IMG/VR virus record: IMGVR_UViG_3300046466_000088
Coordinates: 1-57,240 of that record
Reading direction: 5' to 3' (one strand)
From: a virus
Lineage: Duplodnaviria; Caudoviricetes
DNA: 57,240 nt
Every line of letters begins with the position of its first letter. Within the stretch, counting starts at the first letter, position 1. Made by a program: the position numbers and the translations under genes. Positions 1 to 57,240 of this stretch are shown piece by piece. The notes beneath the pieces were generated by a model. It was given only the letters and a program-made list of their open reading frames with translations. It ran no database searches and had not been told where the DNA came from.

Positions 1-233
1 TCCAATAGATGATAATACAAATCATCAAATAATTTTGAATCAATCACACCTTCATCAGATAGTTCCATTAAATCAAACATATCTAAATCTAAAACTTTCC
101 AATTATGTTTGTTACTTGATTCTGTCTGTGCAATTTTACTCATCAGTCATCTCCTGTCTACAAAGTTCACATAGATTGTGTCCATCATAAGCTGGTTCAT
201 CTTTGTGAAATATCTCGTTACAGTTAATACATT
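1..233. repeat. Terminal direct repeat, copy 1 (circular assembly overlap)
   Basis: Matches 57008-57240 except G128 vs T57135. Confidence 0.95.
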
Positions 234-246
234 CATAGTCACCCAT
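136..246 (-). CDS. Small zinc-finger-like protein (36 aa)
   Basis: Read manually: MGDYECINCNEIFHKDEPAYDGHNLCELCRQEMTDE; two CxxC pairs; AGGAG upstream. Confidence 0.6.
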   Translation of the reverse strand: MGDYECINCNEIFHKDEPAYDGHNLCELCRQEMTDE

Positions 247-300
247 TACTCACTCCTTTCTTTCATAATCTTTTTAACTTTCTCTTCAACTAATAAGTTT

Positions 301-438
301 TTAGTCATCATCTTCCTCCTTATCTAAATCAAATCTAATCCATATTGATGCACCTGCTTCATCACTGAAGTGTTCTACTTCTTCATAGTCAACTGGTGCA
401 TTTTCATCTAACCATTTAATAAATTCTTTTTCATTCAT
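301..438 (-). CDS. Small acidic hypothetical protein (45 aa)
   Basis: Read manually: MNEKEFIKWLDENAPVDYEEVEHF...; overlaps the stop of 431-742. Confidence 0.5.
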   Translation of the reverse strand: MNEKEFIKWLDENAPVDYEEVEHFSDEAGASIWIRFDLDKEEDDD

Positions 439-742
439 CTTCCAACTCTCCTTTCTCGTACTCTATTTCTTCGTGCAATGTGTGATTCATTGCAGTTAAT
501 AATATATGTTGAGCAGACGCAACTGAAGGTGCAGTATCGTGTATGAACTGAGCAGATACATCTGCTAGGGCACACGCAATGTCAAATCCGTGAGTCTTTC
601 TTTTAATGTGTTTGTTAATTACTTTCTCTAAGTCTTTTGCTACAATGTCCACATCAAACTCTGCATCTATAACTTTTTCTTTTTGTTTCTTTCTATGTTT
701 AGAAAGCATTCGTTTAGTTTTAAAATCAATTACTTCAGTCAT
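431..742 (-). CDS. Hypothetical early protein
   Basis: ORF track; AAGGA RBS; tight packing with neighbours. Confidence 0.7.
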   Translation of the reverse strand: MTEVIDFKTKRMLSKHRKKQKEKVIDAEFDVDIVAKDLEKVINKHIKRKTHGFDIACALADVSAQFIHDTAPSVASAQHILLTAMNHTLHEEIEYEKGELEDE

Positions 743-744
743 AG

Positions 745-954
745 TTATATTCCTTTCTTTAGTTTAGCTACTACTTCAGGTGTTTGTTCAACAATAGATT
801 CTATTTGTTCATCTTGAACATCAGTAGGATTACCAAAGTTTAATTCATCATAGTCCCCTGACCAAACTTTTTCTTCAGCTTCCTCTTCAGAGTCAGCTTC
901 TACTATACATTGCCATTCAGCAGTAGCATAGGTTGTTACAAGATATTTTTTCAC
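745..954 (-). CDS. Acidic hypothetical protein (VEADSEEEA motif common in small phage proteins)
   Basis: ORF track; AGGAG RBS, GTG start. Confidence 0.7.
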   Translation of the reverse strand: MKKYLVTTYATAEWQCIVEADSEEEAEEKVWSGDYDELNFGNPTDVQDEQIESIVEQTPEVVAKLKKGI

Positions 955-956
955 AG

Positions 957-1166
957 TTATACTCCTTTCATTTTAGTTACTGTATCATAGAATCTTGGAT
1001 TTTCCAAGATAAATTCTTCACCATCTTGATAAAATGTAATCTCTTCATTATCGTAGGCATCATCAATGATGAACTCGTCCACACCCATTTCAAGTAACTG
1101 ATTCTCAGTCATCTGTTTGCGTGTTTCTTGTGTCACATTTATTAATATAAACTTTTTATTGTTCAT
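957..1166 (-). CDS. Acidic hypothetical early protein
   Basis: ORF track; RBS. Confidence 0.65.
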   Translation of the reverse strand: MNNKKFILINVTQETRKQMTENQLLEMGVDEFIIDDAYDNEEITFYQDGEEFILENPRFYDTVTKMKGV

Positions 1167-1169
1167 AGT

Positions 1170-1385
1170 TTAGTCCTTTCTTTTCATAGTGTACTCGCCA
1201 TACTTTACTTGAGTAAAGCTAACACTATGGTTTTCAGTTAAGTATTTGCGTAACTCTGAACCCTCATAACCCTCAGTGTCACACCATTTTTTCAAGACTG
1301 GATTGTCAAACTCCATTCTTAAAATCTCTTTGGCAAAGTTATTAATCATCTGCCAATCTATTTCAGTCTTTAAATATTTACCCAT
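1170..1385 (-). CDS. Hypothetical early protein
   Basis: ORF track; AGGAG RBS. Confidence 0.65.
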   Translation of the reverse strand: MGKYLKTEIDWQMINNFAKEILRMEFDNPVLKKWCDTEGYEGSELRKYLTENHSVSFTQVKYGEYTMKRKD

Positions 1386-1399
1386 TAGTTATCTCCTTT

Positions 1400-1933
1400 C
1401 TATGTAAACCATATTGGTCTTGGTCGTTTAGTCCAATTACAAAATGGTCGCTTGTGTTTCATATAAAAATTCTGATACGCAAGTATAGGCATATGCTCTA
1501 TCTTACAATCATCAGGCATACATTGTGGCATAGGTGTTAGTTCTTTATGCTCAATGTTTTTTGGTGGATACAGAAATAAATAACTACGTCTATCCACTGC
1601 GTGTACCCTTTCATATCTATGTGTATACTCAGTTAATAGTTTATCTAATAAACTTCGTAACCATAAATAGTTTTTATGACTCTCTCTAACCCATTTATTA
1701 CTAGGGTGATTGATGTGACTAGCTAACATTAATCCCTTATCATACATTTGATTAGGGTGTTTCCATCTCTTGAGTCTTCTACCATTTTGTATAACAGTGT
1801 ACTCTTCACCATCAAGAACTCTATGAGCAGTTGATAATAACTGAGCATACTCAATACACATTTTAACAACGTGCTTGTCACAGTGTTGCTCTGCACAAAT
1901 CTGTGGGTCATCTGATAAATAAAATATATTCAT
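1400..1933 (-). CDS. Pyrimidine-dimer DNA glycosylase-like protein (T4 DenV-related family)
   Basis: MNIFYL..DP..CA..HCDKHVVKM..EYAQLLSTAH and HINHPS..W motifs typical of this phage family. Confidence 0.7.
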   Translation of the reverse strand: MNIFYLSDDPQICAEQHCDKHVVKMCIEYAQLLSTAHRVLDGEEYTVIQNGRRLKRWKHPNQMYDKGLMLASHINHPSNKWVRESHKNYLWLRSLLDKLLTEYTHRYERVHAVDRRSYLFLYPPKNIEHKELTPMPQCMPDDCKIEHMPILAYQNFYMKHKRPFCNWTKRPRPIWFT

Positions 1934-1947
1934 AGCTTTACTCCTTT

Positions 1948-2163
1948 CTAGTCTGCGAACTCATCATATATTTCAAATCTTTTTATTACAACATCTCGTA
2001 TTAAATCTTGTAATTCAAAAGAGTAACCACTTTCATCAAGTGGTATTTCAATCTTGTCTTGGTCTTGATAAGGGTCATACTCATTAAGTATGATGTCAGT
2101 AATCTCCATAGACAATTCATTGGCATCATCATATGTATGTAATTTTCTTTTTATACTAGGCAT
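1948..2163 (-). CDS. Acidic hypothetical protein
   Basis: ORF track 1948-2220; likely start MPSIKRK at 2163. Confidence 0.55.
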   Translation of the reverse strand: MPSIKRKLHTYDDANELSMEITDIILNEYDPYQDQDKIEIPLDESGYSFELQDLIRDVVIKRFEIYDEFAD

Positions 2164-2404
2164 TTCTGTCCTCCATAAATTGTTGCTGTCTTGTAGAAAA
2201 ATTAGACATAAATTTTTCATAAATTTTACTTCCTAAATTATGTTTTCCAATAATCATACACAAAGATTCTAAGTAACCCACATCATAGGCAATAGTATCA
2301 TACTGACCATCTTCAAGAAGAGTTTCATAATCTTTATTTAATTCTTTATAAATCTCAACAATAGTATTTCTTATTTCTTTTTCTGTATAGTTAACCATAA
2401 TCAT
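2156..2404 (-). CDS. Hypothetical protein
   Basis: ORF track; AAAGGA RBS. Confidence 0.6.
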   Translation of the reverse strand: MIMVNYTEKEIRNTIVEIYKELNKDYETLLEDGQYDTIAYDVGYLESLCMIIGKHNLGSKIYEKFMSNFSTRQQQFMEDRNA

Positions 2405-2412
2405 AGTCCTTT

Positions 2413-2502
2413 CTATATTGGTAGCACTTGGTTGCTATGCCATAAGGCATACATAGCTAGACCAAATGCTAGTATTAATTTTAATAGTAGTCTATCGTAC
2501 AT
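2413..2502 (-). CDS. Small membrane peptide (29 aa)
   Basis: Read manually: MYDRLLLKLILAFGLAMYALWHSNQVLPI; fills the gap between neighbours. Confidence 0.45.
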   Translation of the reverse strand: MYDRLLLKLILAFGLAMYALWHSNQVLPI

Positions 2503-2761
2503 ATTCATCTCGCCATTCAGGTGTAGACCCTACAAGTTCAGCACCTGCACCTATGATTTCATTGATGTATGCATCTCCATACTCCCACGAACCATATGTG
2601 AATGGTGAACGACACGCAGTGTACCACCTTGCGTAAGAGTTTTTCTTTTCATTGTCTGCACTTTGATAGGTCTTTAGCACTACCCACTCAAAGCCATCAA
2701 GTTTATATCTTGCATAAGGTGAATCCACCTTTACAGTCTTACCAAATTTATTTTTTGCCAT
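2492..2761 (-). CDS. Hypothetical phage protein
   Basis: Likely start MAKNKFGKT with AGGAG RBS, inside ORF 2492-2872. Confidence 0.65.
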   Translation of the reverse strand: MAKNKFGKTVKVDSPYARYKLDGFEWVVLKTYQSADNEKKNSYARWYTACRSPFTYGSWEYGDAYINEIIGAGAELVGSTPEWRDEYVR

Positions 2762-2885
2762 ACTTTTTCTCCTTTTGTTGGTCAAAATATTTATCAAGTT
2801 TCTTAAAGAAACTCTCGTTAATAATGTCTGACAGTTCAGTACAAACCTTTGGTGGTAGGTCTGAACTGCCATATAGTTTTATGGA
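2748..2885 (-). CDS. Possible small hypothetical protein (3' part of ORF 2748-3065)
   Basis: Fills the gap between 2887-3072 and 2761; start codon not identified, so the 5' boundary is approximate. Confidence 0.25.
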   Translation of the reverse strand, partial: SIKLYGSSDLPPKVCTELSDIINESFFKKLDKYFDQQKEKKYGKK

Positions 2886-2886
2886 A

Positions 2887-3072
2887 CTACTCATCATCAG
2901 TAACTCCACACTTGGACATAATGTATGCCCTAGCGACAGACTTTTTGTCTTCGCCAAATCTATCACCAATCTTGGTGACAATGTCAGACATAGCCCAACC
3001 CCTAATCTTGGGGTCAGACTTACCATCTGCCATAAGTTTTTCAATAACTTGAAAAATAAAATCATTATCCAT
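2887..3072 (-). CDS. Hypothetical protein
   Basis: AAAGGAG RBS; lies downstream of palindrome 1. Confidence 0.65.
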   Translation of the reverse strand: MDNDFIFQVIEKLMADGKSDPKIRGWAMSDIVTKIGDRFGEDKKSVARAYIMSKCGVTDDE

Positions 3073-3114
3073 AATTAAACTCCTTTGTCAATGGATTGTT
3101 AATATTACATAAAT

Positions 3115-3145
3115 AAATACTACTTCATTATATTCAGTAGTATTT
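3115..3145. promoter_or_regulatory. Conserved 31-bp palindrome, copy 1
   Basis: AAATACTACT-TCATTATATTC-AGTAGTATTT. Confidence 0.8.
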
Positions 3146-3146
3146 T

Positions 3147-3485
3147 TTATGGTTGCTCACTTGCTCTGAGTTCTTGGACATCTTCATTCAGAAGATTGTA
3201 CAAGTATTCATCTGCAAATTCGTCAAAGTATTCTGCTTCTTCAGAGAGCATTTGGAACTCTCCAAAATGTACTTCGTGCATATGCCATACTCTGTCTATG
3301 ATTTCATTAAAAAGACACGCAACTACTAATCTATCTGAAGCGAACTCTTCAAAGTTAAACTTGGTAAGTTTCTTACCATTGTAGATGAATGTGCGTGTTT
3401 CTTCATCATACAATCTAGCAAGATGATATTCTATTTCAGAATATAAATCTTCTTTCATTTTTAAATGTTGATTTGACATAGTCAA
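3147..3485 (-). CDS. Acidic hypothetical protein
   Basis: ORF track; AAAGGAG RBS; D/E-rich C-terminal half. Confidence 0.7.
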   Translation of the reverse strand: MTMSNQHLKMKEDLYSEIEYHLARLYDEETRTFIYNGKKLTKFNFEEFASDRLVVACLFNEIIDRVWHMHEVHFGEFQMLSEEAEYFDEFADEYLYNLLNEDVQELRASEQP

Positions 3486-3500
3486 ACTCCTTTCTTTTTG

Positions 3501-3875
3501 TTATGCCACATAATATATCTGGCTTGTTTGTCTACCTACAAAATGTCTTTTTGAAAGTAGAACTTGTTTAGCTTTAGCTAATGGTTTATTAGAGTGAGCA
3601 TCAACAAAGCTACTGTACTTATAAGGATTATAAGTAGCTAACTTGATAGGTAATCTGGGTACAAACTCACTCACCCAAGTGCCTACGACATATGCGTGGA
3701 CATTCTTTTTCTGCTCACGCAACACTCGTTGTCTGCCTTTCTCTGACACTTTGAACTGTGCATCAAACAATGGCACACAGTTCTCGTGTTTGATTACTTT
3801 ACCATAGTTCTCTTTCTCAAGAGAAACGATAGAGTAACATTTCTTATGTAAGTTATAGTAAACTTTAACTTTCAT
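3501..3875 (-). CDS. Conserved hypothetical phage protein
   Basis: VYYNLHKK..S and VSEKGRQRVLREQKKNVHAYV pattern recurrent in phages; GGAGG RBS. Confidence 0.7.
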   Translation of the reverse strand: MKVKVYYNLHKKCYSIVSLEKENYGKVIKHENCVPLFDAQFKVSEKGRQRVLREQKKNVHAYVVGTWVSEFVPRLPIKLATYNPYKYSSFVDAHSNKPLAKAKQVLLSKRHFVGRQTSQIYYVA

Positions 3876-4028
3876 TCTATCACCTCCAAAAGTTTTTCCA
3901 ATGCTGAACCTTTAAACTTTTTAGAAGTAAAAGTTTCCATTGGAAGACCCTTGTAAACAAGAGCCTTCAAATGTTTGTGTTGACTACTCGTCAACTGTAT
4001 GTGTTTGTATATCATACGATTTTCCTTT

Positions 4029-4286
4029 CTATCTTGGGTTAATTCTGAAGTCTTTCAACCAATCAGATAACCATTTGAGTTGTTCAAACTCACTCACTTT
4101 TGAGTGCATTAGGTTATTTTTCCACAAATCCCTATTGGAATCTTCTAAATCCCAACCTATTTGCTGAAGTTCTTCAGCCATAGATTCAAACTCAGGGTTA
4201 AGTTCTTCAAGTCTAGCTTGAATCTTTTCAACCCTTTCGTCTATGTCATCAGGTAATGCTGATGTAAAGGTTATTTTTCTAGCCAT
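4029..4286 (-). CDS. Coiled-coil hypothetical protein
   Basis: ORF track; AAAGGAG RBS. Confidence 0.65.
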   Translation of the reverse strand: MARKITFTSALPDDIDERVEKIQARLEELNPEFESMAEELQQIGWDLEDSNRDLWKNNLMHSKVSEFEQLKWLSDWLKDFRINPR

Positions 4287-4318
4287 ATCAAACTCCTTTC
4301 AGCTAGGTTAATATATAA

Positions 4319-4349
4319 AAATACTACTTCATAATATTCAGTAGTATTT
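4319..4349. promoter_or_regulatory. Conserved 31-bp palindrome, copy 2
   Basis: AAATACTACT-TCATAATATTC-AGTAGTATTT. Confidence 0.8.
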
Positions 4350-4370
4350 ATATATACCAACTCAAAATGT

Positions 4371-4405
4371 GGTGCAGTTCTGAGCTTTCACTCAAGGTCT
4401 GCACC
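4371..4405 (-). other. GC-rich RNA hairpin with GAAA tetraloop
   Basis: Minus strand GGTGCAG-acct-TGAGT-gaaa-GCTCA-gaa-CTGCACC. Confidence 0.45.
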
Positions 4406-4455
4406 TTACCCATACTACATAGCATACCACCTTTCGTAATGCAAGTTTTATTTAT

Positions 4456-4578
4456 TTACTTAGAAATAAATCTGCCACTTACTGGGTCGTGTTTAACTGA
4501 CAAATAACCTTGATTATTTGAAAATGTACCAACTTTGCTATATCTGTTGGTCGTTCTTTGTCTATATAATTTATGCAT
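4456..4578 (-). CDS. Small basic peptide (40 aa)
   Basis: Read manually: MHKLYRQRTTNRYSKVGTFSNNQGYLSVKHDPVSGRFISK; GAAAGG upstream. Confidence 0.5.
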   Translation of the reverse strand: MHKLYRQRTTNRYSKVGTFSNNQGYLSVKHDPVSGRFISK

Positions 4579-4591
4579 AAATTATACCTTT

Positions 4592-5335
4592 CTAGTGTTG
4601 ATAAATTGCAACACTCTTTGCGTTAATATTTGAACCACTACATAACACACATTGTTCGCAGGTGGTTCGTTTTCCTGCTTCCTTAGAAGCTGGACAAAGT
4701 ACCTCATTCTTAGAATCAAGTACCTCGTTCTTTTGTAGGACTCTAAAAGTCCTAAATCCTCTTGACCAAAACTGTTTGGATTCTTCGTAAGAATCTGCAG
4801 ACATCATACATTGGTCTGCTCGTACATCTGCACTTCCAATCTTTGATTGGTGAGTGTAGCCAGTATGCTTCTTCGCTTTGGATAGTAAACTATCCCAGAT
4901 GTAAGAAGGTACTGCACTTGGGTCGCCATAAGTACCAAGTCTTATGACTTGATTTTCGCCTAGACTTTGTATGTCATTATGGTGATTAACTACTTTGTAG
5001 TTACCTTTCATAAATGACTTGTAGGTTGCCAATACACCTTGAAACAATTTAACATAACAAGTTCTGTTAATCGCTTGTTTTCTGTTTGGGTCATTCGTAG
5101 GTGTACCCCTATGCTTACAGTTGCCACAGATTGAATAATCTGCACCAGTCTTACTGGCTAACATTGGGTCTATATCACTACGAATGATATAAGTTTGAGC
5201 CATATTGCCAGTTTTTTTGTTTTTACTTCCATTGAAGTAAATCACTACAATATCTTCACCATCAATCAAAGATTGACCTTGATATATTATCGTACCAGTC
5301 ATATTACAAATCCCATTCGTTATAAGCAAAGTCAA
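4592..5335 (-). CDS. Cys-rich conserved phage protein, possibly Fe-S binding or radical-SAM-like
   Basis: CGNC...CY, RLGTYGDP, GYTHQ, CPA...TCEQCVLC; true start probably 5302. Confidence 0.55.
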   Translation of the reverse strand: MTLLITNGICNMTGTIIYQGQSLIDGEDIVVIYFNGSKNKKTGNMAQTYIIRSDIDPMLASKTGADYSICGNCKHRGTPTNDPNRKQAINRTCYVKLFQGVLATYKSFMKGNYKVVNHHNDIQSLGENQVIRLGTYGDPSAVPSYIWDSLLSKAKKHTGYTHQSKIGSADVRADQCMMSADSYEESKQFWSRGFRTFRVLQKNEVLDSKNEVLCPASKEAGKRTTCEQCVLCSGSNINAKSVAIYQH

Positions 5336-5513
5336 TGCTTTGCATTGGTGTCATACCTTGTTGCCTAGCTTTGGTAAAGCTATCTGCAACTTCGTACTCA
5401 AGACCATAAGGTCTAGCAGTTTTAAACAGTACCAATAGAAATTGGTAATGATGATTTTTAGTTGGTAGTAATTCCAAAGGAATTAATTGCGTTAGTGTGT
5501 TGTAATCGTACAT
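5304..5513 (-). CDS. Hypothetical protein
   Basis: ORF track; GAAAGGTG RBS. Confidence 0.65.
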   Translation of the reverse strand: MYDYNTLTQLIPLELLPTKNHHYQFLLVLFKTARPYGLEYEVADSFTKARQQGMTPMQSIDFAYNEWDL

Positions 5514-5550
5514 AAGTCACCTTTCAGTTGGTCGTTAATATTTAATAAAT

Positions 5551-5581
5551 AAATACTACTTCGTTATACTCAGTAGTATTT
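5551..5581. promoter_or_regulatory. Conserved 31-bp palindrome, copy 3
   Basis: AAATACTACT-TCGTTATACTC-AGTAGTATTT. Confidence 0.8.
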
Positions 5582-5585
5582 TTTA

Positions 5586-5768
5586 TTATTCAAGTCCCTT
5601 TGCCATTCCCATTCCAAAGAATGCAACAGTACAAATCCCATAACCCATAAAACTATCTAAGAAACTTGTAGGTTGTTCTATGAACAATAGGCATATACCA
5701 CTTGTGGCACACATAAAGAAACAAAATAAACTTATCCAAAGATAAGTTGTTGGTTTTAAATTAAACAT
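5586..5768 (-). CDS. Small membrane protein with two transmembrane segments
   Basis: Two hydrophobic stretches; AAAGGA RBS. Confidence 0.6.
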   Translation of the reverse strand: MFNLKPTTYLWISLFCFFMCATSGICLLFIEQPTSFLDSFMGYGICTVAFFGMGMAKGLE

Positions 5769-5771
5769 AGT

Positions 5772-5876
5772 TTAAGTCCTTTTTTTTAGGGTTACTATCA
5801 TTGATGATTTGGTAGGAAATTTTATTTCCTTTATCCAAACTTTCTTTTTAAAGTTTGCTATTTCTATTTTTGACAT
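5772..5876 (-). CDS. Small basic peptide (34 aa), first gene of the leftward unit
   Basis: Read manually: MSKIEIANFKKKVWIKEIKFPTKSSMIVTLKKRT; same AAAGGACTTAAACTATG leader as the next gene. Confidence 0.45.
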   Translation of the reverse strand: MSKIEIANFKKKVWIKEIKFPTKSSMIVTLKKRT

Positions 5877-5906
5877 AGTTTAAGTCCTTTCAGTTAGTTA
5901 TAACTC

Positions 5907-5935
5907 AACATAATTGAGTTAAATTAGTATGTCAA
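5907..5935 (-). promoter_or_regulatory. Sigma70-type early promoter
   Basis: TTGACA-17 bp-TATGTT. Confidence 0.55.
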
Positions 5936-6051
5936 GTATTAATTAAAAATTAATCGCTGAGTTTCACTTGCGTTGCACCCTTGCCCAACTGCCTAGATGC
6001 AAGAGAGCAAAGGGAACAACTTGGGAGGAAACCAAGAGATATATATATAAT

Positions 6052-6082
6052 AAATACTACTTCATTACATTCAGTAGTATTT
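6052..6082. promoter_or_regulatory. Conserved 31-bp palindrome, copy 4
   Basis: AAATACTACT-TCATTACATTC-AGTAGTATTT. Confidence 0.8.
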
Positions 6083-6192
6083 TTATATAACTGCATTGAA
6101 AACATTGAAGAAAATGTAGTTGAAGACTACATTATATGCATTTGCATAGCACTTACACAGACTTGCACAGGTTATGCACACACTCACGACCT

Positions 6193-6312
6193 GTCAAAAA
6201 GTTGACGTCAAAGAATTGACATAGAATATGTCAAAGAACTGACACAAAGTGTCAAAGAATTGACGAAATGGAACCTTAAATCGTAGATTTAGAGAGGTGT
6301 CAGAAAATTGAC
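6193..6312. repeat. Five 14-bp GTCAA-N4-TTGAC boxes
   Basis: 6193-6206, 6207-6220, 6230-6243, 6251-6264, 6299-6312; two carry one mismatch. Confidence 0.85.
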
Positions 6313-6617
6313 GAAGGGGGACGGAAAAAACTGCCTTGCACATATATATATAAAAAGGGTACCCCAAAAAAATTAGGGAGAAAATGGAGTTATAGTTGTT
6401 GATAATGATTATTAATGGGGGAGTCCTCTAAATAGATGTACACAACTATGCACGAGGGATGCAATAGAGTCTATATAGTTATGTGTTATGTGATTTGTGT
6501 TCCCTACAGGTATACCTTTACCCCTGGAAACTTAGTAATAAGTATATCATACTTTCTTAAAACTCGCAATAGTATTTTTTTCTTTTTTATAAACACATTA
6601 TAGTGTATAATACAATA

Positions 6618-7316
6618 ATGAAAAAGCAACCTAAACATTTATTGTATGCTCATTTAGATGATTCAGGTCTCAGAGACTTAATTAAAGAGACGGCAGCCAC
6701 CAGAAAAAAGGTAAACGCAGGTAGAGACTTAATTGAGATGAGACGTGAGTACATGAGAAGAGTTGAAGAGAGGAGATTTAAGATGACAGAGAAGAAAGCT
6801 AAGAAGTTACCTGAAGGACAAAAGGTGCAGATGCTAAAGAATGCACAACAGAAGTATCAGAACTTTGCAAAGAACACATTACCTAGTGGACTATCAGCTA
6901 TGCAAGAGAAGTTCTGTTTAGAATACACAGCTACAGGTGACGTATTAAGTGCGTATCGTTCAGCAGGTTATAAAGATTTAAATAATGATGCAAAGACTCG
7001 TGCTGAAGCTAAACGATTATTAAAGAATGATAAGATTGAAGAAAGATGTAATCAAATAAGACTGGACGCAATGAAGGACGTAAGTCTTAATATTAATGAA
7101 GTTGTAAAAAAGTTTATGAAAGTTTATGAAAGAGGTATGGAAGAAAATGATTTAACTAACTCTAATAGAGCAATGGAGTTTATTGGTAAACATCTAGGTA
7201 TGTTAATTGAACGTCAAGAAATTAAACAGGACATTACAACTAAATCACCTGAAGAATTAGAACGTGAGATAAAACATTATGAAAATGTCGTTAAACTTGA
7301 AAAGATTAATAAATAA
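6618..7316 (+). CDS. terS: Terminase small subunit
   Basis: LSAMQEKFCLEY...AYRSAGY...AKRLL HTH pattern and RAMEFIGKHLGM; upstream of terL; alternative start 6783. Confidence 0.8.
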   Translation: MKKQPKHLLYAHLDDSGLRDLIKETAATRKKVNAGRDLIEMRREYMRRVEERRFKMTEKKAKKLPEGQKVQMLKNAQQKYQNFAKNTLPSGLSAMQEKFCLEYTATGDVLSAYRSAGYKDLNNDAKTRAEAKRLLKNDKIEERCNQIRLDAMKDVSLNINEVVKKFMKVYERGMEENDLTNSNRAMEFIGKHLGMLIERQEIKQDITTKSPEELEREIKHYENVVKLEKINK

Positions 7317-7530
7317 AGTTATTAAATATTTTTATTATATATCTCTAGCTTTTTTAATTAGTTGGATTTTATATATGTTTTCTATGGCAGGATGGAATAC
7401 ATTTTGTAAAGGATGTCCAGTTAAGTGGTACACAACAAATGTTCAACCATATATACCTAGACCTGAACCTAAACCTGAACCACCTATTATAGAAGATGAT
7501 GAAGACTGGGAAGATTCAGAATGGGAATAA
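7279..7530 (+). CDS. Small membrane protein with Pro-rich, acidic tail
   Basis: TM segment followed by PRPEPKPEPP and DDEDWEDSEWE. Confidence 0.55.
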   Translation: MKMSLNLKRLINKVIKYFYYISLAFLISWILYMFSMAGWNTFCKGCPVKWYTTNVQPYIPRPEPKPEPPIIEDDEDWEDSEWE

Positions 7531-7667
7531 AAATAATTAAGGGGACTACATATTGGTTTATACCTTCAAACTTTGAACGAAGAATAAAACCAAGAGAATA
7601 TAAATCACCTGTTGTTTCATGGACAAGTAAAATATCAAATGCTACAAGTAAACGAAAACTTAATTAA
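7521..7667 (+). CDS. Small basic hypothetical protein (48 aa)
   Basis: Read manually: MGIKIIKGTTYWFIPSNFERRIKPREYKSP... Confidence 0.4.
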   Translation: MGIKIIKGTTYWFIPSNFERRIKPREYKSPVVSWTSKISNATSKRKLN

Positions 7668-9162
7668 ACTAAGAGAGTTATACTTTCAAAAAGCAGTAAT
7701 ACAATCTAAAGATAGCTTTTTACATTTCATAGCTATGTTTGCACCTACCCTTGTACCTGATTGGATAATGGGTAGACATATACATCTTATAGCTGATAGA
7801 TTACAAAAAGTTGAAAGTGGAGAAATAAAAAGACTGATGGTGTTTCTTCCACCACGTTCTTCCAAGTCAGTAATATGTTCCAAGTTATTTCCTGCGTGGT
7901 ACGTAGGTAGACATCCACAACATGAGATATTAACTGTATCACACTCAGACCAATTAGCTTCAGACTTTGGTAGAAGTGTAAGAGACTTAGTAAACTTTGA
8001 TTTATTTAATACAGTATTTCCAGATGTAACATTACGTAGTGATGTACGAGCTGCAGGTAAATGGAAAACAAATCAAGGTGGAACTTATTATGCAGCAGGT
8101 GTTCGTAGTCAGATTGCAGGTCGTGGTGCCCATGTGGCAATACTAGATGACGTAATGTCTGAAGAAGACTCCTTTAGTGAAACAGGTAGACGATATGTAA
8201 AGGAATGGTACCCTTCAGGTTTACGTACACGTATTATGCCTAATGGTTCAATTGTAATTATTAATACACGTTATCATGAGGACGATTTATGTGGATGGTT
8301 ATTGAGACAAGAATCACAAATAGAATTAGAAAATAAATGGGAAGTAATAAAGATACCTGCATGGGTAGACGAATCTTCAAGTAAAATGCTGGACCTACCA
8401 ATAGGTTCAAGTTATTTTCCTGAGTGGAAGCCTACTAAAATACTCAAGAATGATGAAGAAGAAATAAAGGCAAGTAATGGCTCACGATATTGGGAGTCTC
8501 TTTATATGCAGAATCCTGTGCCTGATTCAGGTGGTATAATTAAAAAGAAATGGATTCAGTGGTGGGAGTATGATGAGCCACCTGCATGTGACTATATAAT
8601 ACAAACATATGATACTGCATTCTCTACAAAGACTACAGCAGACTTTAGTGTAATACAAACCTGGGGTATCTTTGAACATATGGAGACTGATTCAACAGGA
8701 AGAGAGAACTGGGTATCTAACTTAATACTATTAGGAAATGAAAAAGGTAGATTTGATTATCCAGCATTAAGAATGAAAGCACAAGAGTTATATGATTATC
8801 ATAAACCTGATGTGTGTATCATTGAAAAGAAAGCAAGTGGACAATCATTAATACAAGATTTAAGACGTGCAGGTTTACCTGTACTTGATTATATTCCTGA
8901 TAGAGATAAGACTGCTAGAGTGTACGCAGCAACACCAATGATGGAAGCAGGACGTGTATGGTTGCCTAAAGGTCATGATTGGAGTGATGACTTATATAGT
9001 GAAGCAATTACATTTCCAAATGCACGACATGATGACCAAGTAGATGCAATGACTATGGCAATACACTACATGAAAGAATCATGGAATTTAACTCATCCAG
9101 ATGACCCTGATTATGAAGAAGGTTATGAAAGAAAAAAAAGGGTTGCATACTGGAAGTTTTAA
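7639..9162 (+). CDS. terL: Terminase large subunit
   Basis: PPRSSKS Walker A, AILDD Walker B, C-terminal nuclease motifs YDTA, IEKKASG, HDDQVDA. Confidence 0.95.
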   Translation: MLQVNENLIKLRELYFQKAVIQSKDSFLHFIAMFAPTLVPDWIMGRHIHLIADRLQKVESGEIKRLMVFLPPRSSKSVICSKLFPAWYVGRHPQHEILTVSHSDQLASDFGRSVRDLVNFDLFNTVFPDVTLRSDVRAAGKWKTNQGGTYYAAGVRSQIAGRGAHVAILDDVMSEEDSFSETGRRYVKEWYPSGLRTRIMPNGSIVIINTRYHEDDLCGWLLRQESQIELENKWEVIKIPAWVDESSSKMLDLPIGSSYFPEWKPTKILKNDEEEIKASNGSRYWESLYMQNPVPDSGGIIKKKWIQWWEYDEPPACDYIIQTYDTAFSTKTTADFSVIQTWGIFEHMETDSTGRENWVSNLILLGNEKGRFDYPALRMKAQELYDYHKPDVCIIEKKASGQSLIQDLRRAGLPVLDYIPDRDKTARVYAATPMMEAGRVWLPKGHDWSDDLYSEAITFPNARHDDQVDAMTMAIHYMKESWNLTHPDDPDYEEGYERKKRVAYWKF

Positions 9163-9171
9163 GTATATAAT
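9143..9171 (+). promoter_or_regulatory. Sigma70-type promoter upstream of portal
   Basis: TTGCAT-17 bp-TATAAT. Confidence 0.55.
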
Positions 9172-9200
9172 ATTAGAATAATAACTGTGAAAGAAAATTT

Positions 9201-11594
9201 ATGCCAACTGAAAAAAATCCTTTTGATAAGATAAGTTCTAATACTGAGAATGAAGTAGAAGAAATAGAAACAGAGAATCAAGAAATACTTCCTGATGAAA
9301 GTGTAGCTATGATGGAAGATGGTTCAGCAGTAGTTGACCTAATGGGTAATCCTGCTATTATGCCTGAAGAAGGTATGCCAGGTGGACATTATGATAATTT
9401 AGTTCCAACTCTTGAGGAAGAACAGCTACAAGAGATTGGTGCTGAAGTATATGAAAAGTATCAATCAGATAAAGAATCAAGACAAGAATGGGAAGAAACT
9501 TTTCAAAGAGGTTTTGATTTACTAGGACTAAAACTAAAAGAAACTTCAGAACCATTTGAAGGTGCATGTACTGCAGTTCATCCACTCTTAATAGAGTCAG
9601 CAGTGAAGTTTCAATCTAAAGCTTCTCAGGAATTATTTCCTGCAGGTGGACCAGTTATGGCTCAGATAATTGGAACTGAGACTGAACAAAAACAACAACA
9701 AGCATCTCGTGTAAAACAGTTTATGAATTATCAATTAACTGATATGATGCCTGAATACTTTCATGAGTTTGAAAGAATGTTGTTTCACTTACCTATTATT
9801 GGTTCAGCATTTAAAAAAATTTATTATGATTCATCATTAGACAGACCATGTTCAGAGTTTGTTCCTATTGACCAGTTCTATGTGTCTTATCATGCTTCAG
9901 ATTTAATGAAGGCAGATAGATATACACATGTTATATTACGTAATCCAAATGACTTAGCAAAAGAAATTGCTGCAGGTGTTTATGAAGATTTAGATTTACC
10001 TGATGCACAACCAATAGAACAAACATCAATGTCAATGAAAGTTGACGAGATTATGGGCACAGCTATACCTGCTGACTCTGACCCTCAGTACGTTTTATTA
10101 GAACAACATTGTTATTTAGATTTAGATGATAGTGGTATTGGTTTACCTTATATTGTTACAGTTGAAGAAAGTTCACAAAAAGTTTTATCTATTAGAAGAA
10201 ACTATAATGAAGATGACCCTACCAAACAAAAGAAAATGTTCTTTACACATTATAAGTTTGTTCCAGGTTTTGGTTTCTATGGTTTAGGTTTAATACATTT
10301 CTTAGGTAATCTTACAATGACTGCAACTGCAGCTATGAGAAACTTAGTTGACTCAGGACAGTTTGCAACATTACCTGCAGGATTTAAAGCTAAAGGTGTT
10401 AAAGTTGTAGGTGATAATGAGCCTCTATCTCCTGGTGAGTTTAGAGATGTAGAAGCTACAGGTGTAGATTTAGCTAGAGCAATTGTACCTTTACCTTATA
10501 AAGAACCTTCTAATACTTTATATCAGATGTTAGGTTTTGTCGCAGGTGCAGGACAAAAGTTTGCTGATAGTACAGAACAAGTAATTAATGATTCAACTAA
10601 CTATGGTCCAGTTGGAACAACTATGGCATTGTTAGAAGCTTCAAGTAAATTTTTTAGTGCAATACATAAACGATTACATTATTCACAAAAAGAAGAATTT
10701 AAAATATTAGCAAGAATAAACTTTGAGTCATTACCTGACTCATATCCATACGAGGTTCCTGGTGCAAGTCCAACCATATTAAAGATGGACTTTGATGGTA
10801 AGATAGATGTCATTCCTGTAAGTGACCCTAACATACCTTCAAGTGCTCATAGATTAATGCTTTCACAGTTGGCTCTTCAGTTAGCCAGTCAAGCACCACC
10901 AGGAACTTATAATATACAGGCATTGCATAGAACAATATTACAAGCTGCAAATATGCCTAACTTGGAAGCTATACTTCCACCACAAATACAACCACAGGCA
11001 CTTGACCCTGTGTCAGATATACAAGCAGCAGTAAAAGGTATGCCAATAGCTGCCTTTCCTGGACAAGACCATATGGCACACATAACAGTTAAGTCTTCAT
11101 ATTTAACTGACCCAATGAATGGTGGTAGTCCTATTATGCAGAAAGTACAACCAGTGCTTGAAGCAAATATAAAAGAACATATGATTATGAGATACCAAGA
11201 ACAAATTAATGGGATGGTATCAGGAGTAGCTACTGACCCTGCAACATTACAACAAGTTCAGGCTCAAGCTGCACAACAGATTTCACAAGCCAACCAAGTA
11301 ATGGGTAAAACGGAAACACCTGAACAACAAATGGTTGAGCTTGAGAAAAAGAGATTAGAGATTGAGTCTGAAAAACTTGGTCTTGAGGCTCTACAAGAAG
11401 CTGCAAACTTAGCTGTTAAACAAAGAGAACTAACTCTTAAAGAAGAAGACCAAGGTATTAAAGCTTTAAAAGATGGTGCTCAAATAGCAGTTAAAAGAAC
11501 TGAAGGTGAAAAGAATCGTCAGTCTAAAATTGCAGGTCAAGCAATTAAAACTCTTGGTGACTTAGCTAAAGAAGAAATGAAAGGAGAAGACTAA
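9201..11594 (+). CDS. Portal protein
   Basis: Follows terL; 797 aa; GSAFKKIYYD and PGFGFYGLGLIH motifs; Q-rich coiled C-terminus as in P22-type portals. Confidence 0.9.
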   Translation: MPTEKNPFDKISSNTENEVEEIETENQEILPDESVAMMEDGSAVVDLMGNPAIMPEEGMPGGHYDNLVPTLEEEQLQEIGAEVYEKYQSDKESRQEWEETFQRGFDLLGLKLKETSEPFEGACTAVHPLLIESAVKFQSKASQELFPAGGPVMAQIIGTETEQKQQQASRVKQFMNYQLTDMMPEYFHEFERMLFHLPIIGSAFKKIYYDSSLDRPCSEFVPIDQFYVSYHASDLMKADRYTHVILRNPNDLAKEIAAGVYEDLDLPDAQPIEQTSMSMKVDEIMGTAIPADSDPQYVLLEQHCYLDLDDSGIGLPYIVTVEESSQKVLSIRRNYNEDDPTKQKKMFFTHYKFVPGFGFYGLGLIHFLGNLTMTATAAMRNLVDSGQFATLPAGFKAKGVKVVGDNEPLSPGEFRDVEATGVDLARAIVPLPYKEPSNTLYQMLGFVAGAGQKFADSTEQVINDSTNYGPVGTTMALLEASSKFFSAIHKRLHYSQKEEFKILARINFESLPDSYPYEVPGASPTILKMDFDGKIDVIPVSDPNIPSSAHRLMLSQLALQLASQAPPGTYNIQALHRTILQAANMPNLEAILPPQIQPQALDPVSDIQAAVKGMPIAAFPGQDHMAHITVKSSYLTDPMNGGSPIMQKVQPVLEANIKEHMIMRYQEQINGMVSGVATDPATLQQVQAQAAQQISQANQVMGKTETPEQQMVELEKKRLEIESEKLGLEALQEAANLAVKQRELTLKEEDQGIKALKDGAQIAVKRTEGEKNRQSKIAGQAIKTLGDLAKEEMKGED

Positions 11595-11731
11595 TGAGTG
11601 AAATAATTAAAGGTCCTAAACAAGGACAAGGTTATGGTGATTGGTCAAAGATACCTAGCACTGAATATTCAGTTCGTGCTAAAAAAGGTATACTTAGACA
11701 AGACCCACCTGATACTTATAAAGTTAAATAA
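11594..11731 (+). CDS. Small hypothetical protein (45 aa)
   Basis: Read manually: MSEIIKGPKQGQGYGDWSKIP...; TAATG coupling to portal. Confidence 0.5.
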   Translation: MSEIIKGPKQGQGYGDWSKIPSTEYSVRAKKGILRQDPPDTYKVK

Positions 11732-11736
11732 TAACT

Positions 11737-11943
11737 ATGATACATAAAATTATTTCTGAGATTGAGAAGGAATTAAATCTGGAAATAAGTCAAATTCAAA
11801 AATCATTAGGGGATGGTAATTGTGAAGACTATCCTCGTTATCAACAAATGGTAGGTTCAATTACTGGATTGAATATGGCTATAGCTATAACTAAAAATGT
11901 TTATAAAACTATGATTGATGGAGATGAAGATGAGAGTACCTAA
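11737..11943 (+). CDS. Conserved hypothetical protein preceding GroES-like gene
   Basis: L.DG...DY..YQ..VG...GL pattern. Confidence 0.65.
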   Translation: MIHKIISEIEKELNLEISQIQKSLGDGNCEDYPRYQQMVGSITGLNMAIAITKNVYKTMIDGDEDEST

Positions 11944-12346
11944 ACTAGAAAATGCTATTAAGAATAATGAATGGATTGAAGATGCAGAAAAACCTGACCC
12001 AGAAGTTTTACCTAGTCTGCCTGGCTACCATGTATTGGTTCGCCCTGTTTCGGTAAAAGGTAAAACTAAAGGTGGTTTATTATTACCTGACTCAGTTAAA
12101 AGTGATGTAGCTTATTTAACTACAGTAGGTAAAGTTTTATCAATAGGTGATTTAGCTTATGAAGATAAAGATAAATTTCCAAATGGTAAATGGTGTGACG
12201 TAGGAGACTACGTTTGTTATGGAAGACATGTAGGTCAAAAACTATATTATAAAGGTATAAGATTATTATTATTATTTGATGACCAAGTAATGATGAAAGT
12301 TGATGACCCTACTAATTTAGATATGACTTATAATCTAGCTAATTAA
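11915..12346 (+). CDS. groES: GroES-like co-chaperonin
   Basis: GYHVLVRP...KTKGGLLLPD...GKVLSIG...VGDYV...LLFDDQV; exact start uncertain. Confidence 0.85.
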   Translation: MMEMKMRVPKLENAIKNNEWIEDAEKPDPEVLPSLPGYHVLVRPVSVKGKTKGGLLLPDSVKSDVAYLTTVGKVLSIGDLAYEDKDKFPNGKWCDVGDYVCYGRHVGQKLYYKGIRLLLLFDDQVMMKVDDPTNLDMTYNLAN

Positions 12347-12347
12347 A

Positions 12348-12545
12348 ATGAAGTATAAATTAAAAGAGGCTTTTTTATCTCATGCAGATGGTCATATAAA
12401 AAAACATGTTGCTAATGTTGAAGTGTTATTAAATAATCCTAGAGGTATAGGTGAGCATGGAGATATTATAAGTGAGATTGAAAAAGAACTTGAAGAAGTT
12501 GCTAAGTATGAAGACTTAATAACAGTAATGAATAAATATTTTTAA
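12348..12545 (+). CDS. Conserved hypothetical protein
   Basis: NVEVLLNNP.GIGEH.DI motif. Confidence 0.7.
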   Translation: MKYKLKEAFLSHADGHIKKHVANVEVLLNNPRGIGEHGDIISEIEKELEEVAKYEDLITVMNKYF

Positions 12546-12555
12546 AGGAGGAGCT

Positions 12556-12678
12556 ATGTTATTAACTAAAAATATTGTAAAGTTTTCTGGCTTTTTAGTA
12601 AAGATACCAGATTCTATGAAAGGTGTTTGGGACGTTTCTGAAAATCGCTGGGGATATAGGAAGATTAACAATGACTAA
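12556..12678 (+). CDS. Small hypothetical protein (40 aa)
   Basis: AGGAGG RBS; MLLTKNIVKFSGFLVKIPDSMKGVWDVSENRWGYRKINND. Confidence 0.55.
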   Translation: MLLTKNIVKFSGFLVKIPDSMKGVWDVSENRWGYRKINND

Positions 12679-12928
12679 ATTATGTGCAAGGGGGAAAAAT
12701 GCTGCGAAACGTAAATTTAAAGTTTATCCTAGTGCGTATGCAAATGCGTATGCTTCTAAAATCTGTGCAGGAAAAATTAAAGACCCTAGTGGTCTCAAGC
12801 GAAAAGATTTTAAAGGTCCTAAAAAGAAAATGGCAGGGGGTAAAAGAGTGGGTAAGCCACAAGGTAAAATTGCTAAAGGTTGTGGTGCTGTTATGGCAAA
12901 TAGACGAAAACGAACTAAAATTACTTAG
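12671..12928 (+). CDS. Small basic protein
   Basis: MTKLCARGKNAAKRKFKVYPSAYAN; ATG at 12671. Confidence 0.7.
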   Translation: MTKLCARGKNAAKRKFKVYPSAYANAYASKICAGKIKDPSGLKRKDFKGPKKKMAGGKRVGKPQGKIAKGCGAVMANRRKRTKIT

Positions 12929-12974
12929 TGATAAATATAAAAAAGAAAAAGGCAAAAGACCTGAAGAGGTATAG

Positions 12975-13256
12975 ATGAAAAAGAAAAAAGGTGGTGGACT
13001 TAAAAAATGGTTTAAAGAAGACTGGGTAGATATATCTACTGGTAAACCATGTGGTCGTAAATCAGCTAGTAAATCAAAAAGAAAGTATCCTGTATGCAGA
13101 CCAAAGGCAGTTGCTAATAAAATGACTGCAGGACAAAAGTCTGCAGCAGTAAAAAGAAAAAGGGCAAAGACTAATGTAGGACCTAAACCAACTTCTATTA
13201 GGTACCCTATTAGTGCAAGTGGACGAAAACAAAAAGTAAAAACAAAAAGGGGATAA
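12975..13256 (+). CDS. Small basic protein
   Basis: GLKKWFKEDWVDI..GKPCGR...YPVCRP. Confidence 0.7.
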   Translation: MKKKKGGGLKKWFKEDWVDISTGKPCGRKSASKSKRKYPVCRPKAVANKMTAGQKSAAVKRKRAKTNVGPKPTSIRYPISASGRKQKVKTKRG

Positions 13257-13259
13257 AAT

Positions 13260-13727
13260 ATGATTGACCCATTCACAGCTTTTGCAGCTTTGAAGGGAGC
13301 TACAGAAGCTATATCAAGTGCAATAAAAACTGGAAGAGATTTATCAACTATGTCAAGTTCAGTTGCTAAATGGGCAAAAGCTGAAGCAGGTTTACAAGTT
13401 ATAACTTCAGAAAAACCTGGAGTTGTTTCTAAATTATTTGGTAAGCTAACTGGTGCTGAACAAAATGCAATTGATGCACATTTTAGAAAAGAAGAAGCAA
13501 ATAGACTACGTGATGAAATGCGAAGTATGTTTTTACTATATGGGTCTGCTGGTCAATGGGAAAGATTACAAAAAGAAATTGCAGTTGAAAGAAAAAGACA
13601 AGCTAATATATTAAAAGAAAAAATAAGAAAACAAAAATTAAAAAAAAATATTATAATAGGAGTAATTGCTGGAATATTAGGATTGGGTATTTTAACAATT
13701 GAATTTTATATAATTACCAATCTATAA
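13260..13727 (+). CDS. Coiled-coil protein with C-terminal TM segment
   Basis: MIDPFTAFAA N-terminus; hydrophobic C-terminus. Confidence 0.7.
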   Translation: MIDPFTAFAALKGATEAISSAIKTGRDLSTMSSSVAKWAKAEAGLQVITSEKPGVVSKLFGKLTGAEQNAIDAHFRKEEANRLRDEMRSMFLLYGSAGQWERLQKEIAVERKRQANILKEKIRKQKLKKNIIIGVIAGILGLGILTIEFYIITNL

Positions 13728-13737
13728 AGGAGTAAAA

Positions 13738-13860
13738 ATGAAAAAATCTAAAATGGGTTATGCTGGTGGCAAAAAAGTTAAGATGGGTTATGCTGGTGGC
13801 AAAAAAGTTAAGATGATGAAAGCTGGTGGTAAAGTTCCACTGATACATGGACCAAAATAA
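13738..13860 (+). CDS. 40-aa basic repeat peptide
   Basis: AAGGAG RBS; MKKSK-(MGYAGGKKVK)x2-MMKAGGKVPLIHGPK; perfect 30-bp tandem repeat at 13753-13812. Confidence 0.7.
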   Translation: MKKSKMGYAGGKKVKMGYAGGKKVKMMKAGGKVPLIHGPK

Positions 13861-13862
13861 AT

Positions 13863-14525
13863 ATGCCTCATCTTATATCCAATATACCTTTTTTTAGGTG
13901 TTGGGTAAGGAAGGAGTTTACTCATAATCATCAGGCTTATCATGGGGAATATCTACATGCATTAGCTATTGCAGTTAATTGTATGCCTGATAGATGTCTA
14001 AGTTTTCAAGTTGTATTTACAGGTTGTGAAGCTGAAGAACAAAATTTACATGGTGGTGCTATGTGGGCACGTATGCCAATAACAGGTTTGATAGGTGACA
14101 TACCTTTAGATGAATGGACACCACCTATTGAAACACATTTTGCTCAACCTTGGGATTGTCCTAGTCATAATCATAGTATTATAGTAATGGATAGAATTAG
14201 TTCAAGTCCTTGGATGTGTAAAGTAAATGGTGAATTTTATACTGGTAAATATTATTTTACAGTTGATTTCACTGATAGTGCAGTAGCAGATGACCCTGCA
14301 CAACATAAACAATCACATGTTTTACATTTAACATCTGGTCCATATAAAGGTGCAATGGTAGCTTTACCTAATAATAGAGTTAGAGTTACAAGTCCTGCAA
14401 TGTGGTCAGCAGGTGAAGGTGCTCCAGACTTTGTGCCTTCTCAATATAAACATACTGCTGAATCTCATGATGACTATATGGATGTAAATAAAACATTTGA
14501 TAATTTATATAATAAGGATAAATAA
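13863..14525 (+). CDS. Conserved hypothetical phage protein
   Basis: 220-aa ORF; HGGAMWARMPI, QPWDC, QHKQSHVL, PNNR. Confidence 0.75.
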   Translation: MPHLISNIPFFRCWVRKEFTHNHQAYHGEYLHALAIAVNCMPDRCLSFQVVFTGCEAEEQNLHGGAMWARMPITGLIGDIPLDEWTPPIETHFAQPWDCPSHNHSIIVMDRISSSPWMCKVNGEFYTGKYYFTVDFTDSAVADDPAQHKQSHVLHLTSGPYKGAMVALPNNRVRVTSPAMWSAGEGAPDFVPSQYKHTAESHDDYMDVNKTFDNLYNKDK

Positions 14526-14629
14526 TGAATAATAAAACATTAAAAGGTGTAATTGCTGGATTAAAAAAAGCATCAAGAACTCATGCAGCACAAGCTAAGA
14601 AATTAGAGAAAATGTTAAATAAAAAATAG
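14525..14629 (+). CDS. Small basic peptide (34 aa)
   Basis: MNNKTLKGVIAGLKKASRTHAAQAKKLEKMLNKK; TAATG coupling. Confidence 0.55.
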   Translation: MNNKTLKGVIAGLKKASRTHAAQAKKLEKMLNKK

Positions 14630-14633
14630 TGTC

Positions 14634-14662
14634 TTGTATGTTACACAATACTGTAGTATTAT
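14634..14662 (+). promoter_or_regulatory. Sigma70-type promoter upstream of scaffold/capsid operon
   Basis: TTGTAT-17 bp-TATTAT. Confidence 0.5.
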
Positions 14663-14713
14663 TATAACATTAAACTTTGCGTAATCGTTTGGTTCGCATC
14701 AACGGAGATAAAA

Positions 14714-15742
14714 ATGGAAGTAGATAAAAAGGAAGAATGGAGTGACATTGACACTTCACAACCTGAAACTAAAGAAGAAGACAAAGTAGACTTTGAGGTT
14801 GAAAACTCTTCAAAACCTGAAAAGGAAGAAAAAGTTGAAGCTGTAGTTGAAGAAAAACCTGTAGCTAAAACTAAAACTGAAACGAAGAAGGAAGATACTC
14901 AACCAGAGGAACAACCTGATGAAGCTAAAGACATTGAGTCTGAAAGAGCACAAAAAAGAATACGTCAGTTAGTTCGTCAAAGAAAAGAAAAGGAAGAAGA
15001 AGTTGCCAGACTTTTAGCTGATAAACAAGAACTTGAAAAAAGACTTACAGCAAATCAAAGTAATCAATTTGATTTAACTAAGACAAGTCTTGAGTCTCAA
15101 GAAAAAGGTTTAGAGAATCAACTTAATCTTGCTAAACAAAATTACTTAGATGCTTTTGAAAAAGATGACAAGAGTCAATTATTAAAAGCACAAGAAGCTT
15201 TAAATGAAGCACAGATTAATTTAAATAGTGTAAAAACAAATAAGGTTAATTTTGATAAAGATTACGAGAATTACCAGAACACAGTTAAACAACAGCCTGT
15301 TCAACAACCTCAACCTCAACAACCCCAATACGACCCTAAAGCAGTCGCATGGGCAGAAAAGAATGAGTGGTTTGGTCAAGACAAAATGATGACTGCTGCA
15401 GCACTAGCCTTAGATGCTCAGTTAAAAGAAGAAGGTTTTGACCCAGCAGATGATGACTTCTATGGAGAAGTTGATACTAGACTTAGAAAAACATTTCCAA
15501 CTAAGTTTGAAACATCTGAACAGGAAACTCAACAAGTTCGTCAGAAGGCTACGTCAAGTCCTTCCCAAGTGGTAGCAGGAACATCTCGCACTCCTGCTTC
15601 TAAAAAAATCAAACTATCTCAAGAAGATGTTAGATTAGCTAATAAATGGAATATACCACTAGACAAGTATGCGAAAGAAAAGTCTAAAATAGAGACTGGA
15701 GAAGAGTATACTACAATAACAACACAAATGCGTAGGAGTTAA
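14714..15742 (+). CDS. Putative capsid scaffolding protein
   Basis: Acidic N-terminus, long coiled coil, WAEKNEWFG; upstream of the MCP. Confidence 0.7.
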   Translation: MEVDKKEEWSDIDTSQPETKEEDKVDFEVENSSKPEKEEKVEAVVEEKPVAKTKTETKKEDTQPEEQPDEAKDIESERAQKRIRQLVRQRKEKEEEVARLLADKQELEKRLTANQSNQFDLTKTSLESQEKGLENQLNLAKQNYLDAFEKDDKSQLLKAQEALNEAQINLNSVKTNKVNFDKDYENYQNTVKQQPVQQPQPQQPQYDPKAVAWAEKNEWFGQDKMMTAAALALDAQLKEEGFDPADDDFYGEVDTRLRKTFPTKFETSEQETQQVRQKATSSPSQVVAGTSRTPASKKIKLSQEDVRLANKWNIPLDKYAKEKSKIETGEEYTTITTQMRRS

Positions 15743-15744
15743 AA

Positions 15745-16236
15745 ATGGCTATTAATAAAATAAAACGTAATGAAGAAACTAGACAAGCAACATCAAAAGA
15801 AGAAAATTATTCATTTGAAGATACTGGTCTATTAGATATACCTCAATCTGTAACTGATAAATTTGCAAATCAAGGCATGTCATTAAGATGGATTAGAATA
15901 GATTTAAATGGACAAGATGATTATAAAAATGTTGGTAAAAGACAACGTGAAGGTTGGACATTTGTCACACCTGATGAAGTCCCTGAACTAGGTTCTACAA
16001 CTGCTATCAAAGAAGGTGGCAGATATAATGGAGTCGTTTCCAGTGGTGATGTGGCATTAGCAAAAATGCCTACAAACAAAATGATAGCTAGGCAAGAGCA
16101 TTATATAAAAAAGCACCAACAACAAGAAGATTCATTAGATTCTACTTTACGTGCTCAATCTGATTCTCGTATGCCAATAACTAACTCAAGTAAATCAACA
16201 GTTACAAAAGGTCGTGAACCTCGTTTTCAACGATAG
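15745..16236 (+). CDS. Conserved head-module protein
   Basis: RWIR...REGW.FV motif; position between scaffold and capsid genes. Confidence 0.65.
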   Translation: MAINKIKRNEETRQATSKEENYSFEDTGLLDIPQSVTDKFANQGMSLRWIRIDLNGQDDYKNVGKRQREGWTFVTPDEVPELGSTTAIKEGGRYNGVVSSGDVALAKMPTNKMIARQEHYIKKHQQQEDSLDSTLRAQSDSRMPITNSSKSTVTKGREPRFQR

Positions 16237-16277
16237 TTTGTAATATATATTAATAATACTTACGAAGGAGATAACAA

Positions 16278-16859
16278 ATGAGTGCAAGTAAAGCATTATT
16301 TGGAATGGTCCCTTTAAGAAAAGTTGGTTCAGATACTAATTCTACTGGTCAATCTCAGTACGCAATTGCTAATGGATTAGCTTCTAATATCTTTCATGGA
16401 GACCTCGTAACGATTTCTGCTGGTAATATTACACCAGTAGCAACGACTACTGACTATGCTATAGGTGTTTTTATGGGATGTGAATATACAGACCCTACTA
16501 CAAAACAACCTACGTTTAGTCGTTACTTTCCTGCAAATACTTCAAGTGCTATTGGCAACCCAGTAGGATTTGTTTCTGATGACCCTTATGGTTCTTTTAT
16601 GATTCAAGCAGATGCATCAGTTACTGCAGGTGATATTAACTCGCAAAACTTTGCTGTGACTTTAGGTAGTGGTAGCACGATTACTGGTAATTCAGGTTTT
16701 GGTATTAAAGCTGCAAGTAGAGCAACTGCAACAAAAGCTGTAAGACCTATAGCATTAATTGATGAACCAGGCAATGCCTTAACAGGTACTGATGGTGCAT
16801 TCCCTAAACTTGAAGTCAAAATCGTCCAACACTGGATGAAACGTCAGGCAACAGCATAA
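16278..16859 (+). CDS. Putative capsid decoration or minor capsid protein
   Basis: G/T/A-rich; directly upstream of the MCP; strong RBS. Confidence 0.6.
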   Translation: MSASKALFGMVPLRKVGSDTNSTGQSQYAIANGLASNIFHGDLVTISAGNITPVATTTDYAIGVFMGCEYTDPTTKQPTFSRYFPANTSSAIGNPVGFVSDDPYGSFMIQADASVTAGDINSQNFAVTLGSGSTITGNSGFGIKAASRATATKAVRPIALIDEPGNALTGTDGAFPKLEVKIVQHWMKRQATA

Positions 16860-16877
16860 CATAGAAGGAGAAATAAT

Positions 16878-17786
16878 ATGGCTATAAATAGAGCAAGTAT
16901 TGCTAAACAACTTCTTCCAGGACTTAATGCTGTATTTGGTGTTGAGTATGGTGATGTCAATGACGAACATACACCCCTATTTGAAACTGAAAACTCAGAT
17001 AGGTCTTTTGAAGAAGAAGTGTTATTCACAGGATTTGGCACAGCTCCAGTAAAATCTGAAGGTGCTGCTGTTTCTTTTGATGACGCACAAGAATCGTTCA
17101 CAGCTAGATATAACCACGAAACAGTGGCTTTAGCTTTTTCAATCACTGAAGAAGCAATGGAAGATAATCTATATGATACTTTCGCTAAAGTTCGTTCTCG
17201 TGCACTAGCAAGAGCAATGGCTAACACAAAACAAGTAAAAGCAGCTACAATCTTTAACCAAGGTTTTGTTGCTGGTGACACTGCAATTGGAGATGGTCAA
17301 GCATTCTTCTCTGCGTCTCACCCTGTTGTTGGTGGTGGCACACAAAGTAACCTACTAGCTGCAGCAGATTTAGCTGAAGCAGCTTTGGAAACTGCATTAA
17401 TCGCAATTGATGGAACTAAAGATGACAGAGGTATCTTAATTGGTGCACAAGCTGTATCTTTACATATTCCATCTGACCTAAAATTTACTGCTGATAGGCT
17501 TCTAGCTTCTCCAGGTAAAGTTGGGTCTGCAAATAATGACATTAATGCAATCAGAAATATGGGAGTAATTCCTGATGGATATTATGTAAATAGAAGATTT
17601 ACAAATTCCAACGATTACTTCATTAAAACTGACGTACCTAATGGTACTAAAATGTTTGTTAGAGTTCCTCTACAAACTAAAATGGAACCAGATTTTGATA
17701 CTGGTAACGTCAGATTTAAAGCAAGAGAAAGATACTCTTTCGGTGTTTCTGACTGGAGAGGATTTTATGGTTCTCAAGGAGCCTAA
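16878..17786 (+). CDS. Major capsid protein
   Basis: 302 aa; LLPGLNAVFG.EY, ITEEA.EDNLY, DFDTGN.RFKARERYSFG.SDWRG; followed by a terminator. Confidence 0.9.
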   Translation: MAINRASIAKQLLPGLNAVFGVEYGDVNDEHTPLFETENSDRSFEEEVLFTGFGTAPVKSEGAAVSFDDAQESFTARYNHETVALAFSITEEAMEDNLYDTFAKVRSRALARAMANTKQVKAATIFNQGFVAGDTAIGDGQAFFSASHPVVGGGTQSNLLAAADLAEAALETALIAIDGTKDDRGILIGAQAVSLHIPSDLKFTADRLLASPGKVGSANNDINAIRNMGVIPDGYYVNRRFTNSNDYFIKTDVPNGTKMFVRVPLQTKMEPDFDTGNVRFKARERYSFGVSDWRGFYGSQGA

Positions 17787-17795
17787 TCCAAATTA

Positions 17796-17825
17796 TATAA
17801 GGGGTCTCATTAGAGACCCTTTATA
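17796..17825 (+). terminator. Hairpin terminator after the MCP
   Basis: GGGTCTC-ATTA-GAGACCC followed by TTTATACTTT. Confidence 0.65.
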
Positions 17826-17847
17826 CTTTATATAGAAGGAATTATAA

Positions 17848-18144
17848 ATGACAAATTTAAGTACAGTAAGACATGTAACAACTTCAGCAGGAGACTTAAC
17901 AGCAGTCGCAGTTAGTTTTCCAACAAGAATTAGAGGTTTTAATGTTTTAAATTCAAAAAATGCAGTAGGTACATTTGAGATAAAAGATGGCTTAACAACA
18001 GGAGCTACTAAATCAAGAATTAAAATTAATATGGCAGCAGATGGTACATTAGACACTTATTTAGCAGATGAAGGTGTTAGATGCGAAACTGGTGTTGTGG
18101 TAAGTGCAAGTGTTAGTGTATATGCTACAATTTACTTTGGATAA
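17848..18144 (+). CDS. Small putative virion protein
   Basis: Beta-strand-like composition; follows the MCP. Confidence 0.6.
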   Translation: MTNLSTVRHVTTSAGDLTAVAVSFPTRIRGFNVLNSKNAVGTFEIKDGLTTGATKSRIKINMAADGTLDTYLADEGVRCETGVVVSASVSVYATIYFG

Positions 18145-18149
18145 ATGAA

Positions 18150-18455
18150 ATGGCTAGAAAAGCTAAAAAGAAATCTAAAGGAATGGGAATTAAGACTAGT
18201 GTAAAGTCAGGTAATTTTTTACCCACTAGCAAAGGTGCAGGTATGACAAAAAAGGGTGTTGCTGCTTATCGTAGAGCAAACCCAGGTTCTAAATTAAAGA
18301 CTGCAGTAACTGAATCAAAACCTACAGGGAAAAGAGCAAAGAGAAGAAAATCATTTTGTGCACGTTCAGCAGGACAAGCTAAGATGCATAACATAAGCTG
18401 TAAGAAAACTCCAAAGAAAAGAATTTGTGCAGCTCGTAGAAGGTGGAAATGTTAG
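18150..18455 (+). CDS. Small basic protein
   Basis: GMTKKGVAAYRRANPGSKLKTAV...RRKSFCAR...RRRWKC. Confidence 0.75.
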   Translation: MARKAKKKSKGMGIKTSVKSGNFLPTSKGAGMTKKGVAAYRRANPGSKLKTAVTESKPTGKRAKRRKSFCARSAGQAKMHNISCKKTPKKRICAARRRWKC

Positions 18456-19112
18456 ATGGCAAATTTTACAACTTTAACAACAGAGATAGTAAATACAACT
18501 GAGAATGATGCTCAAGAGTTCTTAGACCAAATACCTAACATTGTTAATAGAGCAGAGGAAAGATTAACAGATGAATTAGATGATTATGGTTTAGTAACTT
18601 ATACATCAGTAGCAGTATCATCAGGTAATAATATTGTTACCTTACCAACTGGTACAAGAATAGTAAAGAATTTTAATGTAGATATTAATGGAGAAAAGAC
18701 AAGTATATTAGTAAAGACTGATGAATATTTGAGAGATTACTGGTCAGTGTCAGCTTCAACAGGTGAGCCAAAGTATTATGCACATAAAGATAATACAACA
18801 ATAATGATTGCACCTACACCTTCATCAACAAGTAATGGTGAAGTAGTACATGTAACTAGACCAACAACATTAACGTCAGCTTCACCTGCTAATTATTTTA
18901 CACAGTTTTGTTATGACGCATTATTTAATGCCTGTATGGTAGAGTCGTACATCTTTATGAAGAACTTTCAGATTGTACCTATGTTTGAACAACGATACCA
19001 AACTTCAATACAGACTGTAAGAAACAGAGCCAGAAGATTTAGACGTGATGATATGACAAGACCTGCAAGTCCTGCAGGAGCAGATAACACAGTTATAGAT
19101 GGGAGTAACTAA
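18456..19112 (+). CDS. Head-tail adaptor-like protein
   Basis: AEERL, G.PKYYA, IAPTP motifs typical of adaptor (tail tubular A-like) proteins. Confidence 0.65.
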   Translation: MANFTTLTTEIVNTTENDAQEFLDQIPNIVNRAEERLTDELDDYGLVTYTSVAVSSGNNIVTLPTGTRIVKNFNVDINGEKTSILVKTDEYLRDYWSVSASTGEPKYYAHKDNTTIMIAPTPSSTSNGEVVHVTRPTTLTSASPANYFTQFCYDALFNACMVESYIFMKNFQIVPMFEQRYQTSIQTVRNRARRFRRDDMTRPASPAGADNTVIDGSN

Positions 19113-19573
19113 TGGTTATTAGTAGAAGTTCAATACCACAACAAATAATGAAACCTGGTGTAAAGAAAAAGAAAAAAAGTTTATACAGTAAAGCTAAAGA
19201 TAAGATAAAAAAATTAGACATAACTAAAAAAATGCCTGAGAGTTTAAAAAAAAATCCTATTCGTAAAGCTTTAAGTAAAGCTGCAAGATTTGGTTTAAGA
19301 ACTGCAACAGGAAGTAATCCATTAGGAATGGGTTTATTAGTTGGTAGTATGACACTTGATGAATATAATAAACCTGAAAATAAATTAAAAAGATTAAAAA
19401 GACAAAAAAAAGTTTTTAAAAAAAGAAGAACTGGGACTGATAGACAAAGAGCAAGACATGGCTCAGGAGTTCTTACTGCTGCTGAAGAAAGAGAACTAGA
19501 TAGAAAACAAAAAGAACTTGAAGAAGTTGTAAATAAATACATGGGTGGTTCATTAAATACAAGGAGAAAATAA
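19112..19573 (+). CDS. Lys-rich hypothetical protein
   Basis: ORF track; TAATG coupling. Confidence 0.65.
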   Translation: MVISRSSIPQQIMKPGVKKKKKSLYSKAKDKIKKLDITKKMPESLKKNPIRKALSKAARFGLRTATGSNPLGMGLLVGSMTLDEYNKPENKLKRLKRQKKVFKKRRTGTDRQRARHGSGVLTAAEERELDRKQKELEEVVNKYMGGSLNTRRK

Positions 19574-20073
19574 TGGTAAAAGAAGTAATTAAAAAAACAA
19601 TTGGAAAAAAATTTACACAATTAACTCCAGAACAAAGAAAAGAAATAGTTAATCAAGTTAAAAAGATTCCTGAGTTTGCAAAGAAAACTAAAGGTGAAAT
19701 AAGAAAAATACTTAATAAAGTTTTTACAAAACTACCTACAAGAAGACCTAAGAAAAATGAAAGAGAACCACTCTTTGACCCTTCAGATAGAATCTTAGCT
19801 AAAGATGGTGACGTTACTATGGTAAATAGACCTTCAAAACTTAAAGCTGACCCTGAAGCAATGGAAGCACTTGGTGGTTTTAAATTAGTTGGACCTAAAT
19901 CTGTAAAACAAAATCCTAAAACAGGTAAATTAGAAGAATCACTAGTAACAGGTCGTATGGATAAACCTTCTAGTGATATACCTGTATTTGATGTAGGTAA
20001 AGGTATGCCTCAAATGAATAAGGGTGGAAGAGTTCGTAGCTATCGTGGTTATGGAAAAGCAAGGAAAGGATAA
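19573..20073 (+). CDS. Lys-rich hypothetical protein
   Basis: ORF track; ends MNKGGRV...RGYGKARKG. Confidence 0.65.
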   Translation: MVKEVIKKTIGKKFTQLTPEQRKEIVNQVKKIPEFAKKTKGEIRKILNKVFTKLPTRRPKKNEREPLFDPSDRILAKDGDVTMVNRPSKLKADPEAMEALGGFKLVGPKSVKQNPKTGKLEESLVTGRMDKPSSDIPVFDVGKGMPQMNKGGRVRSYRGYGKARKG

Positions 20074-20077
20074 CTGT

Positions 20078-20923
20078 ATGATTATAAAAGGTGTAGGTAA
20101 AGTTACAGAAGCAATGTTTAAAGCTGCTTCTAAAAAAGCTAATAAACTTAAAAAGAAAAAAGATAAACTTGAAAAAGAATCAATTGTAACTGCAAAAAAA
20201 GACCCTGCAGTTATAGCTGAACTAAAAAAAATGAAACCAGGTTCAATGCCAGGTATTAAATCTGGAAGTAGAGAATCTGATGCTTTAAAAAATGTTTTGG
20301 GTCCAAAAGATTTTACATCTCAAAGTAGTAATACAAGAGGTTTACCAAGATTTACTGGACTACCTAGTAAAAAAGCAGCTTCATCTACAGCTTCTACTAA
20401 AAAATTAACTAAACAATTTGTTAAAAAAGAAAGAACTAAAAAAAGATTAATGGAATTAAATAGAAAAAAAAATCTAACTGAAGCTGAGAAGTTAGAGGAA
20501 AGAGGATTAAAAAAAGATTTTGGTTCAATTAAAAGTTTACAAAAAGAAACTTCAAAAATAAAAAATACTTTAAATAAAATAAAGAAAAAACTTCCACCAG
20601 GTGTTAGAGGTATGGCAGATTTTAGTCCTGAAGAATTAAAAAAAATTACTCAATCTCTTAACAAAAAATCTGGTCGTAGAGTTGGTGATAAAGAACGTAA
20701 AAATCTTAAAAGATTAAAAGTTGACCAAAGACCAAAAAAAAGAAAGCAACCAATTGACCCTAGAGATATATTTATAGAAGGACCTAGAACTACAGGTGGT
20801 AATAAAGGTGGTTCTAGAAAAGGTAAGGTTATTGAAAGTTTACCTACACCTAGAAGAGGAAATGGTAAACTAAGAGGTATGGGTAAAGCACTACGTGGTG
20901 GTGGTAAAGTAAGTAGAGGTTAA
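20078..20923 (+). CDS. Lys-rich hypothetical protein
   Basis: Likely start MIIKGV inside ORF 20024-20923; ends RGMGKALRGGGKV. Confidence 0.65.
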   Translation: MIIKGVGKVTEAMFKAASKKANKLKKKKDKLEKESIVTAKKDPAVIAELKKMKPGSMPGIKSGSRESDALKNVLGPKDFTSQSSNTRGLPRFTGLPSKKAASSTASTKKLTKQFVKKERTKKRLMELNRKKNLTEAEKLEERGLKKDFGSIKSLQKETSKIKNTLNKIKKKLPPGVRGMADFSPEELKKITQSLNKKSGRRVGDKERKNLKRLKVDQRPKKRKQPIDPRDIFIEGPRTTGGNKGGSRKGKVIESLPTPRRGNGKLRGMGKALRGGGKVSRG

Positions 20924-20927
20924 ATAA

Positions 20928-21611
20928 ATGGCAACTAATAATACGTCAGGCACTTATGACTTTAACTTAGAAATAGGTGACGTTATACAGGAAGCCACTG
21001 AGATGATTGGTGGTGAAGTAACTCTTGGTGAAGAACCTAGAAGTGCTAGACGTTCAATTAATCTTATTTTAAATGACTGGCAGAATAGAGGTGTTTGTTT
21101 ATGGACAACAAATACAACTATTGTGAGTATTGCTGCGAGTACATCTCAAGTAAGTTTAGGTAGTCATGTAAGTGACGTAATGCAAGTTGTTATTAATAGA
21201 GATAATACAGATTTAGAAATGACTCGTATATCGTTTGAAGAATATTTAAAAGTTCCTAATAAAGGACAAACAGGTAGACCTTCACAGTACGCAGTTAAAA
21301 GATTTGGTGATAATGTACAATTGCATCTATGGTCCTTATCAAATGTTAATACTGATAAACTAAAGATTGAAAAGATTGATTATATGCAGGACGTAAATAA
21401 ATCTGCAATACAAAATGCAGATATGCCTAGAAGATTTTTACCTGCATTAACAACTGGTCTAGCATATTATATGTCATTAAAAAGACCAGGGATAACTGAA
21501 GCAAGGGCAAAGTTTTTAAAAGCTGAGTACGAAGAAAGGCTTGGCTTTGCAATGACTGAAGATAAAGAACGTGCATCACTTTACATTACACCTAAGATGG
21601 GTGTAATATAA
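20928..21611 (+). CDS. Tail connector/adaptor protein
   Basis: SARRS.NL...W.NRG, GRPSQY, GLAYY motifs; position. Confidence 0.65.
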   Translation: MATNNTSGTYDFNLEIGDVIQEATEMIGGEVTLGEEPRSARRSINLILNDWQNRGVCLWTTNTTIVSIAASTSQVSLGSHVSDVMQVVINRDNTDLEMTRISFEEYLKVPNKGQTGRPSQYAVKRFGDNVQLHLWSLSNVNTDKLKIEKIDYMQDVNKSAIQNADMPRRFLPALTTGLAYYMSLKRPGITEARAKFLKAEYEERLGFAMTEDKERASLYITPKMGVI

Positions 21612-21901
21612 TGGCAGTAGGAAAAAGAGCCAAAGCAGTATGTGACGTATGTGGATTTGTATATCCTCATAATGTTATGAAGTTAAACTCTTATGGCTTA
21701 TTAGTTTGCCCTACTGATTTTGATGGTGCTTATGATGAAAAGAATCATCCACAAAATAAAGCACCTAATGTAAAAGATGACGAGACAATTAGAAACCCAA
21801 GACCTACACAAAGCGAAGCTTTTACAACTTGGGAAAATCAAAATACTAACTGGGAAGCAACTACCCAAGATTGGAACATAGTGAGTAATTTAGATGCCTG
21901 A
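21611..21901 (+). CDS. Small zinc-ribbon-like protein
   Basis: CDVCGF...GLLVCP..FD...HPQ. Confidence 0.65.
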   Translation: MAVGKRAKAVCDVCGFVYPHNVMKLNSYGLLVCPTDFDGAYDEKNHPQNKAPNVKDDETIRNPRPTQSEAFTTWENQNTNWEATTQDWNIVSNLDA

Positions 21902-23726
21902 TTTAACTGGACAAGAAATATCAAATTCGTATAAACGATTAATGCAAGTAAAGACTTCAGCTAATGAAGGAATTACGACTACTCTAAGGACTATTCAGTC
22001 AGGTGACAATGCAGACTCACCTTTACAACTCAACAACTCTACATTAAATGTTAATGGTACTTTTGCAATAGGTGGTGTAAATCTAACTGCAACTGTATCA
22101 TCTTTAAATGCAACTGCAGATATATCAGGTGGTGAAGGTTATGTAGTTGTATCAGGAACTAATGTTTACAAAAGAAGTTTTTCTGCAGGTAATGGTATTA
22201 CTATTACTAGTAATGATGGAGTTGCTAGTAATACAGGTATTGCCTTAACAAGTACAATAGCTAATATTCAAAGTTTTGCTGCTTCAGCAGTTTCAGCTAA
22301 TACATTAAATGTTACAGGAACTATGACAGTTTCTTCAATGAGTGTTACTGATTTTAATGCAGCTACTGTAAGTGCTACTTTATTAAAAGGTAATAATGCA
22401 ACAATTGTAAGTACAGTATCAGCAGGATTTTTTGTAGGTGATGGTTCAGGTTTAACAAATGTTCCTTCTGCTGAAGGTGGTACAGTAAATGCAGTAGTTG
22501 CAGGAACAGGTCTTAATGCAACTGTTAATGGTGCAACATCAACAACTGTAAATACAAGTGGTACTATAAATGTTAATCCTAATCAATCTTTTGGTACAGT
22601 TTCAGTTTCAACAGGTTTAGTTGTTCCACAAGGAGCAATAACTTTTTCAGTACCAGTGAGTGGTACTTCAGCAGTCTTTACAGGTAATGTATCAGCAGCA
22701 AATGTTTATGCAGGAACAAATGTATTTGTAGGTGGCACAGCAGTACCAACAGCAGCAAATGTAGCTGCAGTATCTGCATTAACTTCAGTTAATAAAGCTG
22801 ATATCGCTACAAATGTGGCAGCAATCACTTCAGCAAATACAGTCATAGCTGCAGTATCTGCATTAACATCTGTAAATAAAGCAGCTATAACATCTATAAA
22901 TGGTATTATAGGTGATGGTGGTAATTATGCAACGTCTGCTGAATTAGCTACAGTATCTGCAGCATTAGCAACAAGTATAGGTAATAGTAATACCAATATA
23001 GCTGCAGTTTCAGTTTTAACTTCAGTAAATAAAGCTGACATTGCAACAAATGTAGCAGCTATTACTTCAGCCAATACAGTAATAGGTGCAGTTTCTGTAC
23101 TTACAAAAACAAATTTAGATGCCATTACTTCAATCAATACAGTTGTAGGAAATGTTTCATCAACTCTTGCAACCTCTATAGCAAATTCAAATACTGCAAT
23201 AGCTGCAGTTTCAGTTTTAACTTCAGTAAATCTTGCAAGAATAGTTGCAACTTCAGCAGCATTAGCAACAAGTATTGGAACAAGATTACCTCTAGCAGGT
23301 GGTGCATTAACTGGAATACTTTCAGCAACTGATGTTATATGTAGTGGAGTGGGTGTAGATGTAGATGCCTTATTAGGTAAAGATGTAAGAATTGCAAAAG
23401 CTGCAGTAGCTGACATTGTAAGTTTAACTGATGGTGCAAATATATCAGTTGACTTTAACGCAGGTCAAAACTTTGCAGTACAGTTAGCAGGTAATAGAAC
23501 AATAGATAATCCTACAAATTGTGTCCCTGGACAAACAGGAAGTATATTTGTAATACAAGATGGAACTGGTAGTAGAACTTTATCATATGGGACTAATTAT
23601 AAGTTTCCTGGAGGGACTGCTCCAACTTTATCAACAGGTGCAAGTGCATGTGACAGAATTGACTACATTACGTTTACGTCAACAAACGTACATGCAGTAG
23701 CAACATTGAATGTGAGTACAGCTTAG
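21894..23726 (+). CDS. Tail fibre with repetitive coiled-coil stalk
   Basis: A/T/S/V-rich; GDGSGLT; AAVSALTSVNKA repeats; C-terminal QDGTGSRTL domain. Confidence 0.75.
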   Translation: MPDLTGQEISNSYKRLMQVKTSANEGITTTLRTIQSGDNADSPLQLNNSTLNVNGTFAIGGVNLTATVSSLNATADISGGEGYVVVSGTNVYKRSFSAGNGITITSNDGVASNTGIALTSTIANIQSFAASAVSANTLNVTGTMTVSSMSVTDFNAATVSATLLKGNNATIVSTVSAGFFVGDGSGLTNVPSAEGGTVNAVVAGTGLNATVNGATSTTVNTSGTINVNPNQSFGTVSVSTGLVVPQGAITFSVPVSGTSAVFTGNVSAANVYAGTNVFVGGTAVPTAANVAAVSALTSVNKADIATNVAAITSANTVIAAVSALTSVNKAAITSINGIIGDGGNYATSAELATVSAALATSIGNSNTNIAAVSVLTSVNKADIATNVAAITSANTVIGAVSVLTKTNLDAITSINTVVGNVSSTLATSIANSNTAIAAVSVLTSVNLARIVATSAALATSIGTRLPLAGGALTGILSATDVICSGVGVDVDALLGKDVRIAKAAVADIVSLTDGANISVDFNAGQNFAVQLAGNRTIDNPTNCVPGQTGSIFVIQDGTGSRTLSYGTNYKFPGGTAPTLSTGASACDRIDYITFTSTNVHAVATLNVSTA

Positions 23727-24022
23727 TGGTTAAAAGAATACCTAGAAAAAAAGGTCAACCTGCTAAAAGTAAAAAACACTCAGACTTATATACTGATGAA
23801 GACCCTAAAGGTACAATACATGGTTTGAAGTTTGCAACAGTAGCAGATGCACAAAGGTCAATACGAAAGATAAAAAATTCTACTCGTAAACATAATCATA
23901 AAACACAAGCAGCAATTGCAATGGAACAAAGAGCAAAAGTTGCAGGTAAAAATAAAGCAGCATTAGTTTATAGAAGATTTATTGAACAACAAAAAAGAAA
24001 GACAAAAACAAGGACAGCTTAA
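23726..24022 (+). CDS. Small basic protein
   Basis: HSDLYTDEDPKGTI.GLKF...MEQRA. Confidence 0.7.
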   Translation: MVKRIPRKKGQPAKSKKHSDLYTDEDPKGTIHGLKFATVADAQRSIRKIKNSTRKHNHKTQAAIAMEQRAKVAGKNKAALVYRRFIEQQKRKTKTRTA

Positions 24023-25461
24023 TGGCAGTATTTCAAAATAATTTATTAGCAGGTGCAGGTGCACAAAGTAGTGATAGTATCCATACAATAGACCAATCAA
24101 TTAGGTTTGATGATGCAGCTGAACATTTTATGTATAGTCCTACACCATCTAGTGGTAAAGATTTTTCTACAACCTGCACAATTTCACTTTGGTTTAAAAT
24201 TGCTAATCTAAAACAAGGTATTTTAGCTGGTTCTTTTTATGGTAGTAATGCACGATATAATTTAATACAGATAACTTCAGATGGTCAATTAAAAGAAAAC
24301 GATAGAGTAGGTGGAGCTTCAACAGCAACTGGAACTGGTGGTACATCTTGGATAACAACACGAGTCTTCAGAGACCCTTCAGCTTGGTATCACGCAGTGT
24401 TTGTATGGGATACAACAAATGCAGTTCAATCGGAACGATTCAGACTATATATTAATGGTGTAAGAGAAACAGACTTTGCAACTGCTCCATCCCTTGGTGC
24501 GAGTGAACTTGTTTATTGGTTTGGTAAAAGTTCTTATACTACTTTAGGTGCATACTTTAATGGCACTGGCTATGCAGACACTTTATATTTTGATGGATAT
24601 ATGGCTGAGATGCACGGAATAGATGGAACTGCACTTGACCAAGATAGCTTTGGCGAATTCAATAGTTCAGGTATTTGGATTCCGAAAGAATACACAGGAA
24701 GTCACGGAACAGATGGGTTTTATATAAAAGGTGCAGATGCAAGTGACTTAGGAATAAACAGTGCAGCTAATGGAAATGATTTTACATTAAATGCAATTAG
24801 TTCACATGACCAAGTTCCCGACTCACCTACGAATAATTTTTGTGTAATGAGTCCTATAGACCAGTCAGGATTTACATTAAGTGAGGGTAACTTAAAAACT
24901 GCATATGGGTCAAATAATTCAACTAGTGGAGTTAAAGGAACTGTTGGAATATCAACAGGTAAATGGTATTGGGAAGGTAGAAGAAATTCTGCAAATGTAT
25001 ATCATTGTCAAGTTGCAGTAGCTTCTTCTGAAGTGTCACCAACTAAATTACCCCCTTCAAATACACCTGACAATGGAGGGTCAACAGTAGGGTATTGGGG
25101 GACATCTCTTTATAAAGATGGTGTGGCAGTTCAAACAGTAGCTGCATCTGGAAATGGAGATATTATAGGTCTAGCTTTAGATTTAGATTCAAGTCCTAAC
25201 ACAGTTACATTTACAAAAAATGGTAGTGCTTTAGGCACAGCAGTTTCAGTAACAAGTGGTTTTACTTGGACACCTTGTGAAGGTACAAATCCAAGTGGTT
25301 ATACAGCATCAGTAAATACATCACATAATTTTGGACAAGATGGAACAATGGCAGGAAATATAACTGCTGGTGGTAATAGTGATGCAAATGGAATCGGTGA
25401 TTTTAAATATAGTGTACCAAGTGGTCATCTTTCGGTATGCACAAAGAATGTAGGGAGTTAA
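24022..25461 (+). CDS. Tail/receptor-binding protein with LamG-like and SPRY-like domains
   Basis: FRDPSAWYH, FDGYMAE, DSPTNNF, GKWYWE, GDIIGLALD. Confidence 0.75.
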   Translation: MAVFQNNLLAGAGAQSSDSIHTIDQSIRFDDAAEHFMYSPTPSSGKDFSTTCTISLWFKIANLKQGILAGSFYGSNARYNLIQITSDGQLKENDRVGGASTATGTGGTSWITTRVFRDPSAWYHAVFVWDTTNAVQSERFRLYINGVRETDFATAPSLGASELVYWFGKSSYTTLGAYFNGTGYADTLYFDGYMAEMHGIDGTALDQDSFGEFNSSGIWIPKEYTGSHGTDGFYIKGADASDLGINSAANGNDFTLNAISSHDQVPDSPTNNFCVMSPIDQSGFTLSEGNLKTAYGSNNSTSGVKGTVGISTGKWYWEGRRNSANVYHCQVAVASSEVSPTKLPPSNTPDNGGSTVGYWGTSLYKDGVAVQTVAASGNGDIIGLALDLDSSPNTVTFTKNGSALGTAVSVTSGFTWTPCEGTNPSGYTASVNTSHNFGQDGTMAGNITAGGNSDANGIGDFKYSVPSGHLSVCTKNVGS

Positions 25462-25462
25462 T

Positions 25463-28192
25463 ATGGCAGCACCAACAATAACAAACGGACAAGAACATTT
25501 CTTTCCGATAATCTACGAAGGCAACGGAGCTGGGCAACGAGTGGGTCGTTTTGTACCTTTTACTGACCAAGCTACTGTTGCTAATAGTTGTTTAATTCAA
25601 CCAGTTGCACAACGAAGACTTGGCAGAACACCAAGTTCAAATGGTAGTGGTACCATATTAACTTTCTCAGCTTGGGTTAAAAGAGGAAGACTTGGAAGTA
25701 TTAGTTCAATTTTTATTGCAAATGATTATGCTTCAGTTGGTGAAGCTTTAGAGTTTAACACCAGTAATCAACTAAATTATTATTGTATTAAAAGTTCTCC
25801 AGGTTCGTATGATTGGAATTACATCACAAATAGAACTTTTGAAGACACTAGCAAATGGTATCATATTATGGTGGCTAGAGATACTACTGATTCAACACAA
25901 GCTGATAGAGTACAAATTTACATTGATGGAGAAAAAGTTACAAGTTGGAATACAGAAACTCAGGCAGGTTCTAATCTAACAGGTTGGATGAATCAAACAA
26001 CTTATGAAAATAGTTTTGGTAATACTAATAATGCAAGTTATGTAAGAGGCATAGGTTATCTTGCAGAAATGAATATGATAGATGGTCAAGCATTATTACC
26101 AGCATCTTTTGGTATTACTGATACTTCAACTGGTAGATGGATTCCAAAAACTGTTGAACCTTTTCCTACAACCACAACTGATATTGCAGTTACTGTTGTA
26201 AGTAGTGGTGGTAATAAATATGCTTTAGATGGTGTAACTCAAGGCACAGTTACTTTAATTGAAGGTGCAACTTATAAGTTTGACCAAAGTGATTCTTCAA
26301 ATTCAGGACATCCATTAAGATTTTCTACAACTTCAGATGGTACACATGGTGGTGGTTCAGAATTTACAAGTGGAGTAACAACAGCAGGAACTCCAGGCTC
26401 ATCTGGTGCTTATACTCAAATAACAGTTCCAACAGGAACTGCAACATTATATTACTATTGTTCAGTACACTCTGGAATGGGAGGTACTGCAAATACTCAA
26501 GACCAATATGGCACAAATGGATTTAGATGTAAGTTCCAAGATAGTTCAGCACTTGGAGATGATACGAGTGGTAAAGGAAATGACCTAACTGCTACAGGAA
26601 TGTCCACTACAAACCAGACTACGGATAGTCCCACACAGAATCATGCGACATTAAGTCCACATAGTTTATATAAAAGTAGTAACTTTACATTATCAGAGGG
26701 TAATTTAAAGGCAACAAGTACATCAGCAGCAGGAACACATAGTGGTCAAGGTGGAATGAGAATACCTAATGGTGGTAAATATTATTGGGAATGTGAGATT
26801 GATGCTGGTAAAGATGGAATGGGAATAGGCATAATTCCAGCAGATACTCCAACGACATCAGCTAATCCTTCAACAGCAACACTTTACTTATCTAATGGCT
26901 CAATGAGAACGGATGGAAGTAATGCCATAAGTTATGGAAGTGGTGTTAGTAATGGTGATATAATGGGTTTTGCTTTAGATTTATCAAACCCAGCAAATGG
27001 TAAACTTTATGTATCTGTAAATGGAACTTATGAAAATAGTGGAAACCCTGTAACAGGAGCTAATCCTGCACCAGCAAATCCATTGATAGGAGACTTTAGA
27101 GTTATATATCAAGATGGTTCTAATGGATATACTCCAGTTTATATTTATAACTTTGGACAAAAAAGTTTTAACACAGCACCACCAACTGGATTTTCTGCTT
27201 TACAACAGGACAACCTACCAGAAACAGTTAAAGGCATAAGTGGATTAGTGTGGACAAAAAACCGAGATTCTACGGATAATCACATTTTGATGGATTCAAG
27301 TAGAGGTGCTGGTCAAAGACTTGAATCAACAGAAACTGGTGCACAAATATTAATAAACAATTCTTTAAATAAATTTTTAGCTGGTGGTCAGCAGATTGGT
27401 AGCTATGCTGATATGAATAGAAGTGGTAATTCTTTTGTAAGCTGGAACTGGGTAGCAAATGCAGGAACAACTGCAAGTAACACTGATGGTTCAGTTACAT
27501 CTACTGTTCAAGCTAATACGACTGCTGGATTTAGTATCGTGCAATTTACTGCACCTAGTGCAGGTAATTTTACAACAGGTCATGGACTATCTTCAACACC
27601 TGAATGGGTTATAGTTCGTATGGTAAATGCTACATCTAATTGGGCAGTTTATCATAAATCTGTATATGATGCTTCTGGTAACCAATTTAGTGCAAGTTTA
27701 AATAGTAATGCTGCTTACTCTGATTTAGGGTCAGCTATTTGGGGTGCTGGTATGACTTCAAGCACATTAGGATTAACTTCAGATGGTGTTGTAACTGCTG
27801 GAGCAGTTTCACTAGCTTATGCTTGGCACTCTGTAGATGGCTTTAGTAAATTTGGAAAATACACTGGAAACGGAAGCACAAATGGTCCGTTTGGGTACAC
27901 AGGATTTAGACCAGCTTGGTTTTTAGTAAAAAGAATTGATACAGCAAATGATTGGCAGTTATTTGATTCTGCAAGAAATCCATTTAATCCAGTAGACAGA
28001 AGACTTTATCCAAATTTAACTAATGTAGAGGCAGTTGGTAGTACATCAGATATTTTTGATTTTACAGCAAATGGATTTAAAGTTAGAGAAGATAATGCAG
28101 CTATTAATGCAAGTGGTGGAACATACATCTACATGGCATTTGCTGAACATCCATTTGTTGGAGATGGCACAAGTCCTGTAACTGCACGATAG
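25463..28192 (+). CDS. Large tail/receptor-binding protein (LamG-like, cupredoxin-like insert, SPRY-like, C-terminal repeats)
   Basis: FSAWVKR, WYHIMVA, GKYYWE, GFSIV, GFRPAW, YIYMAFAE. Confidence 0.75.
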   Translation: MAAPTITNGQEHFFPIIYEGNGAGQRVGRFVPFTDQATVANSCLIQPVAQRRLGRTPSSNGSGTILTFSAWVKRGRLGSISSIFIANDYASVGEALEFNTSNQLNYYCIKSSPGSYDWNYITNRTFEDTSKWYHIMVARDTTDSTQADRVQIYIDGEKVTSWNTETQAGSNLTGWMNQTTYENSFGNTNNASYVRGIGYLAEMNMIDGQALLPASFGITDTSTGRWIPKTVEPFPTTTTDIAVTVVSSGGNKYALDGVTQGTVTLIEGATYKFDQSDSSNSGHPLRFSTTSDGTHGGGSEFTSGVTTAGTPGSSGAYTQITVPTGTATLYYYCSVHSGMGGTANTQDQYGTNGFRCKFQDSSALGDDTSGKGNDLTATGMSTTNQTTDSPTQNHATLSPHSLYKSSNFTLSEGNLKATSTSAAGTHSGQGGMRIPNGGKYYWECEIDAGKDGMGIGIIPADTPTTSANPSTATLYLSNGSMRTDGSNAISYGSGVSNGDIMGFALDLSNPANGKLYVSVNGTYENSGNPVTGANPAPANPLIGDFRVIYQDGSNGYTPVYIYNFGQKSFNTAPPTGFSALQQDNLPETVKGISGLVWTKNRDSTDNHILMDSSRGAGQRLESTETGAQILINNSLNKFLAGGQQIGSYADMNRSGNSFVSWNWVANAGTTASNTDGSVTSTVQANTTAGFSIVQFTAPSAGNFTTGHGLSSTPEWVIVRMVNATSNWAVYHKSVYDASGNQFSASLNSNAAYSDLGSAIWGAGMTSSTLGLTSDGVVTAGAVSLAYAWHSVDGFSKFGKYTGNGSTNGPFGYTGFRPAWFLVKRIDTANDWQLFDSARNPFNPVDRRLYPNLTNVEAVGSTSDIFDFTANGFKVREDNAAINASGGTYIYMAFAEHPFVGDGTSPVTAR

Positions 28193-28194
28193 GG

Positions 28195-28223
28195 TTGTAT
28201 TTAAATAACTAATAGTTTATAAT
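28195..28223 (+). promoter_or_regulatory. Sigma70-type promoter
   Basis: TTGTAT-17 bp-TATAAT. Confidence 0.55.
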
Positions 28224-28256
28224 ATTAATTAACACAATAACATAAGGAGAAATATA

Positions 28257-28889
28257 ATGTGGGCAAAAGTAAAAGCTGACCAAGTTATTGAAATCTTCAG
28301 TGGTGCTAAAGCTATAACTGATAATAATGGTATTCAGCATCCTGCAAGTATATTTAGTAATTGGTCAAAAGCAGAATTAGCTAATATTGGTTTTTATCCA
28401 GTAACTCAGGCAACACCTGCTGATAATAGATTTTATAGAAATGGAGCTGCAAGTTATAGCTTTAGTAATGGAGTCGTTACTGAAACTATGAGTTCAACTG
28501 CACATGAAATAGCTGACGTTACAGTTACAGATGAAGATGGTAACGTAGTTAATGATAGTGAAGGTAATCCAACAATACAAACTGGTTTAATATCTCAATA
28601 TAAAATGGATATTGATAAACTTGCTTATGATTTATTACAACCATCAGACTGGATGGTGGTAAGAGAAATGGAAACTGGGGTATCAGTACCAGATACATGG
28701 TCAACGTATAGAGCAGGTGTACGAACTAAAGCTGCAGAGATGAAAACTGCAGTATCTGCTGTAACTTCAGTAGGTGCATTAAAAGATTTACATGTAGTTT
28801 ATACACAAGTAACTGCAGAAGATAATACTGTTTCAACAACAATAGCAAGTGGAATATTATATAATTTTGGTGAACCACCAACAGAATAG
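28257..28889 (+). CDS. Tail fibre assembly-like protein
   Basis: LLQPSDWMVVR...W.TYR..VR motif. Confidence 0.55.
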   Translation: MWAKVKADQVIEIFSGAKAITDNNGIQHPASIFSNWSKAELANIGFYPVTQATPADNRFYRNGAASYSFSNGVVTETMSSTAHEIADVTVTDEDGNVVNDSEGNPTIQTGLISQYKMDIDKLAYDLLQPSDWMVVREMETGVSVPDTWSTYRAGVRTKAAEMKTAVSAVTSVGALKDLHVVYTQVTAEDNTVSTTIASGILYNFGEPPTE

Positions 28890-28900
28890 GGGAAAATTAA

Positions 28901-29872
28901 ATGGCAACATTTACGTCAAGGATTAGACTTGAGAAGCAAGATAATGGAGCAAACTCAGGAACATGGGGTACTGTACTTAATCAAAACGTAATTGATTTGG
29001 TTGATGATGCAGTTGCAGGTTATACGATTGTTTCATGTAGTTCAGCAATAACATTATCATCTAATAATGGTTCTGCTGACCAATCTCGTAGTGCAATTCT
29101 TGAACTTCAAGGAACATTAACATCTAGTGTTGACATTACAATTCCTTCAGTATCTAAGATTTATTTTGTAAAAAATAATACTTCAGGTTCACATGCCATT
29201 ACATTAAAAACTGCAGCAACAACTGCAAAAACTACAGTTACTCAAGGTGGTACTGGTCCATTTATTTGTGATGGTACAAATGTATTTACTGGAGCTGACA
29301 CTACAGGTTTAGGTTTAGGTACAGCAGCTACATTAGACTTTGGTACTGGTGATGCAAATTTAATACCAGTATCAAGTGCAGATATAAGATATATACCCAC
29401 TTCAACTTCTTCAACTATTAGTTCTAATAAAGTATTTAGTGGTACTGTTATTACTTCAGGAACAAATACATTTACTTCAACCACTACCCAATCAGGTAAG
29501 GCAGTATTTACTGCTGAAGTATCAGCAGCTTCATCAGCAACTTTTTCAGGTGCAGTAGGAACTCCTGAAGTTTCAATTGCAAGTGCAACTTCAATGAATG
29601 TAGATTTCTCAGCAGGAAATAATTTTGCTATTACATTAGGAACAAATGCTACACTTGCTGGAGCAGTTAATGGTAAGGTAGGTCAATCAGGTACAATAAC
29701 AATAACACAAGATGGTACAGGAAGTAGAACATTATCTTATGGAGCTGCTTATAATTTTCCAAGTGGAACAGCACCTACACTTTCAACTGCTGCTGCTGCA
29801 AAAGATATTATAGTTTATAAAGTAAGAGAAGTTTCATCTGTAGATTGTGCCAGTATTCTTAATCTTTCATAG
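28901..29872 (+). CDS. Tail fibre or tail structural protein
   Basis: G.NSGTWG..LN N-terminus; C-terminal domain paralogous to that of 21894-23726. Confidence 0.7.
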   Translation: MATFTSRIRLEKQDNGANSGTWGTVLNQNVIDLVDDAVAGYTIVSCSSAITLSSNNGSADQSRSAILELQGTLTSSVDITIPSVSKIYFVKNNTSGSHAITLKTAATTAKTTVTQGGTGPFICDGTNVFTGADTTGLGLGTAATLDFGTGDANLIPVSSADIRYIPTSTSSTISSNKVFSGTVITSGTNTFTSTTTQSGKAVFTAEVSAASSATFSGAVGTPEVSIASATSMNVDFSAGNNFAITLGTNATLAGAVNGKVGQSGTITITQDGTGSRTLSYGAAYNFPSGTAPTLSTAAAAKDIIVYKVREVSSVDCASILNLS

Positions 29873-29880
29873 GGGATTCT

Positions 29881-31713
29881 ATGTCAACAGAAACACAGCT
29901 TCAACTACTTAAACTTGACTTTGCTCCAGGCTTTCATAGAGAGTCAACTCAATATGCAGAACAAGGTAAGTGGTTTGATGGTAATAGAGTTAGATTTAGA
30001 GCAGGTAAACCTGAAAATATAGGTGGTTGGAACTTTAAAGTAAGTTCTCATTTTGAAGGAACTGGTAGAGATTTAATTAGTTGGACTGATAATGATACAT
30101 TAAAGAGGGCAGCTTTTGGAACTGAATCAAAACTTTACACTTATTTTGGTGGTGTTAATTATGACATTACTCCTATTACCTCAACAGTTACTGTAACAAA
30201 TAAATTAACAACTGCAGCAGGTAGTACAAAAGTTTTAGTAAGTACAACTAATAATTTATCTACTGGAGACTTTGTAGAATTTACATCAATGGCAGCAACT
30301 ATTGGTGGTAATGTATTTTTTACAAGTGGTAGTGATTTTAAAGTTAGTGTTATTGATAGTAATTCATTTGAAGTATTATCATCAACAACTGCAGCAGCTA
30401 CATCAGCAGCAACTGGTGAAGTAACAATAAATTTTTTATTACCAGTAGGTACATCAACAGCAGTTACAGGTTTAGGTTGGAATGCAGGTTATTATGGTCA
30501 AGGTGGTTATGGAGAACCAAAGACTCAATCAGATATAACTATATTACCAAGACAGTGGACATTAGATACATGGGGTGAAGATTTAGTTGCAGGTTTAAGA
30601 GGTGGACGTGTTTATTATTGGGAAACTTCTATAGGTATTAACCAAAGAATAATTGAAGTAAGTGCAGCACCAAGTGTAAGTAATACATTAATTGTTTCTC
30701 AAGAAGATAGACATTTAATTTGCATGGGAACAAATGAATTTACAGGTGGTGCATTTAATCCATTATTAGTTAGATGGTCAAATCAAAATGATTTTAATAA
30801 TTGGACACCTTCAGTAAGTTCAACTTCAGGTGAAGCTATATTAGGTTCAGGAAATAGAATTGTAGCAGCAGCTCGTAGTAGAAATAATATAATTATTTTA
30901 ACTGATAAGTCTGCACATACTATGCAATTTATTGGACCACCATTTACGTTTGGTTTTAATGAGATAGGTACAAACTGTGGTGCAGTAGGTTTACATGCAG
31001 CTAAAGATTTTGATGGTAGAGTTTATTGGATGGGTACTGCAAACTTTTATGTGTTTGATGGTACAGTTAAAAATTTACCTTGTACAGTAAGACGATTTGT
31101 TTTTGACGATATTAATTTAGACCAATCAGATAAAATATTTGCAGGTGTTAATTCACAGTTTAAAGAGATAACATGGTTGTACTGTTCTAAAAATTCTACT
31201 GAATGTGATAGGTACGTAACCTTTAATCCAAATGAAAACTATTGGGTATATGGTTCAACTCACTTTACAACTTTTGAAGATAAGGGTGTATTTGCTAATA
31301 CAATCACAACTGGTCGTGAAGATGATGGTGATTCATACTTATATGATAATGAACCTGAAGGTATTTATACTGCAAATGGAAATGGTATTGAATCATTTGT
31401 AGAGTCAGCAGATTTTGATATGTCTCAAGGTAATGAGATAATGTTTATAGATAGAATGGTTCCTGACTTTACATTAAACAATGAAGTATCAGGAACATCT
31501 GGACAACTTAATGTACAGTTTACTACTAAGAGATATCCAGATGCAAATGAATCAACAACAAAAGGACCTTTTATTATACAACCAAATACTGAAAAGGTTT
31601 CAATGAGAGCCAGAGGAAGACAAGCAAAAATAAGAGTGGCAACTTCAACAACAGGCACAAGTTGGAGATATGGTACAGTAAGGCTTGATATAGGCTCAGA
31701 TGGGATGAGATAA
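29881..31713 (+). CDS. Tail nozzle-like protein (tail tubular B / P22 gp10-like)
   Basis: 610 aa; VRWS.Q, FGF..IGTNCG motifs; position before ejection genes. Confidence 0.65.
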   Translation: MSTETQLQLLKLDFAPGFHRESTQYAEQGKWFDGNRVRFRAGKPENIGGWNFKVSSHFEGTGRDLISWTDNDTLKRAAFGTESKLYTYFGGVNYDITPITSTVTVTNKLTTAAGSTKVLVSTTNNLSTGDFVEFTSMAATIGGNVFFTSGSDFKVSVIDSNSFEVLSSTTAAATSAATGEVTINFLLPVGTSTAVTGLGWNAGYYGQGGYGEPKTQSDITILPRQWTLDTWGEDLVAGLRGGRVYYWETSIGINQRIIEVSAAPSVSNTLIVSQEDRHLICMGTNEFTGGAFNPLLVRWSNQNDFNNWTPSVSSTSGEAILGSGNRIVAAARSRNNIIILTDKSAHTMQFIGPPFTFGFNEIGTNCGAVGLHAAKDFDGRVYWMGTANFYVFDGTVKNLPCTVRRFVFDDINLDQSDKIFAGVNSQFKEITWLYCSKNSTECDRYVTFNPNENYWVYGSTHFTTFEDKGVFANTITTGREDDGDSYLYDNEPEGIYTANGNGIESFVESADFDMSQGNEIMFIDRMVPDFTLNNEVSGTSGQLNVQFTTKRYPDANESTTKGPFIIQPNTEKVSMRARGRQAKIRVATSTTGTSWRYGTVRLDIGSDGMR

Positions 31714-32000
31714 TGTCTACAAATAAAGCTACAGTTTTTCCTGAATTAATAGACACGTTTGGAATATTAACGACACGAGAACAAAAAATTTTATTTGATA
31801 TTATAAAACAATGGGCAGATTCTTTAACAACTGAATTAACCTCACAGATTATTCAGGAACAAGCTAGAGAATCAATAAGAGTTGCAAGAGTGGTTAATAC
31901 AGCAAATGTACCTAACCCTCAAGCAGGTGATATAAGATTTAACATTTCAACTTCAAAGTTCCAGGGATATACTGGAAGTGCATGGGTTGATTTTCATTAG
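31713..32000 (+). CDS. Small tail protein
   Basis: GDIRFN....FQGYTGSAW. Confidence 0.6.
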   Translation: MSTNKATVFPELIDTFGILTTREQKILFDIIKQWADSLTTELTSQIIQEQARESIRVARVVNTANVPNPQAGDIRFNISTSKFQGYTGSAWVDFH

Positions 32001-32008
32001 GAGTAATT

Positions 32009-32797
32009 ATGGGAGCAGGTGGTAGACAAAACTACGCACAAAATGCATTAGCCACATTATTTACAGAACAGTTTAGAAATCAAGGAGCTATTGGTCCTAA
32101 TGATAATCCACGAAATTTACAAGAGTTAACTGATGCTATGGCTAACAATAAATCTAGGCAAGAAGGATTAACACCTAATCAAGAATTAGTTGAGCAATAT
32201 ACTCCTCAAAGAACATCTACTAAAGATACAGTTCAAGATGTTTTAAAAAGATATACTGAAGGAACTGGTGTAGTACCTACTTCACAATCAGCAGGACTAC
32301 AAGGAATACTAGATAAGATAGCTGCAGAGAAAGAAGCATTAAAAGATTTAACTGTAACTGAAACATCTACAAGAATGGTTCCACAATATGAAGTGACTTA
32401 TCCTACCACAAGTCCATATCAACAACAAAGAGCACCAACAATGACTACCTCATTACCACAGGGGGCTGTTCTGACAAGAGGAGCTTATGGTCAAGAATTT
32501 CTTCAAGCTCCAATGCAATCGTCAGGCTTGTACCAACAAAATACAAACCCACAATATAGACGAGTAGGTAGTAAACAAATTACAGACACAAATGTAAGAC
32601 CTGCAATAGCTGGTGATTCAGTATTTGATAAACAACAAAAATTAATAAATGCTCTACAAGGACAGTACGATACAAGAAATAAATATACTTCACCAAGTTC
32701 TACAGGTATTCAAAGTTTAATAGCTGAACCTATTGTAAATCAGTCACAAACAGGATATAATAATATAAACGAAATTATGAGAAGGTATATAGGATAA
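32009..32797 (+). CDS. Putative internal virion protein
   Basis: Q/T-rich; position. Confidence 0.5.
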   Translation: MGAGGRQNYAQNALATLFTEQFRNQGAIGPNDNPRNLQELTDAMANNKSRQEGLTPNQELVEQYTPQRTSTKDTVQDVLKRYTEGTGVVPTSQSAGLQGILDKIAAEKEALKDLTVTETSTRMVPQYEVTYPTTSPYQQQRAPTMTTSLPQGAVLTRGAYGQEFLQAPMQSSGLYQQNTNPQYRRVGSKQITDTNVRPAIAGDSVFDKQQKLINALQGQYDTRNKYTSPSSTGIQSLIAEPIVNQSQTGYNNINEIMRRYIG

Positions 32798-34116
32798 TGA
32801 TGCAAAATAAAATGACAGCTCCACCATTACAAGGAATATCTAACTTGATGAAGATGCAAGGTAGAATGGGTGACACTGAATTAGTGCATATGAGTCCTAT
32901 GGAAGTTAAAGGTTTATCTTCATTGGGTAGACTAACTCGTAATCCTGACACAGGTTTACCTGAAGCATTTAGCATTGGTGGATTTTTTAGAGATATTGTA
33001 GCTCCTACAGCATTAGCTGCAATTCCAGTTGTAGGTCCATATGCTTCAGCAGGTTATCAAATGGCTAAGACTGGTGCAATGGGTGGTAGTTTTATTGATG
33101 CAGCTACAGCAGGTTTAATGAGTTTTGCAGGTGGTAAATTAGGTGGAAAAATAGCAGAAGGTTTAACCACTGCAACAGGTGCTGCAGCAGATGCAGGTTC
33201 AGGAGCTGCTGCTGATGCATTAACAACAATGCCTGATATTGGACAACAAGCATTTGATTCTGCAGTAACTCAACAAATTCCTTTAGGAGATGTTACAACA
33301 ACAGGAGCACCAAGTTTCATGAGGGCAGCAGCAGATAGTGCAGCAGGAAGAGTTGCACAAGGTTCAACTGCTATTGCAGATAGGATAGGAAGTGGTTTAT
33401 CATCACTATCAGATATGAGTTTGGGAGATATTGCTTCTAATTTAATTCCTAAAACACCTAAAGATATAGGTGAAGCATTAGGAAGAACAATAGGTTCAGC
33501 TTCAGCAGATGCTATGTTACAAGATAAACTACAATCAGAAAATATTCCAAAAGAAGTTAAAGATGCTGAAACAGTTCAACAAGAATTTTCAACAGGTAAA
33601 CTACAAAACATGAACCCTCAATATGCAGATAAAGATTTGTCTGCCTCACGAATCGTAGGTGCAATGCAAGGAACTCAAGCACCTTTACAATTTACTGACC
33701 CTAGTTATTCACCTGCAGTGACAGGTAATTTAAGTTCAATACTAGGTGCCAAGAATGGAGGTGCTATGTCTAATCTGAAGGAGAGAGCAATGGGCAGCCA
33801 AAGTAAAGGTCTAGCAGATGCGTTAGAATCTATTACTGAAGGTGCTGAAGACATTGTAGACATGGGGGGAGGGCAGGTTTATTTTGAAGGTATGGTAAAA
33901 GGTGATGGTGATGGTATGTCAGATGAAATACCTTTTAGTATTGAAGGACAACAACCTGCTTTATTAAGTAGAGACGAATACGTGTTACCTGCTGACGTTG
34001 TATCAGCTTTAGGTAATGGTTCATCTAATGCAGGTGCAGATATGTTAGATAAGTTTATGACTGACGTTAGAGAAAAAACTATGGGGAGAGAAAGACAGAT
34101 TAACCAAATAGGATAG
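32797..34116 (+). CDS. Putative ejection (DNA transfer) protein
   Basis: G/A-rich hydrophobic segment; GDGMSDEIP...LSRDEYV domain. Confidence 0.6.
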   Translation: MMQNKMTAPPLQGISNLMKMQGRMGDTELVHMSPMEVKGLSSLGRLTRNPDTGLPEAFSIGGFFRDIVAPTALAAIPVVGPYASAGYQMAKTGAMGGSFIDAATAGLMSFAGGKLGGKIAEGLTTATGAAADAGSGAAADALTTMPDIGQQAFDSAVTQQIPLGDVTTTGAPSFMRAAADSAAGRVAQGSTAIADRIGSGLSSLSDMSLGDIASNLIPKTPKDIGEALGRTIGSASADAMLQDKLQSENIPKEVKDAETVQQEFSTGKLQNMNPQYADKDLSASRIVGAMQGTQAPLQFTDPSYSPAVTGNLSSILGAKNGGAMSNLKERAMGSQSKGLADALESITEGAEDIVDMGGGQVYFEGMVKGDGDGMSDEIPFSIEGQQPALLSRDEYVLPADVVSALGNGSSNAGADMLDKFMTDVREKTMGRERQINQIG

Positions 34117-34124
34117 GAGTAATA

Positions 34125-34541
34125 ATGAAAGTCGTGCCTGTTGAACCCATAGGTGTAGAATTATTTTGGAATAAGATTGAACCATTAGTTAAAAAATCAG
34201 TAACATATTCAGGTGGTAGACATACAGTAGCCACAACAAAGTTTCTTTTAGAAAAGGGTATGATGGATTTATTTATTGTATTTAAAACTGTAAAAGATAT
34301 TGAAGCGATTATTGTTACACAAAAATCTATATATCCTGCTAAAACAATGATGACTGTTGTATTATGTGGTGGTAAAAATATGAATAAATGGGCAGGAGAA
34401 GGAATTAAAACAATCATGGAACATGCAAAAACAAATGATTGTACTGGAGTTGAAGTCATGGGTAGACCAGGATGGAGAAAAATATTTAAACAACATGTAA
34501 AGTATAAGGAAAGCTATGTCACTTTTGAAACACATTTCTAA
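34125..34541 (+). CDS. GNAT-like protein (T7 gp13-like position)
   Basis: Size, position before an ejection gene, C-terminal AK..DC..VE..GRPGW motif. Confidence 0.5.
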   Translation: MKVVPVEPIGVELFWNKIEPLVKKSVTYSGGRHTVATTKFLLEKGMMDLFIVFKTVKDIEAIIVTQKSIYPAKTMMTVVLCGGKNMNKWAGEGIKTIMEHAKTNDCTGVEVMGRPGWRKIFKQHVKYKESYVTFETHF

Positions 34542-36726
34542 TTTTTTAATAGAAAAAGTATTACCAATTAAATTTAAAGTTTGGTTACTGGACAGACTTG
34601 CGTGTGATATTGCCAATCAAGGTGAAGATGGTGATACTGAACTTGCACATATTAATTCCTATGAAGCTAAACTATTAAGGTCAGTTGGTGGTTCAGGCAC
34701 ATTAAATAGTAAGACAGGTCTAAAACAATATGGTGGTGGTGGTAGTAAATCTGCTCCAGCTCCTGCATCTACATCTACAGTTGTAGAAAAAGCAGAGTTT
34801 CCTCCTGAACTCAGACCATTTATTACTGACATACTTGAGAAAGCTCAAGCTCAAGAACAGGCAAGACTTGCAGTAGGTTATCCAGTATACCCTGGTCCAC
34901 GTATCGCCCAGTTTACTCCTGAAGAAAAAGCAGCTCAAGCAGGTATAGTTAGCTTGGTAGGTTCACAAGAACCAACATTTGATATAGCTAAAGGGTTAAC
35001 TGCTGCAGGTACAGGTGCAGCTACAGCAGAAACTATAGGGAAACGTATGTCTCCATATATGCAACAAGTTGTAGATATAGAAAAGAGAGAAGCTGAACGT
35101 GCTGCAGAAGGACGTAGACAACAACTAGCTGCTCAAGCTGTAGGTTCAAGAGGATTTGGTGGTTCAAGAGAGGCATTCATACAGTCTGAACTGGACAGAA
35201 ACTTACAACAACAATTAGGTGATATACAAGCTAGAGGACAACAAGCAGCTTTTCAACAGGCACAACAAGCATTTGAACAACAGAAACAAAGACAACTTGC
35301 TGGTGGGCAACAGATGGCAGGTATGGCTCCAATACAATCAGGTGTACAATTTAAAGAACTTGGTGCACTTGCAGGTATTGGTGAACAACAAAGACAACAA
35401 CAACAAAGAGCATTAGACTTAGGATTCCAACAGTTTAGAGAAGAACAAACATTCCCTGAAGCTAGTCTACAACAATATCAATCTATCATTCGTGGGTTCC
35501 CACTACAACCAACAACTACGCAAACTCAGCAATCAATACTACCTACACCTTCATTAGGACAACAACTAATAGGTATGGGCACTGGTGCATTAGGTCTCGC
35601 AGGTGCAGCTAAAACTTTATTTAAAGAAGGTGGAACACTCAAACAGATACCTGAGGGTAATGAAGGTTTAAAAGCATTAGCTAAAGAGTCTCCAAATACT
35701 GTTGAGAAAATGGGATTTAAACCAATGAAATCAGGTAAGAGACCAAAGATAACTAAAAAACAAAATAAGATGTACAAAGAAATGTTGTACGCAATGTTAT
35801 CAGATAATAAAAGAGAAGACATGAATGGTGACATAAGTGAGATAGCTGACATCATGAAAGAAAAAGGCATTGCTACATTGTCTCAAGATGGTGGTGTTGT
35901 TAAGTTACAACCTGGTGGGCAAATACCTACAGCTCCTAGTGTTCCAATATATGGAGATATTACAAGTTTTGAAATTGAAGATTTATTAAAAAGAGCCAAA
36001 GCTAGGTCTACAAGAGCAGACGAACTAGGTATGGTTATGTCTGATGAAGAAAGACAAAAACAAATTGAAGAAGATAAATCTGCAGCTAAACTTAGAGCCT
36101 ATATGCAACTTGCACAATTAGGTGGAGATGTACTCGCTGCTGACCCAAGTAGAGGTACATTAGCTGCAGTAGGTTCTGCTGCTTCTAAAGCTGCTCCAGG
36201 ATTTATGGAAGCTGCTAAAGAATTTAAAGATGTAGATAGAAAAGCTAGAAAAGAAAAATTAGATGAAACACTAAAACAAATTACTGTTGAAAGTACACTT
36301 GATAAAGATGTTCTTGATATTCTTAAAACTGATGCTGATTATAAAGCTGCTATTAAAAAAGCAGGTGATTTAGGTTTAAGTATTGTTGGAGATGTTAAAA
36401 GAGTTACTGATATAGTTAAAGGAAATTTATCAGGTACTGACCAACAAGTATTAGATGCTAATTCTGTATTAGAAACAACTCAAGGTAAAAAGACTTTAAC
36501 ACAGATAACTAAAATTGCTTCAGTAAATGCATTAAGAAAACTTCAAGAAATGAATAGAAAAGGTCAGTTAATAGGAACAGACAATGAAACAGAATTTAAT
36601 AATTTATTAATTGATGAAGTTAATATGTTAGGTGTAGGTGGTCTTGAAAATTTAAAAGAAGGTGGTTTAGTTCCTGCAACTAAAGAACAAAAAACTGTAT
36701 CACAAATATTAGACGAGATAGAATAG
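34516..36726 (+). CDS. Putative ejection (DNA transfer) protein
   Basis: MSPYMQQV, GFGGSR, Q-rich helices, GALGLAG. Confidence 0.65.
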   Translation: MSLLKHISNFLIEKVLPIKFKVWLLDRLACDIANQGEDGDTELAHINSYEAKLLRSVGGSGTLNSKTGLKQYGGGGSKSAPAPASTSTVVEKAEFPPELRPFITDILEKAQAQEQARLAVGYPVYPGPRIAQFTPEEKAAQAGIVSLVGSQEPTFDIAKGLTAAGTGAATAETIGKRMSPYMQQVVDIEKREAERAAEGRRQQLAAQAVGSRGFGGSREAFIQSELDRNLQQQLGDIQARGQQAAFQQAQQAFEQQKQRQLAGGQQMAGMAPIQSGVQFKELGALAGIGEQQRQQQQRALDLGFQQFREEQTFPEASLQQYQSIIRGFPLQPTTTQTQQSILPTPSLGQQLIGMGTGALGLAGAAKTLFKEGGTLKQIPEGNEGLKALAKESPNTVEKMGFKPMKSGKRPKITKKQNKMYKEMLYAMLSDNKREDMNGDISEIADIMKEKGIATLSQDGGVVKLQPGGQIPTAPSVPIYGDITSFEIEDLLKRAKARSTRADELGMVMSDEERQKQIEEDKSAAKLRAYMQLAQLGGDVLAADPSRGTLAAVGSAASKAAPGFMEAAKEFKDVDRKARKEKLDETLKQITVESTLDKDVLDILKTDADYKAAIKKAGDLGLSIVGDVKRVTDIVKGNLSGTDQQVLDANSVLETTQGKKTLTQITKIASVNALRKLQEMNRKGQLIGTDNETEFNNLLIDEVNMLGVGGLENLKEGGLVPATKEQKTVSQILDEIE

Positions 36727-36730
36727 TGCA

Positions 36731-39700
36731 ATGGCAATTAGTATTGACTCACAATCATTCAGAGAAACTGCAGAAAAAATTGAAGAACTGCAAAGTAAGG
36801 GAGCTTTAGATTCTGTTAAAGCTAAACAGCTTATTGAAGAACAAGGTTTTGACCCTATTGAATTTAAAGAAACTTATAATAAATACTCAGGTTTAACTCA
36901 AGAGGAAAAAGATAAAGCTGCAGAGATAACTGGTTTAGGTATTATTGATGCACCTATAAGAGTAGCAGGTAGAGCATTTGGTGAAGCTGGTAGAGATATT
37001 GCAAGTTTTTCTGCAGACGTAGCACCTAATTTAACTAAAAAGATTTCAGATAATTTTTCAGTAGTATCTGATGCAGTAGGTCAATATGTACCTGAAAGTG
37101 TAAAAGAATTTTCAGATGAGTTGTTTGACCCTTATCATGGTGATGGTGTATATGGAACTGCTGAAGGAGCTATAGGTAATATTGCCTCTTACTTTGTACC
37201 TGCAACAGGTATACTCAAAGCAACAAGAGGAGCACATACATTAGCTAAAGGTAATAGGTTTCTAAACTCAGGTCTAAAACAAGCATCAAATCTATTGGGT
37301 GCTAAAGGTCGTAAAGCTACAAAGGTAGCAGGTTTTTTAACAACTGGTGCAGCAGCAGCTACAATAGCTGAAGACCCTTCAGAAAATATAGTAAATACCT
37401 TACGAGAACAATTCCCTGAATCAACACAAATATTAGAAGGTCTTAGTGTCAACCCTGAAGATACAAGGTTGCAACAAAGACTTAATGCCTTTGTAAATAA
37501 TTTAGGTTTTGAAGTTGCAGCAGTAGGTGGTATAGCAGGTTTAATAAAAGGATATAATAAAGTTAAACCTTTAGGTAGAAAGTTTGAACAATTGTTTTCT
37601 TCTACAAGAGGTATGTCAGATAAAGCTCAAGAATTATTTTTAGGTTCAGATGCAGCAGTAAGTAATGCTTTTAAAGAAGCAACTGTTGATGCTAAAAAAT
37701 TATCTAAGGTAATGAAAAAGAATAACATGAAAGACCCTGCTCAAGTTCAACTTGTTAATGATGCACTTCAAGGTGATTCAGTTGCATTAAAAAATATACC
37801 TACTGATGTTAAAGAAGTTGTTACTGAAATGAGAAATAATATAGATGAGTTATCAAGATTTTTTATTAAGAATGAGAGATTGTCCAAACAACTTGCAACT
37901 ACAGTAGATAATAATTTAAATACATATATAACTAAAAGTTATCAAGCTTTTGAAGACCCTAAATATCTACAGGATATGTCAGATGCTATTAGAAGAAATA
38001 AAAAAAATATTTCAATGGGTAGACTTGACCAGATAACAGATGAAGGTCTAAAGAAAATGACAAACTATTTAGTAGATGATATTGGTTTAGAACCTAACCA
38101 AGCTTTTAATGCACTAAAGAATAGTGTTCAAAATTTAAGTCCTGAAGAAACTGGTAATTTTTTACTTGACCTCGCTAATAAAAATAAAGGTGGACAAGGT
38201 ACAACAGGAGCATTGAAAAAAAGACAGCTCATACCTGACCCTGTTAAAGCTTTTTTAGGTGAGATAAAAGACCCTACTTTTAATTATGTAAACTCTTATA
38301 AAAAATTAGCTGCCTATAAAGCTGAAGTAAATTTTTTAGAGGGATTAAAAAAGGACATGTTAAATAGTGGAGCTGCAGTTAATATAGCTAAAGCTAAAGG
38401 TCAAGACATAACTAATGTTCCTGATGCTTTTGTTAAAGCTGAAGACATAGTAGATGAAAGATTAAGTAAAGTATTTGGTGGTGGGGTAGTTAGAAAAGAT
38501 GCAGTTAAAAATCCATTAAGTGATTTATATATTGACCCTAGTTATGCTAAAACTTTAAGAGAGGGTATAGATGGAATGAATCCTGCAAGTAGTTCTTTTT
38601 TTAAATATGCTTGGATTCCATTAAAGACAGGTTCACAAATAGCTGTTACTGTATTTAATCCTATTACTCATGCAAGAAATGTTTTAGGTAACGTAGTATT
38701 TATGACAAGTAATGGTATGTCTCCTATTAATGGTGGTGCTTTTGATGCATCTAAATTTGTAGTAGATAAATTATTTGGATTAAATAATAAAGAACTTACA
38801 CAACAATTTAATAAATATAAATCTTTAGGCATAACTGGTACAGATATTGCATCTGAAACAATAAGAAAAAATTTAAAAGATATAACTTTAAATACACCTG
38901 AAGTTAAAAAAAATATTATAGATAATTTATATAAAAAACTTCCTCAGAATATAACTAAGTATACAACAAAACCTTTAGGTAAAGCTGCAAAAAAAGCAAT
39001 AGATAAAGTTATTGATGTGTACCAACTTGAAGATGATGTATTTAAAATAATGCACTTTGAAGGAAGTAAAAAATATTTAAAAGAAGCATTTCCTAATTTA
39101 GCAGATGATGCTCTTGAAAGTATGGCAGCTCAAAGAACAAGAGACTTAATGCCTAACTATAAAATAGCTCCTGCATTTATTAAAAGTTTAAGATATATGC
39201 CTATAGGTGACTTTGCTACATTTGCTGCTGAATCTGCAAGAGTGGCTAAAAATTTAGTTAAGTATACAGTTAAAGATGCATTGAGTGGTAATGCTACATT
39301 AAGTGCTGCAGCAGCTAAAAGATTAGCAGGTATGACTGCAGCAGGTGTAGGTGCAGATTATCTATCTGAACAATCTAAAATGTTTTTAGGTATATCAGAT
39401 AAAGAAGAAGAAGCATTAAAAACTATTGGACCAGATTGGGAATACTTTGCACCTCAAATATATTTAGATAAAAAGAAAGTTGGTGGAAAAAAAGTATATG
39501 ATACATTGTCAATGGCAAGTCTTGACCCTTTTGCTTTTCCTAAGACTGCAGCAAAGGCAACTCATAGAATGTTCTTTGACCCTAAAATAAGTGAACAACT
39601 TCTTTCAGGAGATATAGATAAAACATTACAACCTGAATTATTTAAAGTAGGTAATGCACTTTTTGATGGTTTACTAGGTCCTTTCATTGGAACATCATTA

Positions 39701-40489
39701 GCTACAGATGCTTTATTAGATGCAGCAGTTGGTCTAAAAGAAGATAAACCTTTTGGTGAAGTAGCAACTAAATTTATAGGAGATACACTGACACCTGCAG
39801 GTCTTGACTTTTATAGAAAAAGAAAGCAGTATGAATTAGAACTTGCAGCAAAAGATAAAGAACTAGCTGATAAAGGTTATCCATCTTACACTTTGTTTTC
39901 TGAAAGAACAAAAGGTATTCCAGGCGAAGCTGACTATGGTGCTTTGTTAGGTGTTAAAACAAGAAGAATAGATATTGATTCCAGTGTTCCTTATAACATG
40001 GGTTATAGACTTAAAAATATGAATAGAGGTAAAGCATTATCAAGAGTTATGAAAGGAGACTTACCTTTTAGTGTTGATATTAAAAAAAGAATAAGAGAAA
40101 AAACACCTATAGCTTTGAACCAAATTAATGATAATGATTTTGTTGAAGCTAAAAAAACAGATGAAAAAACTAAATTAAGATTAGAACAAGAATTAAGAAT
40201 GTATATTAATGCTTACAGAGATTTAGGTTATAGTGACAAAGATATAACTAAAGCAATGAGAAGATTAAAAATATCTAAAGAAGGTTTACAAACATTAGAT
40301 GCTATACAAAAAAATAAACACATACCTACTGATATAACTAAATCTGATTTAGAAAATTTTTATAGAGGATTAAAACAAAAAGGTGTATCTTTTCCTTTAG
40401 GTAAGATAAGAGAAATAAATAAAAAATTAGTGGGTCAAAAGATTGACGAAGAATTATTTAAAACAATAAGAAGAGTAGGAGAAAAATAA
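36731..40489 (+). CDS. Large internal virion/ejection protein
   Basis: 1252 aa; helical composition; last large gene of the virion module. Confidence 0.6.
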   Translation: MAISIDSQSFRETAEKIEELQSKGALDSVKAKQLIEEQGFDPIEFKETYNKYSGLTQEEKDKAAEITGLGIIDAPIRVAGRAFGEAGRDIASFSADVAPNLTKKISDNFSVVSDAVGQYVPESVKEFSDELFDPYHGDGVYGTAEGAIGNIASYFVPATGILKATRGAHTLAKGNRFLNSGLKQASNLLGAKGRKATKVAGFLTTGAAAATIAEDPSENIVNTLREQFPESTQILEGLSVNPEDTRLQQRLNAFVNNLGFEVAAVGGIAGLIKGYNKVKPLGRKFEQLFSSTRGMSDKAQELFLGSDAAVSNAFKEATVDAKKLSKVMKKNNMKDPAQVQLVNDALQGDSVALKNIPTDVKEVVTEMRNNIDELSRFFIKNERLSKQLATTVDNNLNTYITKSYQAFEDPKYLQDMSDAIRRNKKNISMGRLDQITDEGLKKMTNYLVDDIGLEPNQAFNALKNSVQNLSPEETGNFLLDLANKNKGGQGTTGALKKRQLIPDPVKAFLGEIKDPTFNYVNSYKKLAAYKAEVNFLEGLKKDMLNSGAAVNIAKAKGQDITNVPDAFVKAEDIVDERLSKVFGGGVVRKDAVKNPLSDLYIDPSYAKTLREGIDGMNPASSSFFKYAWIPLKTGSQIAVTVFNPITHARNVLGNVVFMTSNGMSPINGGAFDASKFVVDKLFGLNNKELTQQFNKYKSLGITGTDIASETIRKNLKDITLNTPEVKKNIIDNLYKKLPQNITKYTTKPLGKAAKKAIDKVIDVYQLEDDVFKIMHFEGSKKYLKEAFPNLADDALESMAAQRTRDLMPNYKIAPAFIKSLRYMPIGDFATFAAESARVAKNLVKYTVKDALSGNATLSAAAAKRLAGMTAAGVGADYLSEQSKMFLGISDKEEEALKTIGPDWEYFAPQIYLDKKKVGGKKVYDTLSMASLDPFAFPKTAAKATHRMFFDPKISEQLLSGDIDKTLQPELFKVGNALFDGLLGPFIGTSLATDALLDAAVGLKEDKPFGEVATKFIGDTLTPAGLDFYRKRKQYELELAAKDKELADKGYPSYTLFSERTKGIPGEADYGALLGVKTRRIDIDSSVPYNMGYRLKNMNRGKALSRVMKGDLPFSVDIKKRIREKTPIALNQINDNDFVEAKKTDEKTKLRLEQELRMYINAYRDLGYSDKDITKAMRRLKISKEGLQTLDAIQKNKHIPTDITKSDLENFYRGLKQKGVSFPLGKIREINKKLVGQKIDEELFKTIRRVGEK

Positions 40490-40722
40490 TGAACAGTAGA
40501 GATTCATTGGAAGCAAGACTAGCTGCACTTGAAGCACGTAATGAGGAACAACACAAAGAGGTTGCCAATAAACTAGAAGTTGCTTTTGAATTAATTAATA
40601 AACAGACAGAGATTATATCAGGACTCAGAGCAGATATTGCTAGAGGTTCAGGTGCTATTAAGATGTTGTTTATTGTAGGTGCTGCATTAGGTTTAATATA
40701 TACATGGATTAAGATGATATGA
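40489..40722 (+). CDS. Coiled-coil protein with C-terminal TM segment (holin-like)
   Basis: Heptad-like N-terminus; hydrophobic C-terminus. Confidence 0.5.
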   Translation: MNSRDSLEARLAALEARNEEQHKEVANKLEVAFELINKQTEIISGLRADIARGSGAIKMLFIVGAALGLIYTWIKMI

Positions 40723-41042
40723 GTTTAGTTAATTTAACTGACTCAGCTAAGAAACATTTAAAAAAATTAGCACAAGACAATAATAAAAAATATGTTCGTC
40801 TAGAAGTTAAGGGTGGTGGTTGTGCAGGTTTTAAATATGATTGGTCATTTGATGACTACATACAAGACAGTGATGACTTTATAGAGTTAGATGGCTTTAC
40901 ATTATTAATAGATAAATCTAGTTTATTTTATTTAATGGGAATGACTATTGAATATAAGAAAGAAATATTTGGTAGCTTCTTAGAACTAAAGAATCCTAAT
41001 GCAACAAGTAGTTGTGGATGTGGAGAAAGTTTTGGAGTATGA
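40719..41042 (+). CDS. iscA: A-type Fe-S cluster carrier (IscA/ErpA/HesB family)
   Basis: LTDSA...VKGGGCAGF.Y...NPNATSSCGCGESF. Confidence 0.95.
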   Translation: MSLVNLTDSAKKHLKKLAQDNNKKYVRLEVKGGGCAGFKYDWSFDDYIQDSDDFIELDGFTLLIDKSSLFYLMGMTIEYKKEIFGSFLELKNPNATSSCGCGESFGV

Positions 41043-41434
41043 CATATAGTAAAGAATTATTAGAACATTATGAGAACCCTAGAAATGTAGGGTCAATGGA
41101 TAAAGAAGATAAAGATGTAGGTACTGGACTTGTTGGAGCACCTGCCTGTGGTGACGTAATGAAGTTACAAATTAAAGTAGGTGATGAAGGTGTTATAAAA
41201 GATGCTAAGTTTAAAACATTTGGATGTGGTTCAGCTATTGCATCTAGTTCATTGATTACTGAATGGGTTAAGGGTAAGAAGATTGATGAAGCTAATAAGA
41301 TAAAGAACACAGAGATAGCTAATCATTTAGCTTTACCTCCAGTAAAAATACATTGTTCAGTTCTAGCTGAAGACGCAATCAAAGCTGCAATCTCAAACTA
41401 TAAAAAAAAGAATGAAAGTAAAAACTTATTGTAG
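41039..41434 (+). CDS. iscU: Fe-S cluster scaffold IscU
   Basis: YS...LEHYENPRNVG, APACGDVM, FKTFGCGSAIASSS, LPPVKIHCS; ATGA overlap with iscA gives start 41039. Confidence 0.95.
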   Translation: MTYSKELLEHYENPRNVGSMDKEDKDVGTGLVGAPACGDVMKLQIKVGDEGVIKDAKFKTFGCGSAIASSSLITEWVKGKKIDEANKIKNTEIANHLALPPVKIHCSVLAEDAIKAAISNYKKKNESKNLL

Positions 41435-41537
41435 AATAATTATATTTTTATTTATTGTGGAAATATTTATGCACATTGCTGAGATAGCATTTGATATAGA
41501 AGCACATTATAATTTAACAGGTATGTTATACAAGTAG
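41412..41537 (+). CDS. Small membrane peptide (41 aa)
   Basis: Read manually: MKVKTYCRIIIFLFIVEIFMHIAEIAFDIEAHYNLTGMLYK. Confidence 0.4.
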   Translation: MKVKTYCRIIIFLFIVEIFMHIAEIAFDIEAHYNLTGMLYK

Positions 41538-41556
41538 CCAACTGTGAAAATTGGAC

Positions 41557-41600
41557 AAAAAAATACCCCTAGTTATTAAGTTAGCTAGGGGTTTTTTATT
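41557..41600. terminator. Bidirectional terminator between the convergent arms
   Basis: A-run, CCCCTAG...CTAGGGG stem, T-run. Confidence 0.75.
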
Positions 41601-41794
41601 TATTTAATTTCTTTTTTTATTGAAGCGATATCTTCTTCTACTTGTTTTATTTCGTTAATATAATGGTCTCTCATTTCTTTAAGACTTTCTAATTTATTTT
41701 TATAGTTCTTCATTCTATATTCATTATAGACTTTATCAGATATGACCATTAAATTTGGTCTCATCATATTAAACATGTCATTTACTAATAACAT
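41600..41794 (-). CDS. Small coiled-coil hypothetical protein
   Basis: AGGAG RBS; ORF track. Confidence 0.65.
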   Translation of the reverse strand: MLLVNDMFNMMRPNLMVISDKVYNEYRMKNYKNKLESLKEMRDHYINEIKQVEEDIASIKKEIK

Positions 41795-41856
41795 AATATT
41801 TTCTCCTTTAGTTAATTATCCCTATATAGGCAATAATGTTGTTGTTAAACTAGGTT

Positions 41857-41887
41857 TAAGCCACACCTAATTAAAGCATATGGCTTA
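41857..41887 (-). terminator. Stem-loop 3' of pqqA
   Basis: Minus strand TAAGCCATAT...GTGTGGCTTA; 10-bp stem with two G-U pairs. Confidence 0.55.
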
Positions 41888-41908
41888 TACCAAAAAAGAT
41901 AATGCTAA

Positions 41909-41989
41909 TTACTTTTCAGCACAAGCATATGAATTGATTTCTAAACCCACAGAAATTTCTGCGATAATAGGTTTTGTCCATACAGTCAT
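41909..41989 (-). CDS. pqqA: Pyrroloquinoline quinone precursor peptide PqqA
   Basis: Read manually: MTVWTKPIIAEISVGLEINSYACAEK; W-x-K-P, G-x-E-x3-Y; AAGGAG RBS; starts 2 nt past the holin stop. Confidence 0.88.
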   Translation of the reverse strand: MTVWTKPIIAEISVGLEINSYACAEK

Positions 41990-41990
41990 A

Positions 41991-42362
41991 TTATTTCTCC
42001 TTCCATGTTTTAATTCCTTTCTCAGCACCTCTGCTTATGATATAGCCACCAATACCAATCTGTAATAAATCAAATAACTTCATGATAACTTGGTCAGATA
42101 AATTCTCTGGGTGTACACCAAACCAATACATAAACAAAAGCATCAAGAAAGATAGCATTGTTAAAGGTCTCCAATTACGTTGTAACCAACCTTCACCTTT
42201 AGCTTCAGCAACCACTACAGATGCAGCAGCTTTTTCTATATCTGCTGAGTGCGTAACTAGTGCTTTATTTAATTCTGATTGAGCCTTTGCTTGAGCAGCT
42301 TTATCAGGAATTATTCTATCAATTACTTTACCTAATATAGGTGCAATCATTGGTAATAACAT
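41991..42362 (-). CDS. Holin (GTA 3TM-holin-like)
   Basis: IDRIIPDK...AEAK...WLQRNWRP plus two TM segments. Confidence 0.75.
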   Translation of the reverse strand: MLLPMIAPILGKVIDRIIPDKAAQAKAQSELNKALVTHSADIEKAAASVVVAEAKGEGWLQRNWRPLTMLSFLMLLFMYWFGVHPENLSDQVIMKLFDLLQIGIGGYIISRGAEKGIKTWKEK

Positions 42363-42402
42363 AATATTTCTCCTATTTATATGTATTATAACTCAATTTT
42401 AT

Positions 42403-42978
42403 TTAAAAGAAAAGAGTTAAATTATTATTTTTGTTCATCCTACATTTACCTTCAAGGCAAACTAAGTCGTTGGTTTCATTAATCTTTTCATAAGTCTTAT
42501 GAAGAGGACTTGTATAAAAATAGAATGAACCTTCCTGCATAGGTATATAATATTTTTTAGTAGCAGGTCTATTGTAATAAAATAAACCTGAACTAGAATT
42601 ACCTACATGTATAGGTAACACAAAATAGCTATTAGCATTATGGTTTAGATTATAATACGTTCCATCCTCTTGTATAATTTCAAAAGCAGGTGATGAATAT
42701 GTATCATCAAATGATAATTCCTCTACATATAAATTATTTAACATCTGTTTTATTTTAAATAATAAAGATGGAAACTTTTCAAATACAATAGGATTGTTTG
42801 TAAGACATTTATTTTTATAAGTATCTTCAGTATCTGTATCTTCTTTTCCTGAACCTAATGATAATCTATTAGAATATTTTGACCAAGAATCTTTTAAATC
42901 CAATACTGATTTATAGATTGTTTTACAATCTGTATCTTCTATAAAATCTTTAATCGTTATTGAAGAGAGTATTTTCAT
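42403..42978 (-). CDS. Hypothetical protein, weakly 2OG-Fe(II) oxygenase-like
   Basis: TIKDFI N-terminus and GS.Y.Y...LH pattern; no clear HxD; start uncertain. Confidence 0.35.
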   Translation of the reverse strand: MKILSSITIKDFIEDTDCKTIYKSVLDLKDSWSKYSNRLSLGSGKEDTDTEDTYKNKCLTNNPIVFEKFPSLLFKIKQMLNNLYVEELSFDDTYSSPAFEIIQEDGTYYNLNHNANSYFVLPIHVGNSSSGLFYYNRPATKKYYIPMQEGSFYFYTSPLHKTYEKINETNDLVCLEGKCRMNKNNNLTLFF

Positions 42979-45226
42979 ATTTAGGATGTTCCTTTCTACC
43001 ACCAGTTTTCCACAACTCAGAAACAAGAGTACCCTCACCATATAGTTCCATATGCATGTCAACATCTTGTCTTTGAAATAATTTCTCACAGTCTTGTGCC
43101 ATAGCTAGTAGCTCACCTGTAGTCCAGAACTTTTTATTATTTGTAGTAACGTGTAAGTATTTACCTTTACCTGTTGAACTATCAACTGCATCTTTATCTT
43201 TAGGTTCATCCATTGAACAATCAAAACCATATAGTTTAAAGTTTCTAAATCCTAACGTATGTCCAACACTAATGGCTCTCATAGCTGCACAAGTACCACC
43301 AGTTAATAGAACTGTATCATCAGGTATACCTAAGTCTTTTGGTATAGTAACTTTATTATCTGTATTCTGTTCAACAATAGCATCTGAGTAAGCATTCCAA
43401 CCTATTATCTTAGCACTCTTATCTTTTAAGAAATCTACAACTGAGGTATCAGTCATAGATGATACAAAGAATATAGTCTCTTTAGGTATCTCTTTAAATA
43501 ATTCTTTACGAACAATACCATGTGTACTTGTACCTTCAATAGGTCTAGGGTCAAGTATGTTACATGCCCAAGGAACTATACCTTCTTTCAAAAGCATAGG
43601 TAGTGAATGTTTAACACACATGATTTTGTCTTTAGTTGATTTAAGATAGTCTCTATAATTTAAAAAGGAACTACCACCTGAAACTATATTAAGTATCTCT
43701 CCATGTGGTCTTGACTTAGTTAGCCATTTATTAATTGACTGCACATTATTTTTTATATTGTTTCTAATATAATCAGTAGGCATACAGTCTTTTGGTTTAA
43801 CAATTATTGGAACGTGATTGAAACTTTCAGGGAGTTTATCAAGACTAGATTTATGAAGAACGACAGCAAGATGAGTAACACCACCACCTGCCACTGGGTC
43901 ACTAGATGGAAGAACTTTCCTGCGTAGCTTTTTATCAAGGGCATCAAATACTTTATTAGTTCCTTTATGTTCATCAACAACTTCCTTTCCTTTTTCATCC
44001 TTAGTAAAGTAATCATCAAACACGACAACAGGTAAATCTTTTGTCATATTATAATCGTGTTGAACAGTATCAAAGCTATGTCCACCATCAAGATAAGCTA
44101 TATCAAAATTCTTTTGTTGCGTTAGTGTTACTTTAGTATCACCTTTAACTAATTTAAATTCAAAGTCTTTGTTCATTTTTTCTTTAACAAAAGTTTTAAA
44201 TTCTTTTAGTCTATTACTAACTGCTTTATAAAGATTGTGTGGTTTAGTATTCATTTCAGTTGCATCAGTAAATTCATCTGCATCTTCAAATAAATCATAA
44301 CCTTCATAGTAAACTTTATCTACGTTGTCAAAAGCTGCCAGTGCCATTTCAATAGCACGACCACCATTCCATGTACCTGTCTCCAGTATTCTTGAAAACT
44401 TGTAATGTCTGATGACATCTGCCAATTGTTTGTACCTCTTTGGACCAACGACATCAGGTGTGGTCTTATCAGATAACAAGTCCTTCCTATTACCCTTGAA
44501 GTGTTCAAAGTAATCTGCCAAAGGTGAATTATTAAACGCATCTAAACCTCTCACGTCTGGTGTTAAACTATGTTTTTTTAAACCATGTGCACCATAGATA
44601 TTAAATAATCTTTCAAAGATAAATCCATCATGCCATTCTCTATATGAAAGAACTTCATGACTATTATAAAGACCTCTCATATCTCCCAGTAAATCAAGGG
44701 GTGGGATAGTGTTAAGATTAAAAGCCATGAAAGATGTTTCACTATAGTCCACATCCTTCCTACCTAAGTGGACGAGTTCAGAACCTAGGGGAATGATTCC
44801 AAACAAGTCTTGTTTATTAACAGGCTTTCTAAGGATAATGTCAGCATCTAACCAAACTACCCACCCTACTTGTACACTCTTTTCTACCAACTTGAAGGAG
44901 AAGTCAGTCAGAGCATACACTTTGTGACACCATTTAATGGCATCTAATCTCCAGTTATAAGGCATCTTACCAGCTTCAGTACCATCATGAAGTTTCATTT
45001 CTTCACGATAGGTAATCATTTCATCTACCTTATTAAGATTTCTAAATGTTATCTTGTCTGTTTTAGGAAACTCTTTTACCTGCTCATCAGTAAAGTCATG
45101 ATAGTAGGCAGTTAAATGTAAATCGTCAGCCATATATTTTATAACTGAGTCAATCATTTTCTTTGCATAAGTTTCCCATCCTTTAGGATTAAAGGACGTA
45201 ACGATATTTATTGTGTCTTTACTCAT
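42950..45226 (-). CDS. Fusion of GT-A glycosyltransferase, SAM methyltransferase and Maf/DUF115-like domains
   Basis: VWLDAD; ILETGTWNG...YLDGGHS...VFDD; IVSGGSS...GGT...GFRNFKLYGFDCS. Confidence 0.75.
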   Translation of the reverse strand: MSKDTINIVTSFNPKGWETYAKKMIDSVIKYMADDLHLTAYYHDFTDEQVKEFPKTDKITFRNLNKVDEMITYREEMKLHDGTEAGKMPYNWRLDAIKWCHKVYALTDFSFKLVEKSVQVGWVVWLDADIILRKPVNKQDLFGIIPLGSELVHLGRKDVDYSETSFMAFNLNTIPPLDLLGDMRGLYNSHEVLSYREWHDGFIFERLFNIYGAHGLKKHSLTPDVRGLDAFNNSPLADYFEHFKGNRKDLLSDKTTPDVVGPKRYKQLADVIRHYKFSRILETGTWNGGRAIEMALAAFDNVDKVYYEGYDLFEDADEFTDATEMNTKPHNLYKAVSNRLKEFKTFVKEKMNKDFEFKLVKGDTKVTLTQQKNFDIAYLDGGHSFDTVQHDYNMTKDLPVVVFDDYFTKDEKGKEVVDEHKGTNKVFDALDKKLRRKVLPSSDPVAGGGVTHLAVVLHKSSLDKLPESFNHVPIIVKPKDCMPTDYIRNNIKNNVQSINKWLTKSRPHGEILNIVSGGSSFLNYRDYLKSTKDKIMCVKHSLPMLLKEGIVPWACNILDPRPIEGTSTHGIVRKELFKEIPKETIFFVSSMTDTSVVDFLKDKSAKIIGWNAYSDAIVEQNTDNKVTIPKDLGIPDDTVLLTGGTCAAMRAISVGHTLGFRNFKLYGFDCSMDEPKDKDAVDSSTGKGKYLHVTTNNKKFWTTGELLAMAQDCEKLFQRQDVDMHMELYGEGTLVSELWKTGGRKEHPKYENTLFNND

Positions 45227-45227
45227 A

Positions 45228-46061
45228 TTAATAAGTTACCATCTTTGTAGGTCTTGTTTCACTTATAGTGTTTCTATATAATAGTTTTTCATCTTCCCAG
45301 TCTTGGGCAAATTGCATGTTCTCAAACTTACCACCAAACCAAGGACCACCAAGAGAAAAATGTATAGCATTAGGACTTTCATTTAATTTTGAAACTTCAG
45401 GAATATGATTCCAACTAGCAGGTATTTCTCCTATCTGGTCATCACTTGTCCACTTAAACTGATGTAGGTCTAAACCTTTCATATTATTTACTTTATCACT
45501 TGTCAAATTTTTTACATCTTTATGTTTCATATTAAACAACATAAGTGAAGACCATAACTTCTTATCATAACCAAGTTGTTTTTGATTATCCATCTTAGTA
45601 TCTTCAGTAGGTTGCCAATCAAACTTAACACAAGCAACAGCTTTATCAGAATGATTTTCCTCTACAAACTTAAATAGTTTATCTATATCTCTAAGAAATA
45701 AAAAATCACAGTCACAAAACATCACCCAATTTTTCATCTTATTTATTTTAGCTAGGTGGGGACATAGAAATCTTGTGTGACTAAACTCTGTTGAAAAAGG
45801 TTTGTCATCTAGCACATCATATTTTTGTCCTTCGTTATCTTCTCTCCACTCTCTAGTAAAATGACCACTACTTCTTAAATGATTAACATTTAAATCAATA
45901 ATTGTTAAAGGTCTTGAGCTATGTCTAGCTAATGAATTTTCACAAACTCTATAAGCTATATCTTCACGAGAGTCATACCCTATAAAAACAAAATTAGTTT
46001 TCTCTTTAGGTAAAGGATGAATTGTTTTTTCTTCGTGTGTTGTTCTTGCATTTATATACAT
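45228..46061 (-). CDS. GT-A fold glycosyltransferase
   Basis: VFIGYDSRE, STEFSHTRF, FCDCDFL (DxD), WSSLMLFN, HFSLGGPW. Confidence 0.8.
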   Translation of the reverse strand: MYINARTTHEEKTIHPLPKEKTNFVFIGYDSREDIAYRVCENSLARHSSRPLTIIDLNVNHLRSSGHFTREWREDNEGQKYDVLDDKPFSTEFSHTRFLCPHLAKINKMKNWVMFCDCDFLFLRDIDKLFKFVEENHSDKAVACVKFDWQPTEDTKMDNQKQLGYDKKLWSSLMLFNMKHKDVKNLTSDKVNNMKGLDLHQFKWTSDDQIGEIPASWNHIPEVSKLNESPNAIHFSLGGPWFGGKFENMQFAQDWEDEKLLYRNTISETRPTKMVTY

Positions 46062-46067
46062 TATATA

Positions 46068-46096
46068 ATTGTACTCCTTTTAATTATTAAAGTCAA
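46068..46096 (-). promoter_or_regulatory. Sigma70-type promoter for the glycan/holin/pqqA block
   Basis: TTGACT-17 bp-TACAAT. Confidence 0.5.
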
Positions 46097-46103
46097 ATAC
46101 TTT

Positions 46104-48017
46104 TTAAATTATCTCACATGCACCTGCAGTACATGCAAGTTCTTTTGATGAGGTGGTTGTATCTTCTTTCTCATAGTTAGTTAAGTCCATCCAATTAATA
46201 TTCTTAGGAGTTTTAGCTAACCATTCTTTATAAGTATTCTCATTAACTTCTTGATAAGGTGCTTGTTTATATGAATGTTCAGAGTGTGGTAAGAATGAAA
46301 CACCACTCATCACGTCAAAGTTTTCATAAACCCATGCACCAACTTGTAACCACTCTTCTTCCTTTACATAAACTGTAATTGAAGGTTTGTGTTCGCACCA
46401 ATATAGTTGATAAGTTTTCCATATTTCTAGTTGTTCAATAGCAGACTTAGCATCTCTCATAATTGAACTCGTTGGAGACTTCATAGGAAAATAAATAACT
46501 TTAGTATCATTTGGTTTCATTACGTCATCTTCAGCATGAAATCCTTTATCTATCATCATGTCACATAAAGGGTCTTTCTTATCTGCTCTTACAGTTCTAA
46601 GATAGTAAGGTGAATAACGTGGGTGAATACCTGAAGCTGAATCAACTAATTGTGATACAGTTCCTGAAGGTTTCACACAAGTAATAGCAGTGGATTGATT
46701 AACTCCTAGCATTTCTGCCCACTTCTTATTTGTTTTAATTGAATGTTCTTTTAAATTAACTAACATATTTTTTAAAACTTGTTGATTAAATATATCACCT
46801 GCTAAAATTTTGTGGTCCATGATACCAGTTAATGAAACACCTAGTAATCTTTCTTCTTCAGTATTATCTTTCCATTGTTTAGTTAAATATCTAAAGTCTG
46901 ATAAAGTTGATTGAAGTGTACCAAAGATTGTAGCTATCTCTACCTTTTCTTTTAAAGTTTCTTCAGTGTCATCAGGTCTTACAACTACTTCAGATAGATT
47001 ACAGAATTGTTTATTTCGTAGAACTATTTCTGAACATGGATTAGTTCCAAAATCAAAGTCACCCTCTCTTCTACCTGAACGTGTTGCCATCTTTTGTGAT
47101 GCAACTCTATTAAAGATACCACGTTCACCTGACTTAGAATCATAAAGAGATACCCACTCCTTCATAAATGTACCTATGTCAGGCTTCTCAGTATAAGCTA
47201 CAGAGTTATTAGCATAACTTCTTTGTGGATTATTGTCCCACCATTGACCAGTCTTTGCATCTCTCATTCTAATGTCTGAAAGATTAGAAAGACTAATTAA
47301 AGCTGAACGTCTTACACCACCACAAACAACTACATCTGCAATCTTACATACAATATCGTGACATTCAATACTATTTAATTTTCTACCTTTAGCTTTTTGA
47401 AATGTTTCAATACTAAATTTAAATAAATCTCTTAATGGGTCAGGACCACTAGCACGTCCACCAAATGTTTTTAGTTTAGCACCTGCAGGTCTAACAAGGG
47501 ACACATCAAATTGTGGTATCTGTCCTGCATAAAGCATAGCAATAAGTTCTCTATAAGATTTTGCCCAACCTATTTTACTATCTCTAACTTTAATTACTGT
47601 TTCAGTAGTATGAAACTTCTCTGCAATATCAGGAAGTTTGTCAACGTATTGTCTCTCAACACTAAACCCTACACCAGTACCACACATAAGTATATACATT
47701 ATTTCATCAAAGGTTCTTACATTATCAATAGCAACATATGAACAGTTAAATCCTGCTACATTATCTTTATCTAAAGCAGGACCTGCAGTCATCAAGGCTC
47801 TCATTGAAGGCATAACTTTTAATGTAGTGATAGCATCAATCCATCTATCTCTTTCTTTTTTATCTAATTTTTTATTTGTTAGTTTCTCATAACGTCCTTG
47901 CATATAACTAACATATCGTTCAACAGTTTCACTCCATGTTTCTCTTCTGTTTTCTTTTTCAATCCATCTCGCATAACGAGAGATAGCAATATAGTTTTGG
48001 TATTCAGTTGGTAACAT
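46104..48017 (-). CDS. nrdJ: Class II (adenosylcobalamin-dependent) ribonucleotide reductase
   Basis: PSMR, FNCSY, GGVRRSA, TNPCSE, TCVKPSGT, C-terminal CTAGAC; no beta-subunit gene seen. Confidence 0.9.
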   Translation of the reverse strand: MLPTEYQNYIAISRYARWIEKENRRETWSETVERYVSYMQGRYEKLTNKKLDKKERDRWIDAITTLKVMPSMRALMTAGPALDKDNVAGFNCSYVAIDNVRTFDEIMYILMCGTGVGFSVERQYVDKLPDIAEKFHTTETVIKVRDSKIGWAKSYRELIAMLYAGQIPQFDVSLVRPAGAKLKTFGGRASGPDPLRDLFKFSIETFQKAKGRKLNSIECHDIVCKIADVVVCGGVRRSALISLSNLSDIRMRDAKTGQWWDNNPQRSYANNSVAYTEKPDIGTFMKEWVSLYDSKSGERGIFNRVASQKMATRSGRREGDFDFGTNPCSEIVLRNKQFCNLSEVVVRPDDTEETLKEKVEIATIFGTLQSTLSDFRYLTKQWKDNTEEERLLGVSLTGIMDHKILAGDIFNQQVLKNMLVNLKEHSIKTNKKWAEMLGVNQSTAITCVKPSGTVSQLVDSASGIHPRYSPYYLRTVRADKKDPLCDMMIDKGFHAEDDVMKPNDTKVIYFPMKSPTSSIMRDAKSAIEQLEIWKTYQLYWCEHKPSITVYVKEEEWLQVGAWVYENFDVMSGVSFLPHSEHSYKQAPYQEVNENTYKEWLAKTPKNINWMDLTNYEKEDTTTSSKELACTAGACEII

Positions 48018-48019
48018 AA

Positions 48020-48421
48020 TTATTTCCCCTTTTTATTTTTAAGTTTAATTCTATCATAACTATCCTTGTGAGTCAACAAAGCATTTATATGATTCCTCAC
48101 AAAGTTAGTTCTTTTAGATGTTAATATTTCCATAGCGACTCTCCTCATATAATTAGGTTCAATTTCTGCGAGGTCGCATATGTATTCAAAGTCTTCCTTT
48201 CGTTTACCATTGTTAGTAGTAAACCAAAGTATCGCTTCACGTTTATACTTATGACTTTCCAAGTCCTGAGTATCTTTTTGAGTAGCATCAAGTAATGCTT
48301 GTAGTATAACTGCAAGGAACAATGTTCTTTCAGCATCTGTTGAGATGCTAATATTCTTTTCAACTGTACGTAAAAAATTTTCATGTTGTTGCATTGTACC
48401 ATTGTTTAGGAATACCATCAC
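48020..48421 (-). CDS. Conserved hypothetical protein
   Basis: LFLAVILQALLD...A..WF...DF..ICDLA; start probably 48394. Confidence 0.65.
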   Translation of the reverse strand: MMVFLNNGTMQQHENFLRTVEKNISISTDAERTLFLAVILQALLDATQKDTQDLESHKYKREAILWFTTNNGKRKEDFEYICDLAEIEPNYMRRVAMEILTSKRTNFVRNHINALLTHKDSYDRIKLKNKKGK

Positions 48422-48752
48422 TTATTTTACAGTATTCAAAGTTATGTTTGTTACACCACCCTGCATAAGTCATAGTGCCACCTTTGTTTAATTTCTTATT
48501 AGGATTATCAAAAGCAAATCTAATTATAATATTAGGATTAGACTTTCTAAAAAACAAATGTTTCTTTCTCATCTCTATAGTTAATCTACCTTTGACTTCT
48601 ATATAAGAACCATTAGGTAATAAGAAGTCAGGGCAATAAGTTTTATTTTCAAACCATTCATAACTATATTTATTAGGTTCATATTTAACTTTAATCTTTT
48701 TATCTTTAAAAAATTTATAAACCTTTTCTTCTGAACCACTTCTAAACTTCAT
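48381..48752 (-). CDS. Endonuclease I / Holliday junction resolvase (T7 gp3-like)
   Basis: FRSG.E, YE, Y.PDFLLPNG..IEVKG, W..K..F. Confidence 0.9.
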   Translation of the reverse strand: MKFRSGSEEKVYKFFKDKKIKVKYEPNKYSYEWFENKTYCPDFLLPNGSYIEVKGRLTIEMRKKHLFFRKSNPNIIIRFAFDNPNKKLNKGGTMTYAGWCNKHNFEYCKISDGIPKQWYNATT

Positions 48753-48973
48753 TTAATATTCCTCATATGAAAATAGTTTCGTACATGTAAGCATGTAAAA
48801 ACAATACACATAATTAACATATAATAACTGTCAGATAATACTGACCACGTAATCCATATTATATTTGAAACCATACCATATAAGGGTGCATAGTTATCTT
48901 TATTACCATACACCCATACAGTAATCACTGCACTAATTGCAGCAAGTAATTCAAATAAACTAACCAATGTCAC
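48749..48973 (-). CDS. Small multi-pass membrane protein
   Basis: Three hydrophobic segments. Confidence 0.6.
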   Translation of the reverse strand: MTLVSLFELLAAISAVITVWVYGNKDNYAPLYGMVSNIIWITWSVLSDSYYMLIMCIVFTCLHVRNYFHMRNIK

Positions 48974-49808
48974 TTAATTGTACCTCATTTACATCAGGTT
49001 CTTTTACAACCTTGGTTAAGTATCTTGGTCCATTCGCATAGATAAATTTTCTAAGTCCTGTCCCACTATTAGCATCCTTCCAACAATTAACTTTATAAGC
49101 ACAGTAGGAACAGCCAACGTCAAGTTTACGATTACCACTAGCACCATCTGCAATATCGTCATAACACTTGCTAGGAACTGTATCACTTGTGACAACATTT
49201 TTAAGATGTAAGACCCTATCTTTCGCATTTATCATCTCCATATCGTGGACAGGCATTAAACATATACGTCCACTTTGTTTATCAATAGCAAGAAAAGCAC
49301 CACCCTTTTTATTCTGTGCATCAGCATAAGCTGATAACTGTGCAATGTAACCAAAAGGGTCATCCTTTAATAAGGAACGATTGGAAAACTTTTTAAATGA
49401 ATAAGCACTAGCTGATTTACAATCAGTAACAACACCATCAATCTCACAATCTTGATGTCCTAATATTCCTTCAATATTTAATTCTTTCTGTTCATTCTTT
49501 ACTTCATGCCCTGCAGTTTTAGCTAATAATAAAAGTAACTCTTCAAGTATATGACCATAAGTAAACTTTATCTTTGCCCATGCAGGTAACTTTTCTTTTG
49601 TTATATCTCTTGATTGATACCACACCTGTCTATCAGGTTTACCAATCTGAGACATTCTTAATTTATTATTCTCAGAACGTGTATTGAATAATTGTAATAC
49701 ACCTTCCTTTACTCTTTCAGCAAACAACTCCATATCTTTTTCACTAGGTTGTGTGCCATCAGTAATCGTCTGGTACATATCTTCAACTAAAGTATCAATA
49801 TTTTTCAT
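48960..49808 (-). CDS. PD-(D/E)XK (Cas4-like) exonuclease
   Basis: LRMSQIGK, GH..E, GHQD...DCKSAS, Y..Q...Y, CSYC...C. Confidence 0.8.
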   Translation of the reverse strand: MKNIDTLVEDMYQTITDGTQPSEKDMELFAERVKEGVLQLFNTRSENNKLRMSQIGKPDRQVWYQSRDITKEKLPAWAKIKFTYGHILEELLLLLAKTAGHEVKNEQKELNIEGILGHQDCEIDGVVTDCKSASAYSFKKFSNRSLLKDDPFGYIAQLSAYADAQNKKGGAFLAIDKQSGRICLMPVHDMEMINAKDRVLHLKNVVTSDTVPSKCYDDIADGASGNRKLDVGCSYCAYKVNCWKDANSGTGLRKFIYANGPRYLTKVVKEPDVNEVQLSDIG

Positions 49809-49809
49809 A

Positions 49810-49846
49810 GAAAAAAATAGGGGTGAGTTATTAACTACACCCCCAT
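49810..49846 (-). terminator. Terminator after the SSB gene
   Basis: Minus strand GGGGTG...CACCCC followed by TATTTTTTT. Confidence 0.65.
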
Positions 49847-49865
49847 CTCCTTATTAAGGTTAAGG

Positions 49866-50351
49866 TTAAGCAGGTACTTCTGCAAACTCTGAAGTTGAAG
49901 TATCTGCATTAGATGCAGAAGGAATCTCTTCAAATTCACTCGCAGTTGAACTACCACCTTCATAGGCAACTAGGTTTACAACCTGAATAGCTTGTAAGTC
50001 AGCACTCTTTCCACTTCTACCAGTTGGTTTATGAGTCCACTCGTAAGTTTTATATAAAACATTTACGTCTGAACCATTACCAATCAAAGTATTTTGAAGT
50101 GGACGTTTCATACCATCCATTACATCAGGTGCTTTGTTAGGGTTACCATCTTTTCTTTTAGCTTTTCTTTTGATGGTTACAAAGTCTCCTCTCTCGTCAC
50201 CTTTGTTTTTAATAGATAGACCTTCAGCTTCAGCTAATTTTTTATTATTAGCATCAACTGCTATGTCTACAGAATAGACACCATCTTCATCAAACGTAGT
50301 GTTTGGTGATACAACTGATGCCCAGTAGGCTTTACCATTTAATATTGGCAT
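49866..50351 (-). CDS. Single-stranded DNA-binding protein (T7 gp2.5-like)
   Basis: IGNGS.V.V, L.AIQV..LV.Y, acidic tail; position in the replication module. Confidence 0.75.
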   Translation of the reverse strand: MPILNGKAYWASVVSPNTTFDEDGVYSVDIAVDANNKKLAEAEGLSIKNKGDERGDFVTIKRKAKRKDGNPNKAPDVMDGMKRPLQNTLIGNGSDVNVLYKTYEWTHKPTGRSGKSADLQAIQVVNLVAYEGGSSTASEFEEIPSASNADTSTSEFAEVPA

Positions 50352-50413
50352 ATGTTTACTCCTTCTTTAAGGTTATTATATTTTCGTATTAACTACGAAT
50401 ATCTCAGTATATA

Positions 50414-50443
50414 ATTATAATCTATAACTATATGCTTTGTCAA
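50414..50443 (-). promoter_or_regulatory. Sigma70-type promoter for SSB
   Basis: TTGACA-18 bp-TATAAT. Confidence 0.6.
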
Positions 50444-50466
50444 CACATATTAAAAATAAATTTTAA

Positions 50467-52167
50467 TTAATGTGTATCTGCCCAGCTAGAGCCAGTTTTA
50501 AACTCTGCATCTAGTGGACAATTAAGGTTGAGTTGTTCAGTTGTTTCTTTGATTGCCAACTTCACAATCTCTCCCATACTTTGTATGTCATTCTTGTTTA
50601 CTTCAAACTGATACTCGTCATGTATTGAAGCTACAAGTTTAACATCCAAACCTTTTGTGCGTACATGTTTAATCATGTTACGCAACCATACTTTACAAGC
50701 GATAGCACCTGCACCTTGTATGATTGTATTAACTGCTTTATGTGGTGACCTAACATTAAAGAGTCTACCATCTAAACCTTTTACTTTACCTGACTGAGCA
50801 GCTTCTTCTACTTGACTTCTAAAAGATTTCAGTCGTGGTAACTCAGATAAAAATTTATCTATAAGTTGTTTACCAACTGCCATATCTTTTGAGCCAACTA
50901 TTTGTGCAATCTTTTTTGCACCTGCTCCAAACAGAAAAGCATATATAAATGTTTTAGCTTGGTCTCTATCTGATAGTCCTGCCATATTCATATTCTTTGT
51001 ATGTATATCACCATTCAATATCTCATGTGTATATTCAGATGTGTTAATGTAATGTGCTAACATTCTTAACTCTAGTCCTGAAGCATCAGTACCAAAGATA
51101 ACATGAGTATCAGGCTTATCAGTTGTCCATACTTCTCTACACTCTTTACCATAAGGTGAATATGTAGCAGGTATCTGAGCCATGTTTGGCGAGTGATGAC
51201 TCATTCTACCTGATACACAACGCAAAGTAAGGACACGACCATGCACTCTTCCAGTGGTTTGATTAACAACATCAAGCCAAGAAGAGATTTGAGACGTTCT
51301 CTTTTTTAATAATAAATATTTAGCTATTAATTTAGCTTCAGCTATGTTATCTATCTTTGACAACACACTCTCATCTACAATAGGTGAACCTTTATCAGTA
51401 AACTTATTTGGTTTCCAACCTAACTTCATAAGTCTTTCAGCTATTTGTTTACGAGACGCAAGATTAAACTCTTGATAACTAACCTTAGTAAAAGGTACAC
51501 CCTTTACATACCCACGAGATTTGTTATTTACTTTAGGTAAGAACTCTTCCTCAATCTTTAATGGTGGAAAAGTTTTATGTACTTCTTTTTCTAACTCTTC
51601 AGCTTTATCTTCAAGCATTGCATGTAGACCACTAGCTTTTTGTTGGTCTAAGTAGAATCCATTGTCTTCTTGTTTAGAAACAATGGAACGTATATCATGC
51701 TCAAGTCTCAAAGAATAATTTGAAAATCTTTTACCCTCAAGTTTTAAATGATTGTAAACTTTATGTGTTAATTCAACATCACGTCTGCAATAAGTAAGCA
51801 TCTCTTCACTAAACTCAGAGAAGTTATTGAACTCAAGTTTATTGAATCCAAATCTTTTACCCCAGGAATCTAATGAGTGTCCATTCTCACGTTCAGGATT
51901 GTATAGCTGAGACATAATTAAAGTATCTTCAATCTGTCCAATAGTAATCTTTGTACCTGTCAATCTATTTAATACTGGTGCGTCAAAGCCTATACCATTA
52001 TGCATAATAATTTTATCTGCATGTTTGTTTATAAACGCAGGAAACTTATCATAACAATCGCTACCAACAAAAGCATAGTTATCATTTGTCTCCATATTTC
52101 TAGCGACAATACAATGTATCTTTGTTGCATCTAGTGAATCTGTTTCTATGTCAACTACTAAATTCAT
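50467..52167 (-). CDS. polA: Family A DNA polymerase with 3'-5' exonuclease
   Basis: DIET, HNGIGFD, YCRRD; DASGLELR, RDQAKTFIYA, IHDE. Confidence 0.95.
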   Translation of the reverse strand: MNLVVDIETDSLDATKIHCIVARNMETNDNYAFVGSDCYDKFPAFINKHADKIIMHNGIGFDAPVLNRLTGTKITIGQIEDTLIMSQLYNPERENGHSLDSWGKRFGFNKLEFNNFSEFSEEMLTYCRRDVELTHKVYNHLKLEGKRFSNYSLRLEHDIRSIVSKQEDNGFYLDQQKASGLHAMLEDKAEELEKEVHKTFPPLKIEEEFLPKVNNKSRGYVKGVPFTKVSYQEFNLASRKQIAERLMKLGWKPNKFTDKGSPIVDESVLSKIDNIAEAKLIAKYLLLKKRTSQISSWLDVVNQTTGRVHGRVLTLRCVSGRMSHHSPNMAQIPATYSPYGKECREVWTTDKPDTHVIFGTDASGLELRMLAHYINTSEYTHEILNGDIHTKNMNMAGLSDRDQAKTFIYAFLFGAGAKKIAQIVGSKDMAVGKQLIDKFLSELPRLKSFRSQVEEAAQSGKVKGLDGRLFNVRSPHKAVNTIIQGAGAIACKVWLRNMIKHVRTKGLDVKLVASIHDEYQFEVNKNDIQSMGEIVKLAIKETTEQLNLNCPLDAEFKTGSSWADTH

Positions 52168-52577
52168 TATAAACTAATATACTCCTTAATCGTTTTTAAG
52201 TCAAATAGTTTTTGCAAACTAATTAAATACATTCGTGATGCGTTATGGTCACCACCATTTACAGATACTTTTCTTTCCAAAGAATCTATTATCTTTTTTA
52301 GATTCTCAGTTTTGAATACTAACGTGGCATATACATCTTCACCTACACATAGATTATGAAACCAATAGTCAGCTTCAGTTGCATTGATGCCTGAAGGTTT
52401 ACCATAACATTCATATTCAATAGCTATGTTACCAGTTCTTTTCCAAACATCACGTTCAGATTTAACTTCAATCTTTTTATCTTGAAGCATATCTTTAATT
52501 AAGTCTTCTCTGACTTTGCCATAAGCTAAATCAATATCAAACTTCTTTCTGTCTTTACTCTTGGGTTTCAAACTCAT
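52167..52577 (-). CDS. Hypothetical nuclease-like protein
   Basis: FDIDL..G...IEVK.ER...TGNIAIEY...PSGI..T.ADYW. Confidence 0.55.
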   Translation of the reverse strand: MSLKPKSKDRKKFDIDLAYGKVREDLIKDMLQDKKIEVKSERDVWKRTGNIAIEYECYGKPSGINATEADYWFHNLCVGEDVYATLVFKTENLKKIIDSLERKVSVNGGDHNASRMYLISLQKLFDLKTIKEYISL

Positions 52578-54198
52578 CTGCGTTCTCCTTAAAAGGGTTA
52601 TCTATTTCAGTCATCCTACCATTCTCAGTAGAATAAAGTAAGTAAGAACCTACCCCAGTAGTTCCTGCATATCTATTTTTAAGTACACGAATAGTGGAAG
52701 TATTCTTTGCAATCTCATCATCATCTTGTTGGTTTCTTTCCATACCAATCACTGCGTCAGATAACTGTGCGATTGAATGTGAACCACGCAAGTGTGATAA
52801 AGATACTTGTTTACCTTCTTCATGTCCTTTATCATTATCAAGTCTACGTAAGTGACAAGCTAATAACATACCTATCTTAGACTCATGACATAAGCTACGA
52901 AGTTTAGTCATAAGAATATCAATAGCTTTTCTTTCATTACCATCATCTCTTCCTGATATAATTAAACTTAGATGGTCAACGAATACCCACTTACAATCAC
53001 AACCTTTAGCCATATAACGAATACGATTGATAACATCATCATCATCCATAGAACCAAAGTGGTCAAACAAAACTAAACGTCTATCACCTCTGAGTTCTTC
53101 AGACCATTTCTTTAATTCAGATGGTTCTTGTTTCTTCCACTCTTCAGGCTTATGTAGTTCTTTGTTTGCATGTATGCCTACCAAACCTCTGAATGTTCTT
53201 TTCTTTTCTTCTTCCAAAAACAAAAGACCAATCTTATCTTCAGTAGTTTTCCATATGTGATATACAAGTTCACGAAGTAAACTTGACTTACCCATACCAG
53301 TACCTGATGTAAGTGTAACTAGTTCACCAACACGCATACCATATAACTTATTGTTTAATCCTTGATAAGGATAGGGAACAGAGTCAACATCATCCTCTAC
53401 CCATAAGTCATCAACGACATCATCATACGTTACAATACCTGCAGGTGTATAGGGTTTAGCATCCCACCAAGTACGAGTAAACTGCTCACGTTTACCTGCC
53501 TTTAAATACTCATTAGCATCTTTCAATTCAAGATTAACTACCTTACATTTATTAGGTGGAAATATCTCTGATACTTTGTTAGCAGTTTCTCTACCAATGC
53601 TATCGCTATCAAAACATATCACAATATTCTCAAAGCTATTTAAGTATTCAAAGTTTTGTTTACAATCTCTGACTGCTGAAGCTACACCATTCTTAATAGA
53701 CACAGTAGCATAACGACTACCAGTCATTTGAAAGACTGCCATAGCATCACACTCACCTTCAGTAATTGTAATGTACTTCTGTCCACTTGTAAACAAATGT
53801 TGTCCAAACAATTCAGACTCAGCAAAGTTACCTTGAGTTGTAAAAACTTTAGGCAATGCTCTAATCTTATTAGCAATATGCTTACCTTGTGCATTATAAA
53901 ATGGATAGATATGTTTTGTTATCATTCCATTATTAGCTAGTGTCGTTACTCCAAATTTACTGGCAGTTTCTTGAGAGATATTTCTATCTTTCAATTCAGT
54001 CCTATCACCAACGTACAAGTCAGAATAACTATTACTATTATTTATAATAGGTGTTACTTCCACTCCTTCTCCTTTCTCATAATATCCACAGTCAGGTGTA
54101 AAGCAATGAGCACCATCAGTATAACGTGCTAGATTATTCTTACTACCACATTTAGGGCATTGTTCATGCCTAATAAATTTACTCTCCATCTTTAACAT
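52555..54198 (-). CDS. T7 gp4-like primase-helicase
   Basis: CPKC...C..DC zinc finger, EGECD TOPRIM, SGTGMGKS, VDHL, LRGS..IAQLSD, KNR. Confidence 0.95.
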   Translation of the reverse strand: MLKMESKFIRHEQCPKCGSKNNLARYTDGAHCFTPDCGYYEKGEGVEVTPIINNSNSYSDLYVGDRTELKDRNISQETASKFGVTTLANNGMITKHIYPFYNAQGKHIANKIRALPKVFTTQGNFAESELFGQHLFTSGQKYITITEGECDAMAVFQMTGSRYATVSIKNGVASAVRDCKQNFEYLNSFENIVICFDSDSIGRETANKVSEIFPPNKCKVVNLELKDANEYLKAGKREQFTRTWWDAKPYTPAGIVTYDDVVDDLWVEDDVDSVPYPYQGLNNKLYGMRVGELVTLTSGTGMGKSSLLRELVYHIWKTTEDKIGLLFLEEEKKRTFRGLVGIHANKELHKPEEWKKQEPSELKKWSEELRGDRRLVLFDHFGSMDDDDVINRIRYMAKGCDCKWVFVDHLSLIISGRDDGNERKAIDILMTKLRSLCHESKIGMLLACHLRRLDNDKGHEEGKQVSLSHLRGSHSIAQLSDAVIGMERNQQDDDEIAKNTSTIRVLKNRYAGTTGVGSYLLYSTENGRMTEIDNPFKENADEFETQE

Positions 54199-54206
54199 TT
54201 AACCCC

Positions 54207-54515
54207 CTAATGTAGTTTGTTATTATTATTTTTATCGTACATAAACTCAAAGATTTCATCACCTTCAGTTAATGACTCTCCCATATCTAATGCTATGAGT
54301 TCTTGAGCAGTATCATTTAATGCATTCTGCATTGTAAGAAAACCATAGTAATCTTTTTCAGCTTTAGTTATAGCTGTAATGGATAATGCTCTAGCCATTA
54401 GGTACACAGTTTCAGGTGAATCATATTTCATTATTAACTCCATAATTATTTTATGGATAGCCATAACTACTTCTTCACGTTCCTTTATTGTTAATTTCTT
54501 TAATTCCACTATCAA
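54207..54515 (-). CDS. Hypothetical protein
   Basis: ORF track; packing. Confidence 0.55.
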   Translation of the reverse strand: MIVELKKLTIKEREEVVMAIHKIIMELIMKYDSPETVYLMARALSITAITKAEKDYYGFLTMQNALNDTAQELIALDMGESLTEGDEIFEFMYDKNNNNKLH

Positions 54516-54640
54516 CTCCTTCCATTAGTTCAACAAATCCATTGATGTCTTCCAGGGAAACTTGTTTAATATTTGTTTCACCAGTTATAGTTAATATATT
54601 ATCTACAATAGATGTTGGTATTTCTTTATGTGTTTTAAAT

Positions 54641-54985
54641 TTAGTTATCATCTTCTCCTCCTTCCTTAAAACCTTCCATTATTATCTGTCTTGATTTTAA
54701 GTCCCTAGTATGAATTATATTTATAAGTTTGTCAAGATACCATTGTGCTTTTTTTAAATCTTCCAAAGGTTTTCCTTTATAATCATACCTCCAAAGATAC
54801 TTTATAACATTTGCTTTTAAGTAACCAACAAACTCTTTGTCTGACATTGATGCTTTGATACCATCAATACATTCAATGCCATCTTTGTTATAATGTCTTG
54901 GGTTGTTTACATTATCGTAATTTTTTATAGACGTGTCCATATTCTTTATCCTTTCTTTTATCACCAAACTCTTTTGGTGTATCAC
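54641..54985 (-). CDS. DUF3310-type protein (T7 gp1.7 nucleotide-kinase-like)
   Basis: VNNPRHY...IECID...N..KY.WR...K...EDL.KA.WYL; start probably 54940. Confidence 0.8.
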   Translation of the reverse strand: MIHQKSLVIKERIKNMDTSIKNYDNVNNPRHYNKDGIECIDGIKASMSDKEFVGYLKANVIKYLWRYDYKGKPLEDLKKAQWYLDKLINIIHTRDLKSRQIIMEGFKEGGEDDN

Positions 54986-55136
54986 ACTTAACTGCCTTTA
55001 CTTTATAAGGTGGTTTTGTTTTTTCATAAATTTTCATTACAGTTTTCTCACAGTTATCATATAACCTAGGTAAAACTTTTTGATAAATTTTATTATTGTA
55101 TTCTATCCATACAGTTACTAAAAAATATGTAAACAT
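54912..55136 (-). CDS. Hypothetical protein
   Basis: Likely start MFTYFLV inside ORF 54912-55214. Confidence 0.5.
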   Translation of the reverse strand: MFTYFLVTVWIEYNNKIYQKVLPRLYDNCEKTVMKIYEKTKPPYKVKAVKCDTPKEFGDKRKDKEYGHVYKKLR

Positions 55137-55137
55137 A

Positions 55138-55428
55138 TTATCTAATCTCCATTGGCATTGATACAACACATTTTCTTTCCTGCACTGGTATGTACTTAGG
55201 GTCAACTGGTACACCTTTAATAAATTTCTGCCTTATCATATGATGCTCCACTCCAATACACATATATCCTGATGAGCTAAGTTTACTTCTATCAATATCT
55301 CTTTTAAGATATTCTTCTTCAGCTATCTCTTCAGCATTATCACAGCTAGGTAATTCTCTGACGAATAGTTCTACCTCACCAACTGGTGAAGCAAAAGTTA
55401 AATACAATGCAAACATTTCTTTTATCAT
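55138..55428 (-). CDS. Hypothetical protein
   Basis: ORF track. Confidence 0.55.
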   Translation of the reverse strand: MIKEMFALYLTFASPVGEVELFVRELPSCDNAEEIAEEEYLKRDIDRSKLSSSGYMCIGVEHHMIRQKFIKGVPVDPKYIPVQERKCVVSMPMEIR

Positions 55429-55640
55429 TTATCTAGTTCCTTTCTTACACACTTTTGTTTATAATATACATTACCCAAGAGTGTGAGGCTTGGGTTCTGT
55501 GGCTCTGGTTTTTTCTTACCAACGTACTCCCATACACAAGTCATAGCCTTGTTATTGTTTGCACGTTGGTGAAAAAAATCAAAGTTATCAAGGGTATAGA
55601 TGTTAAATACTATACCAAGTATTAGTGTTTCAATTCCCAT
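55425..55640 (-). CDS. Hypothetical protein
   Basis: AGGAG RBS. Confidence 0.55.
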   Translation of the reverse strand: MGIETLILGIVFNIYTLDNFDFFHQRANNNKAMTCVWEYVGKKKPEPQNPSLTLLGNVYYKQKCVRKELDK

Positions 55641-55738
55641 TAAAATAATCTCCTATAAAATATAATATTGTAAATAAAAATATACCCATCATAAATCCAA
55701 ATAGGATTTGTAATATAAACCATAATGCTCTGTCAACT

Positions 55739-56158
55739 TTAGTAGACATAAACAACTTGTGGTAAAGGTGTATAATCTATTCTTCTATCAAGGTGTATGA
55801 ATGTTCTTGCTACACCTACAGTCCAACCTAAGTCTATTGCTCTCTTAACTAAGTCTTTTCTAAAGACTGAATTAGGTATGGCAATGTCAACTGCACACGT
55901 ATCTGTGTCCCATTTATCATTACCTATTTTATGAAATGAGTTAGGACTTGCAGGATAGCCACGACTTTTTAACCAGTCATTATGTTCTTGTGAACGACAA
56001 CAAGAAGTTATCTGTAATGGTTCTCCAACATTCTCTCTTAAATTTATAAGACAATTTAAAAATCCTTCAGCTAAAACTATATCCTTTGAAGTAGGACATT
56101 GTAATTCTTTTTCACTAAAGTATTTATTATCATAATAGTTTAATCTTTGTGACATCAT
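55739..56158 (-). CDS. Peptidase M15A endolysin
   Basis: ITSCCR...HN...S.H...AVDI...FIHLD zinc ligands. Confidence 0.85.
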   Translation of the reverse strand: MMSQRLNYYDNKYFSEKELQCPTSKDIVLAEGFLNCLINLRENVGEPLQITSCCRSQEHNDWLKSRGYPASPNSFHKIGNDKWDTDTCAVDIAIPNSVFRKDLVKRAIDLGWTVGVARTFIHLDRRIDYTPLPQVVYVY

Positions 56159-56298
56159 TTATCTCCTTTCTTATCTTTGTCATTAAGTTCTTTAATTCTT
56201 TTATAAGAATTATATAGTTGTTTATTTAGTTCTTGTATTTCTCTTTCATACAATTCACTTTTTTTCATTCACATTATCTCCTTTCTTCTTATGTAAAT

Positions 56299-56328
56299 AT
56301 TATACAATTTTTGTATAACTCGTGTCAA
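56299..56328 (-). promoter_or_regulatory. Sigma70-type promoter
   Basis: TTGACA-18 bp-TATAAT. Confidence 0.55.
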
Positions 56329-56383
56329 ATTTAAAATGTAATAGTCAAATTACTGACACTATCTGTTGTATAATTACAACAAA

Positions 56384-56713
56384 CTATCTTCCTCTCCAAT
56401 CTCTTTTGTCACCTCTTGGTGTTGTTATTTTTTTCTCACAAGCATAGCCACTATGTGTAGTGATAACCATTTTTTCTTTGTCAGTACAAGTATAGTAGCA
56501 TTTAACAGAGTCTTCACCAAAGAATGGTTCAACTATTTTTTCCTTTGTTAATCTGCAAGTCACAAAGTATTGGTTTCTTTGGTCATAAAGTTTACCTTTA
56601 CCAGTCCATTTATAACTCCAACTTTTAGCTTCAGCAGTTAGAACTAAATAAATTATGGTTGTAAGCACCACATAACCTATGAGTAATTCGTAATCAGGTT
56701 TCTTCATCATCAT
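56384..56713 (-). CDS. Membrane-anchored or exported Cys-containing protein
   Basis: N-terminal TM/signal segment; four Cys. Confidence 0.55.
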   Translation of the reverse strand: MMMKKPDYELLIGYVVLTTIIYLVLTAEAKSWSYKWTGKGKLYDQRNQYFVTCRLTKEKIVEPFFGEDSVKCYYTCTDKEKMVITTHSGYACEKKITTPRGDKRDWRGR

Positions 56714-56960
56714 ACATCTCCATATAGTCTTGAATCTCTTCTTGTGTCATAAGATTGACAAGTATTGGTGTGTCTTCACCTATGTAACCACCTTCAATGT
56801 TAAAGTCTACAAATTCTTTTGCATCTTCATAAGACATATCGTCCCTTTTAACCAGTTTGGTTATCATTCTGTGCTTATCATAGATAAATACGTCCACCAT
56901 ACCACTGCGTGTACCTACACCTATGATGCAGTCATCATAATCATCCCATATTTTCATCAC
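56694..56960 (-). CDS. Conserved hypothetical phage protein
   Basis: D.CIIG...YD...MSYEDA.EF..FNI.G.Y.GE.TP. Confidence 0.7.
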   Translation of the reverse strand: MMKIWDDYDDCIIGVGTRSGMVDVFIYDKHRMITKLVKRDDMSYEDAKEFVDFNIEGGYIGEDTPILVNLMTQEEIQDYMEMYDDEET

Positions 56961-57150
56961 TCACCCCTTTCTCCTTATGCTTTAATTGTTTTCTTAACTC
57001 TACATTATCCAATAGATGATAATACAAATCATCAAATAATTTTGAATCAATCACACCTTCATCAGATAGTTCCATTAAATCAAACATATCTAAATCTAAA
57101 ACTTTCCAATTATGTTTGTTACTTGATTCTGTCTTTGCAATTTTACTCAT
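56941..57150 (-). CDS. Hypothetical protein spanning the circular junction
   Basis: 5' part duplicated at 1-143. Confidence 0.6.
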   Translation of the reverse strand: MSKIAKTESSNKHNWKVLDLDMFDLMELSDEGVIDSKLFDDLYYHLLDNVELRKQLKHKEKGVSDENMG

Positions 57151-57240
57151 CAGTCATCTCCTGTCTACAAAGTTCACATAGATTGTGTCCATCATAAGCT
57201 GGTTCATCTTTGTGAAATATCTCGTTACAGTTAATACATT
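57008..57240. repeat. Terminal direct repeat, copy 2
   Basis: Matches 1-233. Confidence 0.95.

What the first reader, a model, noticed from the sequence alone, without database searches (positions are those of the whole stretch)
41909..41989. Hidden phage-encoded PqqA (PQQ precursor peptide)
Seen: a 26-codon ORF missed by the ORF track, MTVWTKPIIAEISVGLEINSYACAEK, with an AAGGAG RBS, starting directly after the holin stop. Established: PqqA peptides are about 23-30 aa with an N-terminal W-x-x-P and a conserved E-x3-Y. The radical-SAM enzyme PqqE, helped by PqqD, cross-links that Glu and Tyr, and one peptide is consumed per PQQ. I recognise no pqqB-E in this genome. Inference: the phage supplies only the stoichiometric substrate to host enzymes, boosting PQQ-dependent dehydrogenases during infection. 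Alternatively it could be a decoy that occupies PqqD/PqqE. The VGLEINSYACAE form looks alphaproteobacterial to me, which hints at the host.
Basis: partly seen in the sequence, partly recalled or inferred. Interest (0 to 1): 0.93.

Follow-up and report, generated by a model that had tools for sequence, protein, structure and literature searches.

The report
Phage-borne PQQ precursor peptide gene
A marine phage carries a tiny, well-conserved gene for the peptide that bacteria turn into the cofactor PQQ, probably to keep its methanol-oxidising host supplied with that cofactor during infection; phage copies of this gene have been reported before, but not in this marine setting.

Summary
ORF 41909-41989 (-) encodes MTVWTKPIIAEISVGLEINSYACAEK, with AAGGAG 7 nt before the ATG, which lies 1 nt after the holin stop. 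It passes both curated PqqA models (PF08042 32.3 bits, cut-off 21.1; TIGR02107 38.6, cut-off 20). The window is a whole virus record estimated 99% complete, with no pqqB, C, D or E.

Of 25 close relatives found through the holin, 23 keep the ORF, 1 is cut by a contig end, and 1 near-complete genome lacks it. Codons 11-26 show only synonymous change (pS 0.22, pN 0).

The 16-residue core is identical to the PqqA of one order of small, AT-rich marine Alphaproteobacteria. A 2025 paper names four of these genomes as TMED127/Methylaequorales, methylotrophs whose PQQ-dependent xoxF5 dominates their transcripts. The five host genomes tested have a pqqC-pqqE cluster, a PQQ alcohol dehydrogenase and 3-4 pqqA copies.

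At least 119 IMG/VR contigs carry the same core, including T4-like myovirus fragments; none has pqqB-E.

Best reading: a host-derived auxiliary gene that supplies the consumed substrate. Expression and processing are unproven. A viral PqqA was reported from Lake Baikal in 2020, so this is a new member of a known kind.

The parts
41909..41989 (-). pqqA: 26-codon gene for the PQQ precursor peptide (W4, P7; cross-link residues E17 and Y21)
   Evidence: Translation. PF08042 32.3 bits against cut-off 21.1. TIGR02107 38.6 bits against cut-off 20. Six-frame search of the record E 4.2e-10. Core under purifying selection.
41997..42002 (-). Shine-Dalgarno AAGGAG, 7 nt before the pqqA ATG, inside the last codons of the holin gene
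   Evidence: Read directly.
41991..42362 (-). Holin gene immediately upstream; its stop lies 1 nt before the pqqA start, so the two are probably co-transcribed and translationally coupled
   Evidence: PF11351 2.6e-10 and phrog_3427 2.9e-25. No promoter-like site of more than 9 of 12 between the two genes.
41795..41908 (-). 114-nt spacer between pqqA and ORF64; no significant fold
   Evidence: Fold of 41780-41920 (-) gives z -1.69; 11 of 200 shuffles fold as well.
41600..41794 (-). ORF64, a variable 64-aa coiled-coil-like ORF of unknown role; not part of the pqqA module
   Evidence: Only a sub-threshold XhlA match, 17.5 bits against cut-off 34.7. Present in 16 and absent in 7 of the 23 relatives that keep pqqA.
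41565..41592 (.). Hairpin terminator with an A-run on one side and a T-run on the other, shared by the converging minus-strand (holin-pqqA-ORF64) and plus-strand (IscA-IscU) units
   Evidence: 11-pair stem, 1 found against 0.3 expected. The same hairpin follows pqqA directly in 7 relatives and follows the holin directly in L017.
41039..41434 (+). IscU-type Fe-S scaffold gene converging on pqqA; a neighbour and possible functional partner (inference only)
   Evidence: PF01592 8.7e-54 and phrog_8429. pqqA also lies within 1.5 kb of IscU or IscA homologues in 10 other viral loci that lack the holin.
40719..41042 (+). IscA-type Fe-S carrier gene; a neighbour
   Evidence: PF01521 2.3e-19.

Best explanation
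The ORF is a genuine pqqA captured from the host lineage and kept by selection as an auxiliary metabolic gene.

Proposed steps:
1. It is transcribed at the end of the minus-strand unit and translated from its own AAGGAG site, probably coupled to the holin stop (inferred from anatomy).
2. The 26-residue peptide is bound by the host's PqqD. The host's radical-SAM enzyme PqqE cross-links it between E17 and Y21. The host's PqqB and PqqC and a protease finish it into PQQ (inferred from established PQQ biochemistry, recalled, not tested here).
The phage copy therefore adds to, or replaces, the host's own 1-5 pqqA genes, which may fall silent during infection.
4. The PQQ-dependent periplasmic dehydrogenases stay loaded and the infected cell keeps gaining energy. 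In the likely host these are a lanthanide-type methanol/alcohol dehydrogenase and a glucose dehydrogenase.

The likely host is the marine methylotroph order TMED127/Methylaequorales.

Shown: identity, conservation, absence of pqqB-E in the phage, and presence of the pathway in the candidate host. Inferred: expression, processing, host and benefit.
For: Identity. Both curated PqqA models are passed.

Selection, on the set found through the holin and so not biased by pqqA:
- 23 of 25 close relatives have the complete ORF, 1 is cut by a contig end, and 1 lacks it.
- In 24 copies (13 distinct alleles), codons 11-26 carry at least 7 synonymous changes at 5 codons and no replacement (pS 0.221, pN 0).
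- With 10.3 of 48 core sites synonymous, 7 of 7 synonymous has a rough chance of 2e-5.
- W4 and P7 are fixed although the rest of the leader varies.

Only the substrate is carried. No pqqB-E is found in the window or in 0 of 119 other viral loci with this core.

A plausible recipient pathway exists:
- The exact 16-residue core occurs in 96 stretches of the species-genome collection, nearly all labelled uncultured Alphaproteobacteria or 'Rickettsiales'.
- Five of these genomes fall in one GTDB order of 42 species, of which 39 have pqqA, mostly 2-5 copies.
- 5 of 5 tested have pqqE (572-575 bits), pqqC (333-346 bits) and a PQQ methanol/ethanol-family dehydrogenase a few kb away (4 of 5 over cut-off).
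- PMC12542740 (passages read) names MED657, MED715, AG-892-F10 and CM1_5m.P40, all in my list, as TMED127/Methylaequorales. It describes ~1.5 Mb obligate methylotrophs in which xoxF5 makes up 16-57% of transcripts, with a PQQ module in a methylotrophy island.

High PqqA demand is usual in methylotrophs. Methylophilaceae have 3-12 pqqA copies with single copies of the other pqq genes (PMC4109929, passages). A Hyphomicrobium strain has 5 (PMC9851590, passages).

Repeated capture by different phages:
- At least 119 IMG/VR contigs carry the core.
- By neighbours within 1.5 kb: 20 holin-adjacent; about 44 beside portal, Cpn10-like or ORF56384 homologues; 10 beside IscU or IscA; 4 beside RNR; 39 none of the listed window genes; 2 with no ORF found by my regex.
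- Counted separately on the same 119: 34 share a T4-like exonuclease-pqqA-gp59 loader synteny, and 6 carry a more distant T4-like set.

GC content is 33.7% for the phage and about 30% for the host loci.

Precedent. A Lake Baikal methylotroph phage population encodes PqqA next to a methanol dehydrogenase (PMC7678222, passages).
Against: No direct evidence of translation or processing. Contigs from three RNA libraries cover the gene, but contigs show neither strand nor level and such libraries can hold DNA. I could not lay a silent control stretch because the cap was one call.

The gene is dispensable. A 98%-complete sibling genome with a 95%-identical holin has no PqqA anywhere.

The leader, which is the part expected to meet PqqD, evolves fast (pN/pS about 1.3 over codons 2-10). 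It differs from the commonest host form by one extra residue and 2-5 replacements. That fits a decoy, or a tuned competitor, as well as a substrate.

Its place after the holin, at the very end of an operon, may mean late expression. That would leave little time for new PQQ to matter.

The host is inferred, not shown:
- The nearest cultured phages (DNA polymerase about 50% identical) infect Pelagibacter and lack pqqA.
- The phage IscU is 81-88% identical to the candidate order's, but an outsider reaches 86%, so it does not discriminate.
- Only 1 of 42 genomes of the order holds a related phage contig, which may be a binning error.

The large viral and bacterial sets were found with a pattern that demands the core. 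They say nothing about selection.
Confidence: 0.7

Rival explanations
1. Decoy or competitor. The phage peptide occupies the host's PqqD/PqqE without yielding PQQ, or out-competes host PqqA. This would shut down or redirect PQQ-dependent periplasmic oxidation during infection.
For: The leader is the fast-evolving part (pN/pS about 1.3). It differs from the host consensus by an extra residue and several replacements. The phage carries no enzyme of the pathway.
Against: All 16 core residues are identical to the host's, and only synonymous change is seen in them. These include E17 and Y21 and the C-terminal residues that matter only for later processing. A mere binder would not need them. Methylotrophs themselves multiply pqqA to raise supply. 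Harming the host's main energy source during a lytic cycle has no obvious gain.
Confidence: 0.08
2. Neutral passenger. A recently captured scrap of host DNA with no function in the phage.
For: It is dispensable: one sibling genome lacks it. It lies in a variable spot where ORF64 also comes and goes.
Against: 23 of 25 relatives keep it intact, with its ribosome-binding site, across holin divergence down to 89% identity. Only synonymous changes occur in the core. The phage and host cores differ at 4-11 of 51 bases, so the capture is not recent. Several unrelated phage types carry it in different places.
Confidence: 0.04
3. Role at the DNA or RNA level. The conserved 48-base core, present in 1-5 copies per host genome, would serve as a homology patch for recombination with the host chromosome, as an attachment site, or as a regulatory RNA mimic.
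For: The host has several dispersed copies. The antisense frame 41880-42065 is open and 'matches' host loci.
Against: Third-codon positions vary freely while the peptide is fixed. That is the signature of selection on the protein, not on the bases. No phage genes lie beside the host copies examined. The neighbours of 5 host copies are housekeeping genes. I made no dedicated integrase search; none of the window ORFs scanned gave an integrase match. The antisense matches are a by-product of pqqA conservation.
Confidence: 0.03
4. A peptide with another job, for example a lysis-timing or signalling peptide co-opted from PqqA, given its position in the lysis cassette right after the holin.
For: It is translationally coupled to the holin. 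A small XhlA-like ORF follows it, but only sub-threshold.
Against: In other phage groups the same peptide sits in non-lysis settings: beside the portal and Cpn10-like genes, RNR, IscU, or the T4-like exonuclease and gp59 loader. The holin neighbourhood is therefore incidental. Complete identity of the core with the host's PqqA argues for the canonical fate.
Confidence: 0.05

Closest known systems
Cellular PqqA of the marine alphaproteobacterial order named TMED127/Methylaequorales in PMC12542740 (commonest form is a 25-aa peptide, stored protein P0017)
   Same: Residues 11-26 are identical (EISVGLEINSYACAEK), and W-x-x-P is kept. Both pass PF08042 and TIGR02107. Both also occur as orphan copies away from pqqB-E.
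   Different: The phage form has one extra N-terminal residue and 2-5 leader replacements. Its bases differ at 4-11 of 51 core positions. It sits in a virus that has none of the processing genes.
Viral PqqA of Lake Baikal viral population VP_266 (Coutinho et al. 2020, PMC7678222; passages read)
   Same: A phage-borne PqqA interpreted as an auxiliary gene that supports PQQ-dependent methanol oxidation in a methylotrophic host.
   Different: That case is freshwater, with predicted Methylophilaceae-type hosts, and the phage also encodes a methanol dehydrogenase. Here the setting is marine, the core is alphaproteobacterial, and pqqA stands alone. No match to the host's PqqB/C/D/E or to the four pqq models was found in the window; I did not search it for a methanol dehydrogenase. 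I did not have the Baikal sequence and made no sequence comparison.
Multi-copy pqqA of methylotrophs (Methylophilaceae 3-12 copies, PMC4109929; Hyphomicrobium 5 copies, PMC9851590; passages read)
   Same: Extra precursor genes with single copies of the enzymes, which is the same logic of raising supply of a consumed substrate. The candidate host order shows it too, with 1-5 copies.
   Different: Here the extra copy is carried by a virus.
Cyanophage psbA (recalled from general knowledge, no call)
   Different: psbA encodes a full protein subunit, not a peptide turned into a cofactor. There is no sequence relationship.
HTVC103P-type pelagiphages (HTVC103P, 104P, 115P; bioRxiv 10.1101/2019.12.14.876532, passages read)
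   Same: The nearest cultured phages: about 54-kb podoviruses with DNA polymerase 50-51% identical over the whole protein.
   Different: They were isolated on Pelagibacter HTCC7211, and none of the three has a PqqA match at E<=1.

Membership tests
PqqA (Pfam PF08042; NCBIfam TIGR02107, equivalog) | Score above the curated cut-off of the family models | tested here: met
   PF08042 32.3 bits against 21.1, E 9.8e-8. TIGR02107 38.6 bits against 20, E 6.7e-10, covering 21 of 21 model positions. Six-frame search of the record gives E 4.2e-10, and 0 of 14 control genomes ring.
PqqA (Pfam PF08042; NCBIfam TIGR02107, equivalog) | A small stand-alone peptide of about 20-40 residues with the Glu and Tyr that become PQQ spaced E-x-x-x-Y | tested here: met
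   26 residues with E17-I-N-S-Y21. Both residues are invariant in 24 of 24 phage copies. That these two residues are the cross-linked ones is recalled knowledge.
PqqA (Pfam PF08042; NCBIfam TIGR02107, equivalog) | N-terminal W-x-x-P recognition region | tested here: met
   W4 and P7 are invariant in 24 of 24 copies while neighbouring leader residues vary. The role of this motif in PqqD binding is recalled, not tested.
PqqA (Pfam PF08042; NCBIfam TIGR02107, equivalog) | Genomic company of pqqB, C, D and E | tested here: not met
   None is in the phage genome. This is not disqualifying. Orphan copies are normal in the candidate host and in other methylotrophs. The enzymes are present in the candidate host.
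PqqA (Pfam PF08042; NCBIfam TIGR02107, equivalog) | Binding by PqqD, cross-linking by PqqE and conversion to PQQ | not testable with these tools
   This needs biochemistry or complementation. Complex prediction was not used because it asks for chains of 30 residues or more and the peptide has 26.
Phage auxiliary metabolic gene | Lies inside a bona fide viral genome, flanked by viral genes, not on a host fragment or a chimeric contig | tested here: met
   The record is 99% complete with terminase, portal, capsid, tail fibre, DNA polymerase and holin. The same junction, holin stop then pqqA, is seen in 23 independent contigs.
Phage auxiliary metabolic gene | Close cellular homologue in the host lineage, with the rest of the pathway host-encoded | tested here: inconclusive
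   The homologue and the pathway are shown in one bacterial order. That this order is the host rests on the gene itself and on GC content. The independent lines are weak.
Phage auxiliary metabolic gene | Expressed during infection | tested here: inconclusive
   Contigs from 3 RNA libraries of 3 studies cover it, 2 of them bridging the holin end, pqqA and ORF64 with 0 mismatches. Contigs cannot show strand or transcription, and no control stretch could be laid.

The most novel reading that the evidence does not exclude
pqqA is a repeatedly captured, host-diagnostic auxiliary gene. It marks the first recognisable phages of TMED127/Methylaequorales, the methylotrophs whose lanthanide-dependent xoxF5 is among the most transcribed genes in oligotrophic surface seawater. 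These phages include two or more podovirus-like groups and two T4-like myovirus groups. Its spread into unrelated phages, always without pqqB-E, would mean that precursor-peptide supply is the bottleneck for PQQ, and so for methanol-derived energy, in infected cells. Its repeated position beside phage IscU/IscA would mean that the phages also feed Fe-S clusters to the radical-SAM enzyme PqqE.
Probability: 0.4. Interest if true: 0.75.

Novelty: new member of a known kind. Interest (0 to 1): 0.58.

Why it matters
It would be a phage gene encoding a precursor peptide for a cofactor, not an enzyme.

It also gives a simple sequence handle, the 16-residue core, that ties at least 119 uncultured marine viral contigs of several morphotypes to one bacterial order. 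The 2025 paper on TMED127/Methylaequorales does not mention phages or pqqA. That order is reported there as the main transcriber of lanthanide-dependent methanol dehydrogenase in oligotrophic surface water. Viral control of its cofactor supply would therefore bear on marine methanol and lanthanide cycling.

The claim is directly testable with a synthetic 26-residue peptide and recombinant PqqD and PqqE.

Tried and rejected
GenBank phages. tblastn of the 26-aa peptide (E<=10) and megablast of 36000-48000 found nothing. For so short a query this is weak. The three nearest cultured phages were checked properly with the HMM and lack the gene.

Naming the host order through proteins. The host PqqC search returned only unnamed or 'Rickettsiales'/'Alphaproteobacteria bacterium' labels. 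My first guess, HIMB59/AEGEAN-169, had no support: 0 papers for AEGEAN-169 plus PQQ and an irrelevant hit for HIMB59. I dropped it when PMC12542740 named the same isolates as TMED127.

IscU as a host marker. It is 81-88% identical in 35 of 42 genomes of the order, but 86% in an outsider among 301 class genomes. It does not discriminate.

Phage contigs inside genomes of the order. The portal query hit 1 of 42 genomes (G033 contig C15, an 18.8-kb structural module, portal 42-45% and capsid 54% identical, no pqqA on it). The terminase query hit 0 of 42. Binning error cannot be excluded. Three 'bacterial' contigs labelled Maricaulis, Flavobacteriaceae and Yeosuana carry phage genes.

RNA evidence. 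See the Against line. The common contig end at 41624 in two runs lies next to a low-complexity stretch that the tool skipped (41590-41623), so I read nothing into it.

Hairpin after pqqA. The fold is not significant. Promoter scan: 7 sites against 8.7 expected, none convincing. No tRNA is present.

The search of protein representatives added nothing beyond further PqqA-like peptides.

Papers found by my searches but irrelevant on reading the matched passages: PMC11118758, PMC9004378, PMC12801897 and PMC12397222.

Literature negative. No paper in the held library joins PQQ with pelagiphage or pelagimyophage as a phage gene, or describes marine phage pqqA.

Structure prediction, fold search and complex prediction were not used because the peptide is too short to be informative or admissible.
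Full report
THE OBSERVATION. On the minus strand, 41909-41989 is a 26-codon ORF reading MTVWTKPIIAEISVGLEINSYACAEK. Its ATG lies one base after the TAA of the 123-codon gene at 41991-42362. AAGGAG lies 7 nt upstream of the ATG, inside the end of that gene. The upstream gene is a holin (PF11351 at 2.6e-10; phrog_3427 at 2.9e-25). The peptide passes both curated PqqA models: PF08042 at 32.3 bits against a cut-off of 21.1, and TIGR02107 at 38.6 bits against 20. A six-frame scan of the whole record finds exactly this place at E 4.2e-10, while 0 of 14 control genomes ring.

THE GENOME. The window is an entire IMG/VR virus record of 57,240 bases, estimated 99% complete.
- The plus-strand block holds small and large terminase, portal, a Cpn10-like gene, capsid, tail fibres, ejection proteins, and then IscA and IscU.
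- The minus-strand block holds a T7-like primase-helicase, DNA polymerase, class II ribonucleotide reductase, a glycosyltransferase, an MptE-like/methyltransferase protein, the holin, pqqA and a 64-codon ORF.
- The two blocks converge on one hairpin terminator at 41565-41592.
- There is no tRNA.
- The nearest cultured phages are the 54-kb Pelagibacter podoviruses HTVC115P, 104P and 103P, with DNA polymerase 50-51% identical (described in bioRxiv 10.1101/2019.12.14.876532, passages read).
- pqqE, pqqD, pqqC and pqqB models find nothing in the record. Neither does tblastn with a host's own proteins.

CONSERVATION IN RELATIVES, WITHOUT CIRCULARITY. I collected relatives through the holin, not through pqqA (31 loci). 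Twenty-five of them (L002-L026) have a holin 89-100% identical.
- 23 have the full ORF in the same place, 1 is cut by the contig end inside the ORF, and 1 (L017) goes from the holin stop straight to the terminator.
- L017's record is 56.7 kb, 98% complete, and has no PqqA anywhere.
- L031 is cut by its contig end within the holin. The five distant holin loci (42-52% identical) have no pqqA.
- Across the 24 complete copies (13 alleles), codons 11-26 show synonymous variation at 5 codons (at least 7 changes) and no replacement: pS 0.221, pN 0. The rough chance of 7 of 7 being synonymous is 2e-5.
- In codons 2-10, pN/pS is about 1.3, yet W4 and P7 never change. The holin gives 0.117.
- Downstream, 16 relatives have an ORF64-like gene before the terminator, and 7 have the terminator 17-27 nt after pqqA. 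pqqA is therefore a module of its own.

WHERE THE GENE CAME FROM AND WHO THE HOST MAY BE.
- The closest cellular peptides share residues 11-26 exactly. They come from MAGs and SAGs labelled 'Rickettsiales bacterium' or 'Alphaproteobacteria bacterium'.
- An exact-pattern scan of one genome per species found 96 stretches (80 listed). Nearly all are from such genomes. Five odd-labelled contigs remain, of which three carry phage genes.
- The commonest form, 63 of 102 copies, is a 25-mer that differs from the phage peptide in the leader only.
- Five of the genomes fall in one GTDB order of 42 species. Genomes there are 0.8-2.0 Mb, and 39 of 42 have pqqA, mostly 2-5 copies. The loci have about 30% GC against 33.7% for the phage.
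- All five have one pqqC and one full-score pqqE next to one pqqA copy, and a PQQ methanol/ethanol-family dehydrogenase about 2.5 kb further on. The dehydrogenase scores 666-671 bits in four; the fifth match is partial at 469 bits.
- Five of the other copies, the ones I examined, sit between housekeeping genes.
- The tools give no taxon for these handles. However, PMC12542740 (passages read) names MED657, MED715, AG-892-F10 and CM1_5m.P40, all in my list, as the order TMED127/Methylaequorales.
- That paper describes ~1.5 Mb likely obligate methylotrophs, with xoxF5 at 16-57% of transcripts, a co-regulated PQQ glucose dehydrogenase, and a PQQ module in a 45-kb methylotrophy island. It does not mention pqqA or phages.

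THE GENE IS WIDESPREAD IN MARINE PHAGES. None has a pqqB-E homologue (0 of 119). By neighbours within 1.5 kb:
- 20 have the holin (the window's clade).
- About 44 lie beside homologues of the window's portal, Cpn10-like gene or ORF 56384-56713, at 30-75% identity (a related but distinct group).
- 10 lie beside IscU or IscA without the holin.
- 4 lie beside the reductase.
- 39 have none of the listed window genes nearby.
- In 2 my regex found no ORF.

One locus of the 39, L159, is a T4-like myovirus fragment with endolysin, exonuclease, gp59-type helicase loader, gp32-type SSB, tail tube and baseplate cap. Across all 119 loci, 34 (L159 included) share its exonuclease-pqqA-loader synteny at 61% identity or more. 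Six more carry a more distant T4-like set at 36-44%. These sets were selected for the core, so they show distribution, not selection.

HOW IT MOST LIKELY WORKS. Established PQQ biochemistry (recalled) says that PqqD presents PqqA to the radical-SAM enzyme PqqE, which links the Glu and the Tyr. PqqB, PqqC and a protease complete PQQ, and one peptide is consumed per cofactor. Methylotrophs answer the demand with many pqqA copies: 3-12 in Methylophilaceae (PMC4109929) and 5 in a Hyphomicrobium (PMC9851590). The candidate host does the same. A phage copy with an untouched core, its own ribosome-binding site and no enzymes is best read as one more precursor gene. It would keep PQQ, and so methanol- and glucose-dehydrogenase activity, available while host gene expression fails. 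I put this at about 0.7. That the ORF is a real, selected pqqA I put above 0.9. The neighbouring IscU and IscA could serve PqqE's iron-sulphur clusters, but this is speculation. pqqA lies near IscU in two different phage groups, which may only reflect a shared hot spot for auxiliary genes.

WHAT SPEAKS AGAINST, AND THE RIVALS.
- Nothing shows translation or processing.
- Contigs from three RNA libraries of three studies cover the gene. Two of them run from ORF64 through pqqA into the holin with no mismatch. Contigs give no strand and no level, DNA may be present, and I could not lay a control.
- The gene is dispensable (L017).
- The leader evolves fast, which also suits a decoy or competitor (0.08).
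- Against the decoy stands the perfect conservation of residues that matter only for catalysis and later processing.
- A neutral passenger (0.04) is contradicted by the selection pattern and by 4-11 base differences out of 51 from host copies.
- A DNA-level role (0.03) is contradicted by free third positions.
- A lysis-related peptide (0.05) is contradicted by the non-lysis contexts in other phages.
- The host assignment rests mainly on the gene itself. IscU does not discriminate. The single related phage contig inside a genome of the order (G033 C15) could be a binning error.

COMPARISON WITH WHAT IS KNOWN, AND NOVELTY.
- A phage-borne PqqA was published for a Lake Baikal methylotroph virus that also encodes methanol dehydrogenase (PMC7678222).
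- A 2026 reservoir-sediment study lists viral pqqA, pqqD and pqqE (PMC13188868).
- JGI's pipeline already labels a relative's copy.
- The kind is therefore known. What is new here is the setting. This is a marine, alphaproteobacterial-type, stand-alone pqqA shared by podovirus-like and T4-like phages. It probably points to the so far phage-less TMED127/Methylaequorales.
- My searches of the held library found no paper describing this.

VERDICT. This is a new member of a known kind, of moderate to good interest.

Noticed in passing
window 40719-41434 (+): IscA- and IscU-type Fe-S assembly genes end the structural block and converge on pqqA. The IscU is 81-88% identical to that of the candidate host order but also 86% to an unrelated alphaproteobacterium. 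In 10 other viral loci pqqA lies within 1.5 kb of IscU or IscA homologues.
   Followed up: partly
window 41600-41794 (-): ORF64 is a coiled-coil-like 64-aa ORF with only a sub-threshold XhlA match. It is present in 16 and absent in 7 close relatives that keep pqqA, and about 40% identical where present. It is a fast-changing accessory gene at the operon end.
   Followed up: partly
L017 (IMG/VR contig of 56.7 kb), locus positions about 4370-4440: A natural pqqA-less sibling phage: the holin stop is followed directly by the shared terminator. It would be a useful comparison genome for any fitness or abundance study.
   Followed up: yes
L095 1574-1621 (+) and 2395-2442 (-); also L036, L043, L090, L112: Genomes of the candidate host order carry 1-5 pqqA copies, some as pairs within about 1-3 kb, in both orientations. 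The neighbours of five orphan copies examined are housekeeping genes (SSF transporter, BipA, CobS, molybdopterin oxidoreductase, MFS transporter).
   Followed up: partly
L159 (IMG/VR, 14.6 kb held) pqqA at about 2623: A T4-like myovirus fragment with pqqA between an exonuclease and a gp59-type helicase loader. 34 of the 119 viral loci share this synteny, and 6 more distant T4-like loci have pqqA beside IscU.
   Followed up: partly
L034, L059, L098 (genome-collection contigs labelled Maricaulis sp., Flavobacteriaceae bacterium, Yeosuana sp.): These short 'bacterial' contigs carry homologues of the window's phage genes (portal 39%, the reductase region, the holin region 89%) beside pqqA. They are probably phage contigs binned into MAGs.
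   Followed up: partly
L257 (G033 contig C15, 18.8 kb): One genome of the candidate host order holds a contig that is a phage structural module syntenic with the window (portal 42-45%, capsid 54%, Cpn10-like 37%). It has no pqqA on the part held. It could be an infecting phage or a binning error.
   Followed up: partly
window 41880-42065 (+): A 61-aa antisense ORF overlaps pqqA and 'matches' nearly every host pqqA locus by tblastn. This is a by-product of base conservation in pqqA, not a gene.
   Followed up: yes
window 11915-12346 (+): A Cpn10 (GroES)-like gene (PF00166, 7.8e-8) sits in the structural block just after the portal. In a related phage group pqqA sits beside this gene's homologue.
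   Followed up: no
window 42403-46061 (-): Between the reductase and the holin lie three genes: a family-8 glycosyltransferase-like gene just below its Pfam cut-off, a 758-aa protein with MptE-like and methyltransferase domains, and a 228-aa ORF without matches. They may form a sugar or surface-modification module. No endolysin was identified near the holin.
   Followed up: no
L247 (IMG/VR) pqqA at about 3019: One viral copy has Cys instead of Ser at core position 13 (EICVG...). It is the only core replacement seen, allowed by my degenerate pattern by accident.
   Followed up: no
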